Shown in pieces: positions 1 through 64,000 of a stretch of 64,000 nt of DNA. This stretch comes from Isurus oxyrinchus (lineage: Eukaryota): contig JANJGN010000052.1 in the NCBI GenBank assembly GCA_026770705.1, positions 1,550,001-1,614,000 on the forward strand, written 5' to 3'. Position 1 is the stretch's first letter, and each line of letters opens with the position of its first letter. The notes beneath the pieces are model-generated. The model saw nothing but the letters and a program-made list of their open reading frames with translations. It did no database searches and was not told the origin of the DNA. Both the position numbers and the translations under genes were made by a program.

Positions 1-584
1 TGTGTGAGAGAGCAAAAGAGAGGTAGAGTGTGTGTGCATGAGAGAGGGAGGTAGCTTGTGTGTGTGAGAGAGAGAGTGTGTGTGAGAGAAAGAGAACGTC
101 TGTGAGAGTGAGAGAGAATTTATGTGTGAGAGAGAAAGATAGAGAGAATGTGCGTGTGAGATAGTGTGTGTGCAAAAGAGAGTGTGTGTCTGTGAGAGAG
201 TGTTTGTGTATGTGAGAGTGTGTGTGTGAGATCGTGTGTGTGTGTGTTTGAGAAAGAGGGTGTGTGTGTTTGAGAGAGGGAGTGTGCGAGAAAGAGATGG
301 TGTGAGTGTTTGAGGGAGGGGGAGATTGTGTGTTTGAGACAGGGAGTGAGAGAGAACATGTGTGTGAGAGAGAGAGTGTGTGTGTATGTGTGTGTGTGAA
401 AGAGAAAGTGTTTGTGCAAAACAGTGTGTGTTTGAGAGTATGTGTGCATGTGTGAGTGTGTGTGTGTGTGTGCTAATGTTTGTGTCTATGTGTGTGTGAG
501 GGTTTGTGTGTGAGTGAGTTTGTGCGTTTGTGTGCGTGTGTGTGTGCATGTGTGTGCGTGAAAGAGTGTTTGTGCAAAAGAGTG
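1..584. repeat. (TG)n/(GA)n compound low-complexity tract
   Basis: Alternating tgtg/gaga runs throughout. Confidence 0.95.
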
Positions 585-817
585 NNNNNNNNNNNNNNNN
601 NNNNNNNNNNNNNNNNNNNNNNNNNNNNNNNNNNNNNNNNNNNNNNNNNNNNNNNNNNNNNNNNNNNNNNNNNNNNNNNNNNNNNNNNNNNNNNNNNNNN
701 NNNNNNNNNNNNNNNNNNNNNNNNNNNNNNNNNNNNNNNNNNNNNNNNNNNNNNNNNNNNNNNNNNNNNNNNNNNNNNNNNNNNNNNNNNNNNNNNNNNN
801 NNNNNNNNNNNNNNNNN
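585..817. other. Assembly gap (233 N)
   Basis: Run of n characters. Confidence 1.
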
Positions 818-1261
818 ACAGTTACACACGTTGCTAGGGATCACTTTTCCGCCTCTCTGTCAGACTGTGTGTATCTGACAGCAGGTCAGGCAGAAATAGT
901 CCAGAATGCGCTGTGGTTTTGTAGCATTGAAACAACGACAGGAACTAAATGAGTGCTGCACCAAATAAAGACATGGAGTTACCACACCAAAAAACCACGT
1001 GACATCCCCAGTTTCACATCTCCCTCAAACACAGAAAAACTGGGTTAACACTGACCCTCCTCCCAGAGCCAGTTCACCTCGTGTCCGATGCAGTCAGGAG
1101 AGGAAGATCATCTCTCCTCCGATCCTGCTAAACTGAACATTTCCAGAATTAGATCAGCTCCCTGAAGTGTCTCCAGTTAGACATTCATCTGACAGGATTG
1201 ACTCTACAACCCTGGGGACTCATTCTCCTGTAAGTAAAACACTTGCTGCTCCTGTCAAATC

Positions 1262-1535
1262 TCTTCTGTACAGCATGGTCTCTGGATGTCCCAGAACACT
1301 TTACAGTTGAGTACACCCTTTTTTCGAAGTGTGGTTACTGTCGTAATGTAGGAAACGCAGCAGCCAATTAGCGCACAGCAAGCTCCCACAAACAGCAATG
1401 TGATCACCTGTTTTTGGTGATGTTGGTTGAGGGATAAATACTGGTCCCAGGACACTGGGGAGATCTCCCCCCTGCTCTTCCTCCAAATAGTGGCTGTGGG
1501 ATCTTTCACACCCGCCCGAGAGGGCAGACGGGGGA
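1262..1535 (-). mobile_element. DeuSINE/SacSINE1-like SINE fragment
   Basis: Reverse complement of gaaagatcccacagccactatttggaggaagagcagggg...ttgtgggagcttgctgtgc, also seen at 16175-16430; family assignment from memory of the Deu domain. Confidence 0.75.
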
Positions 1536-2126
1536 CTCGATTTAGGGTCTAATATTGGACTAATCTCCAGGCGAGGTTGGCTGGATGGATTATTGACAAG
1601 GTCCATTCACACTGTAAAGAGTTTCTCTGGTTTGAAATACCCGATCAAACATCGAGTTCTGTGTCTAAACATTGTGTTGAAAAGACACCTTTCCAGCTCT
1701 TCACCTGCCATTAGCTTGTTGAGTCTTCACATGCTCCGTCTGTCCGTGGCCAACCCCTCTTAGCTCATCCTTTCCTTGTCGTACATTGAGCTGTTCATCC
1801 TGACGGGTTCCCTCCTTCCCAGTAACACTCCATCTCCGACATCAAAGTAACTCCCAACACGTTGATGAATTGTATGGATTCCAGCGTCAGTTGGTACTGT
1901 CTGAGGCTGTTTCTCTGATCGGGGACCGAGCTGTTCTGAATGGACATTGTGTTCAGTACTGATCCTCCGACAGTGCAGCACTCCCTCAGTACTTACCCTC
2001 TGACAGTGCAGCACGCCCTCAGTACTGATCCTCTGACAGTGCAGCACTCCCTCACCACTCCCTCACTGGGGAGAATCTACCTGGGTTTTGAGCTGAAATC
2101 ATGAGCAGGTCTTAATACATTCTGTA

Positions 2127-5100
2127 TCAGAGAGAGAGAGAGTGTCTGAGAGACAGAGAGAGACAGAGAGACTGTGTGAGAGAGAAAAAGAGATAGAGAG
2201 AGTGTGTGCATGTGTGAGGGAGAGTGTTTGTATATGAGGGAGAGAGTGTGCATGTGAGAGTGTGTGAGAGAGAGTGTGTGGGAGAGAGCGTGCGTTTGTG
2301 ACAGAGAGTGTGTATGTGTGCGAGGGAGAGAAAGAGAGAGACAGCAGAAGAGCGAGATGAAGAGAAATGTTAAATGTTTGTGAGAGAGAGAATGTGTGTG
2401 TCTGAGAGAGTGTGTGTGTGTTTGTGAGAGAGAGTGTGTGCTTGACAGAAAGAGAGATTGTGTTAGTTTTAGGGAAAGTGTGTGAGTGTGTGAGAGAGTG
2501 TTTGTGTCTGAGAGAGAGAGAGAGAATGTATTTGAGGGAGGGAGACAGAGAGAATGTGTGTGTGAGAGAGAGAGAGATAGAGCAGAAGAGTGCGATAGAG
2601 AGAGATTGTGAGTGTTAGAGAGAGAATGTGTGTGTGTGTGAGAGAGAGATAGAGCAGAGGAGTGTGATAGAGAGAGATTGTGAGTGTTAGAGAGAGAATG
2701 CATGTGTGATAGAGAGAGAGAGAGAGCAGAGGAGTGTGAAAGAGAGAGATTGTGAGTGTTAGAGAGAGAAGGTGTGTGTGTGAGAGAGAGAGAGAGCAGA
2801 GGAGTGTGATAGAGAGAGATTGTGAGTGTTAGAGAGAGAATGTGTGTGTGTGAGAGAGAGAGAGAGAGCAGAAGAGTGTGATAGAGAGAGATTGTGAGTG
2901 TTAGAGAGAGATAGTGTGTGTGTGTGAGAGAGAGATAGAGCAGAGGAGTGTGATAGAGAGAGATTGTGAGTGTTAGAGAGAGAATGTGTGTGTGTGAGAG
3001 AGAGAGAGAGCAGAGGAGTGTGATAGAGAGAGACTGTGAGTGTTAGAGAGAGAATGTGTGTGTGTGTGAGAGAGAGATAGAGCAGAAGAGTGCGATAGAG
3101 AGAGATTGTGAGTGTTAGAGAGAGAATATGTGCGTGTGAAAGAGAGAGAGAGAGAGCAGAAGAGTGCAACGGAGAGAGATTGTGAGTTTGAGAGAGAGAA
3201 GGTGTGTGCATGTGAGAGAGAGAGAGCAGAAGAGTGTGATAGAGAGAGACTGTGAATGTTAGAGAGAGAATGTGTGTGTGAGAGAGAGAGAGATAGAGCA
3301 GAAGAGTGTGTTAGAGAGAGATTGTGAGTGTTAGAGAGAGAATGTGTGTGTGTGAGAGAGAGAGATAGAGCAGAAGAGTGTGATAGAGAGAGACTGTGAA
3401 TGTTAGAGAGAGAATGTGTGTGTGAGAGAGAGAGAGATAGAGCAGAAGAGTGTGATAGAGAGAGATTGTGAGTGTTAGAGAGAGAATGTGTGTGTGTGAG
3501 AGAGAGAGATAGAGCAGAAGAGTGCGATAGAGAGAGATTGTGAGTGTTAGAGAGAGGATGTGTGTGTGTGAGAGAGAGAGATAGAGCAGAAGAGTGTGAT
3601 AGAGAGAGATTGTGAGTGTTAGAGAGAGAATGTGTGTGTGTGAGAGAGAGAGATAGAGCAGAAGAGTGTGATAGAGAGAGACTGAGTGTTAGAGAGAGAA
3701 CGTGTGTGTGAGAGAGAGAGAGAGAGAGCAGAAGAGTGCGATAGAGAGAGATTGTGATTGTTAGAGAGAGAATGTGTGTGTGTGTGAGAGAGAGATAGAG
3801 CAGAAGAGTGTGATAGAGAGAGATTGTGAGTGTTAGAGAGAGAATGTGTGTGTGTGTGTGTGAGAGAGAGATAGAGCAGAAGAGTGTGATAGAGAGAGAT
3901 TGTGAGTGTTAGAGAGAATATGTGTGTGAGTGAGAGAGAGATAGAGCAGAAGAGTGTGATAGAGAGAGATTGTGAGTGTTAGAGAGAGAATGTGTGTGTG
4001 AGAGAGAGAGAGATAGAGCAGAAGAGTGTGATAGAGAGAGATTGTGAGTTTTAGAGAGAGAATGTGTGTGTGTGAGAGAGAGAGAGAGAGAGCAGAAGAG
4101 TGTGTTAGAGAGAGATTGTGAGTGTTAGAGAGAGAATGTGTGTGTGTGAGAGAGAGATAGAGATAGAGCAGAAGAGTGTGATAGAGAGAGAATGTGTGTG
4201 TGAGAGAGAGAGAGAGAGCAGAAGAGTGCGATAGAGATTGTGAGTGTTAGAGAGAGAATGTGTGTGTGAGAGAGAGAGAAAGAGCAGGAGTGTTTTAGAG
4301 AGAGATTGTGAGTGTTAGAGAGAGAATGTGTGTGTGTGAGAGAGAGAGAGATAGAGCAGAAGAGTGTGTTAGAGAGAGATTGTGAGTGTAAGAGAGAGAA
4401 TGTGTGTGTGTGTGAGAGAGAGAGAGATAGAGCAGAAGAGTGTGATAGAGAGAGATTGTGAGTGTTAGAGAGAGAAGGTGTGTGTGTGAGAGAGAGAGAG
4501 ATAGAGCAGAAGAGTGTGTTAGAGAGAGATTGTGAGTGTTAGAGAGAGAATGTGTGTGTGTGAGAGAGAGAGATAGAGCAGAGGAGTGTGATAGAGAGAG
4601 ATTGTGAGTGTTAGAGAGAGAATGTGTGTGCGATAGAGAGAGAGATAGAGCAGAAGTGTGCGATAGAGAGAGATTGTGAGTGTTAGAGAGAGAATGTGTG
4701 TGTGTGAGAGAGAGAGAGATAGAGCAGAAGAGTGCGATAGAGAGAGATTGTGTTTGTGAGAGAGAGAGATAGAGCAGAAGAGTGTGATAGAGAGAGATTG
4801 TGTTTGTGAGAGAGAGATAGAGCAGAGGAGTGTGATAGAGAGAGATTGTGAGTGTTAGAGAGAGAATGTGTGTGTGTGAGAGAGAGAGAGAGCAGAAGAG
4901 AGCGATAGAGAGAGATTGTGTTTGTTTGAGAGAGAATGTGTGTGTGTGAGAGAGAGAGATAGAGCAGATGAGTGTGCTAGAGAGAGATTGTGAGTGTTAG
5001 AGAGAGAATGTGTGTGTGTGAGAGAGAGAGAGATAGAGCAGAAGAGTGTGTTAGAGAGAGATTGTGAGTGTAAGAGAGAGAATGTGTGTGTGTGTGAGAG

Positions 5101-6528
5101 AGAGAGAGATAGAGCAGAAGAGTGTGATAGAGAGAGATTGTGAGTGTTAGAGAGAGAAGGTGTGTGTGTGAGAGAGAGAGAGATAGAGCAGAAGAGTGTG
5201 TTAGAGAGAGATTGTGAGTGTTAGAGAGAGAATGTGTGTGTGTGAGAGAGAGAGATAGAGCAGAGGAGTGTGATAGAGAGAGATTGTGAGTGTTAGAGAG
5301 AGAATGTGTGTGCGATAGAGAGAGAGATAGAGCAGAAGTGTGCGATAGAGAGAGATTGTGAGTGTTAGAGAGAGAATGTGTGTGTGTGAGAGAGAGAGAG
5401 ATAGAGCAGAAGAGTGCGATAGAGAGAGATTGTGTTTGTGAGAGAGAGAGATAGAGCAGAAGAGTGTGATAGAGAGAGATTGTGTTTGTGAGAGAGAGAT
5501 AGAGCAGAGGAGTGTGATAGAGAGAGATTGTGAGTGTTAGAGAGAGAATGTGTGTGTGTGAGAGAGAGAGAGAGCAGAAGAGAGCGATAGAGAGAGATTG
5601 TGTTTGTTTGAGAGAGAATGTGTGTGTGTGAGAGAGAGAGATAGAGCAGATGAGTGTGCTAGAGAGAGATTGTGAGTGTTAGAGAGAGAATGTGTGTGTG
5701 TGAGAGAGAGAGAGATAGAGCAGAAGAGTGTGATAGAGAGAGATTGTGTGTGTTAGAGAGAGAATGTGTGTGTGAGAGAGAGAGATAGAGCAGAAGAGTG
5801 CGATAGAGAGAGATTGTGAATGTTAGAGAGAGAATGTGTGTGTGTGAGAGAGAGAGAGAGCAGAAGAGTGTGATAGAGAGAGATTGTGAGTGTTAGAGAG
5901 AGAATGTGTGTGTGTGAGAGAGAGAGAGCAGAACAGTGCGATAGAGAGAGATTGTGAGTGTTAGAGAGAGGATGTGTGTGTTTGTGAGAGAGAGAGAGAG
6001 CAGAAGAGAGCGATAGAGAGAGATTGTGAGTGTTAGAGAGAGAATGTGTGTGTGAGAGAGAGAGAGATAGAGCAGAAGAGTGTGATAGAGAGAGATTGTG
6101 AGTGTTAGAGAGAGAATGTGTGTGTGAGAGAGAGAGTTAGAGCAGAAGAGTGAGATAGAGAGAGATTGTGCTTGTTAGAGAGAGAATGTGTGTGTGTGTG
6201 TGAGAGAGAGATAGAGCAGAGGAGTGTGATAGAGAGAGATTGTGAGTATTAGAGAGAAGGTGTGTGTGTGAGAGAGAGATAGAGCAGAAGAGTGTGATAG
6301 GGAGAGATTGTGAGTGTTAGAGAGAGAATGTGTGTGTGAGAGAGAGAGAGAGAGCAGAATAGTGTGATAGAGAGAGATTGTGAGTGTTATAGAGAGAATG
6401 TGTGTGTGTGAGAGAGAGAGATAGAGCAGAGGAGTGTGATAGAGAGAGATTGTGAGTGTTAGAGAGAGAATGTGTGTGTGTGAGAGAGAGAGATAGAGCA
6501 GAAGAGTGTGATAGATAGAGATTGTGAG
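2127..6528. repeat. Compound satellite, ~60-64 bp unit (gagagatagagcagaagagtgtgatagagagagattgtgagtgttagagagagaatgtgtgtgt); less regular before ~2560
   Basis: Dozens of tandem copies with variable GA/TG run lengths. Confidence 0.97.
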
Positions 6529-6796
6529 GACTAAACTCACTGAGAGAAAAAGCTGGACACCCAGCACAGGGAGTGAGGGAACAATGAATTTTTGCCGTGT
6601 TTGGTGAATCGGTTTGCGATGTCCCTTCTCAATCTCTCCTTCCTTGTCTTGACATTAGATAATTCCCTGGGGCTGTTTAATTCCCTGAAAGGTGCCATTT
6701 AAACACAAGTTGTTGTTGTTTGAGGAAGAAACACTGGGGACAATTTCTGAAAAAGTCTCTGTCTTTATCATTTTCCATTTAGATGAGGAACTGAAG

Positions 6797-6842
6797 ATGG
6801 GAGAGGTCGGTCTGATATTGATCTTCATCAGCTTGCTGCAAG
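6797..6842 (+). pseudogene. Leader exon of a Siglec/MAG-like pseudogene (MGEVGLILIFISLLQG, phase 1)
   Basis: ATG at 6797, hydrophobic stretch, CAAG|gtacaa donor at 6843; upstream acceptor ttttccatttag ending 6782. Confidence 0.8.
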
Positions 6843-7149
6843 GTACAAATTCATTACTGATCGGAACTCAGGGAATTGGATTCTTTCCTGGAGTGAGGAA
6901 GTGAACATTTAATTTTAGAGAACAGGGTTAGTGATCACACAGAGAGTGAGTGATTAGCGAGTCAGAGAATATAGCAAAAGCAAAAGCCTCATACGGACTC
7001 GAAACACCAACTCTGTTTCTCTCTCCACAGATGCTGTCAGACCTGCTGAGTTTTTCCAGCATTTTCTGTTTGTGCATCAGAGAGCTTGTTTCAATAGGAA
7101 TGACAGTGCATTTATATAGCACCTTTAATGCAGTAAAACATCCTTATTG

Positions 7150-7630
7150 CTTCACAGGATTCCCCCACAAGGGGTAACATCCCCTCAGCATCGACCCTGT
7201 CAAACCCCCCACCACCTCAGAATCTTATATGTTTCAATAAGATCACCTCTCATTCTTCTAAACTCCAATGGATACAGGGCCCAACCTGCTCAACATTTCC
7301 TCATAAGACAAACCCCCTTCATCCCAGGAATCAGCCCAGTGATCCTCCTCTGAGCTGCCTCCAATGCAGAGTCTATCCCTCCCTAAGTAAGGAGACCAGA
7401 ACTGTACACACTGCTCCTGATACAATCTCACCAACGCCCTGTGCAGTTGTAGCAAGACTCCCCTCCTTTTATACTCCATCCCTTTGCAATAAAGGCCAAC
7501 ATTCCACTTGCCTTCCTCATTCCGTGCTGTTCCTGAATGCTGACTTTCTGTGATTCATGTACAAGGACACCCAGATCCCTCTGTACCGCATTCTGCTGCC
7601 TCTCTCCATTGAAGTAATATTCTGCTTTTT
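7150..7630 (-). mobile_element. CR1/HER1-like LINE 3' fragment in the leader-V intron
   Basis: Minus-strand translation MEYKRRGVLLQLHRALVRLYQEQCVQFWSPYL, typical of the CR1 ORF2 C-terminus. Confidence 0.85.
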
Positions 7631-7662
7631 GATGTTCAGTCCCCTCCCTTGTTGCCTTTCAG

Positions 7663-7964
7663 GAGTGACGTCAGAGGGATGGTCTATGAATGCGCTGCCT
7701 CGGAGGGCCATCAGCAGCTCTTGTGTGGTTATTCCGTGTAGCTTTGACTTTCCTTCCCACTCTTACACAGCACTGCACGGAGCTTGGTATAAATATTGGT
7801 ATAGATGGAAATATACCGTCACATACACCAAAGATCCCAATTATGGGGTGGCCACATTCGTGGGACGTGCTAAAATAATCGGCGACTTGGAAGGGAAGAA
7901 TTGTTTGGTGAGGATTGACAGTCTCAGAGCTGAAGACAGTGACGTGTATTGCACCCAATTCTAA
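7663..7964 (+). pseudogene. Truncated Siglec/MAG-like V-set exon
   Basis: Acceptor cctttcag| at 7662; GVTSEGWSMNALPRRAISSSCVVIPCSFDFP...HGAWY...GRAKIIGDLEGKNCLVRIDSLRAEDSDVY, then runs into Gypsy gag sequence at ~7950 with a stop at 7962-7964; no F-strand Arg, G strand or donor. Confidence 0.85.
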
Positions 7965-8351
7965 ATCTTTTCACCAATTAGTCGACCTCATGAAGATGTA
8001 TTTTCAGCTGAAGCCGTGGGTAATAATGAAAAGGTTTAAGTTTAACTCCAGAGTAAGGGCCCCGGGAGAGTCCATCGCAACCTATACAGTGAAGTGGAAG
8101 CAGGTGACTGAGCACTGGGACCTCGGAGACACACTCAATGACATGTTGCGGGGCCGATTGGTTTGTGTCGTTCACCCCAACGCCATTCAGAGCCGTTTAC
8201 TCGCAGAAGCCGACATCGATTTGAAGCGCACCATGGAAATAGCGCCAGGCATGGAAAGTGCTGGGAGAGACTGGCGGGATTTACAGGATGTACAACATGG
8301 CACCAGTCCTCAGCTGGGACAGGAACCAACCACCGGGCGTGAGGCTCAAAC

Positions 8352-8390
<39 letters not shown>

Positions 8391-9090
8391 CCGCCAAGCG
8401 AGAGACAGTCTCTGCCGCTCCAGAAACTAAAAGGCTTCGTGGGAGTATTTCAGCAGCAACTCCGAAGTTGGCCTGTTCTCGATGTGGGGGGCATTGAGCA
8501 CGTACTGGACACCTGCAGGTTCAAGGGGGCAGAATGCCATCACTGCCACAAGAAAGGGGCGGGTAATAAAGCAATGCAGGGTGAAATCGAGACAGCCCAT
8601 CAGACAGTGCACCAACATGATGGAAGTGAATAATATCACAGAGCCTGAAGCTGCTGATACCGATGTCTATTCCCTGTCCAATGTCACAGTGGTAAAAACT
8701 GAACCTATAACCATCACAACCCAAGTGAATGGGCAGCCACTAGTAATGGGGCAGATACGGGAGCCTCAGACACAGTGGTGGAAGAGCTCACATTTAAACA
8801 GCTAAATGAAGGAACCCAGACGCTGAATTTAGAGCCAACAATGGATCAGCTGAAGACACACACTGGAGAATCCATACAGGGAAAGGACCTCATCCCAGTA
8901 CCTGTGTCCTACAGGCAGCAGACAGCCCAGCTTCCAGTGATCATAGCGACAGGTGAGGGCCCTAGTCTTCTGGGCCGAGACTGGTTCCAGAAAACCAAGC
9001 TCAGCTGCTCTGAAATGTTTCACTGGAGGAGTTGCTGAGTTGCTGGGGGAATATGAGAGTGTATCTCGGAATGAGTTTGAAGAATTGAAG
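7950..9090 (+). mobile_element. Decayed Ty3/Gypsy gag-protease remnant
   Basis: Gag KRFKFNSRVRAPGESIATY...MLRGRLVC; degenerate zinc knuckles CSRCGGH and CHHCHKKG; protease-like VNGQPLVM...LLGRDW, spread over frameshifts. Confidence 0.85.
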
Positions 9091-9334
9091 CATCCTCACA
9101 GGCTGCAAGTGTCCCTCAGGTCAGAGTTGGTTCCACTGGAAAATCCTGAAGAGAAAGAAAGCGAATTCTGTGCCGCTCTGAGCAAACTGAAGAAACAGTT
9201 GGCAGGGAAGACCCAACCATGTCCAATGTTCCAGGAGGAAGGCAAGAGATACAAGGAAGAGACTGAAGAGCTGAAGATTCAGCTGAATGAAACCAAAGAG
9301 GCAGTTACAGTATCACAACAAGTTTACAGTGCAG

Positions 9335-9571
9335 AAGGAGGCCATTCAGCCCGTCGAGCCTGTTACACAGGAACAGGAGGAGGCCATTCAGCCCCCTCAA
9401 GCCTGTAACACAGAAACAGGAGGAGGCCATTCAGCCCCCTCGGGCCTGTTACACAAGAACAGGAGGAGGCCCATTCAGCCCCATTGAGCCTGTTACACAG
9501 AAAAAGGACGAGGCCCATTCTGCCTTACTGATGTCCGTTACACAGGAACAGGAGGAGGCCATTCAGCCCCT
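9335..9571. repeat. ~42-bp tandem repeat (aggaggccattcagcccctcgagcctgttacacaggaacagg) resembling a CR1 3' tail
   Basis: About 5-6 copies; reverse complement of the array at 59380-59912. Confidence 0.85.
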
Positions 9572-10804
9572 TGTAGGGTGTGGTGGTGTGTGTCAGCTTC
9601 ATCTGCGACTTCTGAGCCGTCTGAATCGCTCTCAATCCCTGGGTTCTAGACCTTGGACTTATTCGGGGCTTGTCACAAAGTGCAGCAGACAACTGGTTTT
9701 GGTGCAAGACAAAAACTGAGTTTACTGAAGTCACAAATGAACTTATAACATTAGGATGACACTGAGATTATACAGACTTACAAAGTACACTGAGTAAAGA
9801 ATGAGGAACACACGGCATAACGAGGGAGAATCACGCTACTAATGCCCTTACCCTTGTCCCACCCCCAAACCCTAACTAAATTGCACTAGGAGAGGTCAGG
9901 GGTCACGCTCACCATCCCAGGGTTCCTTGACAGTTGGAAATCCAGCCAGGTAAGCCGGTTGCAGTTTTGGGGGACGCTCTTAGTGTCCTCTGGGGCCTGT
10001 CATCCCCACGTGGTCCTGGTCTGTGGAATCTGCGAAGGGTCTTCAGTTGGGTGGAGGGCGCGGTTGTGGGTGGTCGATCTTCATGGAGGGCAGCGGTTGT
10101 GGCCTTGTTGTCTTCGGTTGAGCCTGCCACCCCGTGCCCCTCACCGTGATGTTGCCTGTGGGCCTGCAAACCTCCAGATCTCCTTGCTTAAACTCCCTGC
10201 TTCAACCGCTCCCAACTGCTCACTGCCCTGTGTCAGCTTTCAACACTGCAACCCTTCTGCTGGCTGGTTTCTCTCCCAACTGACTGCCCAGTTATACTGC
10301 CTTTCGAGTTTCTTATCGCAATCCAAATCAAGGTTCGTTCTTTGTTTGATTTTGGTGGGCTTCCCCAGGTGATTGATGTCTCGTTGTTTTTAATGGGCTC
10401 GCATGATGTTTATCATTGTCTTCCTGCCCAGTAACTAGTTTTGAACTGAAAGCCATTGTATGTGTGGAGTATTGATGGGTTCGCATAATTAAATTGCCGG
10501 CCTCAGAAGTTAGGAGCGATTATTGATGCAAGATTTAGATGGGCTTCAGTTGCGTGTGAAGTGAAGTCTTTCTCTGGGTTGATTGTATTAAAGGGAAGAA
10601 TGCGTATTCTGTCTCCTCTCGTTGTCTGGTTTCAGGCCAAACATTCCACACTGCTCTCAATAAGCCCGGACATGTGCAGCCCCAGGCCTTCATGGGCCCA
10701 GCCTCCTGTCTGCAGGGTTTTCCACTTAACTCAGCAGTTTAAAGGTCCAAAAGTGATATCCTTGTTGATGATATGGAAAATGTGGGAATTTTGAGAACCC
10801 TTCA

Positions 10805-11165
10805 AGAGATAGGGAGGGTTACAGGGGCTGGAGGAGGTTACAGGTATAGGGAGGGTTGTAGGGGCTGCAGGAGGTTACAGATATAGGGAGGGTTGTAGGG
10901 GTTGAAGGTGGTTACAGAGATGGGGAGGGTTGTGGGGGTTGGAGGAGGTTACAGATATAGGGAGGGGTGTCGGGGTTGAAGGTGGTTACAGAGATGGGGA
11001 GGGTTGTGGGGGTTGGAGGAGGTTACAGATATAGGGAGGGGTGTCGGGGTTGAAGGTGGTTACAGAGATGGGGAGGATTGTAGAGGCAGGTGGAGTCTGC
11101 CTTAGGGAGGGTTGTAGGGGCTGGAGGAAATGGAGAGAGAGAGGAGGTTACAGATATAGGGAGGG
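10805..11165. repeat. 37-bp minisatellite (agagatagggagggttgtaggggctggaggaggttac)
   Basis: About 9 degenerate copies, inverted relative to 13815-15780. Confidence 0.9.
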
Positions 11166-11329
11166 AGACAGTCAGAGAGAGAGCCTCCAGGAGATAGAGA
11201 GCGATAGAGAGATTGAGAGACAGACAGAGACTGAGAGAGGGAGAAGAGAGAAGGAGAGTGAGAGAGAGAGAGAACAAGTGTGAAAGATGGAGGAAGGGAA
11301 GAGTGGGGAGGAGGGGGCCTGATGGTATT

Positions 11330-11666
11330 TTCGCTGGACCAGTAATCCAGAGACCCAGCGTAATGCTCCTGGGACCCTGGTTAGAATCTCACCACAGCAG
11401 TTGGTGGAATTTCAATTCAATAAAAACCTGGAATTAAAAGTCCGATGATGACCAGGAAACCATTGCTGATTCTTGTATTTGGGTCACAAATGCTCTTTAG
11501 GGAGGGAAATCTGCTGTCCTTACCTGGTCTGGCCTACATGTGACTCCAGACCCACAGCAATGTGGTTCACTTTTAAAAAGTGGCCTCTGAACAAGGGCAA
11601 TTAGGGTTGGGCAATAAATGCTGGCCTAGGCAGTGATGTCCACATCACATGAAAGAATGAAATAAA
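11330..11666 (+). mobile_element. SINE (second family; also at 21085-21420 and 54655-54965 on -)
   Basis: Shared core tggcctacatgtgactccagacccacagcaatgtgg and tail ggcaataaatgctggcc...gaaataaaa. Confidence 0.75.
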
Positions 11667-12239
11667 AGGACAGAGAGGGACAGACAGAGTCGAGAGACAC
11701 CCAGAATGAAAAAAACACAGTAAACACTGGAAAATAAACATTCTGGTCTGATCTGGTCTTGTATACCTTCAAATGGAACACCAGTAACACAGGGAAATAA
11801 GAGTACTGGGCCAAACTGTTAGAGAGGGGCACATTTAGAGAGAGAGAGAGAGAGAGAAAGAGGGAGACACTGAAAGAGATAAGGACAAGGAAAGAAAGAG
11901 TGAGAGAGAGAGACAGACAGAGACACACAAAGAAGTAGAAAGAAAGTGATAGAGATGAAGCAGGAGAGAATGAGGAGAAAGATAGATAGATAGAGAGAGA
12001 GGATGGTAGAGAAAGAGAACGAGAGGAAAAGAGACAAAGGCAGAATGTGATGGAACACTGAATCCTTGTCTATGCATTTTGAAATCCAGCCCAGAACTAT
12101 CATTGGAAGATTCAGCGAGTGTCCAGTACAGGGGACCCAGCCCAACCTTCTCATCCTGACCTTCCCAGTGGGGCTGAAGAGGGCAGAGAGGAAACCTTCC
12201 TCTGTTATTCTGTTGTCGAATAAACACAACAATTCTGGA

Positions 12240-12845
12240 ACTCTGCCCTTTCTATCTCACGGATTAGAATATAAGGGGGCAGAGGTCATGCTTCAGTCTA
12301 CATAAAGCCCTGGCTAGACCACACCTGGAGTCACTGTGAGACATTCTGGGCCCCACACCTTAGGAAGGATATATTGACCTCGGAGGGAGAGCAGTGTCAG
12401 TTTACCAGAATGAGACCGGGACTCCAAGGGTTAAATCACAAGGAGAGATTAAACACAAACTCAGCTTGTATTCCTTGGAAGTTAGAATGTTAAGCAGGAG
12501 ATTTGATGAAAGTTTGCATGATATTAAGGGGAACAGATTGGGGGCAATAAAGAGAAACCATTTCCCCTGGTTGGGGGGAGTCTGGGACTCGGGGTCAGAG
12601 CCTAAAAAGGAATTAAATTAGGAAGTACAAAGGGTGGGAGAAATTTGGAACTCTCTTCCCCAAACAGGAACTGATGCACGATCAAGTTGTTCATTTTAAA
12701 CCTGTGAGACTGATAGATTTTTGTTATCCAAAGGTATTAAAGGAGATGGGACAAAGGCATATGGGGCTAGTTTGCAGATCAGCCATGAACTCTTTGAATG
12801 GTGGAGCAGGCTCGAGGGGCCAAATGGCCTCCTCCTACCCTTATG
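12240..12845 (+). mobile_element. CR1/HER1-like LINE 3' fragment
   Basis: gaatataagggggcagaggtcatg...gagcaggctcgaggggccaaatggcctcctcct tail. Confidence 0.8.
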
Positions 12846-13237
12846 TAATAGAAACTTACCTGTCAGAAGCCAGTTTATGTTGATGTGAGTCTGAGTCGAT
12901 GACTGAACCCAGTCGGTAACTTGTTCCATACAAAGCAAGAACGTTCATGCCCTTCAATGTTCCTGGATAAACCATTAACAAAGCTGGTGACAGACAGTCT
13001 CCACATGGTAAACACTGACCGATCAACACATGACATGGCTGTTAACCCCTAAACCTCAGCGTAAATCAGTTCCCCCTCGAGGCCCCTTGTCCGAAATAAA
13101 AGCAACGCACACAATTTGTAAAATAGTAAGTGTCTGGCAGGAAGGAGGAGCAATGAGAGGAGTAAGGGGTTAGGGGGCATGCAGTTCACCTGATTTGCCG
13201 ACATAAGAACCAGCCCCTCTGTTTTTGCTATGTTGTG

Positions 13238-13450
13238 TTGCGTCAATATGAACACATATTTGCACAAGGTGAAGGGCGTTGCGGAGGGACTGATAGTTCT
13301 CGGCGCCAGACAGTCAATGTCCCAGTGACCTTACTGCTGGTCCCAGGCCAGTGGGACAGGGAACATCGACACTGCAATATCCAGAAATGGGTGTGATACC
13401 ACACAGCTACCCACCCGCGGCTGTCCCCTTCAAGTGTTTCAGGTATAAGA
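13238..13450 (+). promoter_or_regulatory. Putative hepcidin proximal promoter: C/EBP-like sites (13238-13247, 13260-13267), GGCGCC BMP-RE plus AGAC SBE (13302-13311), TATA (13444-13450)
   Basis: TTGCGTCAAT, TTGCACAA, GGCGCCAGAC and TATAAGA lie 70-285 bp upstream of the ATG; the same motif classes regulate mammalian HAMP. Confidence 0.65.
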
Positions 13451-13520
13451 GCAGGAAGCTCCTCTAGTTACAAACCAAAGCATCAAAGCAGAGCCAGAAG
13501 ATCAGAAGAGACAGGCAGAG

Positions 13521-13612
13521 ATGGGAAGCTCCCAGATGAAATGGCGACTTGTCTTGTTCACTCTGACTTTGCTGCTCTCCCTGCAGCTGAGTCACTTCTT
13601 CTCCTTGTCGAG
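13521..13612 (+). CDS. HAMP: Hepcidin-like exon 1 (signal peptide MGSSQMKWRLVLFTLTLLLSLQLSHFFS...), apparently one base short of phase 0
   Basis: ATG 77 bp after the TATA start, basic-hydrophobic signal peptide, donor AG|gttaag at 13613; 92 nt where 93 would keep frame with exon 2. Confidence 0.7.
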
Positions 13613-13814
13613 GTTAAGCTAAGAGATGTCCCTCTGGGTGAGGTGTTTCTTGCACATGACTCTACGTCTACCACCCAGATAGACTGGTCTCTTCCGCAGT
13701 TTGATATTATTATGTTCGTGCCTTTAATATTGTCGCCCTCTATGAATTTAACATCATTTCCTTCTGTCGTTTCCCCTGAAATTCTCATTCTTGTTTTCAA
13801 TCCCTCCTCAGCCA

Positions 13815-15780
13815 CTCCCTATCTCTGTAACCTCCACCAGCCCGTACAACCCTCCCTATTTCTGTAAACTCCTCCAGCCCCTACACCCCTCCCTATCTCT
13901 GTAACCTCCACCAGGCCTTACAACCCTCCCTATCTCTGTAACCTCCTCCAGCCTCTACACCCCTCCCTATCTCTGTAACCTCCTCCAGCCCCTACAACCC
14001 GCCCTATCTCTGTAACTTCCTCCAGCCCGTACAACCCTCCCTATCTCTGTAACCTCCTCCAGCCCCTACAACACTCCCTATCTCTGTAACCTCCTCCAGC
14101 CCGTACAACCCTCCCTATCTCTGTAACCTCCTCCAGCCCCTACAACCCTCCCTATCTCTGTAACCTCCTCCAGCCCCTACAACCCTCCCTATCTCTGTAA
14201 CATCCTCCAGCCCCTACAACAATCCCTATCTCTGTAACATCCTACAGTCTCTACAACCCTCCCTATCTCTGTAACCTCCTCCAGTCCCTATAACCCTCCC
14301 TATCTCTGTAACCTCCTCCAGACCCGACAACCCTCCCTATCTATGTAACCTCCTACAGTCCCCACAACACTCCCTATCTCTGTAACCTCCCCCAGGCACC
14401 ACAACCCTCACGATCACTGTAACCTCCTCCAGACCCTACAACCCTCCCTATCTCTGTAACCTGCTCCAGACCCTACAAACCTCCCTATCTCTGTAACCTG
14501 CTCCAGACCCTACAACCCTCCCTATCTCTGTAACCTCCTCCAGCCCCTACAACCCTCCCTATCTCTGTAACATCCTCCAGCCCCTGCAACAATCCCTATC
14601 TCTGTAACATCCTACAGTCTCTACAACCCTCCCTATCTCTGTAACCTCCTCCAGTCCCTATAACCCTCCCTATCTCTGTAACCTCCTCCAGACCCGACAA
14701 CCCTCCCTATCTATGTAACCTCCTACAGTCCCCACAACACTCCCTATCTCTGTAACCTCCCCCAGGCCCCACAACACTCACGATCACTGTAACCTCCTCC
14801 AGACCCTACAACCCTCCCTATCTCTGTAACCTGCTCCAGACCCTACAACCCTCCCTATCTCTGTAACCTGCTCCAGACCCTACAACCCTCCCTATCTCTG
14901 TAACCTGCTCCAGACCCTACAACCCTCCCTATCTCTGTAAAATCCTCCAGGCCCCACAACCCTCACAATCACTGTAACCTCCTCCAGCCCCTACAATCCT
15001 CCTGAACTCTATAACCTCCTCTCCACACTATAACTCTCCCTATCTCTGTAACCTACTGTGGCCCCTACAGCAGTGTCTATTTTGGTAACCTCCTCCAGCC
15101 TCTACAACCCTCCCTACATCTGTAACCTCCTCCAGCCCCCACAACCACCCCATCTCTGTAACCTCCTACAGACCCTACACACCTCCCTACCTCTGTAACC
15201 TCCTCCAGCCCCCACAACTCCCCCATCTCTGTAACCTCCTACAGCCTCTACAACCCTCCCTATCTCTGTAACCTCCTACAGCCCTTACAACCCTCCCTAT
15301 CTCTGTAACCTCCTCCAGCCCCTACAACCCTCCCTATCTCTGTAACCTCCTCCAGCCCCTACACCCCTCCCTATCTCTGTAACCTCCTCCAGCCTCTACA
15401 GTCCTCCCTATCTCTGTAACCTCCTCCAGCCCCTACAACCCTCCCTATCTCTGTAACCTCCTACAGCCTCTACAGCCCTCCCTATTTCTGTAACCTCCTC
15501 CAGCCCCTACAACCCTCCCTATCTCTGTAACCTCCTCCAGCCCCTACACCCCTCCCTATCTCTGTAACCTCCTCCAGCCTCTACAGTCCTCCCTATTTCT
15601 GTAACCTCCTCCAGCCCCTACAACCCTCCCTATCTCTGTAACCTCCTACAGCCTCTACAACCCTCCCTATCTCTGTAACTTCCTACAGCCCTTACAACCC
15701 TCCCTTTCTCTGTAACCTCCTACAGCCTCTACAGCCCTCCCTATCTCTGTAACCTCCTCCAGCCCCCACAACCCTACCTA
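13815..15780. repeat. 37-bp minisatellite (ccctccctatctctgtaacctcctccagcccctacaa), ~50 copies, in hepcidin intron 1
   Basis: Direct tandem copies visible. Confidence 0.97.
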
Positions 15781-15789
15781 AATCACTGG

Positions 15790-16430
15790 TCTGAGTCTCA
15801 CTCCAGGGAATTCAGTCCCATAATGTAGATCAACGCTCCGTGCTGAGGGAGTGCTGCACTCTCAGAGGGTCAGTAGTGTGGAGGTGTTGCACTATTGGAG
15901 GGACAGTACTGAGGGAGTGCTATACTGTCGGAGGTCAGTACTGAGGGAAATCTGCTGTGTCGAAGGGTTAGTACTGAAATAGAGCTGCACTGTCGGAGGG
16001 TCAGTACTGAGGGAGCGCTGCACTGACGGAGGGACAATACTGTGGGAGTGCAGCACTATCGAAGGGTTAGTACTGAGGGAGTGCTGCAGTGTCAAAGGGT
16101 TAGTACTGAGGGAGCACAACAATGTTGAATGAGACATTAAACTGAGTCCCCCGTCTGCCCTCTCGGGCGGGTGTGAAAGATCCCACAGCCACTATTTGGA
16201 GGAAGAGCAGGGGGTGTGCTCCCCGGTGTCCTGGGACCAATATTTATCCCTCAACCAACATCACCAAAAACAGATGATCTAGGCCATGATCACATTGCTA
16301 TTTGTGGGATCTTGCTGTGCACAAATCAGCTGCCACATTTCCTACAGTGTGAGTGCACTTCAAAAACATCCTTCAGTGGCTGTGAAATGCTTTGGGATGT
16401 GGTGAAAGGCGTTAGAGAAATGCAAGTCTG
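15790..16430 (+). mobile_element. DeuSINE/SacSINE1-like SINE with an internally amplified 33-bp unit
   Basis: cagtactgagggagtgctgcactgtcggagggt repeats, then gagacattaaactgag...gaaagatcccacagcc...gaaatgcaagtct tail. Confidence 0.8.
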
Positions 16431-16528
16431 TCCTCCTCCCCCTCTCTCTCCTGTACCTCTCTCTCTCTCTCTCCCTCTCCCTCAATCCTCCTCTCACTTT
16501 CTCCCTGATAAATTCTTTCTTTTTGCAG

Positions 16529-16585
16529 GTTGACACTGCTTTAGGTTCTTCGACGATTGAGAAATCTGTGGATTCCCCGGACACG
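16529..16585 (+). CDS. HAMP: Hepcidin-like exon 2 (propeptide VDTALGSSTIEKSVDSPDT, phase 0-0)
   Basis: Strong acceptor ttctttctttttgcag|, donor ACG|gtaggt; 57 nt; acidic/Ser-rich linker of typical hepcidin exon-2 size. Confidence 0.75.
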
Positions 16586-18124
16586 GTAGGTGGAAATTCA
16601 TTCCTTATTTTAAGGTTTCTCCCTGCTCGTTTCTTCCACAGAAAGTTTTCTGATTTCAAGCTGATTTCAGTGGCAGTCTGTCTCGGTTATACTCAGGAGG
16701 CATGTTTGAAATCGAGCCCCCCCAACTTTTTTGCAAAGCTGGGAAGAGACAATTCCAAGGAAGTGAACATATCCCCACAGGAATTTTAAATGTAACCCAC
16801 GCCGGGAATAGTGAGAGGGAGACTGATCCAGCCTGGGAGTGGGTTAAAGAGAGGCTGGGAGTCGAGAGTCGGAGAGAGGGATGGAATGGGGGAGGGAGGG
16901 ATTGGAAGAGAGAGACAGAGAGTGGGACGGGGAGGGGTGAAAGGGAAAGAACACAGGTGGGAGAGAGTGACAGAGGGAGAAATTAAAGAAGAGATGCAGA
17001 GTGAGGGAAAGTGAAAAGGGAAGAGAGATTGTCCAAGAGAGAGAAATTAACAGGAAAGGGAGAGTTACAGAGTGAGCGAAAGTTACAAAAATAGTGTGAG
17101 AGAGAGGGAGAGATACAGAGTGGGAGAATGAGACAGGGAGAGAGAGGGAGAGAGACAGGAAAAGGGAGAGAGGAGAGAAAGATTGGGAGAGAGGGCAATT
17201 GAGCGGAAGAGTAGGAGAGAGAGAGACAGGGAGAGGAGGAGTGGAAGAGAGGAAGAGAGAGAGAGATATGGAGCAGGAGAACACCTCCTCTGGTCCCGAT
17301 GTTCCTCCAAAATCTCTGAAATTACTGCATCTCCCGGGTCCCCCTGATTCCCATCGCTCCACCATTGGTGGCCGTGCCTTCAGCTGCCTGGGTCCCTGAG
17401 CTCCGGAATACCCTCCCTTAACGTCTCTGCCTCTCTCTCTCTCTCTCTCTCTCTCTCCTTTAAGACACTCCTTAAAAACTGACATCTTTGACCAAGCTTT
17501 TGGTCACCTATCCCTAATATCTCCATATGTGACTCAGTGTTAGACTTCTCTCTGATTTACGCTCCGGTAATGTGGGCTGGGACATTTTGCAATGTCAGAG
17601 GCGCTGTGTAAATGCAAGTTGTGAGTGTTATGTGGAAGGGAGACCCCAGGCGGCAGTCAGTGCCAGAGACTGGAGTCATTGTGTGCAGACCATATCTAAT
17701 CTCTCCGAATGCACAATCGGTTTGACTGTCAGCCAAAGCACTTTTGATATTTGATCCTTCTAACTGTTTATAACCAGGCCTACATCAAACACCGAGAGGC
17801 TGGTGAATCAACAGACACCTTAGAGGATCGAGTGAAAGACAAAGAGGACTTGCATTTCTCTAGCGCCTTCCAACACATCAGGACGTCCCAAAGTGTTTCG
17901 CAGACAATCAAGTGCTTTTTTTCTTTCATGTGAGGTCACTGATGTACTGTGGGAAAAGAATCAGCCATTGGCGCACAGTAAGATCCCACAGACAGCAGCA
18001 TGATAATGACCAGCGCGCTCCCAGTACTTGCACTGCAAGTGTCAGTTCAGGATGTGTGCTCGATTCTCTGCAACTCTCAGCTCTGAGTTAAAAGGACCAC
18101 CAGGCATAATTGAGAAATTACCGA

Positions 18125-18805
18125 GCTGTCGGAGGGTCAGTACCGGCGGGGGGGCAGGACAGTCGGAGGGTCAGTACTGAGGGGGTGCTGCATTGTCAGA
18201 CGGTCAGTCTTGGAGTGCTGCACTGTCAGAGGGTCAGTACCGGCGGGGGACTGCACAGTCGGAGGGTCAGTACTGAGGGGGTGCTGCATTGTCAGACGGC
18301 CAGTACTGAGGGAGTGCTGCACTGTTGGAGGGTCAGTACTGAGGGGGTGCTGCATTGTCAGACGGTCAGTACTGAGGGAGTGCTGCACAGTCGGAGGGTT
18401 AGTACTGAGTGGGTGCTGCACTGTTGAAGGCGCTGTCTTTCAGATGAGACATTAAACTGGGGCAACCAATCTGCCCTCTCAGATGGATGTAGAGGATTCC
18501 ATGGCCACAATTTAAATGAAGTGCGTCAGGAGTTGGGGGGTATGTGTGGAGGGGGTGGTGGGGGGTGGATGGGATGCAGTTATGTCCACTTTCCTGGGGC
18601 AAACATTTATCCCTCAACTGACATTGGTAAAAAACTGAAAATCGGGGCCATTATCACATTTCTGTTTGTGGGATCTTGCTGTGCGTGAATTGCCTGCTGC
18701 GTTTCCTACATTACAGCGGTGAGCTCACTTCAGAAAAAGTCCTTCCTTCAGCTGTGGAACACTTTGGGCCATCCTGAGGAGGGGAAAGGCGCTATAGAAA
18801 TGCGC
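18125..18805 (+). mobile_element. DeuSINE/SacSINE1-like SINE with 33-bp tandem array
   Basis: Same structure as 15790-16430. Confidence 0.8.
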
Positions 18806-18892
18806 CATCCTCCTTCCAATGACGCGCCTGATTGAAATGATGCCTTCTTTCTTTCCGGAATGTTCTCACCTATTGTCCTCCTGCTTTTCCAG

Positions 18893-19009
18893 GGCTCCTT
18901 GCTGCAGCGCCAGAACAGAATGAGCAGACAGCAGCTCTGCAGATTCTGCTGTAACTGCTGTAATTGGAGAGAACCAAATGAGACTTGTGGTCTCTGCTGT
19001 AGATATTAG
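18893..19009 (+). CDS. HAMP: Hepcidin-like exon 3: GSLLQRQNR-MSRQQLCRFCCNCCNWREPNETCGLCCRY*
   Basis: Acceptor ctgcttttccag|; R-x-x-R convertase site; eight Cys in the hepcidin pattern C-x2-CC-x-CC-xn-C-x2-CC; TAG at 19007-19009. Confidence 0.93.
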   Translation, partial: GSLLQRQNRMSRQQLCRFCCNCCNWREPNETCGLCCRY

Positions 19010-19314
19010 ACCCTGGCCTCATTCACGCAAGGTCATCCTGCACCATGCCACAGCCTCTCCCCTCCTTATCTACTGCTTAGCAATCTATTTCACACAGGCC
19101 CTGTTCATTAATTCAAGCTGAAACTTTACCTGCGTTTTACAGCAGGGAAAGAAGCCATTTGGCCCATCTGTTCCATGCTGGAGTTTCTGCTCCACACGAG
19201 TCTCCGCCCACCCCTTCTCCATCTCACCCCATCACCATATCCTTCTATTCATTTCTCCCTCGTGTGTTTATCCAGCTTCCCCTTAAATACATCGACACTA
19301 TTCACCTCACGTGA

Positions 19315-19456
19315 CTGTGTTTGTGTCTGTCTTTATGAGCGTGTGTGTGTGACTGTCAATATGTGTGTGTCAATGTGAATGTGTGTGATTGTGTCAGTGT
19401 GTGTGTGTGTATGTGTGACTGTCAGTGCGTGTCAATGTGAATGTGTGTGATTGTGT

Positions 19457-19502
<46 letters not shown>

Positions 19503-19590
19503 CTGTGTCAGTGTGTGTCAATGTGAATGAGTGAGTGTGTCAGTGTGTCTGTGTGGGTGTGGGTGTGTGAGTGTGCAAGTGAATGTGTGA
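19315..19590. repeat. (TG)n-rich microsatellite
   Basis: Long TG runs. Confidence 0.9.
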
Positions 19591-19786
19591 GGAATCTTAT
19601 GACTAAGTCATTTGAATGGATGTTACTGGGGTTAATGATAGTTAAAATTCAGAGAGATGTAAAGCGGGCTCCTGATTTTGCTGCTTTATGCTCCCGGGCA
19701 CAGATTCACCCCGACAATGTGTTCATGATTCACCATCATCTTGTCGGGACTTTAATTGTAAAGATTATGATTTGTGAAAAAAAATG

Positions 19787-19792
19787 AATAAA
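19787..19792 (+). other. Candidate polyadenylation signal for the hepcidin-like gene
   Basis: First AATAAA I found downstream of the stop codon; use unproven. Confidence 0.35.
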
Positions 19793-21419
19793 CAACTTCT
19801 GTCTTCACAAAGTGTCTGGCTTGGTATTTCAGGCTACTTGTCTCTCCCTCACCCTCCCCCCCCACCATGCCCCCCACACCAGGGAACAATTGTCCCCCCT
19901 TCCTCTGAAGTTCTGGGTAAAGATCAGCTTTGTTCAATGCAAGCTGTTCCGACATCGAGAACGTTGTTACAAATATCTCACAAAGGGCACACGCCATGAT
20001 AGCCCACTTTCAACAGATTTTACCAGTTGACCAGGTTGAAAACCTTTTCATAAACCACAACGTAGGTGTTCAATTCTTGCTGCTGTTTGCTTAATGTTCT
20101 CATAACTGCTATAACCTCTCTAGTTCCACTACATAACAACACCAACATAAATAAACAGAAGCAGGAGTAGGCCTTTTGGCCTCCCAAGCCAGCTTGTCCA
20201 TTCAATTTGAACCTGGCTCCTGCTGAAAGTTATTTAAGTTGAAGCGATAAAGCCATCAGGTGCAGGGATTAAAATGTAAGCAAAGGAAAAATAATACTTA
20301 GACATGAGATTTAAAATCAGTTTCTGTGAAGAATCATACTGAGGCCATTGCACTGGATTCCTTCTTTCCAGAGTGAAGGGTTTAAAACTAGGAGTCACAT
20401 TCAGCAGCTGCGTTGTCTTCTCTAGTTGACTATTTGGAGGTTGCCTGTAGATGTGAATCAGCAGGTCAGCAGCTTTGAGGAGTGAGTGAAGGTCCCTTTT
20501 ATTTACAGGATCTGCCACAGGGTGTGCAGGAATATTCCTGCTGAATTCTCTATCCTTGCATTCATGAAGGATTTGAAACTGGAAGTCATATTCAGCAGCT
20601 GCAATGGCCTCTGTAGCCAACTGTCTGGAGGTTGCCTGTACAGGTGGACTCAGCAGGTCAACAGCTTTGTAGGGCGGGGGGGTGCATGGGTAGTAAAGGT
20701 CCCGTTACTTTAAAGGCTCTGCCAGTGCAACACTTGATGATCCTGGGTCAAAATCATGTAACTCCCTCCCCAACAGCACTGTGGATGTGCCCTATGGAGG
20801 TTCCTTGGCTTCAACAAGCAGCCTACCAGCTCTACTCTCAATTCCTCTTCACACTTGCTTCCTTCCTCCTCTGGTCTTTACTTTGTTATAGTGTTAGTGT
20901 CCGCTCTGCCTTTTTTGTTGCTTTCCCAATTCTTCCCACCAACTCTCTCTGGCTTGATCCTTCTCTGTGCTCATCTCATTGGTTTGGGTTTCTATCCGTT
21001 CATTGACCTGGTGTAATCTGAAACTGGTGCAATCAGGTAGGGGTGGGGGGGTTGGCGCTGGCCGTGGGTGGTGATACACGGCTACCTTTTTACCAAAATT
21101 CTTTCACGGGATGTGGACAGCGTTTGTTACCTGTTCCTGACTGACCCCTTGAGAAGGGGGTGCTGAGCTGCCTTTTCGAAGTGCTGCAGTTCACCTGGTT
21201 TGACTGGTCTGTGGCGGGTTTTGATATAACTCAGTGGCTTGCTCGGCCATTTCAGGGGCCAGTTAAGAGTCAACCACATTGCTGTGGGTCAGGAGTCACA
21301 CGTAGGCCAGAATGGGTAAGGACGGCAGGTTTCCTTCCCCAAAGGGCATTAGTGACCCAGATGGGTTTTTGCAACAATTGGCCTTAGTTTCATGGTCACC
21401 ATTACTGAGACTAGCTTCG

Positions 21420-23635
21420 CATTCCAGATGTCACATCCAGTCATGGACAATTAAACAACTCACTGGAGGAGGAGGCTCCACAAATATCCCCATCCTCAAT
21501 GATGGAGGAGCCCAGCACATCGGTGCAAAAGACAAGACTGAAGCATGCGCAACAATCTTCAGCCAGAAGTGCTGAGTGGGTGATCCATCTCGGCCTCCTC
21601 CGGAGATCCCCAGCATCAGAGATGCCAATCTTTAGCCAATTCGATTAATTCCACGTGACATCAAGAAAGGGCTGAAGGCACTGGATATTGCAAAGGCTCC
21701 AGGCCCTGACAATATTCTGGCAATAGTACTGAAGACTTGTGCTCCAGAACTTGCTGCGCCCCTAGCCAAGCTTTTCTGGAATTTTCTAGTACAGCTGCAA
21801 CACTGGCAACTACCCGGCTATGGGGTACGTCCTGTACACAAAAAGCAGGACAAATCCAACCCAGCCAATTCCCCAGCAGTCTATTCTTGATCATTACTAA
21901 AGTGATGGAAGGGGTCATCAACAGCGCTTGCAAGCAGCACCTGCTTACCAAGAACCTGCTCACTGACGCTCAGTTTGTGTTCCACCAGGATCATTCAGCT
22001 CCTGGCCTCATTACAGCCTTGGTTCAAACATGCACAAATGAGCTGAACTCCAGAGGTGAGAGTGACTGCCCTTGACATCAAGGCAGCATTTGACTGAGTG
22101 TGGCAAATCAAGGAGCCCGAGCAAAACTGGAGTCAATGGGAATCGGGGGAAAACTCTCCGCTGCTTGGAGTCATACCCAGCACAAAGGAAAATGGTTGTG
22201 ATTATTGGGGGTCAATCATCTCAGTTCCAGGACATCACTGCAGGAGTTACTCAGAGTAGTGTCCTAGGCTCAAACATCTTCAACTGCTTCATCAATGACC
22301 TTCCTTCCATCATAAGGTCAGAAGTGGGGATGTTTGCTGATGTTTGCACAATGTTCAGCACCATTCACGGCTCCTCAGATACTGAAGCAAGTTATGTCCA
22401 AATGCAGCAAGACCTGGACAACATCCAGGCTTGGGCTGACAGGTGACAAGTAACATTCATGCCACACAAGTACCAAGCAATGACCAACTCCAACAAGAGA
22501 GAATCTCATTGAAGGTGCAGAAAATTTGGATTTATGTTCAAGAGCCAGCCAGGACCAACAGCTAGGGCGCCAAAGCGTACACATCCTTACGTGAAAACTT
22601 AAAAACCTGTACTAAGGGCTCCGTTGGAAATTTGCAATGAGGAAATGGGAGACACACACACAAGGACACTGGGTGACTCAATCAAGAAATGGGGAAGGTT
22701 ATTTCACACCGTCCGATGGCCTTGAACCACATCCAGTCAGCCCCCGGAAACCTTTTGTAGCGAACAAACATAGATTCTTTGCTGTCTCAAAAGGACAATA
22801 GCCAGTCTCTGCCCTGTAATTACTGTACAAGAACACAATTATCAGCCCACCGGGGGGTCATTGTGCTGTGGCCTTTGTCTAACTAATACCATTACGTTGT
22901 AACTGAGAGTAAAAATATATAAACTGTGCTCATTTGAACCTCGGTGGAGAAGCGCCTGGACTGCCCAGCGTTTGCTCCCCACATGCCTAATAAAGGAACC
23001 ACTTGAATATTGCATCTGGAGTCCGAGTGTTGAAATTTTGTACCAGAATATTCCACAGACCATTCATAACCATCGCCCCTTGGCATTCAATGGCATTACC
23101 ATCAATGAATCCCCCAATATCAACATCCTGGGAGTTACCATTGAGCAGAAACTGAACTGGACCAGCCATATAAACACTGTGGCTGCAAGAGCAGGTCAGA
23201 GGCTGGGAACCCTGCAGACAGTAACTCACCTCCTGACTCCCCAAAGCCTGTCCACCATCTACAACGCACAAGTCAGGAGTGTGATGGAATACTCTCCACA
23301 TGCCTGGATGAGTGCAGCTCCAACAACACTCAAGAAGCTCGACACCATCCAGGACAAAGCAGCCCAATTGATTGGCTCCCCTTCCACAGAGCTAGATAGA
23401 TTCTTGATTAACAAGGGGGTGAAAGGTCATTGGGGGTAGGCAGGAATGTGAGGTTGAGGTGACAATCAGATCAGCCATGATCTTACTGAATGGCGGAGCA
23501 GGTTCGAGGGACTGAGTGACCTACTCCTGATCCTAACTCAGATATCCAGATGTTCTCAAAGGCAATTGGGGATGGGCAACAAATACTGGCCTAGTCAGCG
23601 ACACCAACATCCCTGAAATGAATAAGAAAAAAATG
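21420..23635 (+). mobile_element. Decayed non-LTR LINE (CR1-group RT) with nested insertions
   Basis: RT motifs GVTQSSVLGSNIFNCFINDL and GMFADV; C-terminal ILGVTIEQKLNWTSHI...QVRSVMEY; A-rich tail at ~23625. Confidence 0.85.
22510..23057 (+). mobile_element. Putative solo LTR inserted in the LINE
   Basis: Interrupts the LINE between gagaatct and aaccatc; TG...CA ends, TATATAAA ~22916, AATAAA ~22989; no clear target-site duplication. Confidence 0.4.
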
Positions 23636-24889
23636 TATCAATCAATTAAATTTATTGATTAATCGAATTGAAATTCCTCCAGCTGCCGTGGTGGGATTTG
23701 AACCCGTGCCTTCAAAGCATTCACCTGGGCCTCTGGATCACTGGCCTAGTGCCATTCCCATTGTGCGACTGTCTGCTATCATCATGGCTCTTTCACATCG
23801 ATGTGGAAGTCCTGATAACAGAAGCATTGGACGAGGTACAGAAAGGTGACAGATCAGGAGCTCCATTGCTCAATATGAACGGATAATAAAGATAAATGAA
23901 CATAAACCTTCCAGTCGCTAATTAGGGAGTCACTGTGGAGCCCATGAGTCCCTCGCAGCGCTATTGCAACCTTCTGGATCCCCAGTAGGGGACTCGGGGT
24001 GCAGCTGTGTCTTCCTCATCATTTGGAAAAGCCGGAATTGTTCGGGTGCCCCTTCAAACAGGCCGAAGATGCAGTGGGTGATGTCTCCCACAGGCCCTGG
24101 GAGACCTCCCCTGCCAATTTGTTTTGTAGCTTATTCTTCAACTGCGACATTGGATCAGCTTGAAAAAGGGTGGGGCTGAGGCAATACCACCAGGTAAGCG
24201 TCTATCCCCTCACACGTCACTCCCCCCCACCCCCGTAACCATCACAGTCCCTCCCATCGTGCTGGAGGAGCATAATGTGCACATTCCCCTCCTTCCAATC
24301 AGTCTCCTCCCTTCCTCTCTAATCCTTGATCTTATTGTGTTCGGGGTTGACATCCCAGTCCTCCTCCCTAGACTGTCTGATGTTGACATCCCAATGCCCC
24401 ATGTAGACCTGACCTCTCTCCAACTAGAGGCCCATTGTACTGTGACTTACAGAGACCACCGGCCCCCCTCGATTCCCACCCCCACCCCTACCCTCTATAT
24501 TACCTGCTCCCCACTGATAGGCTGCAGATGCCTCCCCTGACTGGGATTGTGCCACCTGCGGCCTAGTATCAAGCCACCCACCCCCAGGACCGACGTGTGT
24601 GAGGGACTGACCACGTCACTCACACCATGCTGGGCACCACCAACCCAGGACTGCCAGGCTGTCCCCACCACACTGGACTGGGACTAGAATAGGCATGCCA
24701 AGCACAGCTCTCTAAATCGTGGCGCAGACCCACAGCACTCGCAATGTTTTGTGGCCCGAATCCTTGCTGAGGAACTGCCCAGCACTAAAATCAAAACAAC
24801 TGCAGATGCTGGAAATCCAAAACAGAAACAGAAACAGAAATACCTGGAAAAACTCAGCAGGTCTGGCAGCATCGGCGGAGAAGAACTGA

Positions 24890-25203
24890 GGTAGTGCGGC
24901 ACTGTCGGAGGTTCAGTACTGAGGGAGTGCTGCACTGTCGGAGGGTTTGAACTGAGGGAGTGCTGCACTGTCGGAGGGTCTGAACTGAAGGAGTGCTGCA
25001 CTGTCGGAGGGTCTGAACTGAGAGAGTGCTGCACTGTCGGAGGTTCTGAACTGAGGGAGTGCTGCACTGTCGGAGGGTTTGAACTGAGGGAGTGCTGCAC
25101 AGTCGGAGGGTCTGAACTGAGGGAGTGCTGCACTGTCGGAGGGTTTGAACTGAGGGAGTGCTGCATTGTCGGAGGGTCTGATCTGAGGGAGTGCTGCACT
25201 GTC
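24890..25203. repeat. 33-bp SINE-derived minisatellite at the boundary of unit A
   Basis: About 9 copies of ctgagggagtgctgcactgtcggagggtctgaa. Confidence 0.9.
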
Positions 25204-25934
25204 TAAAGAACATTGTACAAATTGCACAAAATTTCATCTGATGCCTGTGTCTCATGCTAACATGAAGTTCATGCACACAACAGGAATATTTCTCGCTGTT
25301 TCTCTGCAGCAAGACAGCTTTGGTATCACACCACCCACTGGCAAGAGTGTGCAGTTACAATGTGACATGTTTACATTGGAAATTTCTATTATAAAGATGG
25401 ACAGAGGAATTCATCTGATTGGAAAACGTGACAACAGGAAGCTATGTCTTTGAGCCAAGTATTTTGCAGCAAAACAAGAATTTTAATCTTTAAATATCTA
25501 CAGAACAGGCTGAGCATTTTAATCACTTGAGTTAATCAAAGTAATTTTATTCATAAGCCAAATGCTTCTTACAATCTATCGCAGCATGAAAAAGGTGCAG
25601 CATTCAGAAAGCACAGTCCAATCAGAGAACAGAGTTTAGCAACGTCACATTTCTGTTCATTCCTATTCGATGAACAATTTCAAAAGGAAATTGGACGGAA
25701 ATTGGAAATAAATTTGCAGGGATACGGGGATAGAGCAGGGGATGGGACTGAGTGGATTGCTTTACAGAGAGACAGCATAGACTCAATGGGCCAAATGTCC
25801 TCCTCCATTGCTGGAATGACTCGATGATACGGAGATGATTATAACCAGGACACTGACCAGTTTCATTACAAATTAACACAACATCACACGTTATTTGTCC
25901 GCACTGACTGACCAGATTGTTGCTGTACAAAGCT

Positions 25935-26074
25935 TCAAACAGTCTGTCGACTTCCTTTCACTGTTTGTCTCTCCCAGACACAGACTCCAGTGATAGTGAT
26001 AACCACAGCCACAAGGAATATCACAGCTCGTATTCCCAGGATCAGGATCACGTGCAGAATCTCTCCTCCACTGT
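25935..26074 (-). CDS. Siglec-like gene A, TM/tail exon: DSGGEILHVILILGIRAVIFLVAVVITITGVCVWERQTVKGSRQTV*
   Basis: Acceptor ttctctag|, phase 1 matching the C2 donor; hydrophobic helix containing Arg; TGA at 25935-25937. Confidence 0.88.
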
Positions 26075-27669
26075 CTAGAGAACACACAGAAAGAAATCGT
26101 CACTGACTCTCCGCTTTCAATCTCTCACTCTGGCTGAACAATCAAACTTCATATCACTGCAACATTTGCTGTAATATTAACCCATCCACTGGGATTCAAT
26201 GTGGAATGAATGTTTTCATTGTAAACACTCTAAGAGTGGACAATCGGAACTTTCCCCTTAGCGTGGAACATTGGTGAGAATGGATCATTGTGCTGTTGGA
26301 CTCCCTGTCCAATGTTTCTCTCTATTGCTGTGTACAGGATTGTGCTGTAGAAAATTCTGGAAACGTTTAGTGCCGGGTGAAAATCCATCTCGGACGTGTG
26401 TGCGAATCGGGCAGGATCGAGATGGACTCCCCCACGGACTTACACCCCCCGCTTAATAAACAGTTCCAATCTTTACCCAGAGAGAGGGGAGAATGTGGAA
26501 CTCGCTCCCACAGGGAATGGTTGAGGTGAATAGTAGGAAATTAGGAAGTGAAATTGCTTGAAAAGCTTGGAGATGCAAGGGTTAAGTGTGACCGTGCCAC
26601 CACTGGTGGGAGAGTGTAACTACAGCGTGACGTTTACATAGGCAATCCCCATTATGAACAAGGACATTGGACATCATGTGAAAAATGGGCACTGGAAAGC
26701 TGAGAACTTGATGTAAGCTTTTCACCAACAGGAATTCCCTTCCTAAACCTCTCCACTTTCCTCTTACTCTCAAATACTCAAACAAAATTTCACACAAAAT
26801 CACGTAAGGAGGAATTGGGACAGGTGACTGGTCAAAGAGTTAGATTTCAGGAAGGTTCTTAAAGGAGGATAGAGAGTTGGAGAGGCAGAGAGTGTCTGTG
26901 AGTAACTCTGTGCATCTGAGTGTCTGTAATAGACTTTGCAATTTCCATATTCTTCCATAAATATGAAAGGGAACACAAATCCCAGAATCCAGGTCAACTC
27001 TCCGGTGCAGCACTGAGGGAGGTCAGGTAATCCACAGGGGAGTATGTGCTAGTGTGTTTGTTTGTGAGTGTGTCTTTGTGTGTGCTCATAGATGTGAGAT
27101 TGTGTGTCTGCAGGTGTCGATATAAGGCTGTATATTTATGTGTGTTGTTGTAGTGTTTCAATCTGAGAGAGATGTTGAAGTTTGTCTTAACTAACGTTCC
27201 ACAGTGATGGTTATGAACCCCTCCACTGCTCCATGTTCATTCACTGAGCACACTGATAGTCTCCAGTGTCCCTGGATGTAACGTGAGGAATCACCAACCA
27301 CAGCTCATTGTTGGAACTTGTTCTGTTCATTTAATATTCAGATGTCAGGACCGGACTCAACAAGACAGATTGCAGGTTTACCAACAGAAAGTGAACAACA
27401 ATTTATATTCAAAGGGAAGAGAGTGCTGGTTAATCAGCAAGTGGTCACTGATTGGAGGAGGTGTTGCCATGGAAAATAATGTGTGTGAGATGTAAAGTTT
27501 AGACAGCTTGTCTCTTCATTCAGCAACAATCAAATAAAGATCAGTTATCTTCTATCGACTGTGAAGCACTTTGAGAGGCATGAGAATGTGGACACTGAGA
27601 ACGGGCTGCACTGTCAGAGGGTCAGCGCTGAGGGAGTGCTGATGTAGAATGAAGGGTGTCCGTACTTAC

Positions 27670-27966
27670 CTTGCACAGTTAGTACGAGGGTCCGCTCCGA
27701 TGAAACAGATGGATATCTCACTCTGCAGCTGAGAGTGTGTCTGTGGTGTTTGAGTGATGGAATCAGGGTCAGAACAGAAGTATAGGTCAGAGTGACATCA
27801 TGCTGAGTTACAGTGTTTGAGACTGATCCAGGTACGTCAGTGGGAGTGTCCCAGGTTAAGACAGGTGCTGCTGTTCCATTGCACGTTGTGTTGAAGGTGC
27901 AGCTTACATCCACACGCTTTCCTGCAATAATTTCAGCAGGGAATATTGTGGATTTATCTGTGAAAT
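27670..27966 (-). CDS. Siglec-like gene A, C2-set Ig exon
   Basis: DFTDKSTIFPAEIIAGKRVDVSCTFNTTCNGTAAPVLTW...TLSCRVRYP...LTVQ; 297 nt, phase 1-1, gtaagt donor; extra Cys typical of Siglec domain 2. Confidence 0.92.
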
Positions 27967-28694
27967 CTAACAGACAGAGAATGGATCCTTTTAGAGAAAT
28001 ATAACGTGAAGCATCAGTTCAAATAGAAATCACAGTCCCACAAGAAAAAGCACTTTTACAAGGATGATATCAGATCTAACAGATTACAATGATCAGGAGA
28101 GAATTTCCTGCTTTGAGACTTTGGTATTTCTGTCTCTCAGCTTAATACACGTTCACTCCGAGACACTTGAACTGATAATAGTGGGTGAGGGTGAAGGAGC
28201 AGACCAGAGTTTGGAGTGCACTACCCCATCATTCACTCAGCAATCTGGGCCATTTATTACTTTGCAATTTGTGGGAGCTTGCTGTGCACAAATTGGCTGC
28301 TGTGTTTCTCACATTACAACAGTAACTACAATTCAGGAATCAGCTCATTGGCTGTGAAGTGATTTCGTCCGTGGTGAGGTGGTGAAAGGTGCTACAGAAA
28401 TGTGAATCTTTCTTCTGTCGATATGTCAGACTTCAAGACAGGATTAGAGAGATCGATGGGAGTGGATAACCTGATAACATTGATGGACACAGTCAATACA
28501 TTTAATCATTGTCATTAAAGTGAGTATTAGAGGTTGCTTTAGGACTGAACTGGAAGCTATCAACAGGTTATTGAGAATCAGACAGTGTGTTATAATAAGC
28601 TGTGTTTTGTGTTAATATGTAAACGTCACAGATTGTGTTATTTCCCATTGAGTGTTGGATGTGAATTGATGAGTAATTATAACACAGCACTTAC

Positions 28695-29063
28695 CAGAAA
28701 CGTGAAGCTGGGTTACAGGGTAATAGTTATGGCTCAGACCATTGTCAAATTCTATTCTGAAAAAATAAGGTCCTGCATCTTCCCGTCTGATGTTGTTTAT
28801 AATCAGGGAACAGTCGCCATGTTTCAGGTCTCCAGACAGCCGGGTCCGATTGTGGAAACGTGGTAACTCATGACTGTGATCCTTGGAGTGAAAGGCAATG
28901 GGAGCCCAGGGAATCTGTTCCTCATTATTAAACCAGACTCCACCTCGCGGTTGGTTTTCCAGACACGATGGATAACTGTAATGACATGGAATCTGTACAC
29001 ACGAACCTTCCTGCGCTGTCACCTCTCATGGAGTGTCACCTTTCCACTCTTGTGACAGTCCAA
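28695..29063 (-). pseudogene. Siglec V-set pseudo-exon V2A (in-frame TGA at 29026-29028)
   Basis: Intact splice sites; VGLSQEWKGDTP*EVTAQEGSCVQIPC...YFFRIEF; CGA in V2B. Confidence 0.88.
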
Positions 29064-29164
29064 CTGGGGAGAGAAATATCAATATTTAACTCTGAATGTT
29101 TTCTCAATCCACTAGACTCAATATCCACCCCCTCCATCACTGGATGGTTTGTGGATCCACTAGA

Positions 29165-29950
29165 CTCAAAATTTACAGATGAGGCTGAATTGGGGGGATG
29201 GTCAATACTGAGGAGAATGGCAACAAATTATATTGGCAGGAAGAATAGAAAAACAGAATATTATTTAAATGGAGACAGGCTGCAGAATGCAGTACAGAGG
29301 GATCTGGGTGTCCTTGTACATGAATCACAGAAAGTCAGCATTCAGGAACACCACGGAATGAGGAAGGCAAGTGGAATGTTGGCCTTTATTGCAAAGGGAT
29401 GGAGTATAAAAGGAGGGAAGTCTTGCAACAGCTGCACAGGGTGAGATTCTATCAGGAGCAGTGTGTACAAGCAGTTCAGAGAAGCTTCACTGGGCTGATT
29501 CCTGGGATTAAAGGGTTTGTCCTGTGAGGAAATGTTGAGCAGGTTGGGCCTGTATCCATTGGAGTTTAGAAGAATGAGGGGTGACCTTATTGAAACATAT
29601 CCGATTCCGAGGGGGCTTGACAGGGTGGATGCTGGGAGGATGTTTCCCCCTCGTGGGGGAATCTAGAACCAGGGAGCACAGTTTCGAAATGAGGGCTCTC
29701 CCATTTAAGACTGAGATGAGGAGGAATTTCCTCTCTCAGAGGGGCGCTAGCCTGTGGAATTCTCTTCCTCAGAGAGCAGTGGAGGCTGGGCCATTGAATA
29801 GACTCAAGGCTGAGTGAGGCAGGTTTTTGATCGACAAGGGAGTCAAGGGTTTGGGGGACAGGCAGGAAAATGGAGTTAAGGCCACAACCAGATCAGTGAG
29901 AGCAGGCTGGAGGGGCTGAATGACCTGCTCCTGTCCCTATTTCTTATGTT
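29165..29950 (+). mobile_element. CR1/HER1-like LINE fragment (copy at ~45915-46700)
   Basis: QRDLGVLVHESQK...FKTEMRRNFLSQRGASLWNSLP. Confidence 0.85.
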
Positions 29951-31339
29951 CCTACATTCTTACCTTCTTAAAATATTAAAGCTGCAGAATAAACATGCAA
30001 GTGACTGACCCGCTCGACCCACCTTCCATCTGGGGGTCCCATGGGGAGGACCCTTCCTGAGCCAGATCCACCAGCCAACATGGTCTGGATCCGAGCACAG
30101 GAGACACGGGGGGGAGTGACTAACAGGCTCCTTGTGACAGGCCCCGTCTGTCCAATGGCTGGCTTTCAGCTGCCAAGGCCAGAGTGGTCCTTGCTAAAAC
30201 CGGCTCAGGACAGGCCAGGACCCCTGTGCAGACCCCCTCCAGCGCTGCAGCCTCTGTACAAACCCCTCATGCGCTTGTGGGGAGACACAAACAAGGCTGC
30301 ACATTACCGAGGAGAATCCCCTCTACGGACTAAGGGGCTGACTCATCACCCTAAACTCAGCAAATGAGGAGGCTCTCGCTCGGTATCGGGGCTTGGCATT
30401 CGCTCAATAAAAATAATCAAATGACATTTTGGTCAGAAATCTAAGGAGGTTGTACATTCCCTCTAAAATAAGACTCGAGCTGGGGTCGAGGGTCAAAGGG
30501 CAACAAGTTATATTTACACAACAAATTTTACATGACAAATCACCCCAAGGTGCTACACAGGAGCGTCATAAAACAAAGTATGTCACCCAGACACATGTGG
30601 AGATATTAGCGACAGCTGACCAGAAGAGGTCGGTGTTATGGAGAATCTTCAAAGAGGGATGAAATGGATAGTGAGAGAGAGAGAGATAGAGATAGAGAGA
30701 GAGAGAGACAGAGAGAGTGAGAGAGAGGGACGGAGAGGGGTTGAGGGAGGGTATTACAGAGCTCGGGCCCCAGGCAGCTGAAGGCACGACCGCCGATGTT
30801 GTAGTGATGGGATCGGAGGATGGTCAAGAGGCTGGAATTGGATGAGCACAGAGACCTAAGAGGGTTGGAGGGGCTGGAGGAGGTTACAGAGAGAAGGAAG
30901 GTTGTAGTGACTGGGCAGGTTACAGAGGTAGGGAACGTCGTCGGGACTGGAGCAGGCTACAGTGATAGGGAAGCTTTTAGGGGCAGGAGGAAGTTACAGA
31001 AATAGGGAGGGTTGTAGGGGCTGGAAAAGTTAAGAGAGATTGGGAGAGTGTTGAGTCTGGAGGAGTTTGCAGAGGTCGGGAGGGTTGTAGTGACTGGGGC
31101 AGGTTACAGAGATAGGGAAGCTTTTAGGGGCAGGAGGAAGTTACAGAGATAGGGAGGTTTGTTGTGGCTGGAGGAGGTTGCAGAGATTGGTAGGTTTGTT
31201 GGGCAGGATCAATTTGCAGATATAGGGAAGCGGTAGATACTTCAAGAGGTTACAGGGAATGGGATGGTTGCAGGTACTGGAGGAGGACGAGGAGATTACA
31301 GGGATAGTGAGGAAACAAATATGTAAATTTGGACATTGA

Positions 31340-32270
31340 GACTTTGCTTGACCAGGAGCCAGTCTCGGTCATCGAGCAGAGCGGGTGATAAGGGAACAGG
31401 ACCTGGTGTGAGTAAGGACGTGGTCAGCAGTTTTGAATGGCCTCAAGTTTATGGAGTGTAGAGCGTGTGTTGGAACAGTCGAGACTGGAGGTAATGAAGG
31501 CGTGGATGAGGGTTTCAGCAGCAGATGAGCTGAGACAGGGTGATGTCGTGCGATGTTACGGAGGTGGAAATAGACGGTGTTAGTGAGGGCGCAGATATGA
31601 GGCCGGAAGCTCATCTCAGGATCAAATGGGACAACAAAGCTGTGAACAGATTGGCTTCAATCTCAGAGAGCTGCCAGGGAGAGGAATGGAGTTGGTAGCG
31701 AGGGAACAGAGTTTGGAGCGGGGAATGAAGACAATGGCTTCAGTCTTTCCAATATTTAATTGGAGGGAATTTCTGCCCATCCAGTACTGGATGTCGGATA
31801 AGCAGCCTGATAATTTAGCAGCAGTGGAGGAGTCGAGAGAGGTGGTGGTGAGGTAGAGCTGGGCATCCTCAGTGGACAGGTGAAAACTAACACCGTTCAG
31901 ATGATGCTGCAAAGCCATTGCAAGTGATTCTCTGGCTACGATGAGATGGATAAGAATGGAGCCAGGGGAGAGCAGTCCCACCCAGCTGGACGACAGTGGA
32001 GAGATGTTGGAGGAGGATGGTGTGGTCGAGCGTGTCAAAGGCTGCAGACAGATCGAGAAGGACGAGGAGGGAAAGTTGACCTTTGTCACAGTCACACAGG
32101 ATGCCATTTGTGACCTTGATAAGAGCTGTTTCAGCACAGTGGCTGGGGTGGGAACCTGATTGGAGGGATTCAAACATGGAGTTCCGGGAAAGATGGGAAC
32201 AGATTCGGGAGATGGAAACAGGTTGCAGGACTTTGGAGGGGAAAGAGAGGCTGGAGATGGGACGGGGGTT
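31340..32270 (-). mobile_element. L2-clade LINE RT fragment (copy at ~47945-48875)
   Basis: FESLQSGSHPSHCAETALIKVTN...LLDLSAAFDTLDH; LQLNIGKTEAIVF. Confidence 0.85.
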
Positions 32271-32541
32271 TACACGGACAGTGTGAGGGGTGGAAGGTGT
32301 AGTGGGGAGGAGATACTTCACTCAGGGGGGAGGTGTCATCACCCCTCAGCTCGGTTTATGTTACAGCTATGATGTGGATTCAATCACACACAATAAGCTC
32401 ATGGATCTGGGAGCAGAAATAGACAAATCATTAAAAATAGTGACGCTGGTTAACATGGCCAAAAAACAAGCAAATCAAACACTATTATTTCCCATTGAGT
32501 GTTGGATGTGAATTGTTGAGTAATTATAACACAGCACTTAC

Positions 32542-32916
32542 CAGAAACGTGAAGCTGGGTTTCAGGACGGTTGTTGTATCTATTCCTGTTGTCAAATTCT
32601 AGGCTGAATAAATAATATCCTGCATCTTCCCGTCTGATGTTGTTTATAATCAGGGAACAGTCGCCATCTTTCAGGTCTCCAGACAGCCGGGTCCGATGGT
32701 GGAACTGTGGTAACTCGCGATTATGATCCTTGGAGTGAAAGGCTATAGACCGTTCATTCCATTTTTCCCAATTCCTTCTCATATACCAGATTCCGACTGG
32801 TGATCTCGCTACTAAATATGATGGATAACTGTAATTACATGGAATCTGTACACACGAACCTTCGTGCGCTGTCACCTCTCCTGGAGTGTCACCTTTCCAC
32901 ACTTGTGATAGTCCAA
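32542..32916 (-). CDS. Siglec-like gene A, V-set exon V1A (open; F-strand Arg replaced by Ser)
   Basis: 375 nt, phase 1-1; EGSCVQIPCNYSYP...GDLKDGDCSLIINNIRREDAGYYLFSLEF; Siglec Cys pattern with no canonical F-strand Cys. Confidence 0.92.
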
Positions 32917-33319
32917 CTAGGGAGAGAAATATCAATATTTAACTCTGAATGTTTTCTCAATCCACTAGACTCAATATCCACCCCCTCCATCACTGGGGCA
33001 CACAGGCTACAGTCTGGATAATCCACAGGTCACACAATGAATGCCCCAAGGTTTCACAACAGATTGAAGAGAATTCCGGACACAGGAGTGGACAAGTTCA
33101 TTCTAAATTGGCTCATGACCCTCAGGTACCTATTTAGTGAAGTCAGTCTGCCACCCAACACAGTGTCTACAAGACACACTAATTGAAGTGAGTTCACTGC
33201 TGATTTACAACGTAGGACAATGGATTAGGAGCCTTCAGAATTCCCCCATTATCACCATCATGAATCATGAATTGGCCTAGCTGTCCTAGATCCTCAGTGT
33301 CTAAGGCAGTGGTTCCTAT

Positions 33320-36300
33320 TGTGATGTAAGTATAATAATTTTCATAATATTTTATAGTATATTGTGAAGTAGGTTTATGGGGGTACGCATGATGGGTCTG
33401 CATGTGATTTAAGTACATTTGGAGTTAATTAGATTGGAAGTTTAAAATGATCAAAAGGAGCTAGGTGCTTGACATGCTATTGAGGAAACATGGATGCTGC
33501 TTAGCATGGAAGGTATGAAGAGAATTTGCATTTTTCTATCAATGAAGGGGTTGTTGGATTTCAAAGGAATCTTAGCTTGTTTACAACTAGCCAGATAAGC
33601 AAGACTAAGGAATGTGTTTATTTTTCTCAAAGGCTCCTGGCAATATGGGCACCACGAAAGAGTTTGTTATGTGGAAGATACAGTTTCAAAAACATATGGA
33701 ACAATAGAATTTTCATGTTACAAAGAGAGAAATATATATCTTTCAGGGAGAATGAAAGGCTATGTGTCAGAATGCCATGTAAGATCTAACACGAGTGTGT
33801 GATATAGTCTTAATGAAACCTCTAGCATTTGTGCACAAGCCTGCTATCCAACAGAACTGAAGTTGGGGAAAAGCCACTTGGAATTCCTCTGTGCAGGGTA
33901 TTGCTTTTATATTGTGTTAACTTGCTGAGTTGTTTTAAATATAAAGTCTATTTTTGGACCATTGCCTTAAAGGGAGTGTAACTGGGAGTCAGTTTAATTC
34001 GGAATTTTAAGAATTATTATAGTGGTAATTGTAGAGTTATGTATGTGCTTCAAATCATTTATTTTGAGAGCAAGTATTTTAATTTAATTTTTAAATCTCT
34101 AAAGGTCTTGGTGTAATTATTGCTTCTGAATTCAGTGCACACATCTCATAATAAATACAAATTGCAAAATCATTATGATCATGTGACCACCTTTCTCTCA
34201 TGGACTTGGTCTGCCTGGCACACATCACCTGCCAAGTGATAACACTGTTATAATATGCCTTTCAGGGACAGCAGCATGACATCACTCGAGGGGAAGTGTG
34301 TCATGTGATTTTAGGAATTGGGTATAGCTTAAGTAAGTTCTATGTGTATTTGTGTGTGTTAGGCATAAGGTATATGTTTAAGTTCAAGTTTAGTTTGATT
34401 TCTGTATTTGTGTGTTAAGAAAGGGGGAAACTTCAGTTTTGGTTTCATTTTCGTTTAGCAATCTAATGGGGTTTGATGTCTCTTGAAGGAAAGTCAAAAC
34501 AAATACAAGGTGTAAGAAACTGTGCTATTGCTAAGCAACAGTGATCCAGAGGGACGGACCCATAGAGACAGAGAAAAACAGAAATGTGCTTTCAGTTTGG
34601 TTGAAAGGAGTTGCCAGGAGAAGCAGCAAAGGAGCGGGACAGATAGTCAGTCCCAAAGTAAAGAAGAAGCCAAAACTATCGAGTGGAACAGGAGAAAGAG
34701 CCAAGAAGACCTTCTACTCCAAAGAAGATCAGGAATCTGAAAAAGGTCCTGTTAAGTCGAGATAAGATTGAGGAGCAGAGGAGGGATCCAAGCTAAAAGA
34801 GAAAAAGCAAAAGGACACAGACCTAAAGCAAAAAAGGCTGATTAGAAGACAGAAGATCACAGGAGACAGCTAAATGTTGATGTCTTCTTACTATGACCAT
34901 GTGAAGCCATGGTGTTCCATTGGCATGACTGAGCATTGGAAAGACAACGCGTAGAAGGAAGGCTGAATGCATGTGGCGATCCAGGGGACACGAACATGGG
35001 AAGGAGAGTTTGAAATCGTGGAAGTGGACCCTTGTGGAAGGTCTCTGAGTGAAAGTGTCATGTTAGAGAAGATTCCAAAGAGAGCACTTGACGAGTAGAG
35101 ATTGGAAACTCTCATGTGAAAGATACAGTTTTGGAAGACCAGTTGCCTCATGGTGTAACAAGTGTCTGGAGTCAGTTGAGCTGAAACCCATAGCATTTGT
35201 TCCAATTGGGGTCTATCACTTGGTTACAGAATGTGGTGTCCCTGACACCAGGTCGTCTATTGGTTTGCATGAACTGTGTACTTAGTGTGAACATGAGAGT
35301 ATAAGATAGTTATTGTAACTTGTATTCTACTTATGAATCTGTAAATGTATAGGTCTGGGTGAAGGAGTAATGTAATATAATCAGTCTTTCCTAATTTAAT
35401 AAATGTTTTATTCTTTTGTTAGAAGGTCATCAGATGATTCCTGTGACTCTCTTCAGTAGCCGCACTCCACATTCCTAAATAAAAAATAAAAGTTAGGACC
35501 TATCAAGCTGAGCTCTACCCTGGGATCTGACTTGCCCAGTAGTAACATCAGCTGGGATGATAACACCATCCAGTCCAAGTTTCACTTTGGCCTGTGAGCA
35601 GAACACAGCTCACACAGTTTGGCCGCAGGTGTCTCCCAGCTTTCTATCCTTGTTCTCATGTCCCTGTTCTAAATAAATGAACCCACAATGCATTTACCCA
35701 ATTCCGTATCAGTGGCTGGTGCCTTTATATCATTATAAAAACACAACATGGTGATCAGCGGTGGCCAAACATTCTGGCAGCAAGATTCAGTACAGGTATG
35801 ATGTGGTGAACAGCCTTAGATCGAGCTACATGACATGAGACGACCCTCGACGCTTTGGTCAGACCAGAACAGAGACACAGCATCAGAGAGGGTTGAAATC
35901 GCAGTGTACTGACTGCTCAGGAAACCTTTGAAGACACAGTGACGGGAAAGATCTCAAGTAAAGAGCTGGGGAGCAGACGGATCCCTCGTGGTGAGATTAC
36001 AGCACACGGCCTGTAGGTCAGTGAGTGCGACAGTGTGTATCGCCAGGACCAGCAGCGGGTTAGCTCAGTCAGGGAAGGCGAGTGACCAGAGTGTGGGCTG
36101 GATCGATAGTGAGCGAGGGAGAGTCAAACACCCAAAAACCATTATAAAATCAGCCCAGAGAAGTTAGTGATTATAACGGGCGGCTTCGAGATTGCTGAAC
36201 AGCAAATTGAATAAAAAACAAAGACTCCTTTACTCTGTGGTGTGTTCCTGCCACAACCCGTCTCCGTGGGCGGAGCTTCGGAAAAGCGCACGAAAGGGGC

Positions 36301-37900
36301 TAAAGCGACACTCATCCCAGATCCTGTAGGAGAAGGAAGGTCAAAGGAATATTGTCAGAATGTCCACGAAATTCCCCAGTTTGAACTGGGATGTAGCTGA
36401 CCGACTATCTGAATTCAGAATGTTTAAACAGCGTACAGAGCTCTGGTTTCCTGATTCAGGTGTGACTGAACCAGACGAGCAAGCCATAAAAATTCACCTC
36501 GCGATTGGGAATGAAGGTCTACACAGGCTGAACACGTCAGGATTAACAGCAGAAGAGTGAAAGGATCCCCAATAGATATGGACGACATTGGAAGACAGGT
36601 TCAGAATCAGGTTAAACTTCATATTCATCAACTAGAGTTTATGTCATTTCATCAGCCTACACAATCCATAGACCACTTCATCAGCCGATGTAGAGAAAAG
36701 GGTACGCACTGTGATTTCAAACACAGAGCCTGCAGACACAGTTGTTGAGTTGGTGATCGCATCCACTCCCATGGAAGCCTTCCAGAAAGATCTGCTAGAT
36801 AAGACCAAAACCTACAGCATTGAAGAGCTACTCAAGGATGGACATAAATACGAAGTGATCCTCGCAGGTCAACAAAGCTTACAGGTCCTCAGTACAACAT
36901 CAATTGTTGACACACTCACTAGAACATCCAGACCTAGTGAGATGTGTGGAAGGTGTGGCCTTCTGCAAGCACCAAGGAAATGCCCAGCTTTCCACCAATC
37001 CTGCAAGGCTTGTGGCAGAAAGGGCCATTGACAGCGGCAGGGCACTAGAGCAAAGGCTGATGCCGCTACAAAGAGCTGTGCGCTGATCCAAACTAACCCT
37101 GCACAACGGGGAACCTTCAAGCAATAAGAATGACCATCCCCTATCCCATCAGGAACATAGACATGTGGTGACTGACAAACCAGGAAATGGCGATGATGTG
37201 CACGGTGAGACGAGGAGCGGTGATCGATACTCCACCTCTCACACATATCCTGACGTGGCTTGCCAATAAATTGTGGATTGAGGTCTTTATTGATCTCTCT
37301 GGGCACATCAAATAAACTGAAAATGTCCCAAGGGGTGGGATTTGCTGGCCCCACCCACTGCCAGGATTGTCCGGACCAGCCGAAAGCCAAAGGATTTATG
37401 TGTGTCCCAGTCTCAGAAACTACTCCATCACCTCAGTTCATGACATAACATTGAAATATGCAGAAAGTTTCAACAATATTGGCAATTTCAAGGGAGCTGG
37501 AACATCACACCTGCAGGAGAATGCAAGTCTGTCAGACTCCTTGCATTAAAATAATTGCAATCCAACTTTGCCATTCTATCTTCTGCCAATAATTTCTCTG
37601 CCTTCCACGTTCATTTGCTCTCTCTTCTAATTTTGGCTGTGCATCTCCCTTTGGTCAACCTCTTCTTGGGATCCCATCCCCTGCCATGTTAGTTTAAAGC
37701 CTCCCCAGTTGCATCAAGGGTAAAATGCCAATTGAAACAAGGGGCAACATCAAAGAATGACAATCCCACAGATCAATGTGAGCAATTAAAGACACCTCCA
37801 GACAAGGTTCCCACCACAAGACCTGGGCGTAACAGCAAATTACCTCTATGCTTTAGAGACTTAAATATTCAACAGATCTATACATTTATGTAATTGTCAA
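33320..37900 (+). mobile_element. Decayed LTR/Gypsy retroelement complex in the leader-V1 intron of unit A
   Basis: TG...CA LTR-like blocks ending gataaca (~34245, ~35565); gag MSTKFPSLNWD...; CKACGRKGH knuckle; internally deleted relative to the unit B copy. Boundaries approximate. Confidence 0.75.
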
Positions 37901-38913
37901 GAATTATGAAAATGTTACCAGAAACCTCTTGTTCCCTGTCCTTGTCAAAGATCCATCCCTGCAGCGGGAGGCTGAAGAGTTATTGATGTGGGGCTTAATT
38001 TGTCAGATTGTAGAATGATCTGGAACAGAAGGAAGCCATTTGGTCCATCGAGCCTGCGCTGGGCCTTTGAAAGATCTGTCCAATTAGTCCCACTCTCACC
38101 TCTGCTCTCTCCTCCACAGCCCTGCAAAATGTCCCCTTCAAGTATTTATCCAGTTCCCCTTCTGAAAGTTCCTGTTGAATCTGCTTCCACCGCCCTTTCA
38201 GGCAGTGAGTCAATGGTCTCTCTCTGAGCTGCAAAGTGCCCAGATTCTGTGAAATTTAAACTCTGCAGCAGGTCAGAGACAATCATGATAACTCAGAATA
38301 TTTGACAGTTTTACACACAGACAGCTTTACCTTCCTTCTCTCTTTCAGTTATCTTGCTCCCTTATTGAAGTATCTAGCATGGTGAGAATGGACAGGAAGT
38401 GTGACACTGAACAGCCTGTCTATTCTAGGAGCTGATGTGTTGTCTTCATGGGAAGTCCTGACTTAGATCAGCAAAAGACACAAAATTTCAGGGCATTGTT
38501 ATCCGTGTCCTAGCATCGGGATAGACCTCAACCCCCAGTTTTTATCCCTGATTCTCTATTCAGCCGATCGCTCCCCTGTCACTCACTGACCTACACTGAC
38601 TCCCAGTACAGCAATGACTCAAATTTCAAATTCTCATCATCGATTTCTTACCACACCATCCCCCCTCTACACTCTCTATCTGTGTAACCTCCTCCAACCC
38701 TAAAACCCTCTAAGACCTCTGCTCTCCTCCAATTCTGCTGTCAGACAGGGAGTCAGTGTATATCAGTGAGCTTAGGGGTGATGGGTGAATGGGACTTGCT
38801 GTGTGTTTGTACACTGGCCCACTGCTGAATCGTTTCCCAATCACAGCTCAATAAGAATGATCTTTTACAAAGACTATTAACCATAAATCTGTCCAAGCTG
38901 ACGATGATATTAC

Positions 38914-38953
38914 CTTGGAGAAGTGACAGGAGGAAGTAAGATTTCCCGATCAT
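38914..38953 (-). CDS. Siglec-like gene A, leader exon (MIGKSYFLLSLLQG, phase 1)
   Basis: ATG at 38953, CAAG|gtaata donor; L+V1+C2+TM = 852 nt, 283 aa, no internal stop. Confidence 0.85.
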
Positions 38954-39403
38954 TGTCCACTCCCAGATACTTCATAAGCTTCTGACTCTCAAACTCTGAA
39001 AGAGAAAGGAGTTAATGAGACCTCACCTCTTGTCCGACAGCTCTCAAGAGATCAGAACTGCTTTTGGACAATGTCTTTACAGACTAATTTGATTCTCTGT
39101 GGGATGATAGGTGCTCTGCAGAGAGTTACAAAGCTTTAAGAAAGAAAAACATTGAAGGATTTGCATTTCTATTGCACCTTTCACCACCTCAAGACGTCCC
39201 AAAGCTCATGTCTCTGCACTTCCCTCATCCCTTGAGCTAGAAAGATGTTCTGTACAACAGACTTGAGCCTCACACCCTGATCTCAATAATCAGTAGAAAT
39301 CTTTCAAAGGTATCAATCATTGGAATCTGTCTTTATAAAGTCACAACATAAACAAAGGACAGTGTTGGTCATGGAAGTGAATTCCAATCGTTCCGTTACT
39401 TAC

Positions 39404-39545
39404 CCAGGACCCGTCCGACTGCTCGTCTGGAGAGGAACAGCCCACACGCTCTGCTTGAGCTGAATGACCTCTTCCTGTGCTGCTCCCTCTGTATGTTTAA
39501 TTAGAAAGGGTGGATGTGTCACTGTGAGACAAAATGAGGAAGTGG
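39404..39545 (-). promoter_or_regulatory. Putative first-exon/promoter module of gene A with PU.1/ETS box
   Basis: GG|gtaagt donor at 39403; AAAATGAGGAAGTG at 39531-39544; module repeated at 56988-57128, 59117-59258 and 63118-63260. Confidence 0.55.
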
Positions 39546-39769
39546 GTAATCAGTGAGAAGATCGAGGATGTTTTGTGCTCTCAGCAAAACGTTTACCATC
39601 TGATGATCTGTCAGCTCATATATGGGCATCTATAGTCATGAAGCTTCTCCATTGGCTCCGTGGGATTAGACTCCTCCCCCTCACCTCGGAGGCTGAAACT
39701 CAGGCGATAAGAGTTCCCAATACAGCTCTCTGGCCTTATGATTCATTTCAACGATCCCTGTTATCATTA

Positions 39770-40822
39770 CGGAGGGAGTGCTGCACTGTCAGTGGGACAG
39801 TACTGTGGGAGTGCTGCACTGTGGGAGGGTCAGTACTGAGGGAGTGCTGCACTAGCAGAGGGTCAGTAATGTGGGGGTGCTGCAATATCAGAGGGTGAAC
39901 AATGTGGGAGTGCTGCATTGTCAGAGGTTCAGTAATGAGGGAGTGCTGCAATGTAGGAGGGACAGTAGTGAGGGAGTGCTGCACTGTCAGAGGGTCAGTA
40001 ATGTGGGAGTGCTGCACTGTCAGAGGGTCAGTAATGAGGGAGTGCTGCACTATCAGATGGTCAGTAATGTGGGAGTGCTGAACAGTCAGCGTGTCTGTAC
40101 TGAGTGAGTTCCACACAGTCGGAGGCTCAGTATTGAGGGGGTGCCGGACTGTGGGATGGTTAATACTGAGGTAGAGCGGAGTAAGAGCAGATATCCTTTC
40201 ATGGCAAAGTTTAACTGGAATTTATTTAAACAGAGATTCTTGTACTGTGTGTTATTGCAAAAGAAAGGATTTGAGGAACTAAGTCTTGTTCCCGTAAGCC
40301 TAAAAATAATTTTCACTGATTTCAATGATGTAGCAATGAAACCTCCCTCTTTGGGCACCAGTCTTGATTGAAACAACTTGCGCAGCACAGTGGGAGGGTG
40401 AGTACTGATAGAGTGCTGCACTGTGGGAGGTTGAGTACTGAGGGAGTGCTGCACTGTGGGAGGTTGAGTACTGAGGGAGTGCTGCACTGTGGGAGGGTGA
40501 GTACTGAGGGAGTGCTGCACTGTCAGAGAGTCTGTACCGCGGGAGTGCTGAACTGTCGGAAGGTCAGTAGTGAGGGAGGGATACAGTGTCAGAGAATCAG
40601 TACTAAGGGAGTGCTGTACTGTGGGTGGGTGAGTACTGAGGGAGTGCTGCACTGTCAGATTGTCAGCCATGAGGGAATGCTGCACTGTCAGAAGGTTAGT
40701 GCTGACGGGGTGCTGCACTTGAAAAGGGTCAATAATGAGGTTGTGCAGCACTGTCAGAGGGACAGTAATGAGGGAGCGCTGCACTGACGGAGGGTCAGCA
40801 CTGAGGAAACGCTGCACTGTCA
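39770..40822. repeat. Two 33-bp SINE-derived minisatellite blocks between units A and B
   Basis: Tandem gagggagtgctgcactgtcagagggtcagta copies at 39770-40170 and 40380-40822. Confidence 0.9.
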
Positions 40823-41529
40823 GTTCTGAGTGTGGTCCGCAATGTCCTAAGTGCATTCTAGGCACTGCCCAAGATTACGCCTGATGTCTGTGTAACAACA
40901 ACATCATGTACACGTCGAGAATAATTCTCACTGTGTCTGTGCAGCAAGACAGCTTTGGAATGGCACCACCACTGGCAGGAGTGTGCAACTACAATGTGAC
41001 ATGTTTACATTGGAAATTTCTATTATAAAGATGGGCAATGGAATTCATATGATGGAGAAAATGTGACAACATGAAGTAATGTCTTTGAGCCAAGAATTTG
41101 GCTGCAAAATAAGAATTTTAATCTATAAATATCTACAGAACAGGCTGAGCATTTTAATCACTTGAGTTAATCAATGTAATTTTATTCATAACCCAAATGC
41201 CTCCTACAATCTATCGCAGCACGAAAAAGGTGCAGTATTCAGAAAGCACATTCCAATCAGAGAACAGAGTTTAGCAACGTCACAGTTCTGTTCATTCCTA
41301 TTCGACCATGTTGGCTGCACACAGCCAGACAATGCCGTGGTTATGATGTGTCCACACAGCAGGACTGGGGAGCACCAGGTATAAGGAAAAGTTTCAGCTT
41401 GCTGAGGAGAAGAAGGAGAATCTCTCGTTCCAGGTTTCTCTCCGTACATTAAGAAGCAGGCATGCTGATGTTTCATTGCACTCTGTCTGCTGATGGGAGT
41501 CCGCTTGGAAATTGCTGTTTGTGCTGATG

Positions 41530-42145
41530 GAAAGAATAAGCTTTTCATAAATGGAGGGATTGAGAACAAACACAGGGAGGTTATGCTGAACATTTATAAA
41601 GCTCTGGTTAGGTCACAACTAGAGTATTGTGTCCAGTTCTGGTCTCCTCACTTTGGGAAGGAAGTGAGGGTCCTTGAGAGGGTGGGGAGGAGATTGAGCA
41701 GAATGGGTCCAGGGATGAGGGATTTTAGCTACAAGGTTGGGTTGGAGAAGCTGGGGTTGTTCTCCTTGGAGTAAAGGAGATTGAGGGGGGATCTGATCGA
41801 GGTGTACAAGATGATGATGGGTTTAGATAACGGTAGACAAAGAGAAGCTGTTGCCATTAGCTGATGGTACAAGGACTGGGGGACACAGATTGAAGGTTTT
41901 GGGCAGAGGGGGGATGTGAGGAGGAACCTTTTAACACAGCGAGTGGTAATGAGCTGGAACTCGCTGCCTACGAGGATGGTGGAAGCGGAGACGATGAATG
42001 ATTTCAAAAGGAAATTGGATGGACACTTGAGGGGAAATAAACTTGAAGAGATACAGGGATAGAGTGGGGGAATGGAACTGACTGGATTGCTCTACAGAGA
42101 GACAGCATGGTGTCGATGGGCCAAATGCCGTTCTTCTGTTCCATG
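41530..42145 (+). mobile_element. CR1/HER1-like LINE fragment in the 3' region of gene B
   Basis: YKALVRSQLEYCVQFWSPHFGK; only the 3' end is retained in unit A (~25670-25815). Confidence 0.85.
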
Positions 42146-42169
42146 ATGAGATTGTTGCTGTACAATGCT

Positions 42170-42309
42170 TCAAACAGTCTGTCGACTTCCTTTCACTGTT
42201 TGTTCCTCCCAGACACAGACTCCAGCGATAGTGATAACCACAGCCACAAGGAATATCACAGCTCGTATTCCCAGGATCAGGATCACGTGCAGAATCTCTC
42301 CTCCACTGT
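42170..42309 (-). pseudogene. Siglec-like gene B, TM/tail exon (DSGGEILHVILILGIRAVIFLVAVVITIAGVCVWEEQTVKGSRQTV*)
   Basis: Near-identical to 25935-26074; open, but downstream of the frameshifted C2 exon. Confidence 0.8.
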
Positions 42310-44468
42310 CTAGAGAACACACAGAAAGAAATCATCACTGACTCTCCGCTTTCAATCTCTCACTCTGGCTGAACAATCAAGCTTCATATCACTGCAACAT
42401 TTGCTGTAATATTGACCCATCCACTGGGATTCAATGTGGAATGAATGTTTTCATTGTAAACACTCTAAGAGTGGACAATCGGAACTTTCCCCTTAGCGTG
42501 GAACATTGGTGAGAATGGATCATTGTGCTGTTGGACTCCCTGTCCAATGTTTCTCTCCATCGCTGTGTACAGGATTGTGCTGTAGAAAATTCTGGAAACG
42601 TTTTGTGAAGGATGGAAATCCATCTCGGACGCGTGTGCGAATCGGGCAGGATCGAGATGGACTCCCCCACGGACTTACACCCCCCGCTTAATAAACAGTT
42701 CCAATCTTTACCCAGAGAGAGGGGAGAATGTGGAACTCGCTCCCTCTGGGAGTGGTTGAGGTGAACAGTATCGATGTATTTACGGGGCAGGAGGGTCAGT
42801 AACCAGAGGGACACAGATTGACGAACTGGAGGGGGAGATGAGGAGAATTTGTTTTGACAGAGCGAGTTGTTGTGATCTGGAAGGTTCTGCCTGAAAGGGC
42901 GGTGGAAGCAGATTCAATAGGAACTTTCGAAAGGGAAATTGGATAAACACTTGAAGGAGGAAGATGGGGGCAAAGTGGAGTGGTGGTTAGTGGATCTGAT
43001 TGGATAGAACATTGAAAGACCTGGCACAGGCACAATGGGCTGAATGGCCTCCTCCTGTGCTGTATCATTCTCCGCTTCCATGATCTCTCCCCCAGTCAGT
43101 AACCACTCCAGATCCCTCTTGAAGGCAACAGAGAGACAGCAACCACCACACCCACTGACAGCACATTCCCGAGGATCACTACTCTCTGGGAAAAGATGAA
43201 CTCCCCAACATCCAGCCTATTCCTGCTTCCCAGAGAGTGTAAACCCTTCAGGGAGGCACTGAGGAAGTTTTCAATAAAATGACATCAAATCTACCGTTTG
43301 AGAAATAATTTAATTCCGATGAACTCACAGCTTGTGAGGCAAACTGGGAAGTGGATTTGCTTGAAAAGCTGAGAGATGCAAGGGTTAAGTTCTACTGTGC
43401 ACCACTGGTGGTACAGTGTAACTACAGCGTGACGTTTACATAGGCAATCCCTATTATAAACAAGGACATTGGACATCAGGTGAAATACGGGCAGTGGAAA
43501 AGTGAGAATATGATGTAAGCTTTTCACCAACAGGAATTCCCTTCCTAAACCTCTCCACCTCTCTCTTACTCTCAGATACTCAAACAAAATTTCACACAGA
43601 TTCACGTAAGGAGGAGTTGGGACAATTGACTGGTCAAAGGGTTAGGTTTCAGGAAGCTTCTTAAAGGAGGATAGAGAGTTGGAGAGACAGAGAGTATCTG
43701 TGAGTGTCTCTATGCATCTGAGTGTCTGTAATAGACTTTGCAATTTCCATATTCTTCCATAAACATGAAAGGGAACAGAAATCTCAGAATCCAGGTCAAC
43801 TCTCCGGTGCAGCACTGAGGGAGGTCAGGTAACCCACTGGGGAGTATTGTGCTAGTGTGTTTGTTTGTGTCTTTGTGTGTGCTCATATACGAGGGATTGT
43901 GTATCTGCAGGTGTCTATTTAGGTCTGTATATTTGTGTGTGTTTGTGTCATGTTTCAATCTGAGACAGATGATGAAATCTGTGTACACTCACATTCCACA
44001 GTGATGGTTATGAACCCCTCCACTGCTCCATGTTCATTCTCTGCCACACACTGATAGTCTCCAGTGTCCCTGGATTTAACGTGAGGAATCACCAACCACA
44101 GCTCATTGTTGGAACTTGTTCTGTTCATTGTGATATTCAGATGTCAGGGCAGGACTCAGCAAGACAGATCGCATGTTTACCAACAGAAAGTGAACAACAA
44201 TTTATATTTAAAGGGAAGAGAGTGCTGATTGGTTGGCAAGTGGTCTCTGATAGGTGGAGGTGTTGCCATGGAAAATAATGTGTGTGAGATTTAAAGTTTA
44301 AACAGCTTGTCTCTTCATTCAGGAACAATCAAATAAAGATCAATTAACTTCTATCGACTGTGAAGCTAATTGAGAGGCATGAGAATGTGGATACTGAGAA
44401 CGGGCTGCACTGTCAGAGGGTCAGCGCTGAGGGAGTGCTGATGTAGAATGAAGGATATCTCAACTTAC

Positions 44469-44764
44469 CTTGCACAGTTAGTACGAGGGTCTGCTCCGAT
44501 GAAACAGATGGATATCTCACTCGGCAGCTGAGAGTGTGTCCGTGGTGTTTGAGTGATGAGATCAGGGTCAGAACAGAAGTATAGGTCAGAGTGACACCAT
44601 GCTGAGTTACAGTGTTTGAGACTGATCCAGGTACGTCAGTGGGAGTGTCCCAGGTTAAGACAGGTGCTGCTGTTCCATTGCACGTTGTGTTGAAGGTGCA
44701 GCTTACATCCACACGCTTTCCTGCAATAATTTCACAGGGAATATCGTGGGTTTATCTGTGAATT
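44469..44764 (-). pseudogene. Siglec-like gene B, C2-set exon with a 1-nt deletion
   Basis: 296 nt versus 297 in A (ttca-cagg versus ttcagcagg, ~44734); spliced frame reads EFTDKPTIFPVKLLQESVWM*. Confidence 0.85.
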
Positions 44765-45491
44765 CTAACAGACAGAGAATGGATCCTTTTAGAGAAATAT
44801 AACGTGAAGCATTAGTTCAAAGAGAAATCACAGTCCCACAAGAGAAAGCACTTTTACAAGGATGATATCAGAACTGAGAGGTGACAACGATCAGGAGAGA
44901 ATTTCCTGCTTTAAGACTTTGGTGTTTCTGTCTCTCAGCTTAATACACGTTCACTCCGAGACACTTGAACTGATAATAGTGGGTGAGGGTGGAGGAGCAG
45001 ACCAGAGTTTGGAGTGCACTACCCCATCAGTCCCTCAGCGATCTGGGCCATTTATTACTTTGCAATTTGTGGGAGATTGCTGTGCGCAAATTGGCTGCTG
45101 TGTTTCTCACATTACAACAGTAACTACAATTCAGGAATCAGCTCATTGGCTGTGAAGTGACTTGGTACATATTGAGGTGGTGAAAGGCTCCATAGAAATG
45201 TGAATCTTTCTTTTGTCGATATGTCAGACTTTGAGACAGGATTAGAGAGATCGAGGCGAGTGGATAACCTGATAACATTGATGGACACAGTCAATACATT
45301 TAATCATTGATATTAAACAAGTATTAGAGGTTGCTTTAGGACTGAACTGGAAGCTATCACCAGGTTATTGAGAATCAGACAGTGTGTTATAATAAGCTGT
45401 GTTTTGTGTTAATATGTAAACGTCACAGTTTGCGTTATTTCCTCTTGAGTGTTGAATGTGAATTGTTGAGTAATTATAACACAGCACTTAC

Positions 45492-45857
45492 CAGAAATGT
45501 GAAGCTGGGTTGCAGGATAGTAGCTGTAACTATTACTGTTGTCAAATTCTATTCTGAAAAAATAAGGTCCTGCATCTTCCCGTCAGATGTTGTTTATAAT
45601 CAGGGAACAGTCACCATCTTTCAGGTCTCCAGACAGCCGGGTCCAATGGTGGAACCGTGGTAACTCGTGACTGTGATCCTTGGAGTGAAAGGCTATAGAC
45701 AATGTTCTCCGTTCCTCATTATTAAACCAGACTCCACCTCGTGGTTGGTTTTCCAGACACGATGGATAACTGTAATGACATGGAATCTGTACACACGAAC
45801 CTTCCTGCGCTGTCACCTCTCGTGGAGTGTCACCTTTCCACTCTTGTGAGGGTTCAG
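45492..45857 (-). pseudogene. Siglec V-set pseudo-exon V2B (in-frame TGA at 45583-45585)
   Basis: ...DCSLIINNI*REDAGPYFFRIEFDNSNSYSYYPATQLHIS; AGA in the other three V exons. Confidence 0.88.
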
Positions 45858-48800
45858 CTGGGGAGAGAAATATCAATATTTAACTCTGGATGTTTTATGG
45901 ATCCACTGAACCCGATATTTACTGATGAGGCTGAATTGGGGGGATGGTCAATACTGAGGAGAATGGCAACAAATTATTTTGGCAGGAAGAATAGATAAGC
46001 AGAATATTATTTAAATGGAGACAGGCTGCAGAATGCAGTAAAGAGGGATCTGGGTGTCCTTGTACATGAATCACAGAAAGTCAGCATTCAGGAACACCAC
46101 GGAATGAGGAAGGCAAGTGGAATGTTGGCCTTTATTGCAAACGGATGGAGTATAAAAGGAGGGAAGTCTTGCAACAGCTGCACAGGGCGTTAGTGAGATT
46201 GTAACACGAACATTGTGTACAGGCAGTTCAGAGAAGCTTCACTGGGCTGATTCCTGGGATTAAAGGGTTTGTCCTGTGAGGAAATGTTGAGCAGGTTGGG
46301 CCTGTATCCATTGGAATTTAGAAGAATGAGGGGTGACCTTATTGAAACATATCCGATTCCGAGGGGGCTTGACAGGGTGGATGCTGGGAGGATGTTTCCC
46401 CCTCGTGGGGGAATCTAGAACCAGGGAGCACAGTTTCGGAATGAGGGCTCTCCCATTTAAGACTGAGATGAGGAGGAATTTCCTCTCTCAGAGGGGCGCT
46501 AGCCTGTGGAATTCTCTTCCCCAGAGAGCAGTGGAGGCTGGGCCATTGAATAGACTCAAGGCTGAGTGAGGCAGGTTTTTGATCAACAAGGGAGTCAAGG
46601 GTTTGGGGGACAGGCAGGAAAATGGAGTTAAGGCCACAACCAGATCAGTGAGAGCAGGCTCGAGGGGCCGAATGGCCTGCTCCTGTCCCTATTTCTTATG
46701 TTCCTACATTCTTACCTTCTTAAAATATTAAAGCTGCAGAATAAACATGCAAGTGACTGACCCGCTCGACCCACCTTCCATCTGGGGGTCCCATGGGGAG
46801 GACTCTTCCTGAGCCAGGTCCACCAGCCAACATGGTCTGGATCCGAGCACAGGAGACACGGGGGGGAGTGACTAACAGGCTCCTTGTGACAGGCCCCGTC
46901 TGTCCAATGGCTGGCTTTCAGCTGCCAAGGCCAGAGTGGTCCTTGCTAAAACCGGCTCAGGACAGGCCAGGACCCCTGTGCAGACCCCCTCCAGCGCTGC
47001 AGCCTCTGTACAAACCCCTCATGCGCTTGTGGAGAGACACAAACAAGGCTGCACATTACCGAGGAGAATCCCCTCTACGGACTAAGGGGCTGACTCATCA
47101 CCTTAAACTCAGCAAATGAGGAGGCTCTCGCTCGGTATTGGGGCTTGGCATTCGCTCAATAAAAATAATCAAATGACATTTTGGTCAGAAATCTAAGGAG
47201 GTTGTACATTCCCTCTAAAATAAGACTCGAGCTGGGGTTGAGGGTCAAAGGGCAACAAGTTATATTTACACAACAAATTTAACAGGACAAATCACCCCAA
47301 GGTGCTACACAGGAGCGTCATAAAACAAAGTATGTCACCCAGACACATGTGGAGATATTAGCGACAGCTGGCCAGAAGAGGCCGGTGTTATGGAGAATCT
47401 TCAAAGAGGGATGAAATGGATAGTGAGAGAGAGAGAGATAGAGATATAGAGAGAGAGAGACAGAGAGAGTGAGAGAGAGGGACGGAGAGGGGTTGAGGGA
47501 GGGTATTACAGAGCTCGGGCCCCAGGCAGCTGAAGGCACGGCCGCCGATGTTGTAGTGATGGGATCGGGGGATGGTCAAGAGGCTGGAATTGGATGAGCA
47601 CAGAGACCTCAGAGGGTTGGAGGGGCTGGAGGAGGTTACAGAGAGAAGGAAGGTTGTAGTGACTGGGGCAGGTTACAGAGGTAGGGAACGTCGTCGGGAC
47701 TGGAGCAGGCTACAGTGATAGGGAAGCTTTTAGGGGCAGGAGGAAGTTACAGAAATAGGGAGATTTGTTGTGGCTGGAGGAGGTTGCAGAGATTGGTAGG
47801 TTTGTTGGGCAGGATCAATTTGCAGATATAGGGAAGCGGTACATACTTCAAGAGGTTACAGAGAATGGGATGGTTGCAGGTACTGGAGGAGGACGAGGAG
47901 ATTACAGGGATAGTGAGGAAACAAATATGTAAATTTGGACATTGAGACTTTGCTTGACCAGGAGCCAGTCTCGGTCATCGAGCAGCGAGGGTGATAAGGG
48001 AACGGTACCTGGTGTGAGTAAGGACGTGGTCAGCAGTTTTGAATGGCCTCAAGTTTATGGAGTGTAGAGCGTGTGTTGGAACAGTCGAGTCTGGAGGTAA
48101 TGAAGGCGTGGATGAGGGTTTCAGCAGCAGATGAGCTGAGACAGGGTGAAGTCGTACGATGTTACGGAGGTGGAAATAGACGGTGTTAGTGAGGGCGCAG
48201 ATATGAGGCCGGAAGCTCATCTCAGGATCAAATGGGACAACAAAGCTGTGAACAGATTGGCTTCAATCTCAGAGAGCTGCCAGGGAGAGGAATGGAGTTG
48301 GTAGCGAGGGAACAGAGTTTGGAGCGGGGAATGAAGACAATGGCTTCAGTCTTTCCAATATTTAATTGGAGGGAATTTCTGCCCATCCAGTATTGGATGT
48401 CGGATAAGCAGCCTGATAATTTAGCAGCAGTGGAGGAGTCGAGAGAGGTGGTGGTGAGGTAGAGCTGGGGATCCTCAGTGGACAGGTGAAAACTAACACT
48501 GTTCAGATGATGCTGCAAAGCCATTGCAAGTGATTCTCTGGCTACGATGAGATGGATAAGAATGGAGCCAGGGGAGAGCAGTCCCACCCAGCTGGACGAC
48601 AGTGGAGAGGTGTTGGAGGAGGATGGTGTGGTCGAGCGTGTCAAAGGCTGCAGACAGATCGAGAAGGACGAGGAGGGAAAGTTGACCTTTGTCACAGTCA
48701 CACAGGATGCCATTTGTGACCTTGATAAGAGCTGTTTCAGCACAGTGGCTGGGGTGGGAACCTGATTGGAGGGATTCAAACATGGAGTTCCGGGAAAGAT

Positions 48801-49147
48801 GGGGACGGATTCGGGAGATGGAAACACGTTCAAGGACTTTGGAGGGGAAAGAGAGGCTGGAGATGGGACGGGGGTTTACACGGACAGTGTGAGGGGTGGA
48901 AGGTGTAGTGGGGAGGAGACACTTCACTCAGGGGGGATGTGTCATCACCCCTCAGCTCGGTTTATGTTACAGCTATGATGTGGATTCAATCACACACAAT
49001 AAGCTCATGGATCTGGGAGCAGAAATAGACAAATCATTAAAAATAGTGACGCTGGTTAACACGGCCAAAAAACAAGCAAATCAAACACTATTATTTCCCA
49101 TTGAGTGTTGGATGTGAATTGTTGAGTAATTTTCACACAGCACTTAC

Positions 49148-49525
49148 CAGAAACCTGAAGCTGGGTTTCAGGGTAATAGTTATGGCTCGGACCATTGTCA
49201 AATTCTATTCTGAAAAAATAAGGTCCTTCATCTTCCCGTCTGATGTTGTTTATAATCAGGGAACAGTCGCCATCTTTCAGGTCTCCAGACAGCCGTGTCC
49301 GATGGTGGAACCGTGGTAACTCGTGACTGTGATCCTTGGAGTGAAAGGCTATAGACCATTTAGACCATTTGTTCTGTATGTACCTCCTCATATACCAGAT
49401 TCCGACATGTGTTTTCTTTACCAAATGTGATGAGTAACTGTAATGACATGGAATCTGTACACATGAACCTTCCTGCGCTGTCACCTCTCGGGGACTGTCA
49501 CCTTTCCACTCTTGTGACAGTCCAA
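49148..49525 (-). CDS. Siglec-like gene B, V-set exon V1B (open; retains YFFR Arg)
   Basis: 378 nt, phase 1-1, canonical splice sites. Confidence 0.88.
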
Positions 49526-49739
49526 CTGGGGAGAGAAATATCAATATTAAACTCTGGATGGTTTGTAGATCCACTAGACTCGATATCCACCCCCTCCATC
49601 ACTGGGGCACAGTGGCTGCAGTTTGGACCATCTACAGGACACACAAGGAACTCCACAAGGTATCACAATGGATGGAAGAGAATCCTGGACACAGGAGTGG
49701 ACAAGGTCATTCTACATTGGCTGATGGTCCTCAGGACCC

Positions 49740-52700
49740 TGTTTGTGCACAACCTGCTATCCAACAGAACTGAAGTTGGGGAAAATCCATTTGGAATTCC
49801 ACTGTCCAGGGCATTGTGTTAACTTGCTGAGTTTGTTTTAAATCTAACATCTATTTTTGGTCTGTTGCCTTAAAGGGAGTGTAACTGGGAGTCAGGTTAA
49901 TTAGGAATTTTAGGAGTTATTATAGCAGTCATTGTAGTCTTATGTATGTGCTTAAAATCTTTTATTTTGATGACAAATATTTTAATTTATTTCTTTAAAT
50001 CTCTAAAGGTCTTGGTGTAATTATTGCTTCTGAATTCAGTGCACACATCTCATAATAAATACAAATTGCAAAATCATTATGATCGTGTGACCAGGTTTCT
50101 CTCATGGACTTGGTCTGCCTGGCACACATCACCTGCCAAGTGATAACACTGTTGTAATATGCCTTTCAGGGACAGCAGCATGACATCACTCGAGGGGAAG
50201 TGTGTCATGTGATTTTTAGGAGTTGGGCTTGGCTAAAGGAAGTTCTCTGTGTATTTGTGTGCGTTAGGCTTAAGGTATATCTTTCAGTTCAAGTTTAGTT
50301 TGTATTTCTGTATTTGGGTGTTTTGAAAAGGGGAAACTCGAGTTTTGATTTCACTTTGGAAGAAGCCGCCTATCTAATGCGTTTTTATGACTCTTGAAGG
50401 GAAGTCAAAACAAACACAAGTTAGAAGAAACTGTGCTGTTGCCTAGTAACAGTGATCCAGAGGGAAAGACCCACAGAGACTGAAAAAGAAAGAAAACTAC
50501 TTTCAGTTCTGTTGAAAGGAGTTGCCAGGAGAAGCAGCAAAGGAGCGGGACAGATAGTCAGTCCCAAAGTAAAGATGAAGCAAAAACCATCGAGTGGAAC
50601 AGGAGAAAGGGCCCAAGAAAACCTTCTAGTCAAATCTGCAAAAGGCCCTGTTAAGTGAAGTTAAGAGTGAGGAGCAGAAGAAGGCTCCAAACATAAAGGG
50701 AGAAAGCAGCAGGACACAGACCTAAAGCAAAATAGGCTTGTGAGAAGCCAGAAGATCCTAGGAGACACCACAGGTTGGTGACTCATTACTACGGCCATGT
50801 GAAGCCATGGTGTTCCATTGACACGGCTGAGCATTGGAGAGACAGGGCGTGGAAGGAAGGCTGAATGCACGTGGCGATCCAGGGGGCAGGAACATGGGAA
50901 GGAGAGTTTGAAAAAGTGAAAGTGGACCCTTGTGGAAGGTGTCTGAGTGAAAGTGTCATGTTGGAGAAGATTCCAAAGCGAGTTCTTGGAGAGTCAGTGA
51001 GACTGGTTGGCTCACAGTGTAACAAGCGTCTGGGGTCAGATGAGGAGGGAGACTTGGCATTTGTTTCAAGTGGGTTCTGTCAGTTTCTTTAAGAATGTGG
51101 TGTCCCTGACCACAGGTCGTCTATTGGTTTACATCGACTGTGCACTTAGTGTGAACATGAGAGTATAAGATAGCTATTGTAACTTGTGTTCTACTTATGA
51201 ATCTGTAAATGTATAGGTCTGGGTGAAGGAGTAATGTAATATAGTTTGTCTTTCCTAGTTTAATAAATGTTTTATTCTTTTGTTAGAAGTTCATCAGATG
51301 ACTCCTGTGACTCTGTTCAGTAGCCGTACTGCACATTCCTAAATAAAAAATAAAAGTTAGGACCTATCAAGCTGAGTTCCACCCTGGGATCTGACTTGCC
51401 CAGTAGTAACATCAGCTGGGATGATAACACCATCCAGTCCAAGTTTCACTTTGGCCTGTGAGCAGAACACAGCTCACACAGTTTGGCCGCAGGTGTCTCC
51501 CAGCTTTCTATCCTTGTATATCTGTTCTCATGTCCCTGTTCTAAATAACTGAACCCACAATGTGTTTACCCAAATCCGTATCAGTGGCTGGTGCCTTTAT
51601 ATCATTATAAAAACACAACATGGTGATCAGCGGTGGCCAAACATTCTGGCAGCAAGATTCAGTACAGGTATGACGTGGTGAACAGCCTTAGATCGAGCTA
51701 CATGACATGAGACGACCCTCGACGCTTTGGTCAGACCACAACAGAGACACAGCATCAGAGAGGGTTGAAATCGCAGTGTACTGACTGCTCAGGAAACCTT
51801 TGAAGACACAATGATGGGAAAGAGCTCAAGTAAAGAGCTGGGGAGCAGACGGATCCCTCGTGGTGAGATTACAGCACACGGCCTGTAGGTCAGTGAGTGG
51901 GACAGTGTGTATCGCCAGGACCAGCAGCGGGTTAGCTCAGTCAGGGAAGGCGAGTGACCAGGGTGTGGGCTGGATCGATAGTGAGCGAGGGAGAGTCAAA
52001 CACACAAAAACCATTATAAAAATCAGGCCAGAGAAGTTAGTGATTATAACGGGCGGCTTCGAGATTGCTGAACAGCAAATTGAATAAAAAACAAAGACTC
52101 CATTACTCCGTGGTGTGTTCCTGCCACAACCCGTCTTCGTGGGCAGAGCTTCGGAAAAGCGCACAAAAGGGGCTAAAGCGACACTCATCCCAGGTCCTGT
52201 AGGAGAAGGAAGGTCAAAGGAATATTGTCAGAATGTCCACGAAATTCCCCAGTTTGAACTGGGATGTAGCTGACCGACTATCTGAATTCAGAATGTTTAA
52301 ACAGCGTACAGAGCTCTGGTTTCCTGATTCAGGTGTGACTGAACCAGACGAACAAGCCATAAAAATTCACCTCGTGATTGGAAATGAAGGTCTACACAGG
52401 CTGAAGACAACAGGATTAACAGCAGAAGAGCGAAAGGATCCCCAATAGATATGGACGATATTGGAAGACAGGTTCAGAATCAGGTTAAACTCCATATTCA
52501 TCAACTAGAGTTTATGTCATTTCATCAGCCTACACAATCCATAGACCACTTCATCAGCCGATGTAGAGAAAAGGGTACGCACTGTGATTTCAAACACAGA
52601 GCCTGCAGACACAGTTATTGAGTTGGCGATCGCATCCACTCCCATGGAAGCCTTCCAGAAAGATCTGCTAGATAAGACCAAAACCTATAGCATTGAAGAT

Positions 52701-55480
52701 CTACTCAAGGATCGACATAAATACAAAGTGATCCTCGCAGGTCAACGAAGCTTACAGGTCCTCAGTACAACATCAATTGTTGACACACTCACTAGAACAT
52801 CCAAACCTAGTGAGACGTGTGGAAGGTATGGCCTTCTGCAGGCACCAAGGAAATGCCCAGCTTTCCACCAATCCTGTAAGGCTTGTGGCAGAAAGGGCCA
52901 TTGACAGCGGCAGGGCACTAGAGCAAAGGCTGATGCAGCTACAAAGAGCCATGCGCTGATCCAAACAGACCCTACACAACGGGGAACCTTCAAGCAATAA
53001 GAATGACCATCCGCTATCCCATCAGGAACATATACATGTGGTGACAGACAAACCAGGAAATGGCGATGATGTGCACGGTGAGACGAGGAGCGGTGATCGA
53101 TATTCCACCTCTCACACATATCCTAACGTGGCTTGCCAATAAATTGTGGATTGTTGTCCTTAATGATCTCTCTGGGCACATCAAATAAACTGAAAATGTC
53201 CAATAGGGGTGGGATTTTCTGGCCCCACCCACTGCCAGGATTGTCCGGTCCGGCCGAAAGCCAATGGATTTATGTCTGTCCCATTCTCCCACGGCAGGTC
53301 CCACCATGACTGGGCCGCAAGACCCCGGCCTAGTGTTTGTGCAACACTTGTGCTCAACGTATTTTGCAATTGTAGAACAATTTCACACCTTTTACACCAT
53401 CAATCTCACGGAGAACAGATGCTGTCACATCACCCGCACTATTGGCCAAGATTCCAATTATCTGCCCTGAGAAAGTTGCTACGTCCCCTTTATTGGCCAA
53501 GATTGACACAGGGGCAAGTGCCAACATTCCCCTCCCCCAGCCCACCCCAGCAAATTTTCAAAGACATGTATCCAAGGACATGGAAGGCAATGAGAAACCT
53601 ACTGCTGTGTACAACACTTCACCAACTCCATGTGCAGAATCCATAGTCCTGGGGTGCAAGTACAATCAATCTTCCTGGGTGTCACAGATGTTCTACATTG
53701 TGGAGACTAAAGGCTGAGCAATTACAAGTCTACCGTCATGCGGTGACCTCACACTAGTGACAATCCAGGAATCTGTCAGATCTCACATGGGTCAACCTCA
53801 GAAACTACCCCATCACCTCAGTTCATGCCATAACATTGAAATATGCAGGAAGTTTCAACAGTATTGGCAGTTTCAAGGGAGCTGCAACATTACAGCTGCA
53901 GGAGAATGCAAGTCTGTCAATTGATCCAGTATATTTAGCACAACAGAAATGACAGCAGCTACAAGAGGGAACAGTGAAAAATTCTACAGGAACTGTGGAA
54001 ATATCATTGAAAGGTGGCCTGATTCAACTTGACCTCATCGGGATAAGCGAGGCATCTCCCAGGGAGTCATTTTTAATGGCAGGCATCGCATCATACCGGA
54101 ACATTTGTGATCCTATATTCTTCAACAACTTCATCCCTCACACATGGGCACAGATCAGACAAGTAGACTCACAAGAGATACAGTCACTGGCCGGGTATGA
54201 ACAATGACCTTGAAGTTGTTGTAGGGAAGTATGAGGCTTGTCAAGAGGATGAGCCAAGTCAACACAAAGAACCACTGATTCCACAGGAAATTCCTGCCCA
54301 TTCTTAGTCCAAAATCACATCTGAATCCTTTAATGTCCATGTCACTGACATCATCGTCATCGTCGACAGCTTTACCAGATATCCCGTTATTCAAAAATAG
54401 CACAACACACCAAGCACAACTGGTGCACACACTCTAAGCACTATTTTCAGTTTATGTGGTGAAACTAGGGACATGATTACAGATAATCTGGAATATCAAT
54501 CACACTACTTCTTCTCCTCATTACCCCAGATCTAACAGCCTAGCTGAATGAATGATTCACACAGTGAAATCCCTAATTCTCAAATGTAGACAGGCCAAGC
54601 AAGATCCACACATTGCAATGTTACATCTGAGATCGACACCTACAACTGCAACTTTGTTAAATTCATTCATGGGATGTGGGAGTCACTGGCCAGGCCAGGA
54701 TTTATTACCCATCCCTAATGTAAGAGTTAACCACATTGACGTGGAGTCTGGAGTCACATGTCGGCCAGACAATTTTGTTCCCTAAAGGGCACTGGTGAAC
54801 CAGGTGGGATTTCCAACAATGGTTTTGTGGTCATCACTAAACTTTGAATTTCATATTTTTATTAAATTCAAATTCCATCATCTATTATGACAGGATTTGA
54901 ACCCATATTCTCAGGACATTACCCTGGGTCTCTGAATTACTCATCCAGCAACAATACCACTACACCATCACCTCACCTTATTCCGTCACTGACAGAGATC
55001 ATGTTTGGTGGGCCAGTAGTGACCAATTTCGCTACTCTTACCCATTCTACTCTCTCAGAAACCAGAGGGCAACTTTTAAAACTACAAGAGAAGATAAGGA
55101 ATGTTCATGATAAAAATGGAGGTGCAGAGTTGCCAAGTTTACAGTTGGGACAAGTTCACATCCAGGATCCCACAGAAGGGTCATGATCACCAGCCGAGGT
55201 GACAAGGATTTGTTCAGAACCAAGGGCCTATGGAGTCAAACACACAAGGGCACAGCGGTGAGGTGGAACCGAGGATAAATCAGATCCATTCCCGCTCCTA
55301 TTCCATCGAGGAGATGATTCCACATGAAATCAGGAACAACATCCAAGGGTGACAATCCCACAGATCACTGTGAGCAGTTAAAGACACCTCCAGACAAGGT
55401 AACCAGCACAAGATCTGGGTGTACCAGAAGGTTAAATCCACACTTTAGAGACTCAAATATTCAACAGTTCCATACACTTA
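49740..55480 (+). mobile_element. Decayed Gypsy LTR retrotransposon (gag, protease, integrase remnants) in the unit B leader-V1 intron
   Basis: gag from 52233; protease AKIDTGASAN; integrase-like SPHYPRSNSLAE*MIHTVKSLILK...LHLRSTP. Boundaries approximate. Confidence 0.8.
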
Positions 55481-56497
55481 TGTAATTGTCAATAAATATG
55501 AACATGATATGAGAAACCGCTTGTTCCCTGTCCTTCTCAAAGATCCATTCCTGCAGCAGGAGCCTGAAGAGTTACTGATAAGAGACTTAATTTATCGGAT
55601 TGTAGAATGATCCGGAACTGATGGAAGCCATTTGGCCCATCGAGCCTGTGCTGGGCCTTTGATAGATCTGTCCAATAAGTCCCACTCTAACCTCTGCTCT
55701 CTCCCCCACAGCCCTGCAAAATGTCCCCTTCAAGTATTTATCCAGTTCCCCTTCTGAAAGTTCCTGTTGAATCTGCTTCCACCGCCCTTTCAGGCAGTGA
55801 GTCAATGGTCTCTCTCTGAGCTGCAAAGTGATAAGTTTCAATGAAATATAAACTCTGCAGCAGATCAGAAACAATCATAATAACTCAGAATATTTGACAG
55901 TTTTACATACAGACAGCTTTGCCTCCCTTCTCTCTATCAGTTATCTTGCTCCCTTATCGAATTTTCTAGCATGGTGAGAATGGACAGGAAGTGTGACGCT
56001 GAACTGCCTGTCTAATCTAAGAGCTTCTGTGTTGTCTTCATGGGAAGTTCTGATGAAAATCAGCAAGAGAGAAAAATTTCAGGGCATTGATATCGGAGTG
56101 CTTGCATCAGGATAGACTTCATCCCCCAGTTTTTATCCCTGCTTCTCTATTCAGCCGATCGCTCCCCTGTCACTCGCTGACCTACACTGGCTCCCAGTCC
56201 AGCAATGACTCAATTTTCAAAATCTCTTCATTGATTCCTTATCCCTCCATCCTCGCTCTCCACTCCCTATCACTGTCACCTCCTCCAGCCCTGAAACCCT
56301 TTGAGGTCTCTGCTGTCCTGCAGTTCTGCTGTCAGACAGGGAGTCAGTGTATATCAGTGAGCACAGGGGTGATGGGTGAATGGGACTTGGTGTGAGTTTG
56401 TACACTGGCTCACTGCTGAATCGGTTCCCTATCAGAGCTCAATAAGAATGTTCTTTTACAATTTCTATAAGTCTGTCCAAGTTGACGATGAAATTAC

Positions 56498-56537
56498 CTT
56501 GGAGAAGTGACAGGAGGAAGTAAGATTTCCCGATCAT
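56498..56537 (-). CDS. Siglec-like gene B, leader exon (MIGKSYFLLSLLQG)
   Basis: Same coding sequence as leader A; gtaatt donor. Confidence 0.82.
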
Positions 56538-57359
56538 TGTCCACTCCCAGATATTCCTTTAGCTTCTGACTCTCAAACTGTGAAAGAGAAAGGAGTTAAT
56601 GAGACCTCACCTCTTGTCCGACAGCTCTCGAGAGATCAGAACTGCTTTTAGACAATGTCTTCACAGACTAATTTGGTTCTCTGTGGGATGATAGGTGCTC
56701 TGCAGAGAGTGAAAAAGCTTTAAAAAAATAAATCAATGAAGGACTTGCATTTCTATATCGCCTTTCACCACCTCAGGATATCCCAAAGCTCATGTCCCTG
56801 CTCTTCCATCATCCCTTGAGCTAGAAAGATGTTCTGTACAACAGACTTGAGCCTCACACCCAGATCTCAATTATCAGTAGAAATCTTTCAAAGGCATCGA
56901 TCATTGGAATCTGTCTTTATAAAGTCACAACATCAACAAAGGACGGTGTTGGTGGTGGAAGTGAATTCCAATCGTTCCGTTACTTACCCAGGACCTGTCC
57001 GACTGCTCGCCTGGGGAGGAACTGCCCAAACGCTCTGCTTGGGCTGAATGACCTCTTCCTGTGCTGATCCCTCTGTGTATTTAATGAGAAAGGGTGGATG
57101 TGTCACTTTGAGACAAAATGAGGAAGTTGGATCAAAGTGACAGAGCAGCTCATGTTTTGAGATGTTGGTGAACTGTTAACCCTTTGTGTCCTGACCCTGT
57201 GGTGATATTTCTGCTCACAGGTGGACAGTCATTGACCAGGAATTTCTCCTGTGGGTCAGTGGGTTTCACAGCCAAATTCAGGAGGTCAGAACGTTGTGGG
57301 GTTCAAGACCCCATTCAGGGGACGTCTGCCCCACAGAGTAGACTGAAACTCCCCAGTGT

Positions 57360-57562
57360 CAGTACTGAGCAAGTGCTGCACTGTCGGATGGTCATTACTG
57401 AGCGATTGTTGCACTATTGTAAGGTCAGTACTGAGGGAGATCTCCACTGTTTGAGGGTCAGTACTGAGGGAGTGCTGCACTGTCAGAGGGACATTAATCA
57501 GGGAGTGCTGCAATGTTGGAGGATCAGTACTGAGGGAGTGCTGCACTGTTGGAGGGTCAGTA
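57360..57562. repeat. 33-bp SINE-derived minisatellite between units B and C
   Basis: About 6 degenerate copies. Confidence 0.85.
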
Positions 57563-57734
57563 TTAAGGTGCTGATTTACAAGACAGGACAATGGATTAGG
57601 AGCCCTCAGAACTCCCCCCATTATCACCGTCATGAATCACTAATTAGCCTAACATTCCTGTCTGCTCTTCAACACAGCTGATTGGCTAATCTGATTCAAT
57701 CTGATTGGTGCACTTTGTATGTTCATTGTCTCAG

Positions 57735-57846
57735 GAATCTCTTTGGATCCTCATTGTCTAAGTAATCTCTTTGGATCCTCATTGTTTAAGGAATCTCTTT
57801 GGATCCTCATTGTCTAAGGAATCTTTTTGGATCCTCATTGTCTAAG
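57735..57846. repeat. ~28-bp tandem repeat (ggaatctctttggatcctcattgtctaa) x4
   Basis: Four adjacent copies. Confidence 0.9.
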
Positions 57847-58633
57847 GGATTATTTCTGATCCAAACCCCATATTGTTGTATTGTTGATTCCGATGCAGCA
57901 TTGTAGACTGACTTGTCCCCAAGCTCAGCACTGACCCTACTCCAGCAGACACTGTGAAACACACTAACAAAGTGCCTCTAGCCTGAGCTCTGCATGTGTC
58001 GAGAGCAAAGACAAATATGCAAACTGAATATTGACACCTTTACACAAAGACAGCTTTACCTTCCTTCTCTCTTTCAGTTATCTTGCTCCCTTATTGAAGT
58101 ATCTAGCAAGGTGAGAATGGACAGGAAGTGTGACACTGAACAGCCTGTCTATTCTAGGAGCTGCTGTGCTGTCTTCATGGGAAATTCTGATTAAAATCAG
58201 CAAAAGACACAAATTTCATTCCTTTGCTATCGGAGTCCAAGCATCAGGATAGACTTCATCCCCCAGTATTTATCACTGTTTCTCGACTCAACACCTCACA
58301 CCCTCTGCCACTCGCTGACCTGCACTGGCTCCCAGTCCAGCAGAGCCTCGAGTTTAAGACTCTCATCCTCAATTTCCATTCCCTCCATTCCTCTTCTCCA
58401 ATCACTTTCTCCTCCAACCATGCAAACCTCAAAGTCCTCTGCTATCCTCCAATTCTGCTGTCAGACAGGGAGTCAGTGTATATCAGTGAGCACAGGGGTG
58501 ATGGGTGAATGGGACTTGGTGTGAGATTGTACACTGGCTCACTGCTGAATCTGTTACCAATCACAGCTCAATAAGAATTATGTTTTACAAAGATGATTAG
58601 CCATAAATCTGTCCGAGCTGACAATGATATTAC

Positions 58634-58673
58634 CTTGGAGAAGTGACAGGAGGAAGTAAGATTTCCTGATCAT
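58634..58673 (-). CDS. Orphan third leader exon, unit C (MIRKSYFLLSLLQG)
   Basis: Intact ATG and gtaata donor; no V exon between it and unit B. Confidence 0.65.
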
Positions 58674-59379
58674 TGTCCACTCCCAGGTATTTCATTGGTT
58701 CTCAAGCTGTGAAAGAGAAATGAGTTAACGAGACCTCACCTCTTGTCCGACAGCTCTCGAGAGATCAGAACTGCTTTTAGAAAATGTCTTCACAGACTAA
58801 TTTCATTCTCTGTGGGATGATAGTTGCTCTGCAGAGAGTTACAATGCTTTAAGAAAGTAAAACAATGAAGGACTTGCATTTCTATATCGCCTTTCACCTG
58901 CTCAGGACACCCCAAAGCTCATGTCCCTGCTCTTCCCTCATCCCATGAGCTAGAAAGATGTTCTGTACAACAGACTTGAGCCTCACACCCAGATCTCAAT
59001 AATCAGTAGAAATCTTCCAAAGGCATCAATCATTGTAATCTGTCTTTATAAAGTCACAACATCAACAAAGGACAGTGTTGGTCGTGGAAGTGAATTCCAA
59101 TCGTTCCGTTACTTACCCAGGACCTGTCCGACTGCTCGCCTGGGGAGGAACTGCCCACACGCTCTGCTTGGGCTGAATGACCTCTTCCTGTGCTGCTCCC
59201 TCTGTGTGTTTAATTAGAAAGGGTGGATGTGTCACTGTGAGACAAAATGAGGAAGTGGTGAGTACCAAGTTAGAAAGCAACTCTTTGCCTCGCACAGTTA
59301 GAAAACTGTTAACCCTTTGCGTACCAAGAATGTCGCTGAAGGGCCATCGACTGTTCACATGCTTTAAGCTCGAGGTGGT

Positions 59380-59912
59380 TGAACGGGCCTCCTCCTGTTC
59401 CTGTGTAACAGGCTTGAGGGGCTGAATGGACCTCCTCCTGTTCTTGTGTAAGAGGCTTGTGTGGCTGAATGGGCCTCCTCCTGTTCCTGTAAAACTGCCT
59501 CGAGGGACTGAATGAACCTCCTACTCCGCTTCTTGTGTAACATGCTTGAGGGGCTGTTTGGGCCCCCTCATGTTCTTATATAAGATGCTCGTGTGGCTAA
59601 ATGAGACTTCTCCTGTTCCTATGTAACTGACTTGAGGGGCTTAATGGACCTCCTCCTGTTCCTGTTCATCAAGCTCATGGGGCTGAAATGACCTCCTTCC
59701 GTTCTGGTGTAAGAGGCTTGAAGTTATAAATGGGCCTCCTCCTGTTCCTGTGTAACAGTCTTGAGGGGTCTGAATGGGCCTCCTCCTGTTCCTGTGTAAC
59801 AGGCTCGAGGGGCTGAATGGGCCTCCTCCTGTTCCTGTGTAACAGGCTCGAGGGGCTGAATGGCCTCCTCCTGTTCCTGTGTAACAGGCTCGAGGAGCTG
59901 AATGTCCTCCTC
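59380..59912. repeat. ~42-bp tandem repeat (cctcctcctgttcctgtgtaacaggctcgaggggctgaatgg)
   Basis: About 12 copies. Confidence 0.9.
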
Positions 59913-61199
59913 TCATTAAAAATAAATACTGCAGATGTTGTAAATCTTAAATAAAAACAGAAAATGCTGCATTAACTCAGCAGGTCTGGCAGCAGCTGTG
60001 GAGAGAGAAACAGAGTTTTTGCTTTGAGACTCTGAAGAAGGGTCATACGGACTTGAAATGTTAAATCTGTTTATCTCTCCTCAGATGCTCTCTTGTTCCT
60101 GTGTAGCAGGTTCGAGGGGGCTGAATGGCCTCCTCCTGTTCCTATTCAATGGGCAGTCAAAGTATGCATCTGATTTTGGACCTCAAACCCAATTCTGTCC
60201 TCAGGACATTGACAGATGGAGAGACCAGTTACAGATCAATGCAGGAGGATTATTTATTTTCCCAATCTTTTATCCAAGAATGTCATCAAACATAGAGCAG
60301 AACCAGGATCAAGGAAGTTGGTCTCTGTAATCTGAAACACATCGCACAGTCCACCCATCCACTCAGCCTTCAGAATGGATGCTAATTGTACTCTCCAAGT
60401 GTGAAAGACTAAAATTGAGGTTTATTGCAGCTATATCTCATTCTGTTAACAAAGCTGTCTCATCCATCCATCACATATTGAAGAAGGTAAACCTGCAACC
60501 AATTTTTCACATCATAATTTCCTATGTTCACTGGCAACATCAATGTAAACATGTCACGCTGAAATGATGTCCTCCCACCAGTGGTGGCACTGTAGCACAT
60601 CTGTTATCCTCTGAGCTGCAGAGAATTTCTCAAATCTCCAAACAAATTGTTTCCCTGTTTCCCAGATTGCTGTTAGTTTCGCTCTTTAGCGATGAAGTGT
60701 AAAATCCAAGTATATATCTGAAAATACATTTGATTACAAAATGCTGAGTAAATTTTGCCTATCTCCTCTGCTCCAATTATCCACCGATCCTGCATTTCCT
60801 GAAGTCTACAGTGGCTGATGAATATTCTGTAAACACTGACAGACAGGAAGGTGAATAACAGAATGAAAATTAATTCATAATCATGGACACGGGATTGAAT
60901 TTGTCCGTTCTGTCCTGGTACATCATCGAACGATATCTAAAGACATTTACAATCAGAATGGAGAGAAGGATGTTTCCAACAGGGAGGGACAATTCTGAAG
61001 GAGGATGTTCGAATTGAAACCCACAGACAATCATCCTGGATAGATCATTCCGAAGAAATTCCATCAGATTGTAACAAGAGGTTTAAATCTATTTCCTGGG
61101 AGTGAGTTCCTGTGGATATTAGGAAGGTAAGTTAGAGTTTTGAATGATTCTCCCGTTCTGTATTCTCCCCACACTGTGTGTGTCTCATTCTTGCTCAGT

Positions 61200-61316
61200 T
61201 TATAAATTCCCATAAACAGAATCCTTGGCAAAATCACAGTTTGCGTAAAGATCATCATCTGTATCAGGATTGACTCCGCGGTTAGATTTCATTTCCAGAT
61301 CCTTCTCATCTTTCTT
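61200..61316 (-). CDS. Terminal cytoplasmic exon of an upstream receptor: KKDEKDLEMKSNRGVNPDTDDDLYANCDFAKDSVYGNL*
   Basis: Acceptor tttctattacag|, phase 0; acidic-flanked YxN motifs and an ITIM-like SVYGNL before TAA. Confidence 0.75.
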   Translation of the reverse strand, partial: KKDEKDLEMKSNRGVNPDTDDDLYANCDFAKDSVYGNL

Positions 61317-61411
61317 CTGTAATAGAAACAGAAATGATCAGAGTGACAATCAGAGTGATCAGTGTTTAGTATTATTGATCCAAATCGAAAATTCCATCCA
61401 CAATAGATACA

Positions 61412-62368
61412 TTAATTATTGATACTGAACAGGGTTTGATTATTGATACTGAACGGGGTTTGATTATTGATACTGAACGGAGTTTGATTATTGATACTGA
61501 ACGGGGTTTGATTATTGATTCTGAATGGGGTTTGATTATTGATTCTGAACGGGGTTTGATTATTGATACTGAACGGGGTTTGATTATTGATACTGAATGG
61601 GGTTTGTTTATTGATACTGATCGGGGTTTGATTTTTGATACTGATCGGGGTTTGATTATTGATACTGAATGGGGTTTGATTATTGATACTGAATGGGGTT
61701 TGATTATTGATTCTGAACGGGGTTTGATTATTGATACTGAATGGGGTTTGTTCATTGATACTGATCGGGGTTTGATTTTTGATACTGATCGGGGTTTGAT
61801 TATTGATACTGAACGGGGTTTGATTATTGATATTGAACGGGGTTTGATTATTGATACTGAACGGGGTTTGATTATTGATTCTGAACGGGGTTTGATTATT
61901 GATACTGAACGGGGTTTGATTATTGATTCTGAATGGAGTTTGATTATTGATACTGAACGGGGTTTGATTATTGATACTGATCGGGGTTTGATTATTGATA
62001 CTGAACGGGGTTTGATTATTGATACTGAACGGGGTTTGATTATTGATTCTGAACGGGGTTTGATTATTGATACTGAACGGGGTTTGATTATTGATTCTGA
62101 ATGGAGTTTGATTATTGATACTGAACGGGGTTTGATTATTGATACTGATCGGGGTTTGATTATTGATACTGAACGGGGTTTGATTATTGATACTGATCGG
62201 GGTTTGATTATTGATACTGAACGGGGTTTGATTATTGATACTGAACGGGGTTTGATTATTGATTCTGAACGGGGTTTGATTATTGATTCTGAACGGGGTG
62301 TGATTATTGATTCTGAACGGGGTTTGATTATTGATACTGAACGGGGTTTGATTATTGATTCTGAACGG
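61412..62368. repeat. 24-bp minisatellite (tgattattgatactgaacggggtt), ~40 copies, intronic
   Basis: Head-to-tail copies without unique spacers. Confidence 0.97.
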
Positions 62369-62501
62369 TGTTGGGTGTGAGTTTGGTTGGGTTTGGCAGT
62401 GACTGTATAAAACATTGCAGATACAGGACTGGAGCAGCCATATCAATAACCAGGCTACTGGAGCAGCTGAGAGGCTGGGGATCCTGTGGTGTGTGACTCA
62501 C

Positions 62502-62606
62502 CTGATTCCTCAAAGCCCAACCACGCTCACAGTTTTCATAAACAGGACCTCGATATTCATCAACACGATGGTTCGATTTGATTCCTGCTTTCCCCTCGCC
62601 TCTCTT
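62502..62606 (-). CDS. Cytoplasmic exon KRGEGKAGIKSNHRVDEYRGPVYENCERGWALRNQ (phase 0-0)
   Basis: Acceptor tctctattacag|, donor CAG|gtgagt; YEN motif; paralogous to 61200-61316. Confidence 0.68.
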
Positions 62607-62669
62607 CTGTAATAGAGATGGAAATGGACAGAGTGACTATCAACATGATGTGTATTCGGTGTTGGGTTT

Positions 62670-62950
62670 GATTATTGGGGAGAGAGTTCCAGATTTCCAC
62701 TCCCCTTTGTGTGAAGAAGTGCTTCCTGACATCACCCCTGAACGGCCTGGCTCCAATCTGAAGTTCCAGCCCCCTTGTTCTGGACTCCACCCGACCCCCA
62801 CCACCCACCCCCACCCGAGGGAATAGCTTCTCTCTATCGACCCTATCGAGTGTTTAATCAGTTTGAACCCCTCAATTAGATCCCTCCTTAATCTTCTAGA
62901 CCCGAGGGAATATAATCGTAGACTGTGTGTAACCTGTCTGCATAATTTAA
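62670..62950 (-). mobile_element. CR1/HER1-like LINE fragment
   Basis: RPFRGDVRKHFFTQRGVEIWNSLP. Confidence 0.8.
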
Positions 62951-63117
62951 CCAGAAAGATGTTCTGTACAACAAACCTGAGCCTCACACCCAGATCTCAA
63001 TAATCAGTAGAAATCTTTCAAAGGCATCAATCATTGGAATCTGTCTTTATAAAGTCACAACATCAACAAAGGATGGTGTTGGTGGTGGAAGTGAATTCCA
63101 ATCATTCCGTTACTTAC

Positions 63118-63202
63118 CCAGGACCTGTCCGACTGCTCGCCTGGGGAGGAACTGCCCACACGCTCTGCTTGAGCTGAATGACCTCTTCCTGTGCTGCTCC
63201 CT
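63118..63202 (-). CDS. Candidate phase 2-0 cytoplasmic exon (K)GSSTGRGHSAQAERVGSSSPGEQSDRSW
   Basis: 85 nt, bridges the TM exon (phase 2) and the YEN exon (phase 0) in frame; strong gtaagt donor but weak acceptor; homologous to the promoter modules. Confidence 0.4.
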
Positions 63203-63896
63203 CTGTGTATTTAATTAGAAAGGGTGGATGTGTCTCTGTGAGTCAAATCAGGAATTGGGGAACAATTGTGAAAACCCTTTCACTGAAATGTAGGGCCTTA
63301 GTGTTGTGTTGTAAGCAAACTGTTAACCCTTTGTGTCCTGACTCTGTGACGTGATTCCTGTGTAAAGCTGAGCAGTCGTTGAGCGACTTTCAATTCACTG
63401 CTCAGTCCAGATGTTGAGGTCGATCTTCTGAAGGAGCAGATGTTGCTCAGCACTCCTTAAAAATGTCAGATACTGAACATTGTGTAAGAGGACAAGAGAG
63501 AGAATGAGAAGGAGAGAATTATTGGAGATTGGAGAGAGAGTGAATGAGAGAGAGAGAATGAGAAGAGAGCATTAGTGGAGATAAGAGAGAGTGAATGAAA
63601 CATGGAAAATGGAAAGAGATTGCATTGAAAGGTTTTCATTTATATAGCACCTTTCACATCCTCAGGAGGTCACAATGTATTTTATGGTCCGGGTCAACAC
63701 TGCCTGTTACAGGACTGAGTTGTGAAACAGTGAAAGGTGGATGAGATGTTAAACAGTGAGTGAACATCAAAGCTCTTCAGGGGCTGTGAAGGGTTTTGGA
63801 TGGTAAAAGGTGCTATTGAAATGCAAGTTCTTTCTATAAGGAGAGAAGGTTGAAGAAAAAATGTTTGAAATCAACCAATTAAACCTTCGCACTTAC

Positions 63897-63993
63897 TTTC
63901 TCACACGCTTGGAGATGAAGAATCCACTCAGTCCAACACTCAAACAGATTCCAGCTCCAAACAATCCTGCTTTCCATTCATTGGAATCTCGCC
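63897..63993 (-). CDS. Transmembrane exon of the upstream receptor (RDSNEWKAGLFGAGICLSVGLSGFFISKRVRK); ectodomain lies beyond the window
   Basis: tttacag| acceptor, phase 1 in; hydrophobic segment followed by basic KRVRK; AA|gtaagt donor. Confidence 0.78.
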
Positions 63994-64000
63994 CTGTAAA

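Follow-up and report, generated by a model that had tools for sequence, protein, structure and literature searches.

A copy of a hepcidin-family gene in a Siglec/CD22-like cluster of the shark Isurus oxyrinchus, one G short of an open frame as assembled

In mammals, the hepcidin gene HAMP is located between USF2 and the Siglec genes MAG and CD22, in the order HAMP-MAG-CD22. Hepcidin and the ferroportin site to which it binds are believed to have emerged jointly at the root of the jawed vertebrates (PMC8235187), and in sea bass ferroportin is regulated by Hamp1 (QSHLSL…) only, not by Hamp2 (PMC5665920). For cartilaginous fishes, a hepcidin of the nurse shark is listed in a study of the plasma proteome (PMC9207270), and no study of chondrichthyan hepcidin genes was found in the literature searched. 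The locus described here lies on the forward strand of Isurus oxyrinchus contig JANJGN010000052.1 (assembly GCA_026770705.1), within positions 1,550,001-1,614,000; this stretch of 64,000 nt is the whole of the DNA analysed and is called the window, and all coordinates below refer to it. Quite probably, a transcribed hepcidin-family gene with multiple copies is represented here by one of them, which lies in a Siglec/CD22-like cluster, is one G short as assembled and has a peptide that is more likely of the defence type. The TATA box, signal-peptide exon, 57-nt propeptide exon and 117-nt exon with RQNR and eight cysteines claimed in the original prediction are all present where it placed them, and the features of the locus are as follows.

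13302-13307, no strand assigned: GGCGCC, a single hexamer located 142 bp upstream of the TATA box, which may be due to chance
13444-13449, forward strand: TATA box TATAAG, with the ATG about 75 bp further on, identified from the sequence
13521-13612, forward strand: coding portion of exon 1, with the signal peptide; its length in the assembly is 92 nt, or 30 codons plus AG, identified by translation, hydrophobicity and the RNA joint
13613-16528, forward strand: intron 1, 2916 nt, GT..AG, two thirds of it a 37-bp minisatellite
16529-16585, forward strand: exon 2, 57 nt, 19 codons of acidic and polar propeptide
16586-18892, forward strand: intron 2, 2307 nt, GT..AG, phase 0
18893-19009, forward strand: coding portion of exon 3, 117 nt with the stop counted; last section of the propeptide, containing RQNR, then a 29-residue eight-cysteine peptide
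18920-19006, forward strand: predicted mature peptide, the 29 residues after RQNR
19010-19810, forward strand: probable 3' UTR, (TG)n-rich at about 19330-19590, with the first AATAAA at 19787-19792
27.6-29.0, 32.5-32.9, 44.4-45.9 and 49.1-49.6 kb of the window: V-set / Ig_CD22 and C2-set exons

The TATAAG at 13444 is the only occurrence of TATAA[AG] in a motif scan of 12900-13521, and neither a STAT-type TTCNNNGAA nor an E-box was found in the same interval; the GGCGCC upstream is identical to the BMP-responsive element sequence of mammalian HAMP promoters. The frame that opens at ATG 13521 encodes basic residues (K/R) followed by a Leu-rich core, with a Kyte-Doolittle 11-mer mean of up to 2.5. 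Exon 2 is preceded by AG and followed by GT, and frame 1 alone is open across it. The exons are spread apart by repeats, as had been proposed: intron 1 contains 53 copies of its 37-bp unit at 13815-15780, intron 2 contains a 33-bp minisatellite at 18126-18424, and other parts of the window repeat 89% of intron 1 and 43% of intron 2. The promoter and each of the exons occur just once in the 64-kb window. The gene is flanked on both sides by Siglec/CD22-like V-set and C2-set exons, which would fit the mammalian HAMP-MAG-CD22 gene order; no USF2-like exon was seen in the window.

All homology searches were carried out exon by exon. The proposal that the gene is hepcidin-like is upheld by comparison of exon 3 with Pfam, in which Hepcidin (PF06446) alone was matched, with no match to LEAP2: the score is 32.5 bits (E 1e-7, profile positions 24-52 of 53) and the curated gathering cut-off of this family is 27 bits. 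The cysteines follow the pattern C-x2-CC-x-CC-x8-C-x2-CC, then two residues and the stop, and this eight-cysteine motif occurs once across the six frames of the window. The predicted peptide has six residues, M-S-R-Q-Q-L, before Cys1, a loop of eight residues containing an N-E-T sequon between Cys5 and Cys6, four basic and two acidic residues, and a pI of about 8.2. Among solved structures, exon 3 is closest to bass hepcidin (1s6w) and human hepcidin (1m4f); all cysteines align with theirs around a four-residue loop insertion, in matches of weak E-value (0.24 and 9.1). A single-sequence AlphaFold2 model is helical (mean pLDDT 68, pTM 0.35) and, for a disulfide-rich 38-mer, unusable. An exhaustive HMMER search of exon 3 against 1.84 billion representatives returned one unrelated 1442-aa match (E 3.5e-4), a word-indexed search whose query was the 57-codon open frame around exon 3 (scored whole, or on residues 18-57) returned no candidates, the best score of an ESM Atlas look-alike search was 0.77 to an unnamed plant cluster, and no orthologue from another species was retrieved in the protein searches; because a 38-residue query is too short for the libraries searched, these blank searches indicate neither novelty nor absence.

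Transcription was assessed from contigs of public RNA runs and not from raw reads, which makes their depth a weak measure and means that rare forms drop out. Exon-joining contigs come from runs X1 and X2 and may derive from sister copies; 13612 is joined to 16528 in 11 contigs, and 16585 is joined to 18893 as well, with GT..AG. The proposed three-exon structure is thereby confirmed, as the contigs skip 13613-16528 (but for one G) and 16586-18892, and because the exons are joined at the predicted borders, the gene family is spliced and transcribed. Contig depth on the exons in X1 and X2 is orders of magnitude higher than on unique stretches of the introns. Next to the main joint (16584/5 to 18892/3) there is a minor joint (16584/5 to 17777/8) that uses an alternative acceptor before 17778, within a repeat. 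Of sampled words from 18893-19830, 83% are present in X1 and 72% in X2, and some RNA contigs carry the variant letters T16530G and C16584T in exon 2. At position 19117 this copy has G and 97-100% of the RNA depth has A; the RNA must therefore derive mostly from a different allele or from other copies, and none of it was assignable to the copy described here. Run X5 (same organism, another study) and run X6 (organism B) have contigs on the repeats only and none on the exons.

The hidden gene of the original prediction is not a lone one: from a loose end at 18925, in the same run as the long-loop transcript, the sequence reads on in frame as H-L-S-I-C-M-Y-C-C-G, which is the N-terminus of a second hepcidin transcript, of canonical type. 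The animal transcribes both types, the canonical and the long-loop. In short genes of this kind the three exons are separated by minisatellite-filled introns, and some copies have single-base breaks; copy numbers taken from automated gene sets will for that reason be unreliable.

In the assembly, exon 1 is 92 nt rather than 93 nt, which places intron 1 in phase 2; of the two phase-0 introns that had been claimed, only intron 2 has that phase. The signal-peptide frame enters exon 2 as L-T-L-L followed by a stop five codons in, so the absence of one G at the end of exon 1 means that translation from the signal-peptide ATG stops in exon 2. No unbroken frame connects the signal peptide to the mature peptide at the locus as assembled, and the prepro-hepcidin of about 88 aa that had been proposed is not encoded there. 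The RNA contigs have GGG where the assembly has GG (13611-13613), giving an exon 1 of 93 nt that is in frame; correspondingly, the main RNA joint skips 2915 bases and not 2916, so the mRNA holds one extra G. An exact-sequence lookup of the two open frames that exist only in the GG form (13541-13864 and 13521-13619) found neither in the collection searched.

The chances are roughly even, with a slight lean towards a real defect, that this copy is a very young pseudogene or null allele on the one hand, or that the assembly lost a base on the other. If the copy is intact in the animal, the missing G would be an assembly or polishing error among near-identical duplicates, and the locus would specify the complete precursor in frame and be one source of the abundant mRNA. 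To this possibility we assign somewhat less than an even chance. It is consistent with coding exons that match the RNA contigs save for the one G (the sole other listed letter, at 19117, lies in the UTR), with an intact promoter, intact splice sites (two acceptors and two donors) and an intact stop, and with intron contigs that have 0 differences from this copy over 143-273 bases, but the unspliced contigs list no G insertion at 13611-13613 and a two- versus three-base run is not a typical long-read error.

In the in-frame form of the family, the TATA promoter would drive a three-exon mRNA in which the signal peptide would come from exon 1, while exon 2 and the first codons of exon 3 would supply a short acidic propeptide with RQNR, a putative proprotein-convertase site, at its end. 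The remainder of exon 3 would encode a 29-residue peptide with eight cysteines that would be secreted and is expected to form a disulfide-laddered hairpin. The layout of a prepropeptide is present, with a signal-peptide-like exon 1, a propeptide, and RQNR six residues before Cys1. Cleavage after RQNR is predicted from the occurrence of R-x-x-R at the furin-site position of known hepcidins.

The function of the long-loop peptide is predicted from its N-terminus and its loop. The hormone-type N-terminal motif, consisting of His3 and a hydrophobic residue 4 (D-T-H-F-P-I or Q-S-H-L-S-L), is absent, and M-S-R-Q-Q-L stands in its place. Because R-Q-Q replaces H-L/F-S/P and the loop is longer, the peptide is more likely to be a defence-type sister, like teleost Hamp2, than a ferroportin-binding hormone; the N-terminus keeps its six-residue length, Ser2, Leu6 and the following C-R-F, so a loss of ferroportin binding is a prediction rather than a result. 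The net charge, +2, does not exceed that of human hepcidin and gives no special support to an antimicrobial role. An unlikely alternative assignment is that the peptide is the iron hormone of the animal, or one of them, and binds ferroportin despite its altered residues 3-5, perhaps as the ligand of the second ferroportin paralogue of cartilaginous fish, which lacks the equivalent of Cys326. The six residues before Cys1, with Ser2, Leu6 and the C-R-F-C-C-N-C-C that follows, do resemble sea bass Hamp1 (PMC5665920); a GGCGCC precedes the TATA box; the very high contig depth resembles that of liver hepcidin; and a second ferroportin with another residue at 326 exists in some cartilaginous fish (PMC8235187). 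A hormone would nevertheless have to dispense with His3 and the hydrophobic residue 4, whose places are taken by Arg and Gln; there is also a transcript of the canonical type alongside, and multi-copy expansion is the pattern of the teleost defence-type hepcidins.

Two hepcidin types within the gene family of a shark, in the Siglec neighbourhood of mammalian HAMP, would date this locus to the gnathostome ancestor and would mean that hormone and defence forms of hepcidin split a second time, independently. A more elaborate proposal, which we rate as decidedly improbable, is that cartilaginous fishes split hepcidin independently of teleosts into two lineages, one the canonical hormone and the other a long-loop form, multi-copy and massively transcribed, that expands and decays together with the surrounding Siglec genes, and that the long-loop form might pair with the Cys326-less ferroportin rather than be purely antimicrobial.

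Use of the frame shift itself is a far weaker explanation. A start at ATG 13541, in another frame that is in phase with exons 2 and 3, would yield a leaderless pro-hepcidin, and the 24 codons that this ATG opens do run to exactly 13612, from where the frame continues into exon 2. The stretch contains Asp and Glu and lacks signal-peptide character, however, two ATGs of the signal-peptide frame stand upstream of it, an eight-cysteine peptide would form no disulfides in the cytosol, and the extra G of the RNA contigs puts ATG 13541 out of frame in the abundant transcripts, all of which make such a start highly improbable. That the three exons are no gene at all and the cysteine-rich open frame is due to chance, as might be argued from the weak E-values against solved structures and the single, unrelated match of the library-wide search, is ruled out, to the point of near-impossibility, by a Pfam score above the curated cut-off and spliced contigs with GT..AG exactly at the predicted exon borders, besides the presence of a signal peptide, a TATA box and a probably conserved gene neighbourhood.

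Among known systems, LEAP2 resembles the predicted product of this locus in being a small cysteine peptide of the liver type that has a propeptide and is secreted, but has four cysteines and belongs to another Pfam family. Teleost Hamp1 (sea bass, PMC5665920) and human hepcidin-25 (1m4f, 6wbv) share with the shark gene the three exons, the signal peptide, the short propeptide and the basic cleavage motif, as well as eight cysteines in the same order with six residues before the first, and the blocks C-R-F/W-C-C-N-C-C and C-G-x-C-C; like HAMP beside MAG and CD22, the shark gene adjoins Siglec genes. It differs from Hamp1 and hepcidin-25 in residues 3-5 (R-Q-Q versus H-L-S or H-F-P), in the Cys5-Cys6 loop (eight residues with the N-E-T sequon versus four to five), in being multi-copy according to the proposed reading, and in that the assembled copy is out of frame. 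To teleost Hamp2, represented by bass hepcidin (1s6w), it is similar in giving the best match to a solved structure, in an identical C-R-F-C-C-N-C-C, in the absence of the hormone-type N-terminal motif and in the expansion of the gene family, whereas its N-terminal stretch is of full length and its loop is longer. Hamp2 arose within the ray-finned fishes. Thus, a likeness of role between the shark peptide and Hamp2 would be parallel, not due to shared descent.

The three-exon hepcidin-like gene lies on the plus strand, with the coding part of exon 1 at 13521-13612 and the following features in the sequence.

13444-13449, plus strand: TATAAG
13521, plus strand: ATG opening the signal-peptide frame
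13536, plus strand: second ATG, in frame with 13521
directly after 13612, plus strand: GT donor
16529-16585, plus strand: exon 2, 57 nt, open in frame 1 only
18893-19009, plus strand: coding part of exon 3, 38 residues plus stop, preceded by a pyrimidine tract and AG
19787-19792, plus strand: first AATAAA downstream of exon 3, beyond a (TG)n-rich stretch

Translation from 13521 gives a basic stretch and then a leucine-rich core (Kyte-Doolittle 11-residue mean up to 2.5), and the predicted product of exon 1 has the look of a signal peptide. Exon 2, preceded by a polypyrimidine tract and AG and followed by GTAGGT, encodes 19 polar or acidic residues. Exon 3 encodes nine propeptide residues ending in R-Q-N-R, and then a 29-residue peptide whose eight cysteines have the spacing C-x2-CC-x-CC-x8-C-x2-CC, a pattern that occurs once in a six-frame scan of the 64 kb. 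Within the 64-kb window, the promoter and the exons each occur once. A single GGCGCC, 142 bp upstream of the TATA box, is identical to the BMP-responsive element found in HAMP promoters, which may be chance. The exons are spread apart by repeats, as the original prediction held: two-thirds of intron 1 is a 37-bp minisatellite (53 copies, 13815-15780), intron 2 contains a 33-bp minisatellite, and both are found again elsewhere in the window. The 37-bp unit recurs at 10805-11128 and 30860-31203, inverted relative to the intron 1 array, and the 33-bp unit is at 18126, 24883, 39774 and 40385. Further repeats are a 4-kb satellite (2547-6528) with a unit of 72/144 bp and a high content of (TG)n and (AG)n, which adjoins an N run (585-817), and a 24-bp tandem repeat (61415-62372; 40 copies, 93% matches) with several frames open.

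The exon 3 product scores 32.5 bits (E 1e-7) against Pfam Hepcidin (PF06446), above the curated cut-off of 27 bits, and among solved chains it matches only the hepcidins of hybrid bass (1s6w) and human (1m4f), to both of which every cysteine is aligned, with a four-residue insertion in the loop. On this score and alignment, the predicted peptide can be placed in the hepcidin family, in agreement with the identity first proposed for it. A single-sequence AlphaFold2 model of the peptide is helical (pLDDT 68), but is a poor model that bears neither way on the fold.

In the assembly, exon 1 is 92 nt, or 30 codons plus AG, and canonical splicing of 13612 to 16529 brings a stop in exon 2 directly after L-T-L-L. 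Thus phase-0 splicing, which the original prediction assumed, is wrong for intron 1 on the assembly, and the predicted precursor of ~88 residues is not encoded by it. Transcripts were sought among public runs chosen by a search with the last exon (18893-19830), of which four were aligned to 13350-19330 (5,981 letters); all four consist of Logan contigs, for which a single depth value is available per contig and serves only as a rough guide. In X1 and X2, two runs from one sample of organism A, contigs map to all three exons at word depths of 10^5 to 8x10^5, against 10^1 to 10^3 on unique intron stretches. X5 (the same organism, another study) and X6 (organism B) have contigs on repeats only and none on exons within 13350-19330. 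The joint 16585 to 18893 (GT..AG, 2307 nt) is present in nine contigs, and a form of it with T replacing C16584 is at high depth in X1 and X2. The main intron 1 joint, 13612 to 16528 (nine contigs in X1, two in X2), skips 2915 bases versus the 2916 of the GT..AG intron, with one letter that fits either side; therefore, the mRNA holds three G at the exon 1/2 junction (TCGAGG, then GTTGAC), versus two available from the assembly. The extra G puts the signal-peptide frame back in phase (Ser-Arg, then Val-Asp). One more contig is of equal length with G replacing T16530, and the joints listed in the X1 and X2 contigs include no canonical splice of the 92-nt exon 1. The contig joints show RNA to be present in the runs and confirm the predicted three-exon model for the form that is transcribed, with one G more than the assembly. 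A minor splice from 16585 to 17778 (one contig each in X1 and X2) joins exon 2 to an acceptor within intron 2 (AACCAG, then GCC) in repeat-derived sequence, and its product is probably an exonised repeat.

The missing G (GG at 13611-13613 in the assembly, GGG in the RNA contigs) is either a genuine lesion that arose very recently or an error of the assembly; the rest of this copy is intact, and an exact-sequence look-up in a sequence collection found neither of the two open frames that are specific to the GG form. Translation of the GG form from the ATG at 13541, which is in phase with exons 2 and 3, is very unlikely, as this other frame adds 24 residues, including Asp and Glu, and its product would be leaderless.

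Assignment of the RNA contigs to this particular copy is not possible. Consistent with this, G at 19117 in its 3' UTR stands against A in 97% (X1) and 100% (X2) of the RNA depth, and two exon 2 variants occur side by side. Some intron contigs (four contig records) match this copy with 0 differences over 143-273 bases, which is compatible with transcription either of this copy or of a twin identical to it.

The neighbourhood contains Siglec/CD22-like exons, detected with Pfam.

7554-7961, plus strand: V-set, Siglec-like (C-V-V-I-P-C-S-F), 19 bits, below cut-off
27617-28018 and 44416-44751, minus strand: C2-set
28615-29025, 32453-32938, 45586-45879 and 49059-49598, minus strand: V-set plus Ig_CD22

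The V-set exon at 7554-7961 is upstream of the hepcidin gene, on the strand opposite to the other Siglec-like exons. In mammals, HAMP adjoins MAG and CD22; therefore, this neighbourhood may support orthology of the locus with HAMP. No USF2-like exon was seen in the window. The minus-strand V-set and C2-set exons form repeated units ~16.8 kb apart. The V-set copy at 32453-32938 has F-S-L-E versus F-R-I-E in the other copies and thus lacks the sialic-acid-binding arginine. Reverse-transcriptase-like translations at 21600-23450, 31625-32321 and 48231-48927 are LINE remnants (Pfam RVT_1 weak, 16 bits).

The locus adds a member to an already known family. Protein-database searches with exon 3 gave no informative match, a blank that is uninformative on novelty with a 38-residue query, and no study of the hepcidin genes of cartilaginous fish was found in the paper library searched; a plasma proteome study includes hepcidin in its list of nurse shark proteins that have no whale shark orthologue (PMC9207270). 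One X1 contig matches exon 3 as far as 18925, beyond which it reads H-L-S-I-C-M-Y-C-C-G in the same frame (hand translation), from a gene that lies outside the window; therefore, the animal transcribes at least two hepcidin types with a common pro-region. The diverging transcript has His3 and a hydrophobic residue 4, the canonical N-terminus of hormone-type hepcidins, as in sea bass Hamp1 (Q-S-H-L-S-L-C-R-W-C-C-N) and human hepcidin (D-T-H-F-P-I-C-I-F-C-C-G) (PMC5665920; solved-chain alignment). The locus peptide (net charge approximately +2) retains six residues before Cys1, Ser2, Leu6 and C-R-F-C-C-N-C-C, with Arg-Gln-Gln at positions 3-5 and an eight-residue loop with an N-E-T sequon. In sea bass, ferroportin is regulated by Hamp1, the iron-regulatory hepcidin, only, and Hamp2 works in defence (PMC5665920); second hepcidin genes in fish have no part in iron regulation, according to a review (PMC8235187). 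By analogy with sea bass Hamp2 and these second fish hepcidins, we infer from three residues and copy number that the locus peptide would have a defence-type role.

What the first reader, a model, noticed from the sequence alone, without database searches (positions are those of the whole stretch)
18920..19006. Atypical mature hepcidin: no N-terminal His, doubled loop and an N-glycosylation sequon
Seen: predicted 29-mer MSRQQLCRFCCNCCNWREPNETCGLCCRY. It has six residues before Cys1, as in human DTHFPI, but no His or Phe. The Cys5-Cys6 loop has 8 residues (NWREPNET) versus 4 in human and contains N-E-T. The cleavage site is a minimal R-x-x-R. Established: the DTHFP/QSHL N-terminus is needed for ferroportin regulation and is absent from antimicrobial teleost HAMP2 peptides. 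Inference: a distinct hepcidin type, possibly antimicrobial or co-evolved with a divergent ferroportin, and possibly glycosylated.
Basis: partly seen in the sequence, partly recalled or inferred. Interest (0 to 1): 0.8.

Follow-up and report, generated by a model that had tools for sequence, protein, structure and literature searches.

The report
Long-loop shark hepcidin, flawed gene copy
This is the last exon of one copy of an unusual long-looped hepcidin gene in a shark-like genome. The peptide type is real and strongly transcribed, but this copy has a faulty first splice site and the same RNA sample also holds a normal-looking hepcidin, so it is probably a defence-type side branch rather than the iron hormone.

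Summary
Window 18920-19006 encodes the 29-mer exactly as written: eight Cys, an 8-residue Cys5-Cys6 loop with N-E-T, no His or Phe before Cys1, and RQNR upstream. The exon passes Pfam's Hepcidin cut-off (32.5 bits against 27).

Spliced RNA contigs in one public run place three exons at 13521-13613, 16529-16585 and 18893-19009.

It would give a 26-mer starting QQLC.
- In this copy the RNA-supported first intron would begin TT. The only GT, one base upstream, gives a stop at codon 36. The abundant RNA therefore probably comes from sister copies.
- One contig in the same run branches after ...RMS into HLSICMYCCG, a His-containing standard N-terminus. The long-loop form is therefore not the only hepcidin.
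- The sequon is weak evidence. Shuffling gives one in 16% of trials, and sea bass Hamp2 also carries N-M-S in its loop.

No orthologue could be fetched, and no function was tested.

This scan had already noted many sister copies elsewhere in the same genome.

My reading is a shark parallel to teleost Hamp2, seen here in a probably silent duplicate.

The parts
13444..13449 (+). TATA-like box (TATAAG) about 75 bases before the first ATG
   Evidence: Pattern scan and sequence. Its function was not tested.
13521..13613 (+). Exon 1 coding part: MGSSQMKWRLVLFTLTLLLSLQLSHFFSLSR, which looks like a signal peptide (basic start, 12-residue hydrophobic core)
   Evidence: Sequence and translation. X1 contigs lie here at very high word depth. 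Joints leave at 13612/13613 in 9 contigs, plus 6 loose ends that continue with exon 2 letters.
13613..13620 (+). Faulty first donor. The window reads G|GTTAAGC. The RNA-supported in-frame junction needs the intron to start at 13614, which is TT. The only GT (13613-13614) shifts the frame by one base.
   Evidence: joint 13612->16528: ends GT..CA, 'both' 1, so equally 13613->16529 with TT..AG; the canonical GT gives a first stop at codon 36 of 88, while the RNA-like join gives 88 open codons with 8 Cys.
16529..16585 (+). Exon 2: VDTALGSSTIEKSVDSPDT (propeptide), phase 0 to phase 0, with acceptor ...TTTTTGCAG and donor GTAGGT
   Evidence: Sequence and translation. Joints: 13612/3->16528/9, and 16584->18892 (cut +1, GT..AG) in 9 contigs. 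The X1 depth bin 16456-16646 reads 145717.
17778..17831 (+). Minor optional in-frame exon (AYIKHREAGESTDTLEDR), not the main exon 2
   Evidence: Found by splice-site scan. Only 1 X1 contig joins 16584->17777 (depth 844), and the X1 bins here read about 1000-1400, against 1e5 or more on the exons.
18893..19009 (+). Exon 3 coding part: end of the propeptide, convertase sites, eight-Cys peptide and TAG
   Evidence: Pfam Hepcidin 32.5 bits. Acceptor used by 9+1 X1 contigs.
18908..18928 (+). RQNRMSR: two overlapping minimal RxxR convertase motifs (RQNR 18908-18919, RMSR 18917-18928)
   Evidence: Translation. The cleavage itself is inferred, not shown.
18920..19006 (+). The alternative 26-mer starts at 18929.
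18962..18985 (+). Cys5-Cys6 loop NWREPNET (8 residues), with the N-E-T sequon at 18977-18985
   Evidence: gaps. (a 4-column gap against both the bass and the human hepcidin chains).
19010..19100 (+). Start of the 3' untranslated region. Its end was not determined.
   Evidence: The X1 depth bin 18939-19100 reads 630888. No AATAAA or ATTAAA was found in 19007-19600.

Best explanation
The stretch is the last exon of one copy of a multi-copy, long-loop branch of the hepcidin (HAMP) family. The gene lies among Siglec/CD22-like receptor exons. It has the usual three-exon plan: signal peptide, short acidic propeptide, then a convertase site and an eight-Cys peptide. Inferred mechanism: the precursor enters the secretory pathway, forms four disulfides and is cut by a furin-type convertase. 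The cut falls after RQNR (29-mer, in register with the standard-type sister MSHLSIC...) and/or after RMSR (26-mer, QQLC...). Either product lacks His3 and the hydrophobic residue at position 4, so I expect it not to act on ferroportin. I expect it to serve another role, most likely host defence, as teleost Hamp2 does beside Hamp1. The four extra residues should lengthen the tip of the hairpin, away from the N-terminus. This particular copy has a damaged first-intron donor. It is therefore probably a silent or nonsense-producing duplicate, and the abundant RNA comes from sister copies with the same exon 3. Shown here: family membership, exon structure, spliced abundant RNA, the donor fault in the assembly, and a His-containing sister transcript fragment. 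Inferred: the cleavage site, the fold, the lack of ferroportin activity, a defence role, and the silence of this copy.
For: Family: Pfam Hepcidin 32.5 bits against a cut-off of 27; Cys spacing 2,0,1,0,8,2,0; the only two PDB hits at E<=10 are hepcidins (1s6w bass E 0.24, 1m4f human E 9.1).
Gene and RNA: in run X1, joints 13612->16528 (9 contigs), 16584->18892 with GT..AG (9 contigs, plus 1 with a T variant) and six loose ends at 13613 that continue with exon 2 letters. Depth bins on the exons read 1.2e5-6.3e5, against about 700-1400 in most non-repeat intron bins.
Exon 3 matches the RNA: none of the 40 'other letter' rows shown and none of the 12 indel rows lies in an exon. 55 rows were not shown.
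Donor fault: the canonical GT at 13613 gives a stop at codon 36. The RNA-like join gives 88 open codons. None of the 15 joints shown uses 13612->16529.
Sister diversity in the RNA: the deepest exon2-exon3 contig (13927.5) carries T at 16584, where the window has C. Another contig carries G at 16530.
Standard-type sister: the X1 loose end after 18925 reads, in frame, HLSICMYCCG. Compare sea bass Hamp1 QSHLSLCRWCC (passage, PMC5665920).
Hamp2 parallel: the core CRFCCNCC..PN..CG.CCR is shared with the bass hepcidin chain 1s6w and with sea bass Hamp2. The title of PMC5665920 says that Hamp1 but not Hamp2 regulates ferroportin, and a passage reports that injected Hamp1 lowered fpn1 expression.
Context: V-set/Ig_CD22 exons at 49056-49571 and 32450-32932 and a C2-set exon at 27614-27910.
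Against: No function was tested.
The formal charge is only +2 (29-mer) or +1 (26-mer), which is modest for a membrane-active peptide.
The standard-type sister rests on one contig and 30 shown letters.
Contigs cannot be assigned to one copy. Some intron contigs match this copy with 0 differences (records 1 and 3), so this copy may be transcribed.
The donor fault could be an assembly error or a true rare TT splice. 410 joints and 55 variant rows were not shown.
No orthologue or sister protein could be fetched: two blank searches, one chance hit and a blank Atlas search. Conservation of the loop and sequon across species is therefore untested here.
The single-sequence AlphaFold model gave helices at pLDDT 68, not a hairpin.
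The tissue and condition of run X1 are unknown, and its RNA label is a guess by the tool. The GT..AG joints are what show spliced RNA.
Confidence: 0.6

Rival explanations
1. This copy is productive. Either the assembly has a one-base error at the exon 1 donor, or the intron really is cut at TT..AG, and the 88-residue precursor is made from this locus.
For: All X1 junction contigs shown keep the frame (9+1 contigs, 6 loose ends). Exons 1-3 are otherwise intact, with 8 Cys and no stop. Two intron contigs match this copy without any difference (records 1 and 3). A scan note on another copy reports the same TT geometry (untested lead).
Against: TT donors are almost unknown among spliceosomal introns (general knowledge). 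A usable GT lies one base upstream and would be chosen instead, giving a stop at codon 36. The RNA run holds several sister variants (T at 16584, G at 16530), so the in-frame junctions need not come from here.
Confidence: 0.3
2. The mature peptide is the 26-mer QQLC... cut after RMSR, not the reader's 29-mer. Its N-terminal Gln may cyclise.
For: RMSR (18917-18928) is as good a minimal RxxR as RQNR. It exists only because Arg replaces the His seen in the sister fragment.
Against: In register with the sister fragment MSHLSIC and with the six residues before Cys1 in sea bass Hamp1 and Hamp2, the family's site is the upstream one. Neither site has the basic P2 residue that furin prefers (recalled).
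Confidence: 0.35
3. The long-loop peptide is an iron hormone after all, matched to a divergent or second ferroportin of cartilaginous fish.
For: A review passage says that some cartilaginous fish have a second ferroportin with another residue at the C326 position (PMC8235187). The transcript is very abundant. A GGCGCC element lies at 13302 in the promoter; it is like the BMP-responsive core of the human HAMP promoter (recalled), but about 0.06 such sites are expected by chance on my own estimate.
Against: A His-containing standard N-terminus is transcribed in the same sample. The long-loop peptide has Arg, Gln and Gln where the standard forms have His and hydrophobic residues. No ferroportin was examined here.
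Confidence: 0.07
4. The loop Asn (N-E-T) is N-glycosylated in vivo.
For: A canonical N-x-T with no Pro lies in a loop that is probably exposed.
Against: A sequon appears by chance in 3208 of 20000 shuffles of the non-Cys residues, and in the loop in 1645 of 20000. Sea bass Hamp2 and the bass hepcidin chain have N-M-S at the aligned place, and natural bass hepcidin was reported with an unglycosylated mass (recalled, not checked). The Asn lies 10 residues from the C-terminus and next to a disulfide Cys, a poor position for co-translational glycosylation (recalled).
Confidence: 0.15
5. The atypical features are decay: the whole long-loop form is a pseudogene product.
For: This copy has a broken donor.
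Against: Eight Cys and an open frame are kept. Exon 3 and its 3' flank carry the deepest RNA contigs of the stretch, and no variant row shown lies in an exon.
Confidence: 0.05

Closest known systems
Teleost type-2 hepcidin (sea bass Hamp2; bass hepcidin, PDB 1s6w)
   Same: The eight-Cys frame. An identical core CRFCCNCC, and a shared P-N in the loop and CG.CCR at the end. No QSHL/His3-type N-terminus. A sequon at the aligned loop position (N-M-S against N-E-T). It coexists with a His-containing type-1 form. It is the best PDB match (E 0.24).
   Different: The loop has 8 residues against 5. The N-terminal residues differ (MSRQQL against HSSPGG). Orthology is unlikely, since type 2 is regarded as a duplication within bony fish (recalled), so the likeness is probably ancestral core plus parallel change. 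Antimicrobial activity is shown for the teleost peptide and not for this one.
Iron-regulatory hepcidin (human hepcidin-25, PDB 1m4f; sea bass Hamp1)
   Same: Pfam family, Cys frame, six residues before Cys1, three-exon gene, and a convertase site before the peptide.
   Different: Position 3 is Arg, not His. Positions 4-5 are Gln-Gln, not Phe-Pro or Leu-Ser. The loop has 8 residues against 4 (human) or 5 (Hamp1). The convertase site is minimal.
His-containing sister transcript in the same RNA run
   Same: It matches the stretch up to 18925 (...RQNRMS) at the 90% likeness threshold used; how far upstream that contig reaches was not shown.
   Different: It then continues HLSICMYCCG. Only 30 letters were seen, in 1 contig; its loop and its locus are unknown to me.
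Nurse shark plasma hepcidin
   Same: A hepcidin was detected among nurse shark plasma proteins and had no whale shark orthologue in that analysis (one passage of PMC9207270).
   Different: The passage gives no sequence, and supplements are closed, so I cannot say whether it is the long-loop or the standard type.

Membership tests
Hepcidin family (Pfam PF06446) | Profile score above the curated cut-off | tested here: met
   32.5 bits against 27, E 1e-7, profile positions 24-52 of 53.
Hepcidin family (Pfam PF06446) | Eight Cys in the frame C-x2-CC-x-CC-loop-C-x2-CC | tested here: met
   Gaps 2,0,1,0,8,2,0. The loop is longer than in the two solved chains.
Hepcidin family (Pfam PF06446) | Three-exon gene: signal peptide, propeptide, then convertase site plus peptide in the last exon | tested here: met
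   Exons are set by RNA joints and translated. In this copy, however, the exon 1 donor is faulty.
Hepcidin family (Pfam PF06446) | Beta-hairpin fold held by four disulfides | tested here: inconclusive
   The single-sequence AlphaFold2 model had pLDDT 68 and pTM 0.35 and predicted two helices. It was too weak to use, and no fold search was run.
Hepcidin family (Pfam PF06446) | Position beside MAG/CD22-type Siglec genes, as for mammalian HAMP (recalled) | tested here: met
   V-set and Ig_CD22 hits above cut-off on exons at 49056-49571 and 32450-32932, a C2-set hit at 27614-27910, and a weak V-set hit at 7557-7961. The mammalian arrangement itself is recalled and was not checked.
Iron-regulatory (type 1) hepcidin | His at position 3 and a hydrophobic or aromatic residue at position 4 of the mature peptide | tested here: not met
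   M-S-R-Q-Q-L before Cys1. Sea bass Hamp1 has Q-S-H-L-S-L.
Iron-regulatory (type 1) hepcidin | Binds ferroportin and causes its loss or occlusion | not testable with these tools
   This needs a peptide and a cell assay.
Teleost type-2 (defence) hepcidin | Descent from the bony-fish hamp2 duplication | not tested
   No relatives could be fetched for a tree. I treat the likeness as functional analogy only.
Teleost type-2 (defence) hepcidin | Direct antimicrobial activity and induction by infection rather than by iron | not testable with these tools
   The tissue and condition of run X1 are unknown.

The most novel reading that the evidence does not exclude
Cartilaginous fish independently evolved an expanded, very highly expressed family of long-loop hepcidins. 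This family is not a mere defence peptide but a second hormone arm: the enlarged and possibly glycosylated hairpin tip and the Arg-for-His N-terminus are matched to the second ferroportin, lacking the C326-type Cys, that a review reports in some cartilaginous fish (PMC8235187). These animals would then have two hepcidin-ferroportin pairs.
Probability: 0.06. Interest if true: 0.8.

Novelty: new variant of a known kind. Interest (0 to 1): 0.4.

Why it matters
Hepcidin is the master iron hormone. It is agreed that bony fish split it into an iron form and a defence form. A long-loop form without His3, abundantly transcribed beside a standard-looking form in a cartilaginous fish, would show one of two things: either this split arose twice, or it is older than thought. 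It would also give a natural test of how much of the scaffold (loop length, N-terminus) can change. In 7 full-text searches on sharks and hepcidin I found no paper that describes a shark hepcidin peptide. One plasma proteome merely lists hepcidin. Supplements, which may hold sequences, were closed. For this particular locus the practical message is more modest: it is probably a non-productive duplicate, and annotation pipelines should not count it as a working gene without checking the donor.

Tried and rejected
Exon 2 by splice-site scan. My best-looking candidate, 17778-17831, is not the main exon 2. RNA joints put exon 2 at 16529-16585, and only 1 contig uses 17777.

Relatives by protein search.
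- phmmer of the 38-residue exon against 1.84 billion representatives gave 1 hit (P0001, E 3.5e-4). Its sequence is a repetitive 1442-residue protein with no hepcidin Cys frame, and I rejected it as chance.
- The search for homologous proteins was blank with the 49-residue ORF.
- It was blank again with the 57-residue open frame 18836-19006, region 18-57, which widened the length filter to about 31-99 residues. Even teleost hepcidins that share CRFCCNCC did not appear, so that collection seems not to hold this family. The blanks say nothing about novelty.
- The protein Atlas gave a best score of 0.77, below the useful range.

Reads from other organisms. I chose X5, X9 and X11 hoping for RNA of related species. 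They cover only the repeats in the introns and read 0 in the bins 13400-13590, 16456-16646 and 18939-19100.

Structure. The single-sequence AlphaFold2 model was low in confidence and helical, so I ran no fold search.

In-frame rescue. ATG 13541 in another frame plus the canonical GT gives 81 open codons, but MATCLVHSDFAALPAAESLLLLVE is no signal peptide. I rejected it as a route to a secreted peptide.

Joined model.

Full report
WHAT IS THERE. Window 18893-19009 on the + strand follows a pyrimidine tract and an AG. It reads GSLLQRQNRMSRQQLCRFCCNCCNWREPNETCGLCCRY and then TAG. Its Cys residues are at 7, 10, 11, 13, 14, 23, 26 and 27, so the Cys5-Cys6 loop is NWREPNET (8 residues) with N-E-T. 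The six residues before Cys1 hold no His or Phe. The 38 residues pass Pfam's Hepcidin model at 32.5 bits against a cut-off of 27. A loose eight-Cys pattern occurs once in six frames of the 64 kb and never in 200 shuffles. Against solved structures, the only two matches at E<=10 are hepcidins: bass hepcidin 1s6w (E 0.24) and human hepcidin 1m4f (E 9.1). Both need a four-column gap in this loop.

One detail was missed. RQNRMSR holds two overlapping minimal RxxR motifs, so a 26-mer beginning QQLC is an alternative product.

THE GENE. I looked for exons upstream. Exon 1 (ATG at 13521, after a TATAAG at 13444) encodes MGSSQMKWRLVLFTLTLLLSLQLSHFFSLSR, which looks like a signal peptide. My splice-site scan suggested 17778-17831 as exon 2, but the RNA evidence says otherwise.

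Of the 19 runs listed for 13400-19100, I laid four (X1, X5, X9, X11) at 90% likeness. Only X1 covers the exons. Its depth bins read 225560 (13400-13590), 145717 (16456-16646), 121133 (18748-18938) and 630888 (18939-19100). Most non-repeat intron bins read about 700-1400. X5, X9 and X11 read 0 in three of those four bins (21.4, 444.8 and 2.2 in the bin 18748-18938) and cover only intron repeats.

X1 shows these joints:
- 13612->16528: 9 contigs.
- 16584->18892, GT..AG with the cut one place right: 9 contigs, plus 1 deeper contig that carries a T variant.
- 16584->17777: 1 contig.

The main exon 2 is therefore 16529-16585 (VDTALGSSTIEKSVDSPDT), and 17778-17831 is a minor optional exon. The tool only guesses that X1 is RNA; the GT..AG joints are what show spliced transcripts. 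Contig depth cannot rank expression, so I say only that very deep spliced contigs lie on all three exons.

THE FAULT IN THIS COPY. The exon 1 to exon 2 joint is reported with ends GT..CA and one ambiguous letter. It is equally 13613->16529, with ends TT..AG. Six further contigs stop matching at 13613 and continue with exon 2's first letters. The RNA therefore has one G more than a GT-AG splice of this window can give.

Arithmetic shows the consequences:
- Cutting at the only GT (13613) gives a stop at codon 36.
- The RNA-like join gives 88 open codons with 8 Cys.
- A start at 13541 with the canonical GT gives 81 open codons, but without a signal peptide.

None of the 15 joints shown is the canonical 13612->16529; 410 joints were not shown. 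The same run holds sister variants: T for C at 16584 in the deepest exon2-exon3 contig, and G for T at 16530. The simplest reading is that the in-frame RNA comes from sister copies, and that this copy has lost its donor. The loss could be a G-to-T change at the first intron base or the loss of one G; I cannot tell which. Scan notes on other copies of the genome say the same of some of them. Those are leads, not support. An assembly error or a rare TT splice remains possible (my estimate 0.3).

IS IT THE ONLY HEPCIDIN? No. One X1 contig matches the window up to 18925 (...RQNRMS) and then continues with 30 shown letters that read, in frame, HLSICMYCCG. That gives M-S-H-L-S-I-C, with His at position 3 and six residues before Cys1. 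It is in register with sea bass Hamp1 QSHLSLC, as printed in a passage of PMC5665920.

This does two things. It also shows that a standard-type N-terminus is transcribed beside the long-loop type. It rests on one contig.

WHAT IT MOST RESEMBLES. By eye, the core CRFCCNCC, the loop P-N and the end CG.CCR are shared with bass hepcidin and sea bass Hamp2 (HSSPGGCRFCCNCCPNMSGCGVCCRF). Hamp2 lacks the His3-type start, and its loop carries N-M-S. The title of PMC5665920 says that Hamp1, not Hamp2, regulates ferroportin (listing), and a passage reports that injected Hamp1 lowered fpn1 expression. I therefore read the shark long-loop form as a functional parallel of Hamp2. I do not claim orthology, because no tree could be built.

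Formal charge is +2 for the 29-mer and +1 for the 26-mer. That is low, but similar to Hamp2.

The importance of the N-terminus for ferroportin binding is taken from general knowledge of the field. The review passages I read (PMC8235187) mention minihepcidins, the co-evolution of ferroportin C326, and a second ferroportin in some cartilaginous fish. They do not cover the residue-level requirement.

THE SEQUON. N-E-T is real, but it is not telling. Shuffling the non-Cys residues gives some sequon in 3208 of 20000 trials and one in the loop in 1645 of 20000. The aligned Hamp2 loop has a sequon too. From recall, natural bass hepcidin had an unglycosylated mass, and sequons a few residues from the C-terminus are inefficiently used. 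I put glycosylation at 0.15.

CONTEXT. Exons with V-set and Ig_CD22 hits above cut-off lie at 32450-32932 and 49056-49571 (- strand). A C2-set exon lies at 27614-27910, and a weak V-set exon at 7557-7961 (+ strand). From recall, mammalian HAMP lies next to MAG and CD22, so the neighbourhood fits a true HAMP locus that has been amplified together with Siglec genes.

WHAT COULD NOT BE DONE.
- No orthologue or sister protein could be fetched.
- The structure model was uninformative.
- Seven full-text searches on sharks and hepcidin found no description of a shark hepcidin peptide. I read single passages only of PMC9207270 (nurse shark plasma lists hepcidin), PMC6795676, PMC3832898 (a reference-list mention) and PMC7067429. 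Supplements were closed and may hold sequences.

VERDICT. This is a real member of the hepcidin family, of an undescribed long-loop variant without His3, and its exon sequence is abundantly transcribed. It is most likely a defence-type side branch beside a standard hepcidin. This particular copy is probably a silent duplicate because of its first donor.

The scan had already noted many sister copies elsewhere in this genome. I score on what I tested: novelty 'new variant of a known kind', interest 0.4.

Noticed in passing
window 13800-15300 (intron 1): A long tandem array of about 37-base units (...ccctccctatctctgtaacctcctccagcccctacaa...). Contigs of all four runs laid, from four differently coded organisms, match it at 90-99%.
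   Followed up: no
window 18110-18430 (intron 2), also 15700-16100 and 24684-25312: Arrays of about 33-base units (ggtcagtactgagggagtgctgcactgtcggagg-like). They reach word depths of up to 5e5-7e5 in runs X5, X9 and X11, which do not cover the hepcidin exons, so this is a widespread, transcribed or very abundant repeat family.
   Followed up: no
window 13302-13307: GGCGCC lies 142 bases before the TATA-like box. It is the same hexamer as the BMP-responsive core of the human HAMP promoter (recalled). I estimate about 0.06 such sites by chance in the 420 bases scanned, so the hint is weak.
   Followed up: partly
window 17778-17831: A 54-base in-frame optional exon (AYIKHREAGESTDTLEDR) is joined to exon 2 in one X1 contig. 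It would lengthen the propeptide by 18 residues.
   Followed up: partly
window 16530 and 16584 (exon 2): The RNA contigs carry sister-copy or allelic variants: G for T at 16530 (Val to Gly) and T for C at 16584 (Thr to Met). The latter is in the deepest exon2-exon3 contig.
   Followed up: partly
window 27614-29022, 32450-32935, 44413-45876, 49056-49574 (- strand); 7557-7964 (+ strand): Repeated units of Siglec/CD22-like V-set and C2-set exons flank the hepcidin gene on both sides, and two units are near-identical in their translations.
   Followed up: partly
window 61372-62446: A long tandem repeat gives ORFs of 314-347 residues in three frames (the SIIKPRS... type). It is probably a minisatellite and not a gene.
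   Followed up: no
   Followed up: no
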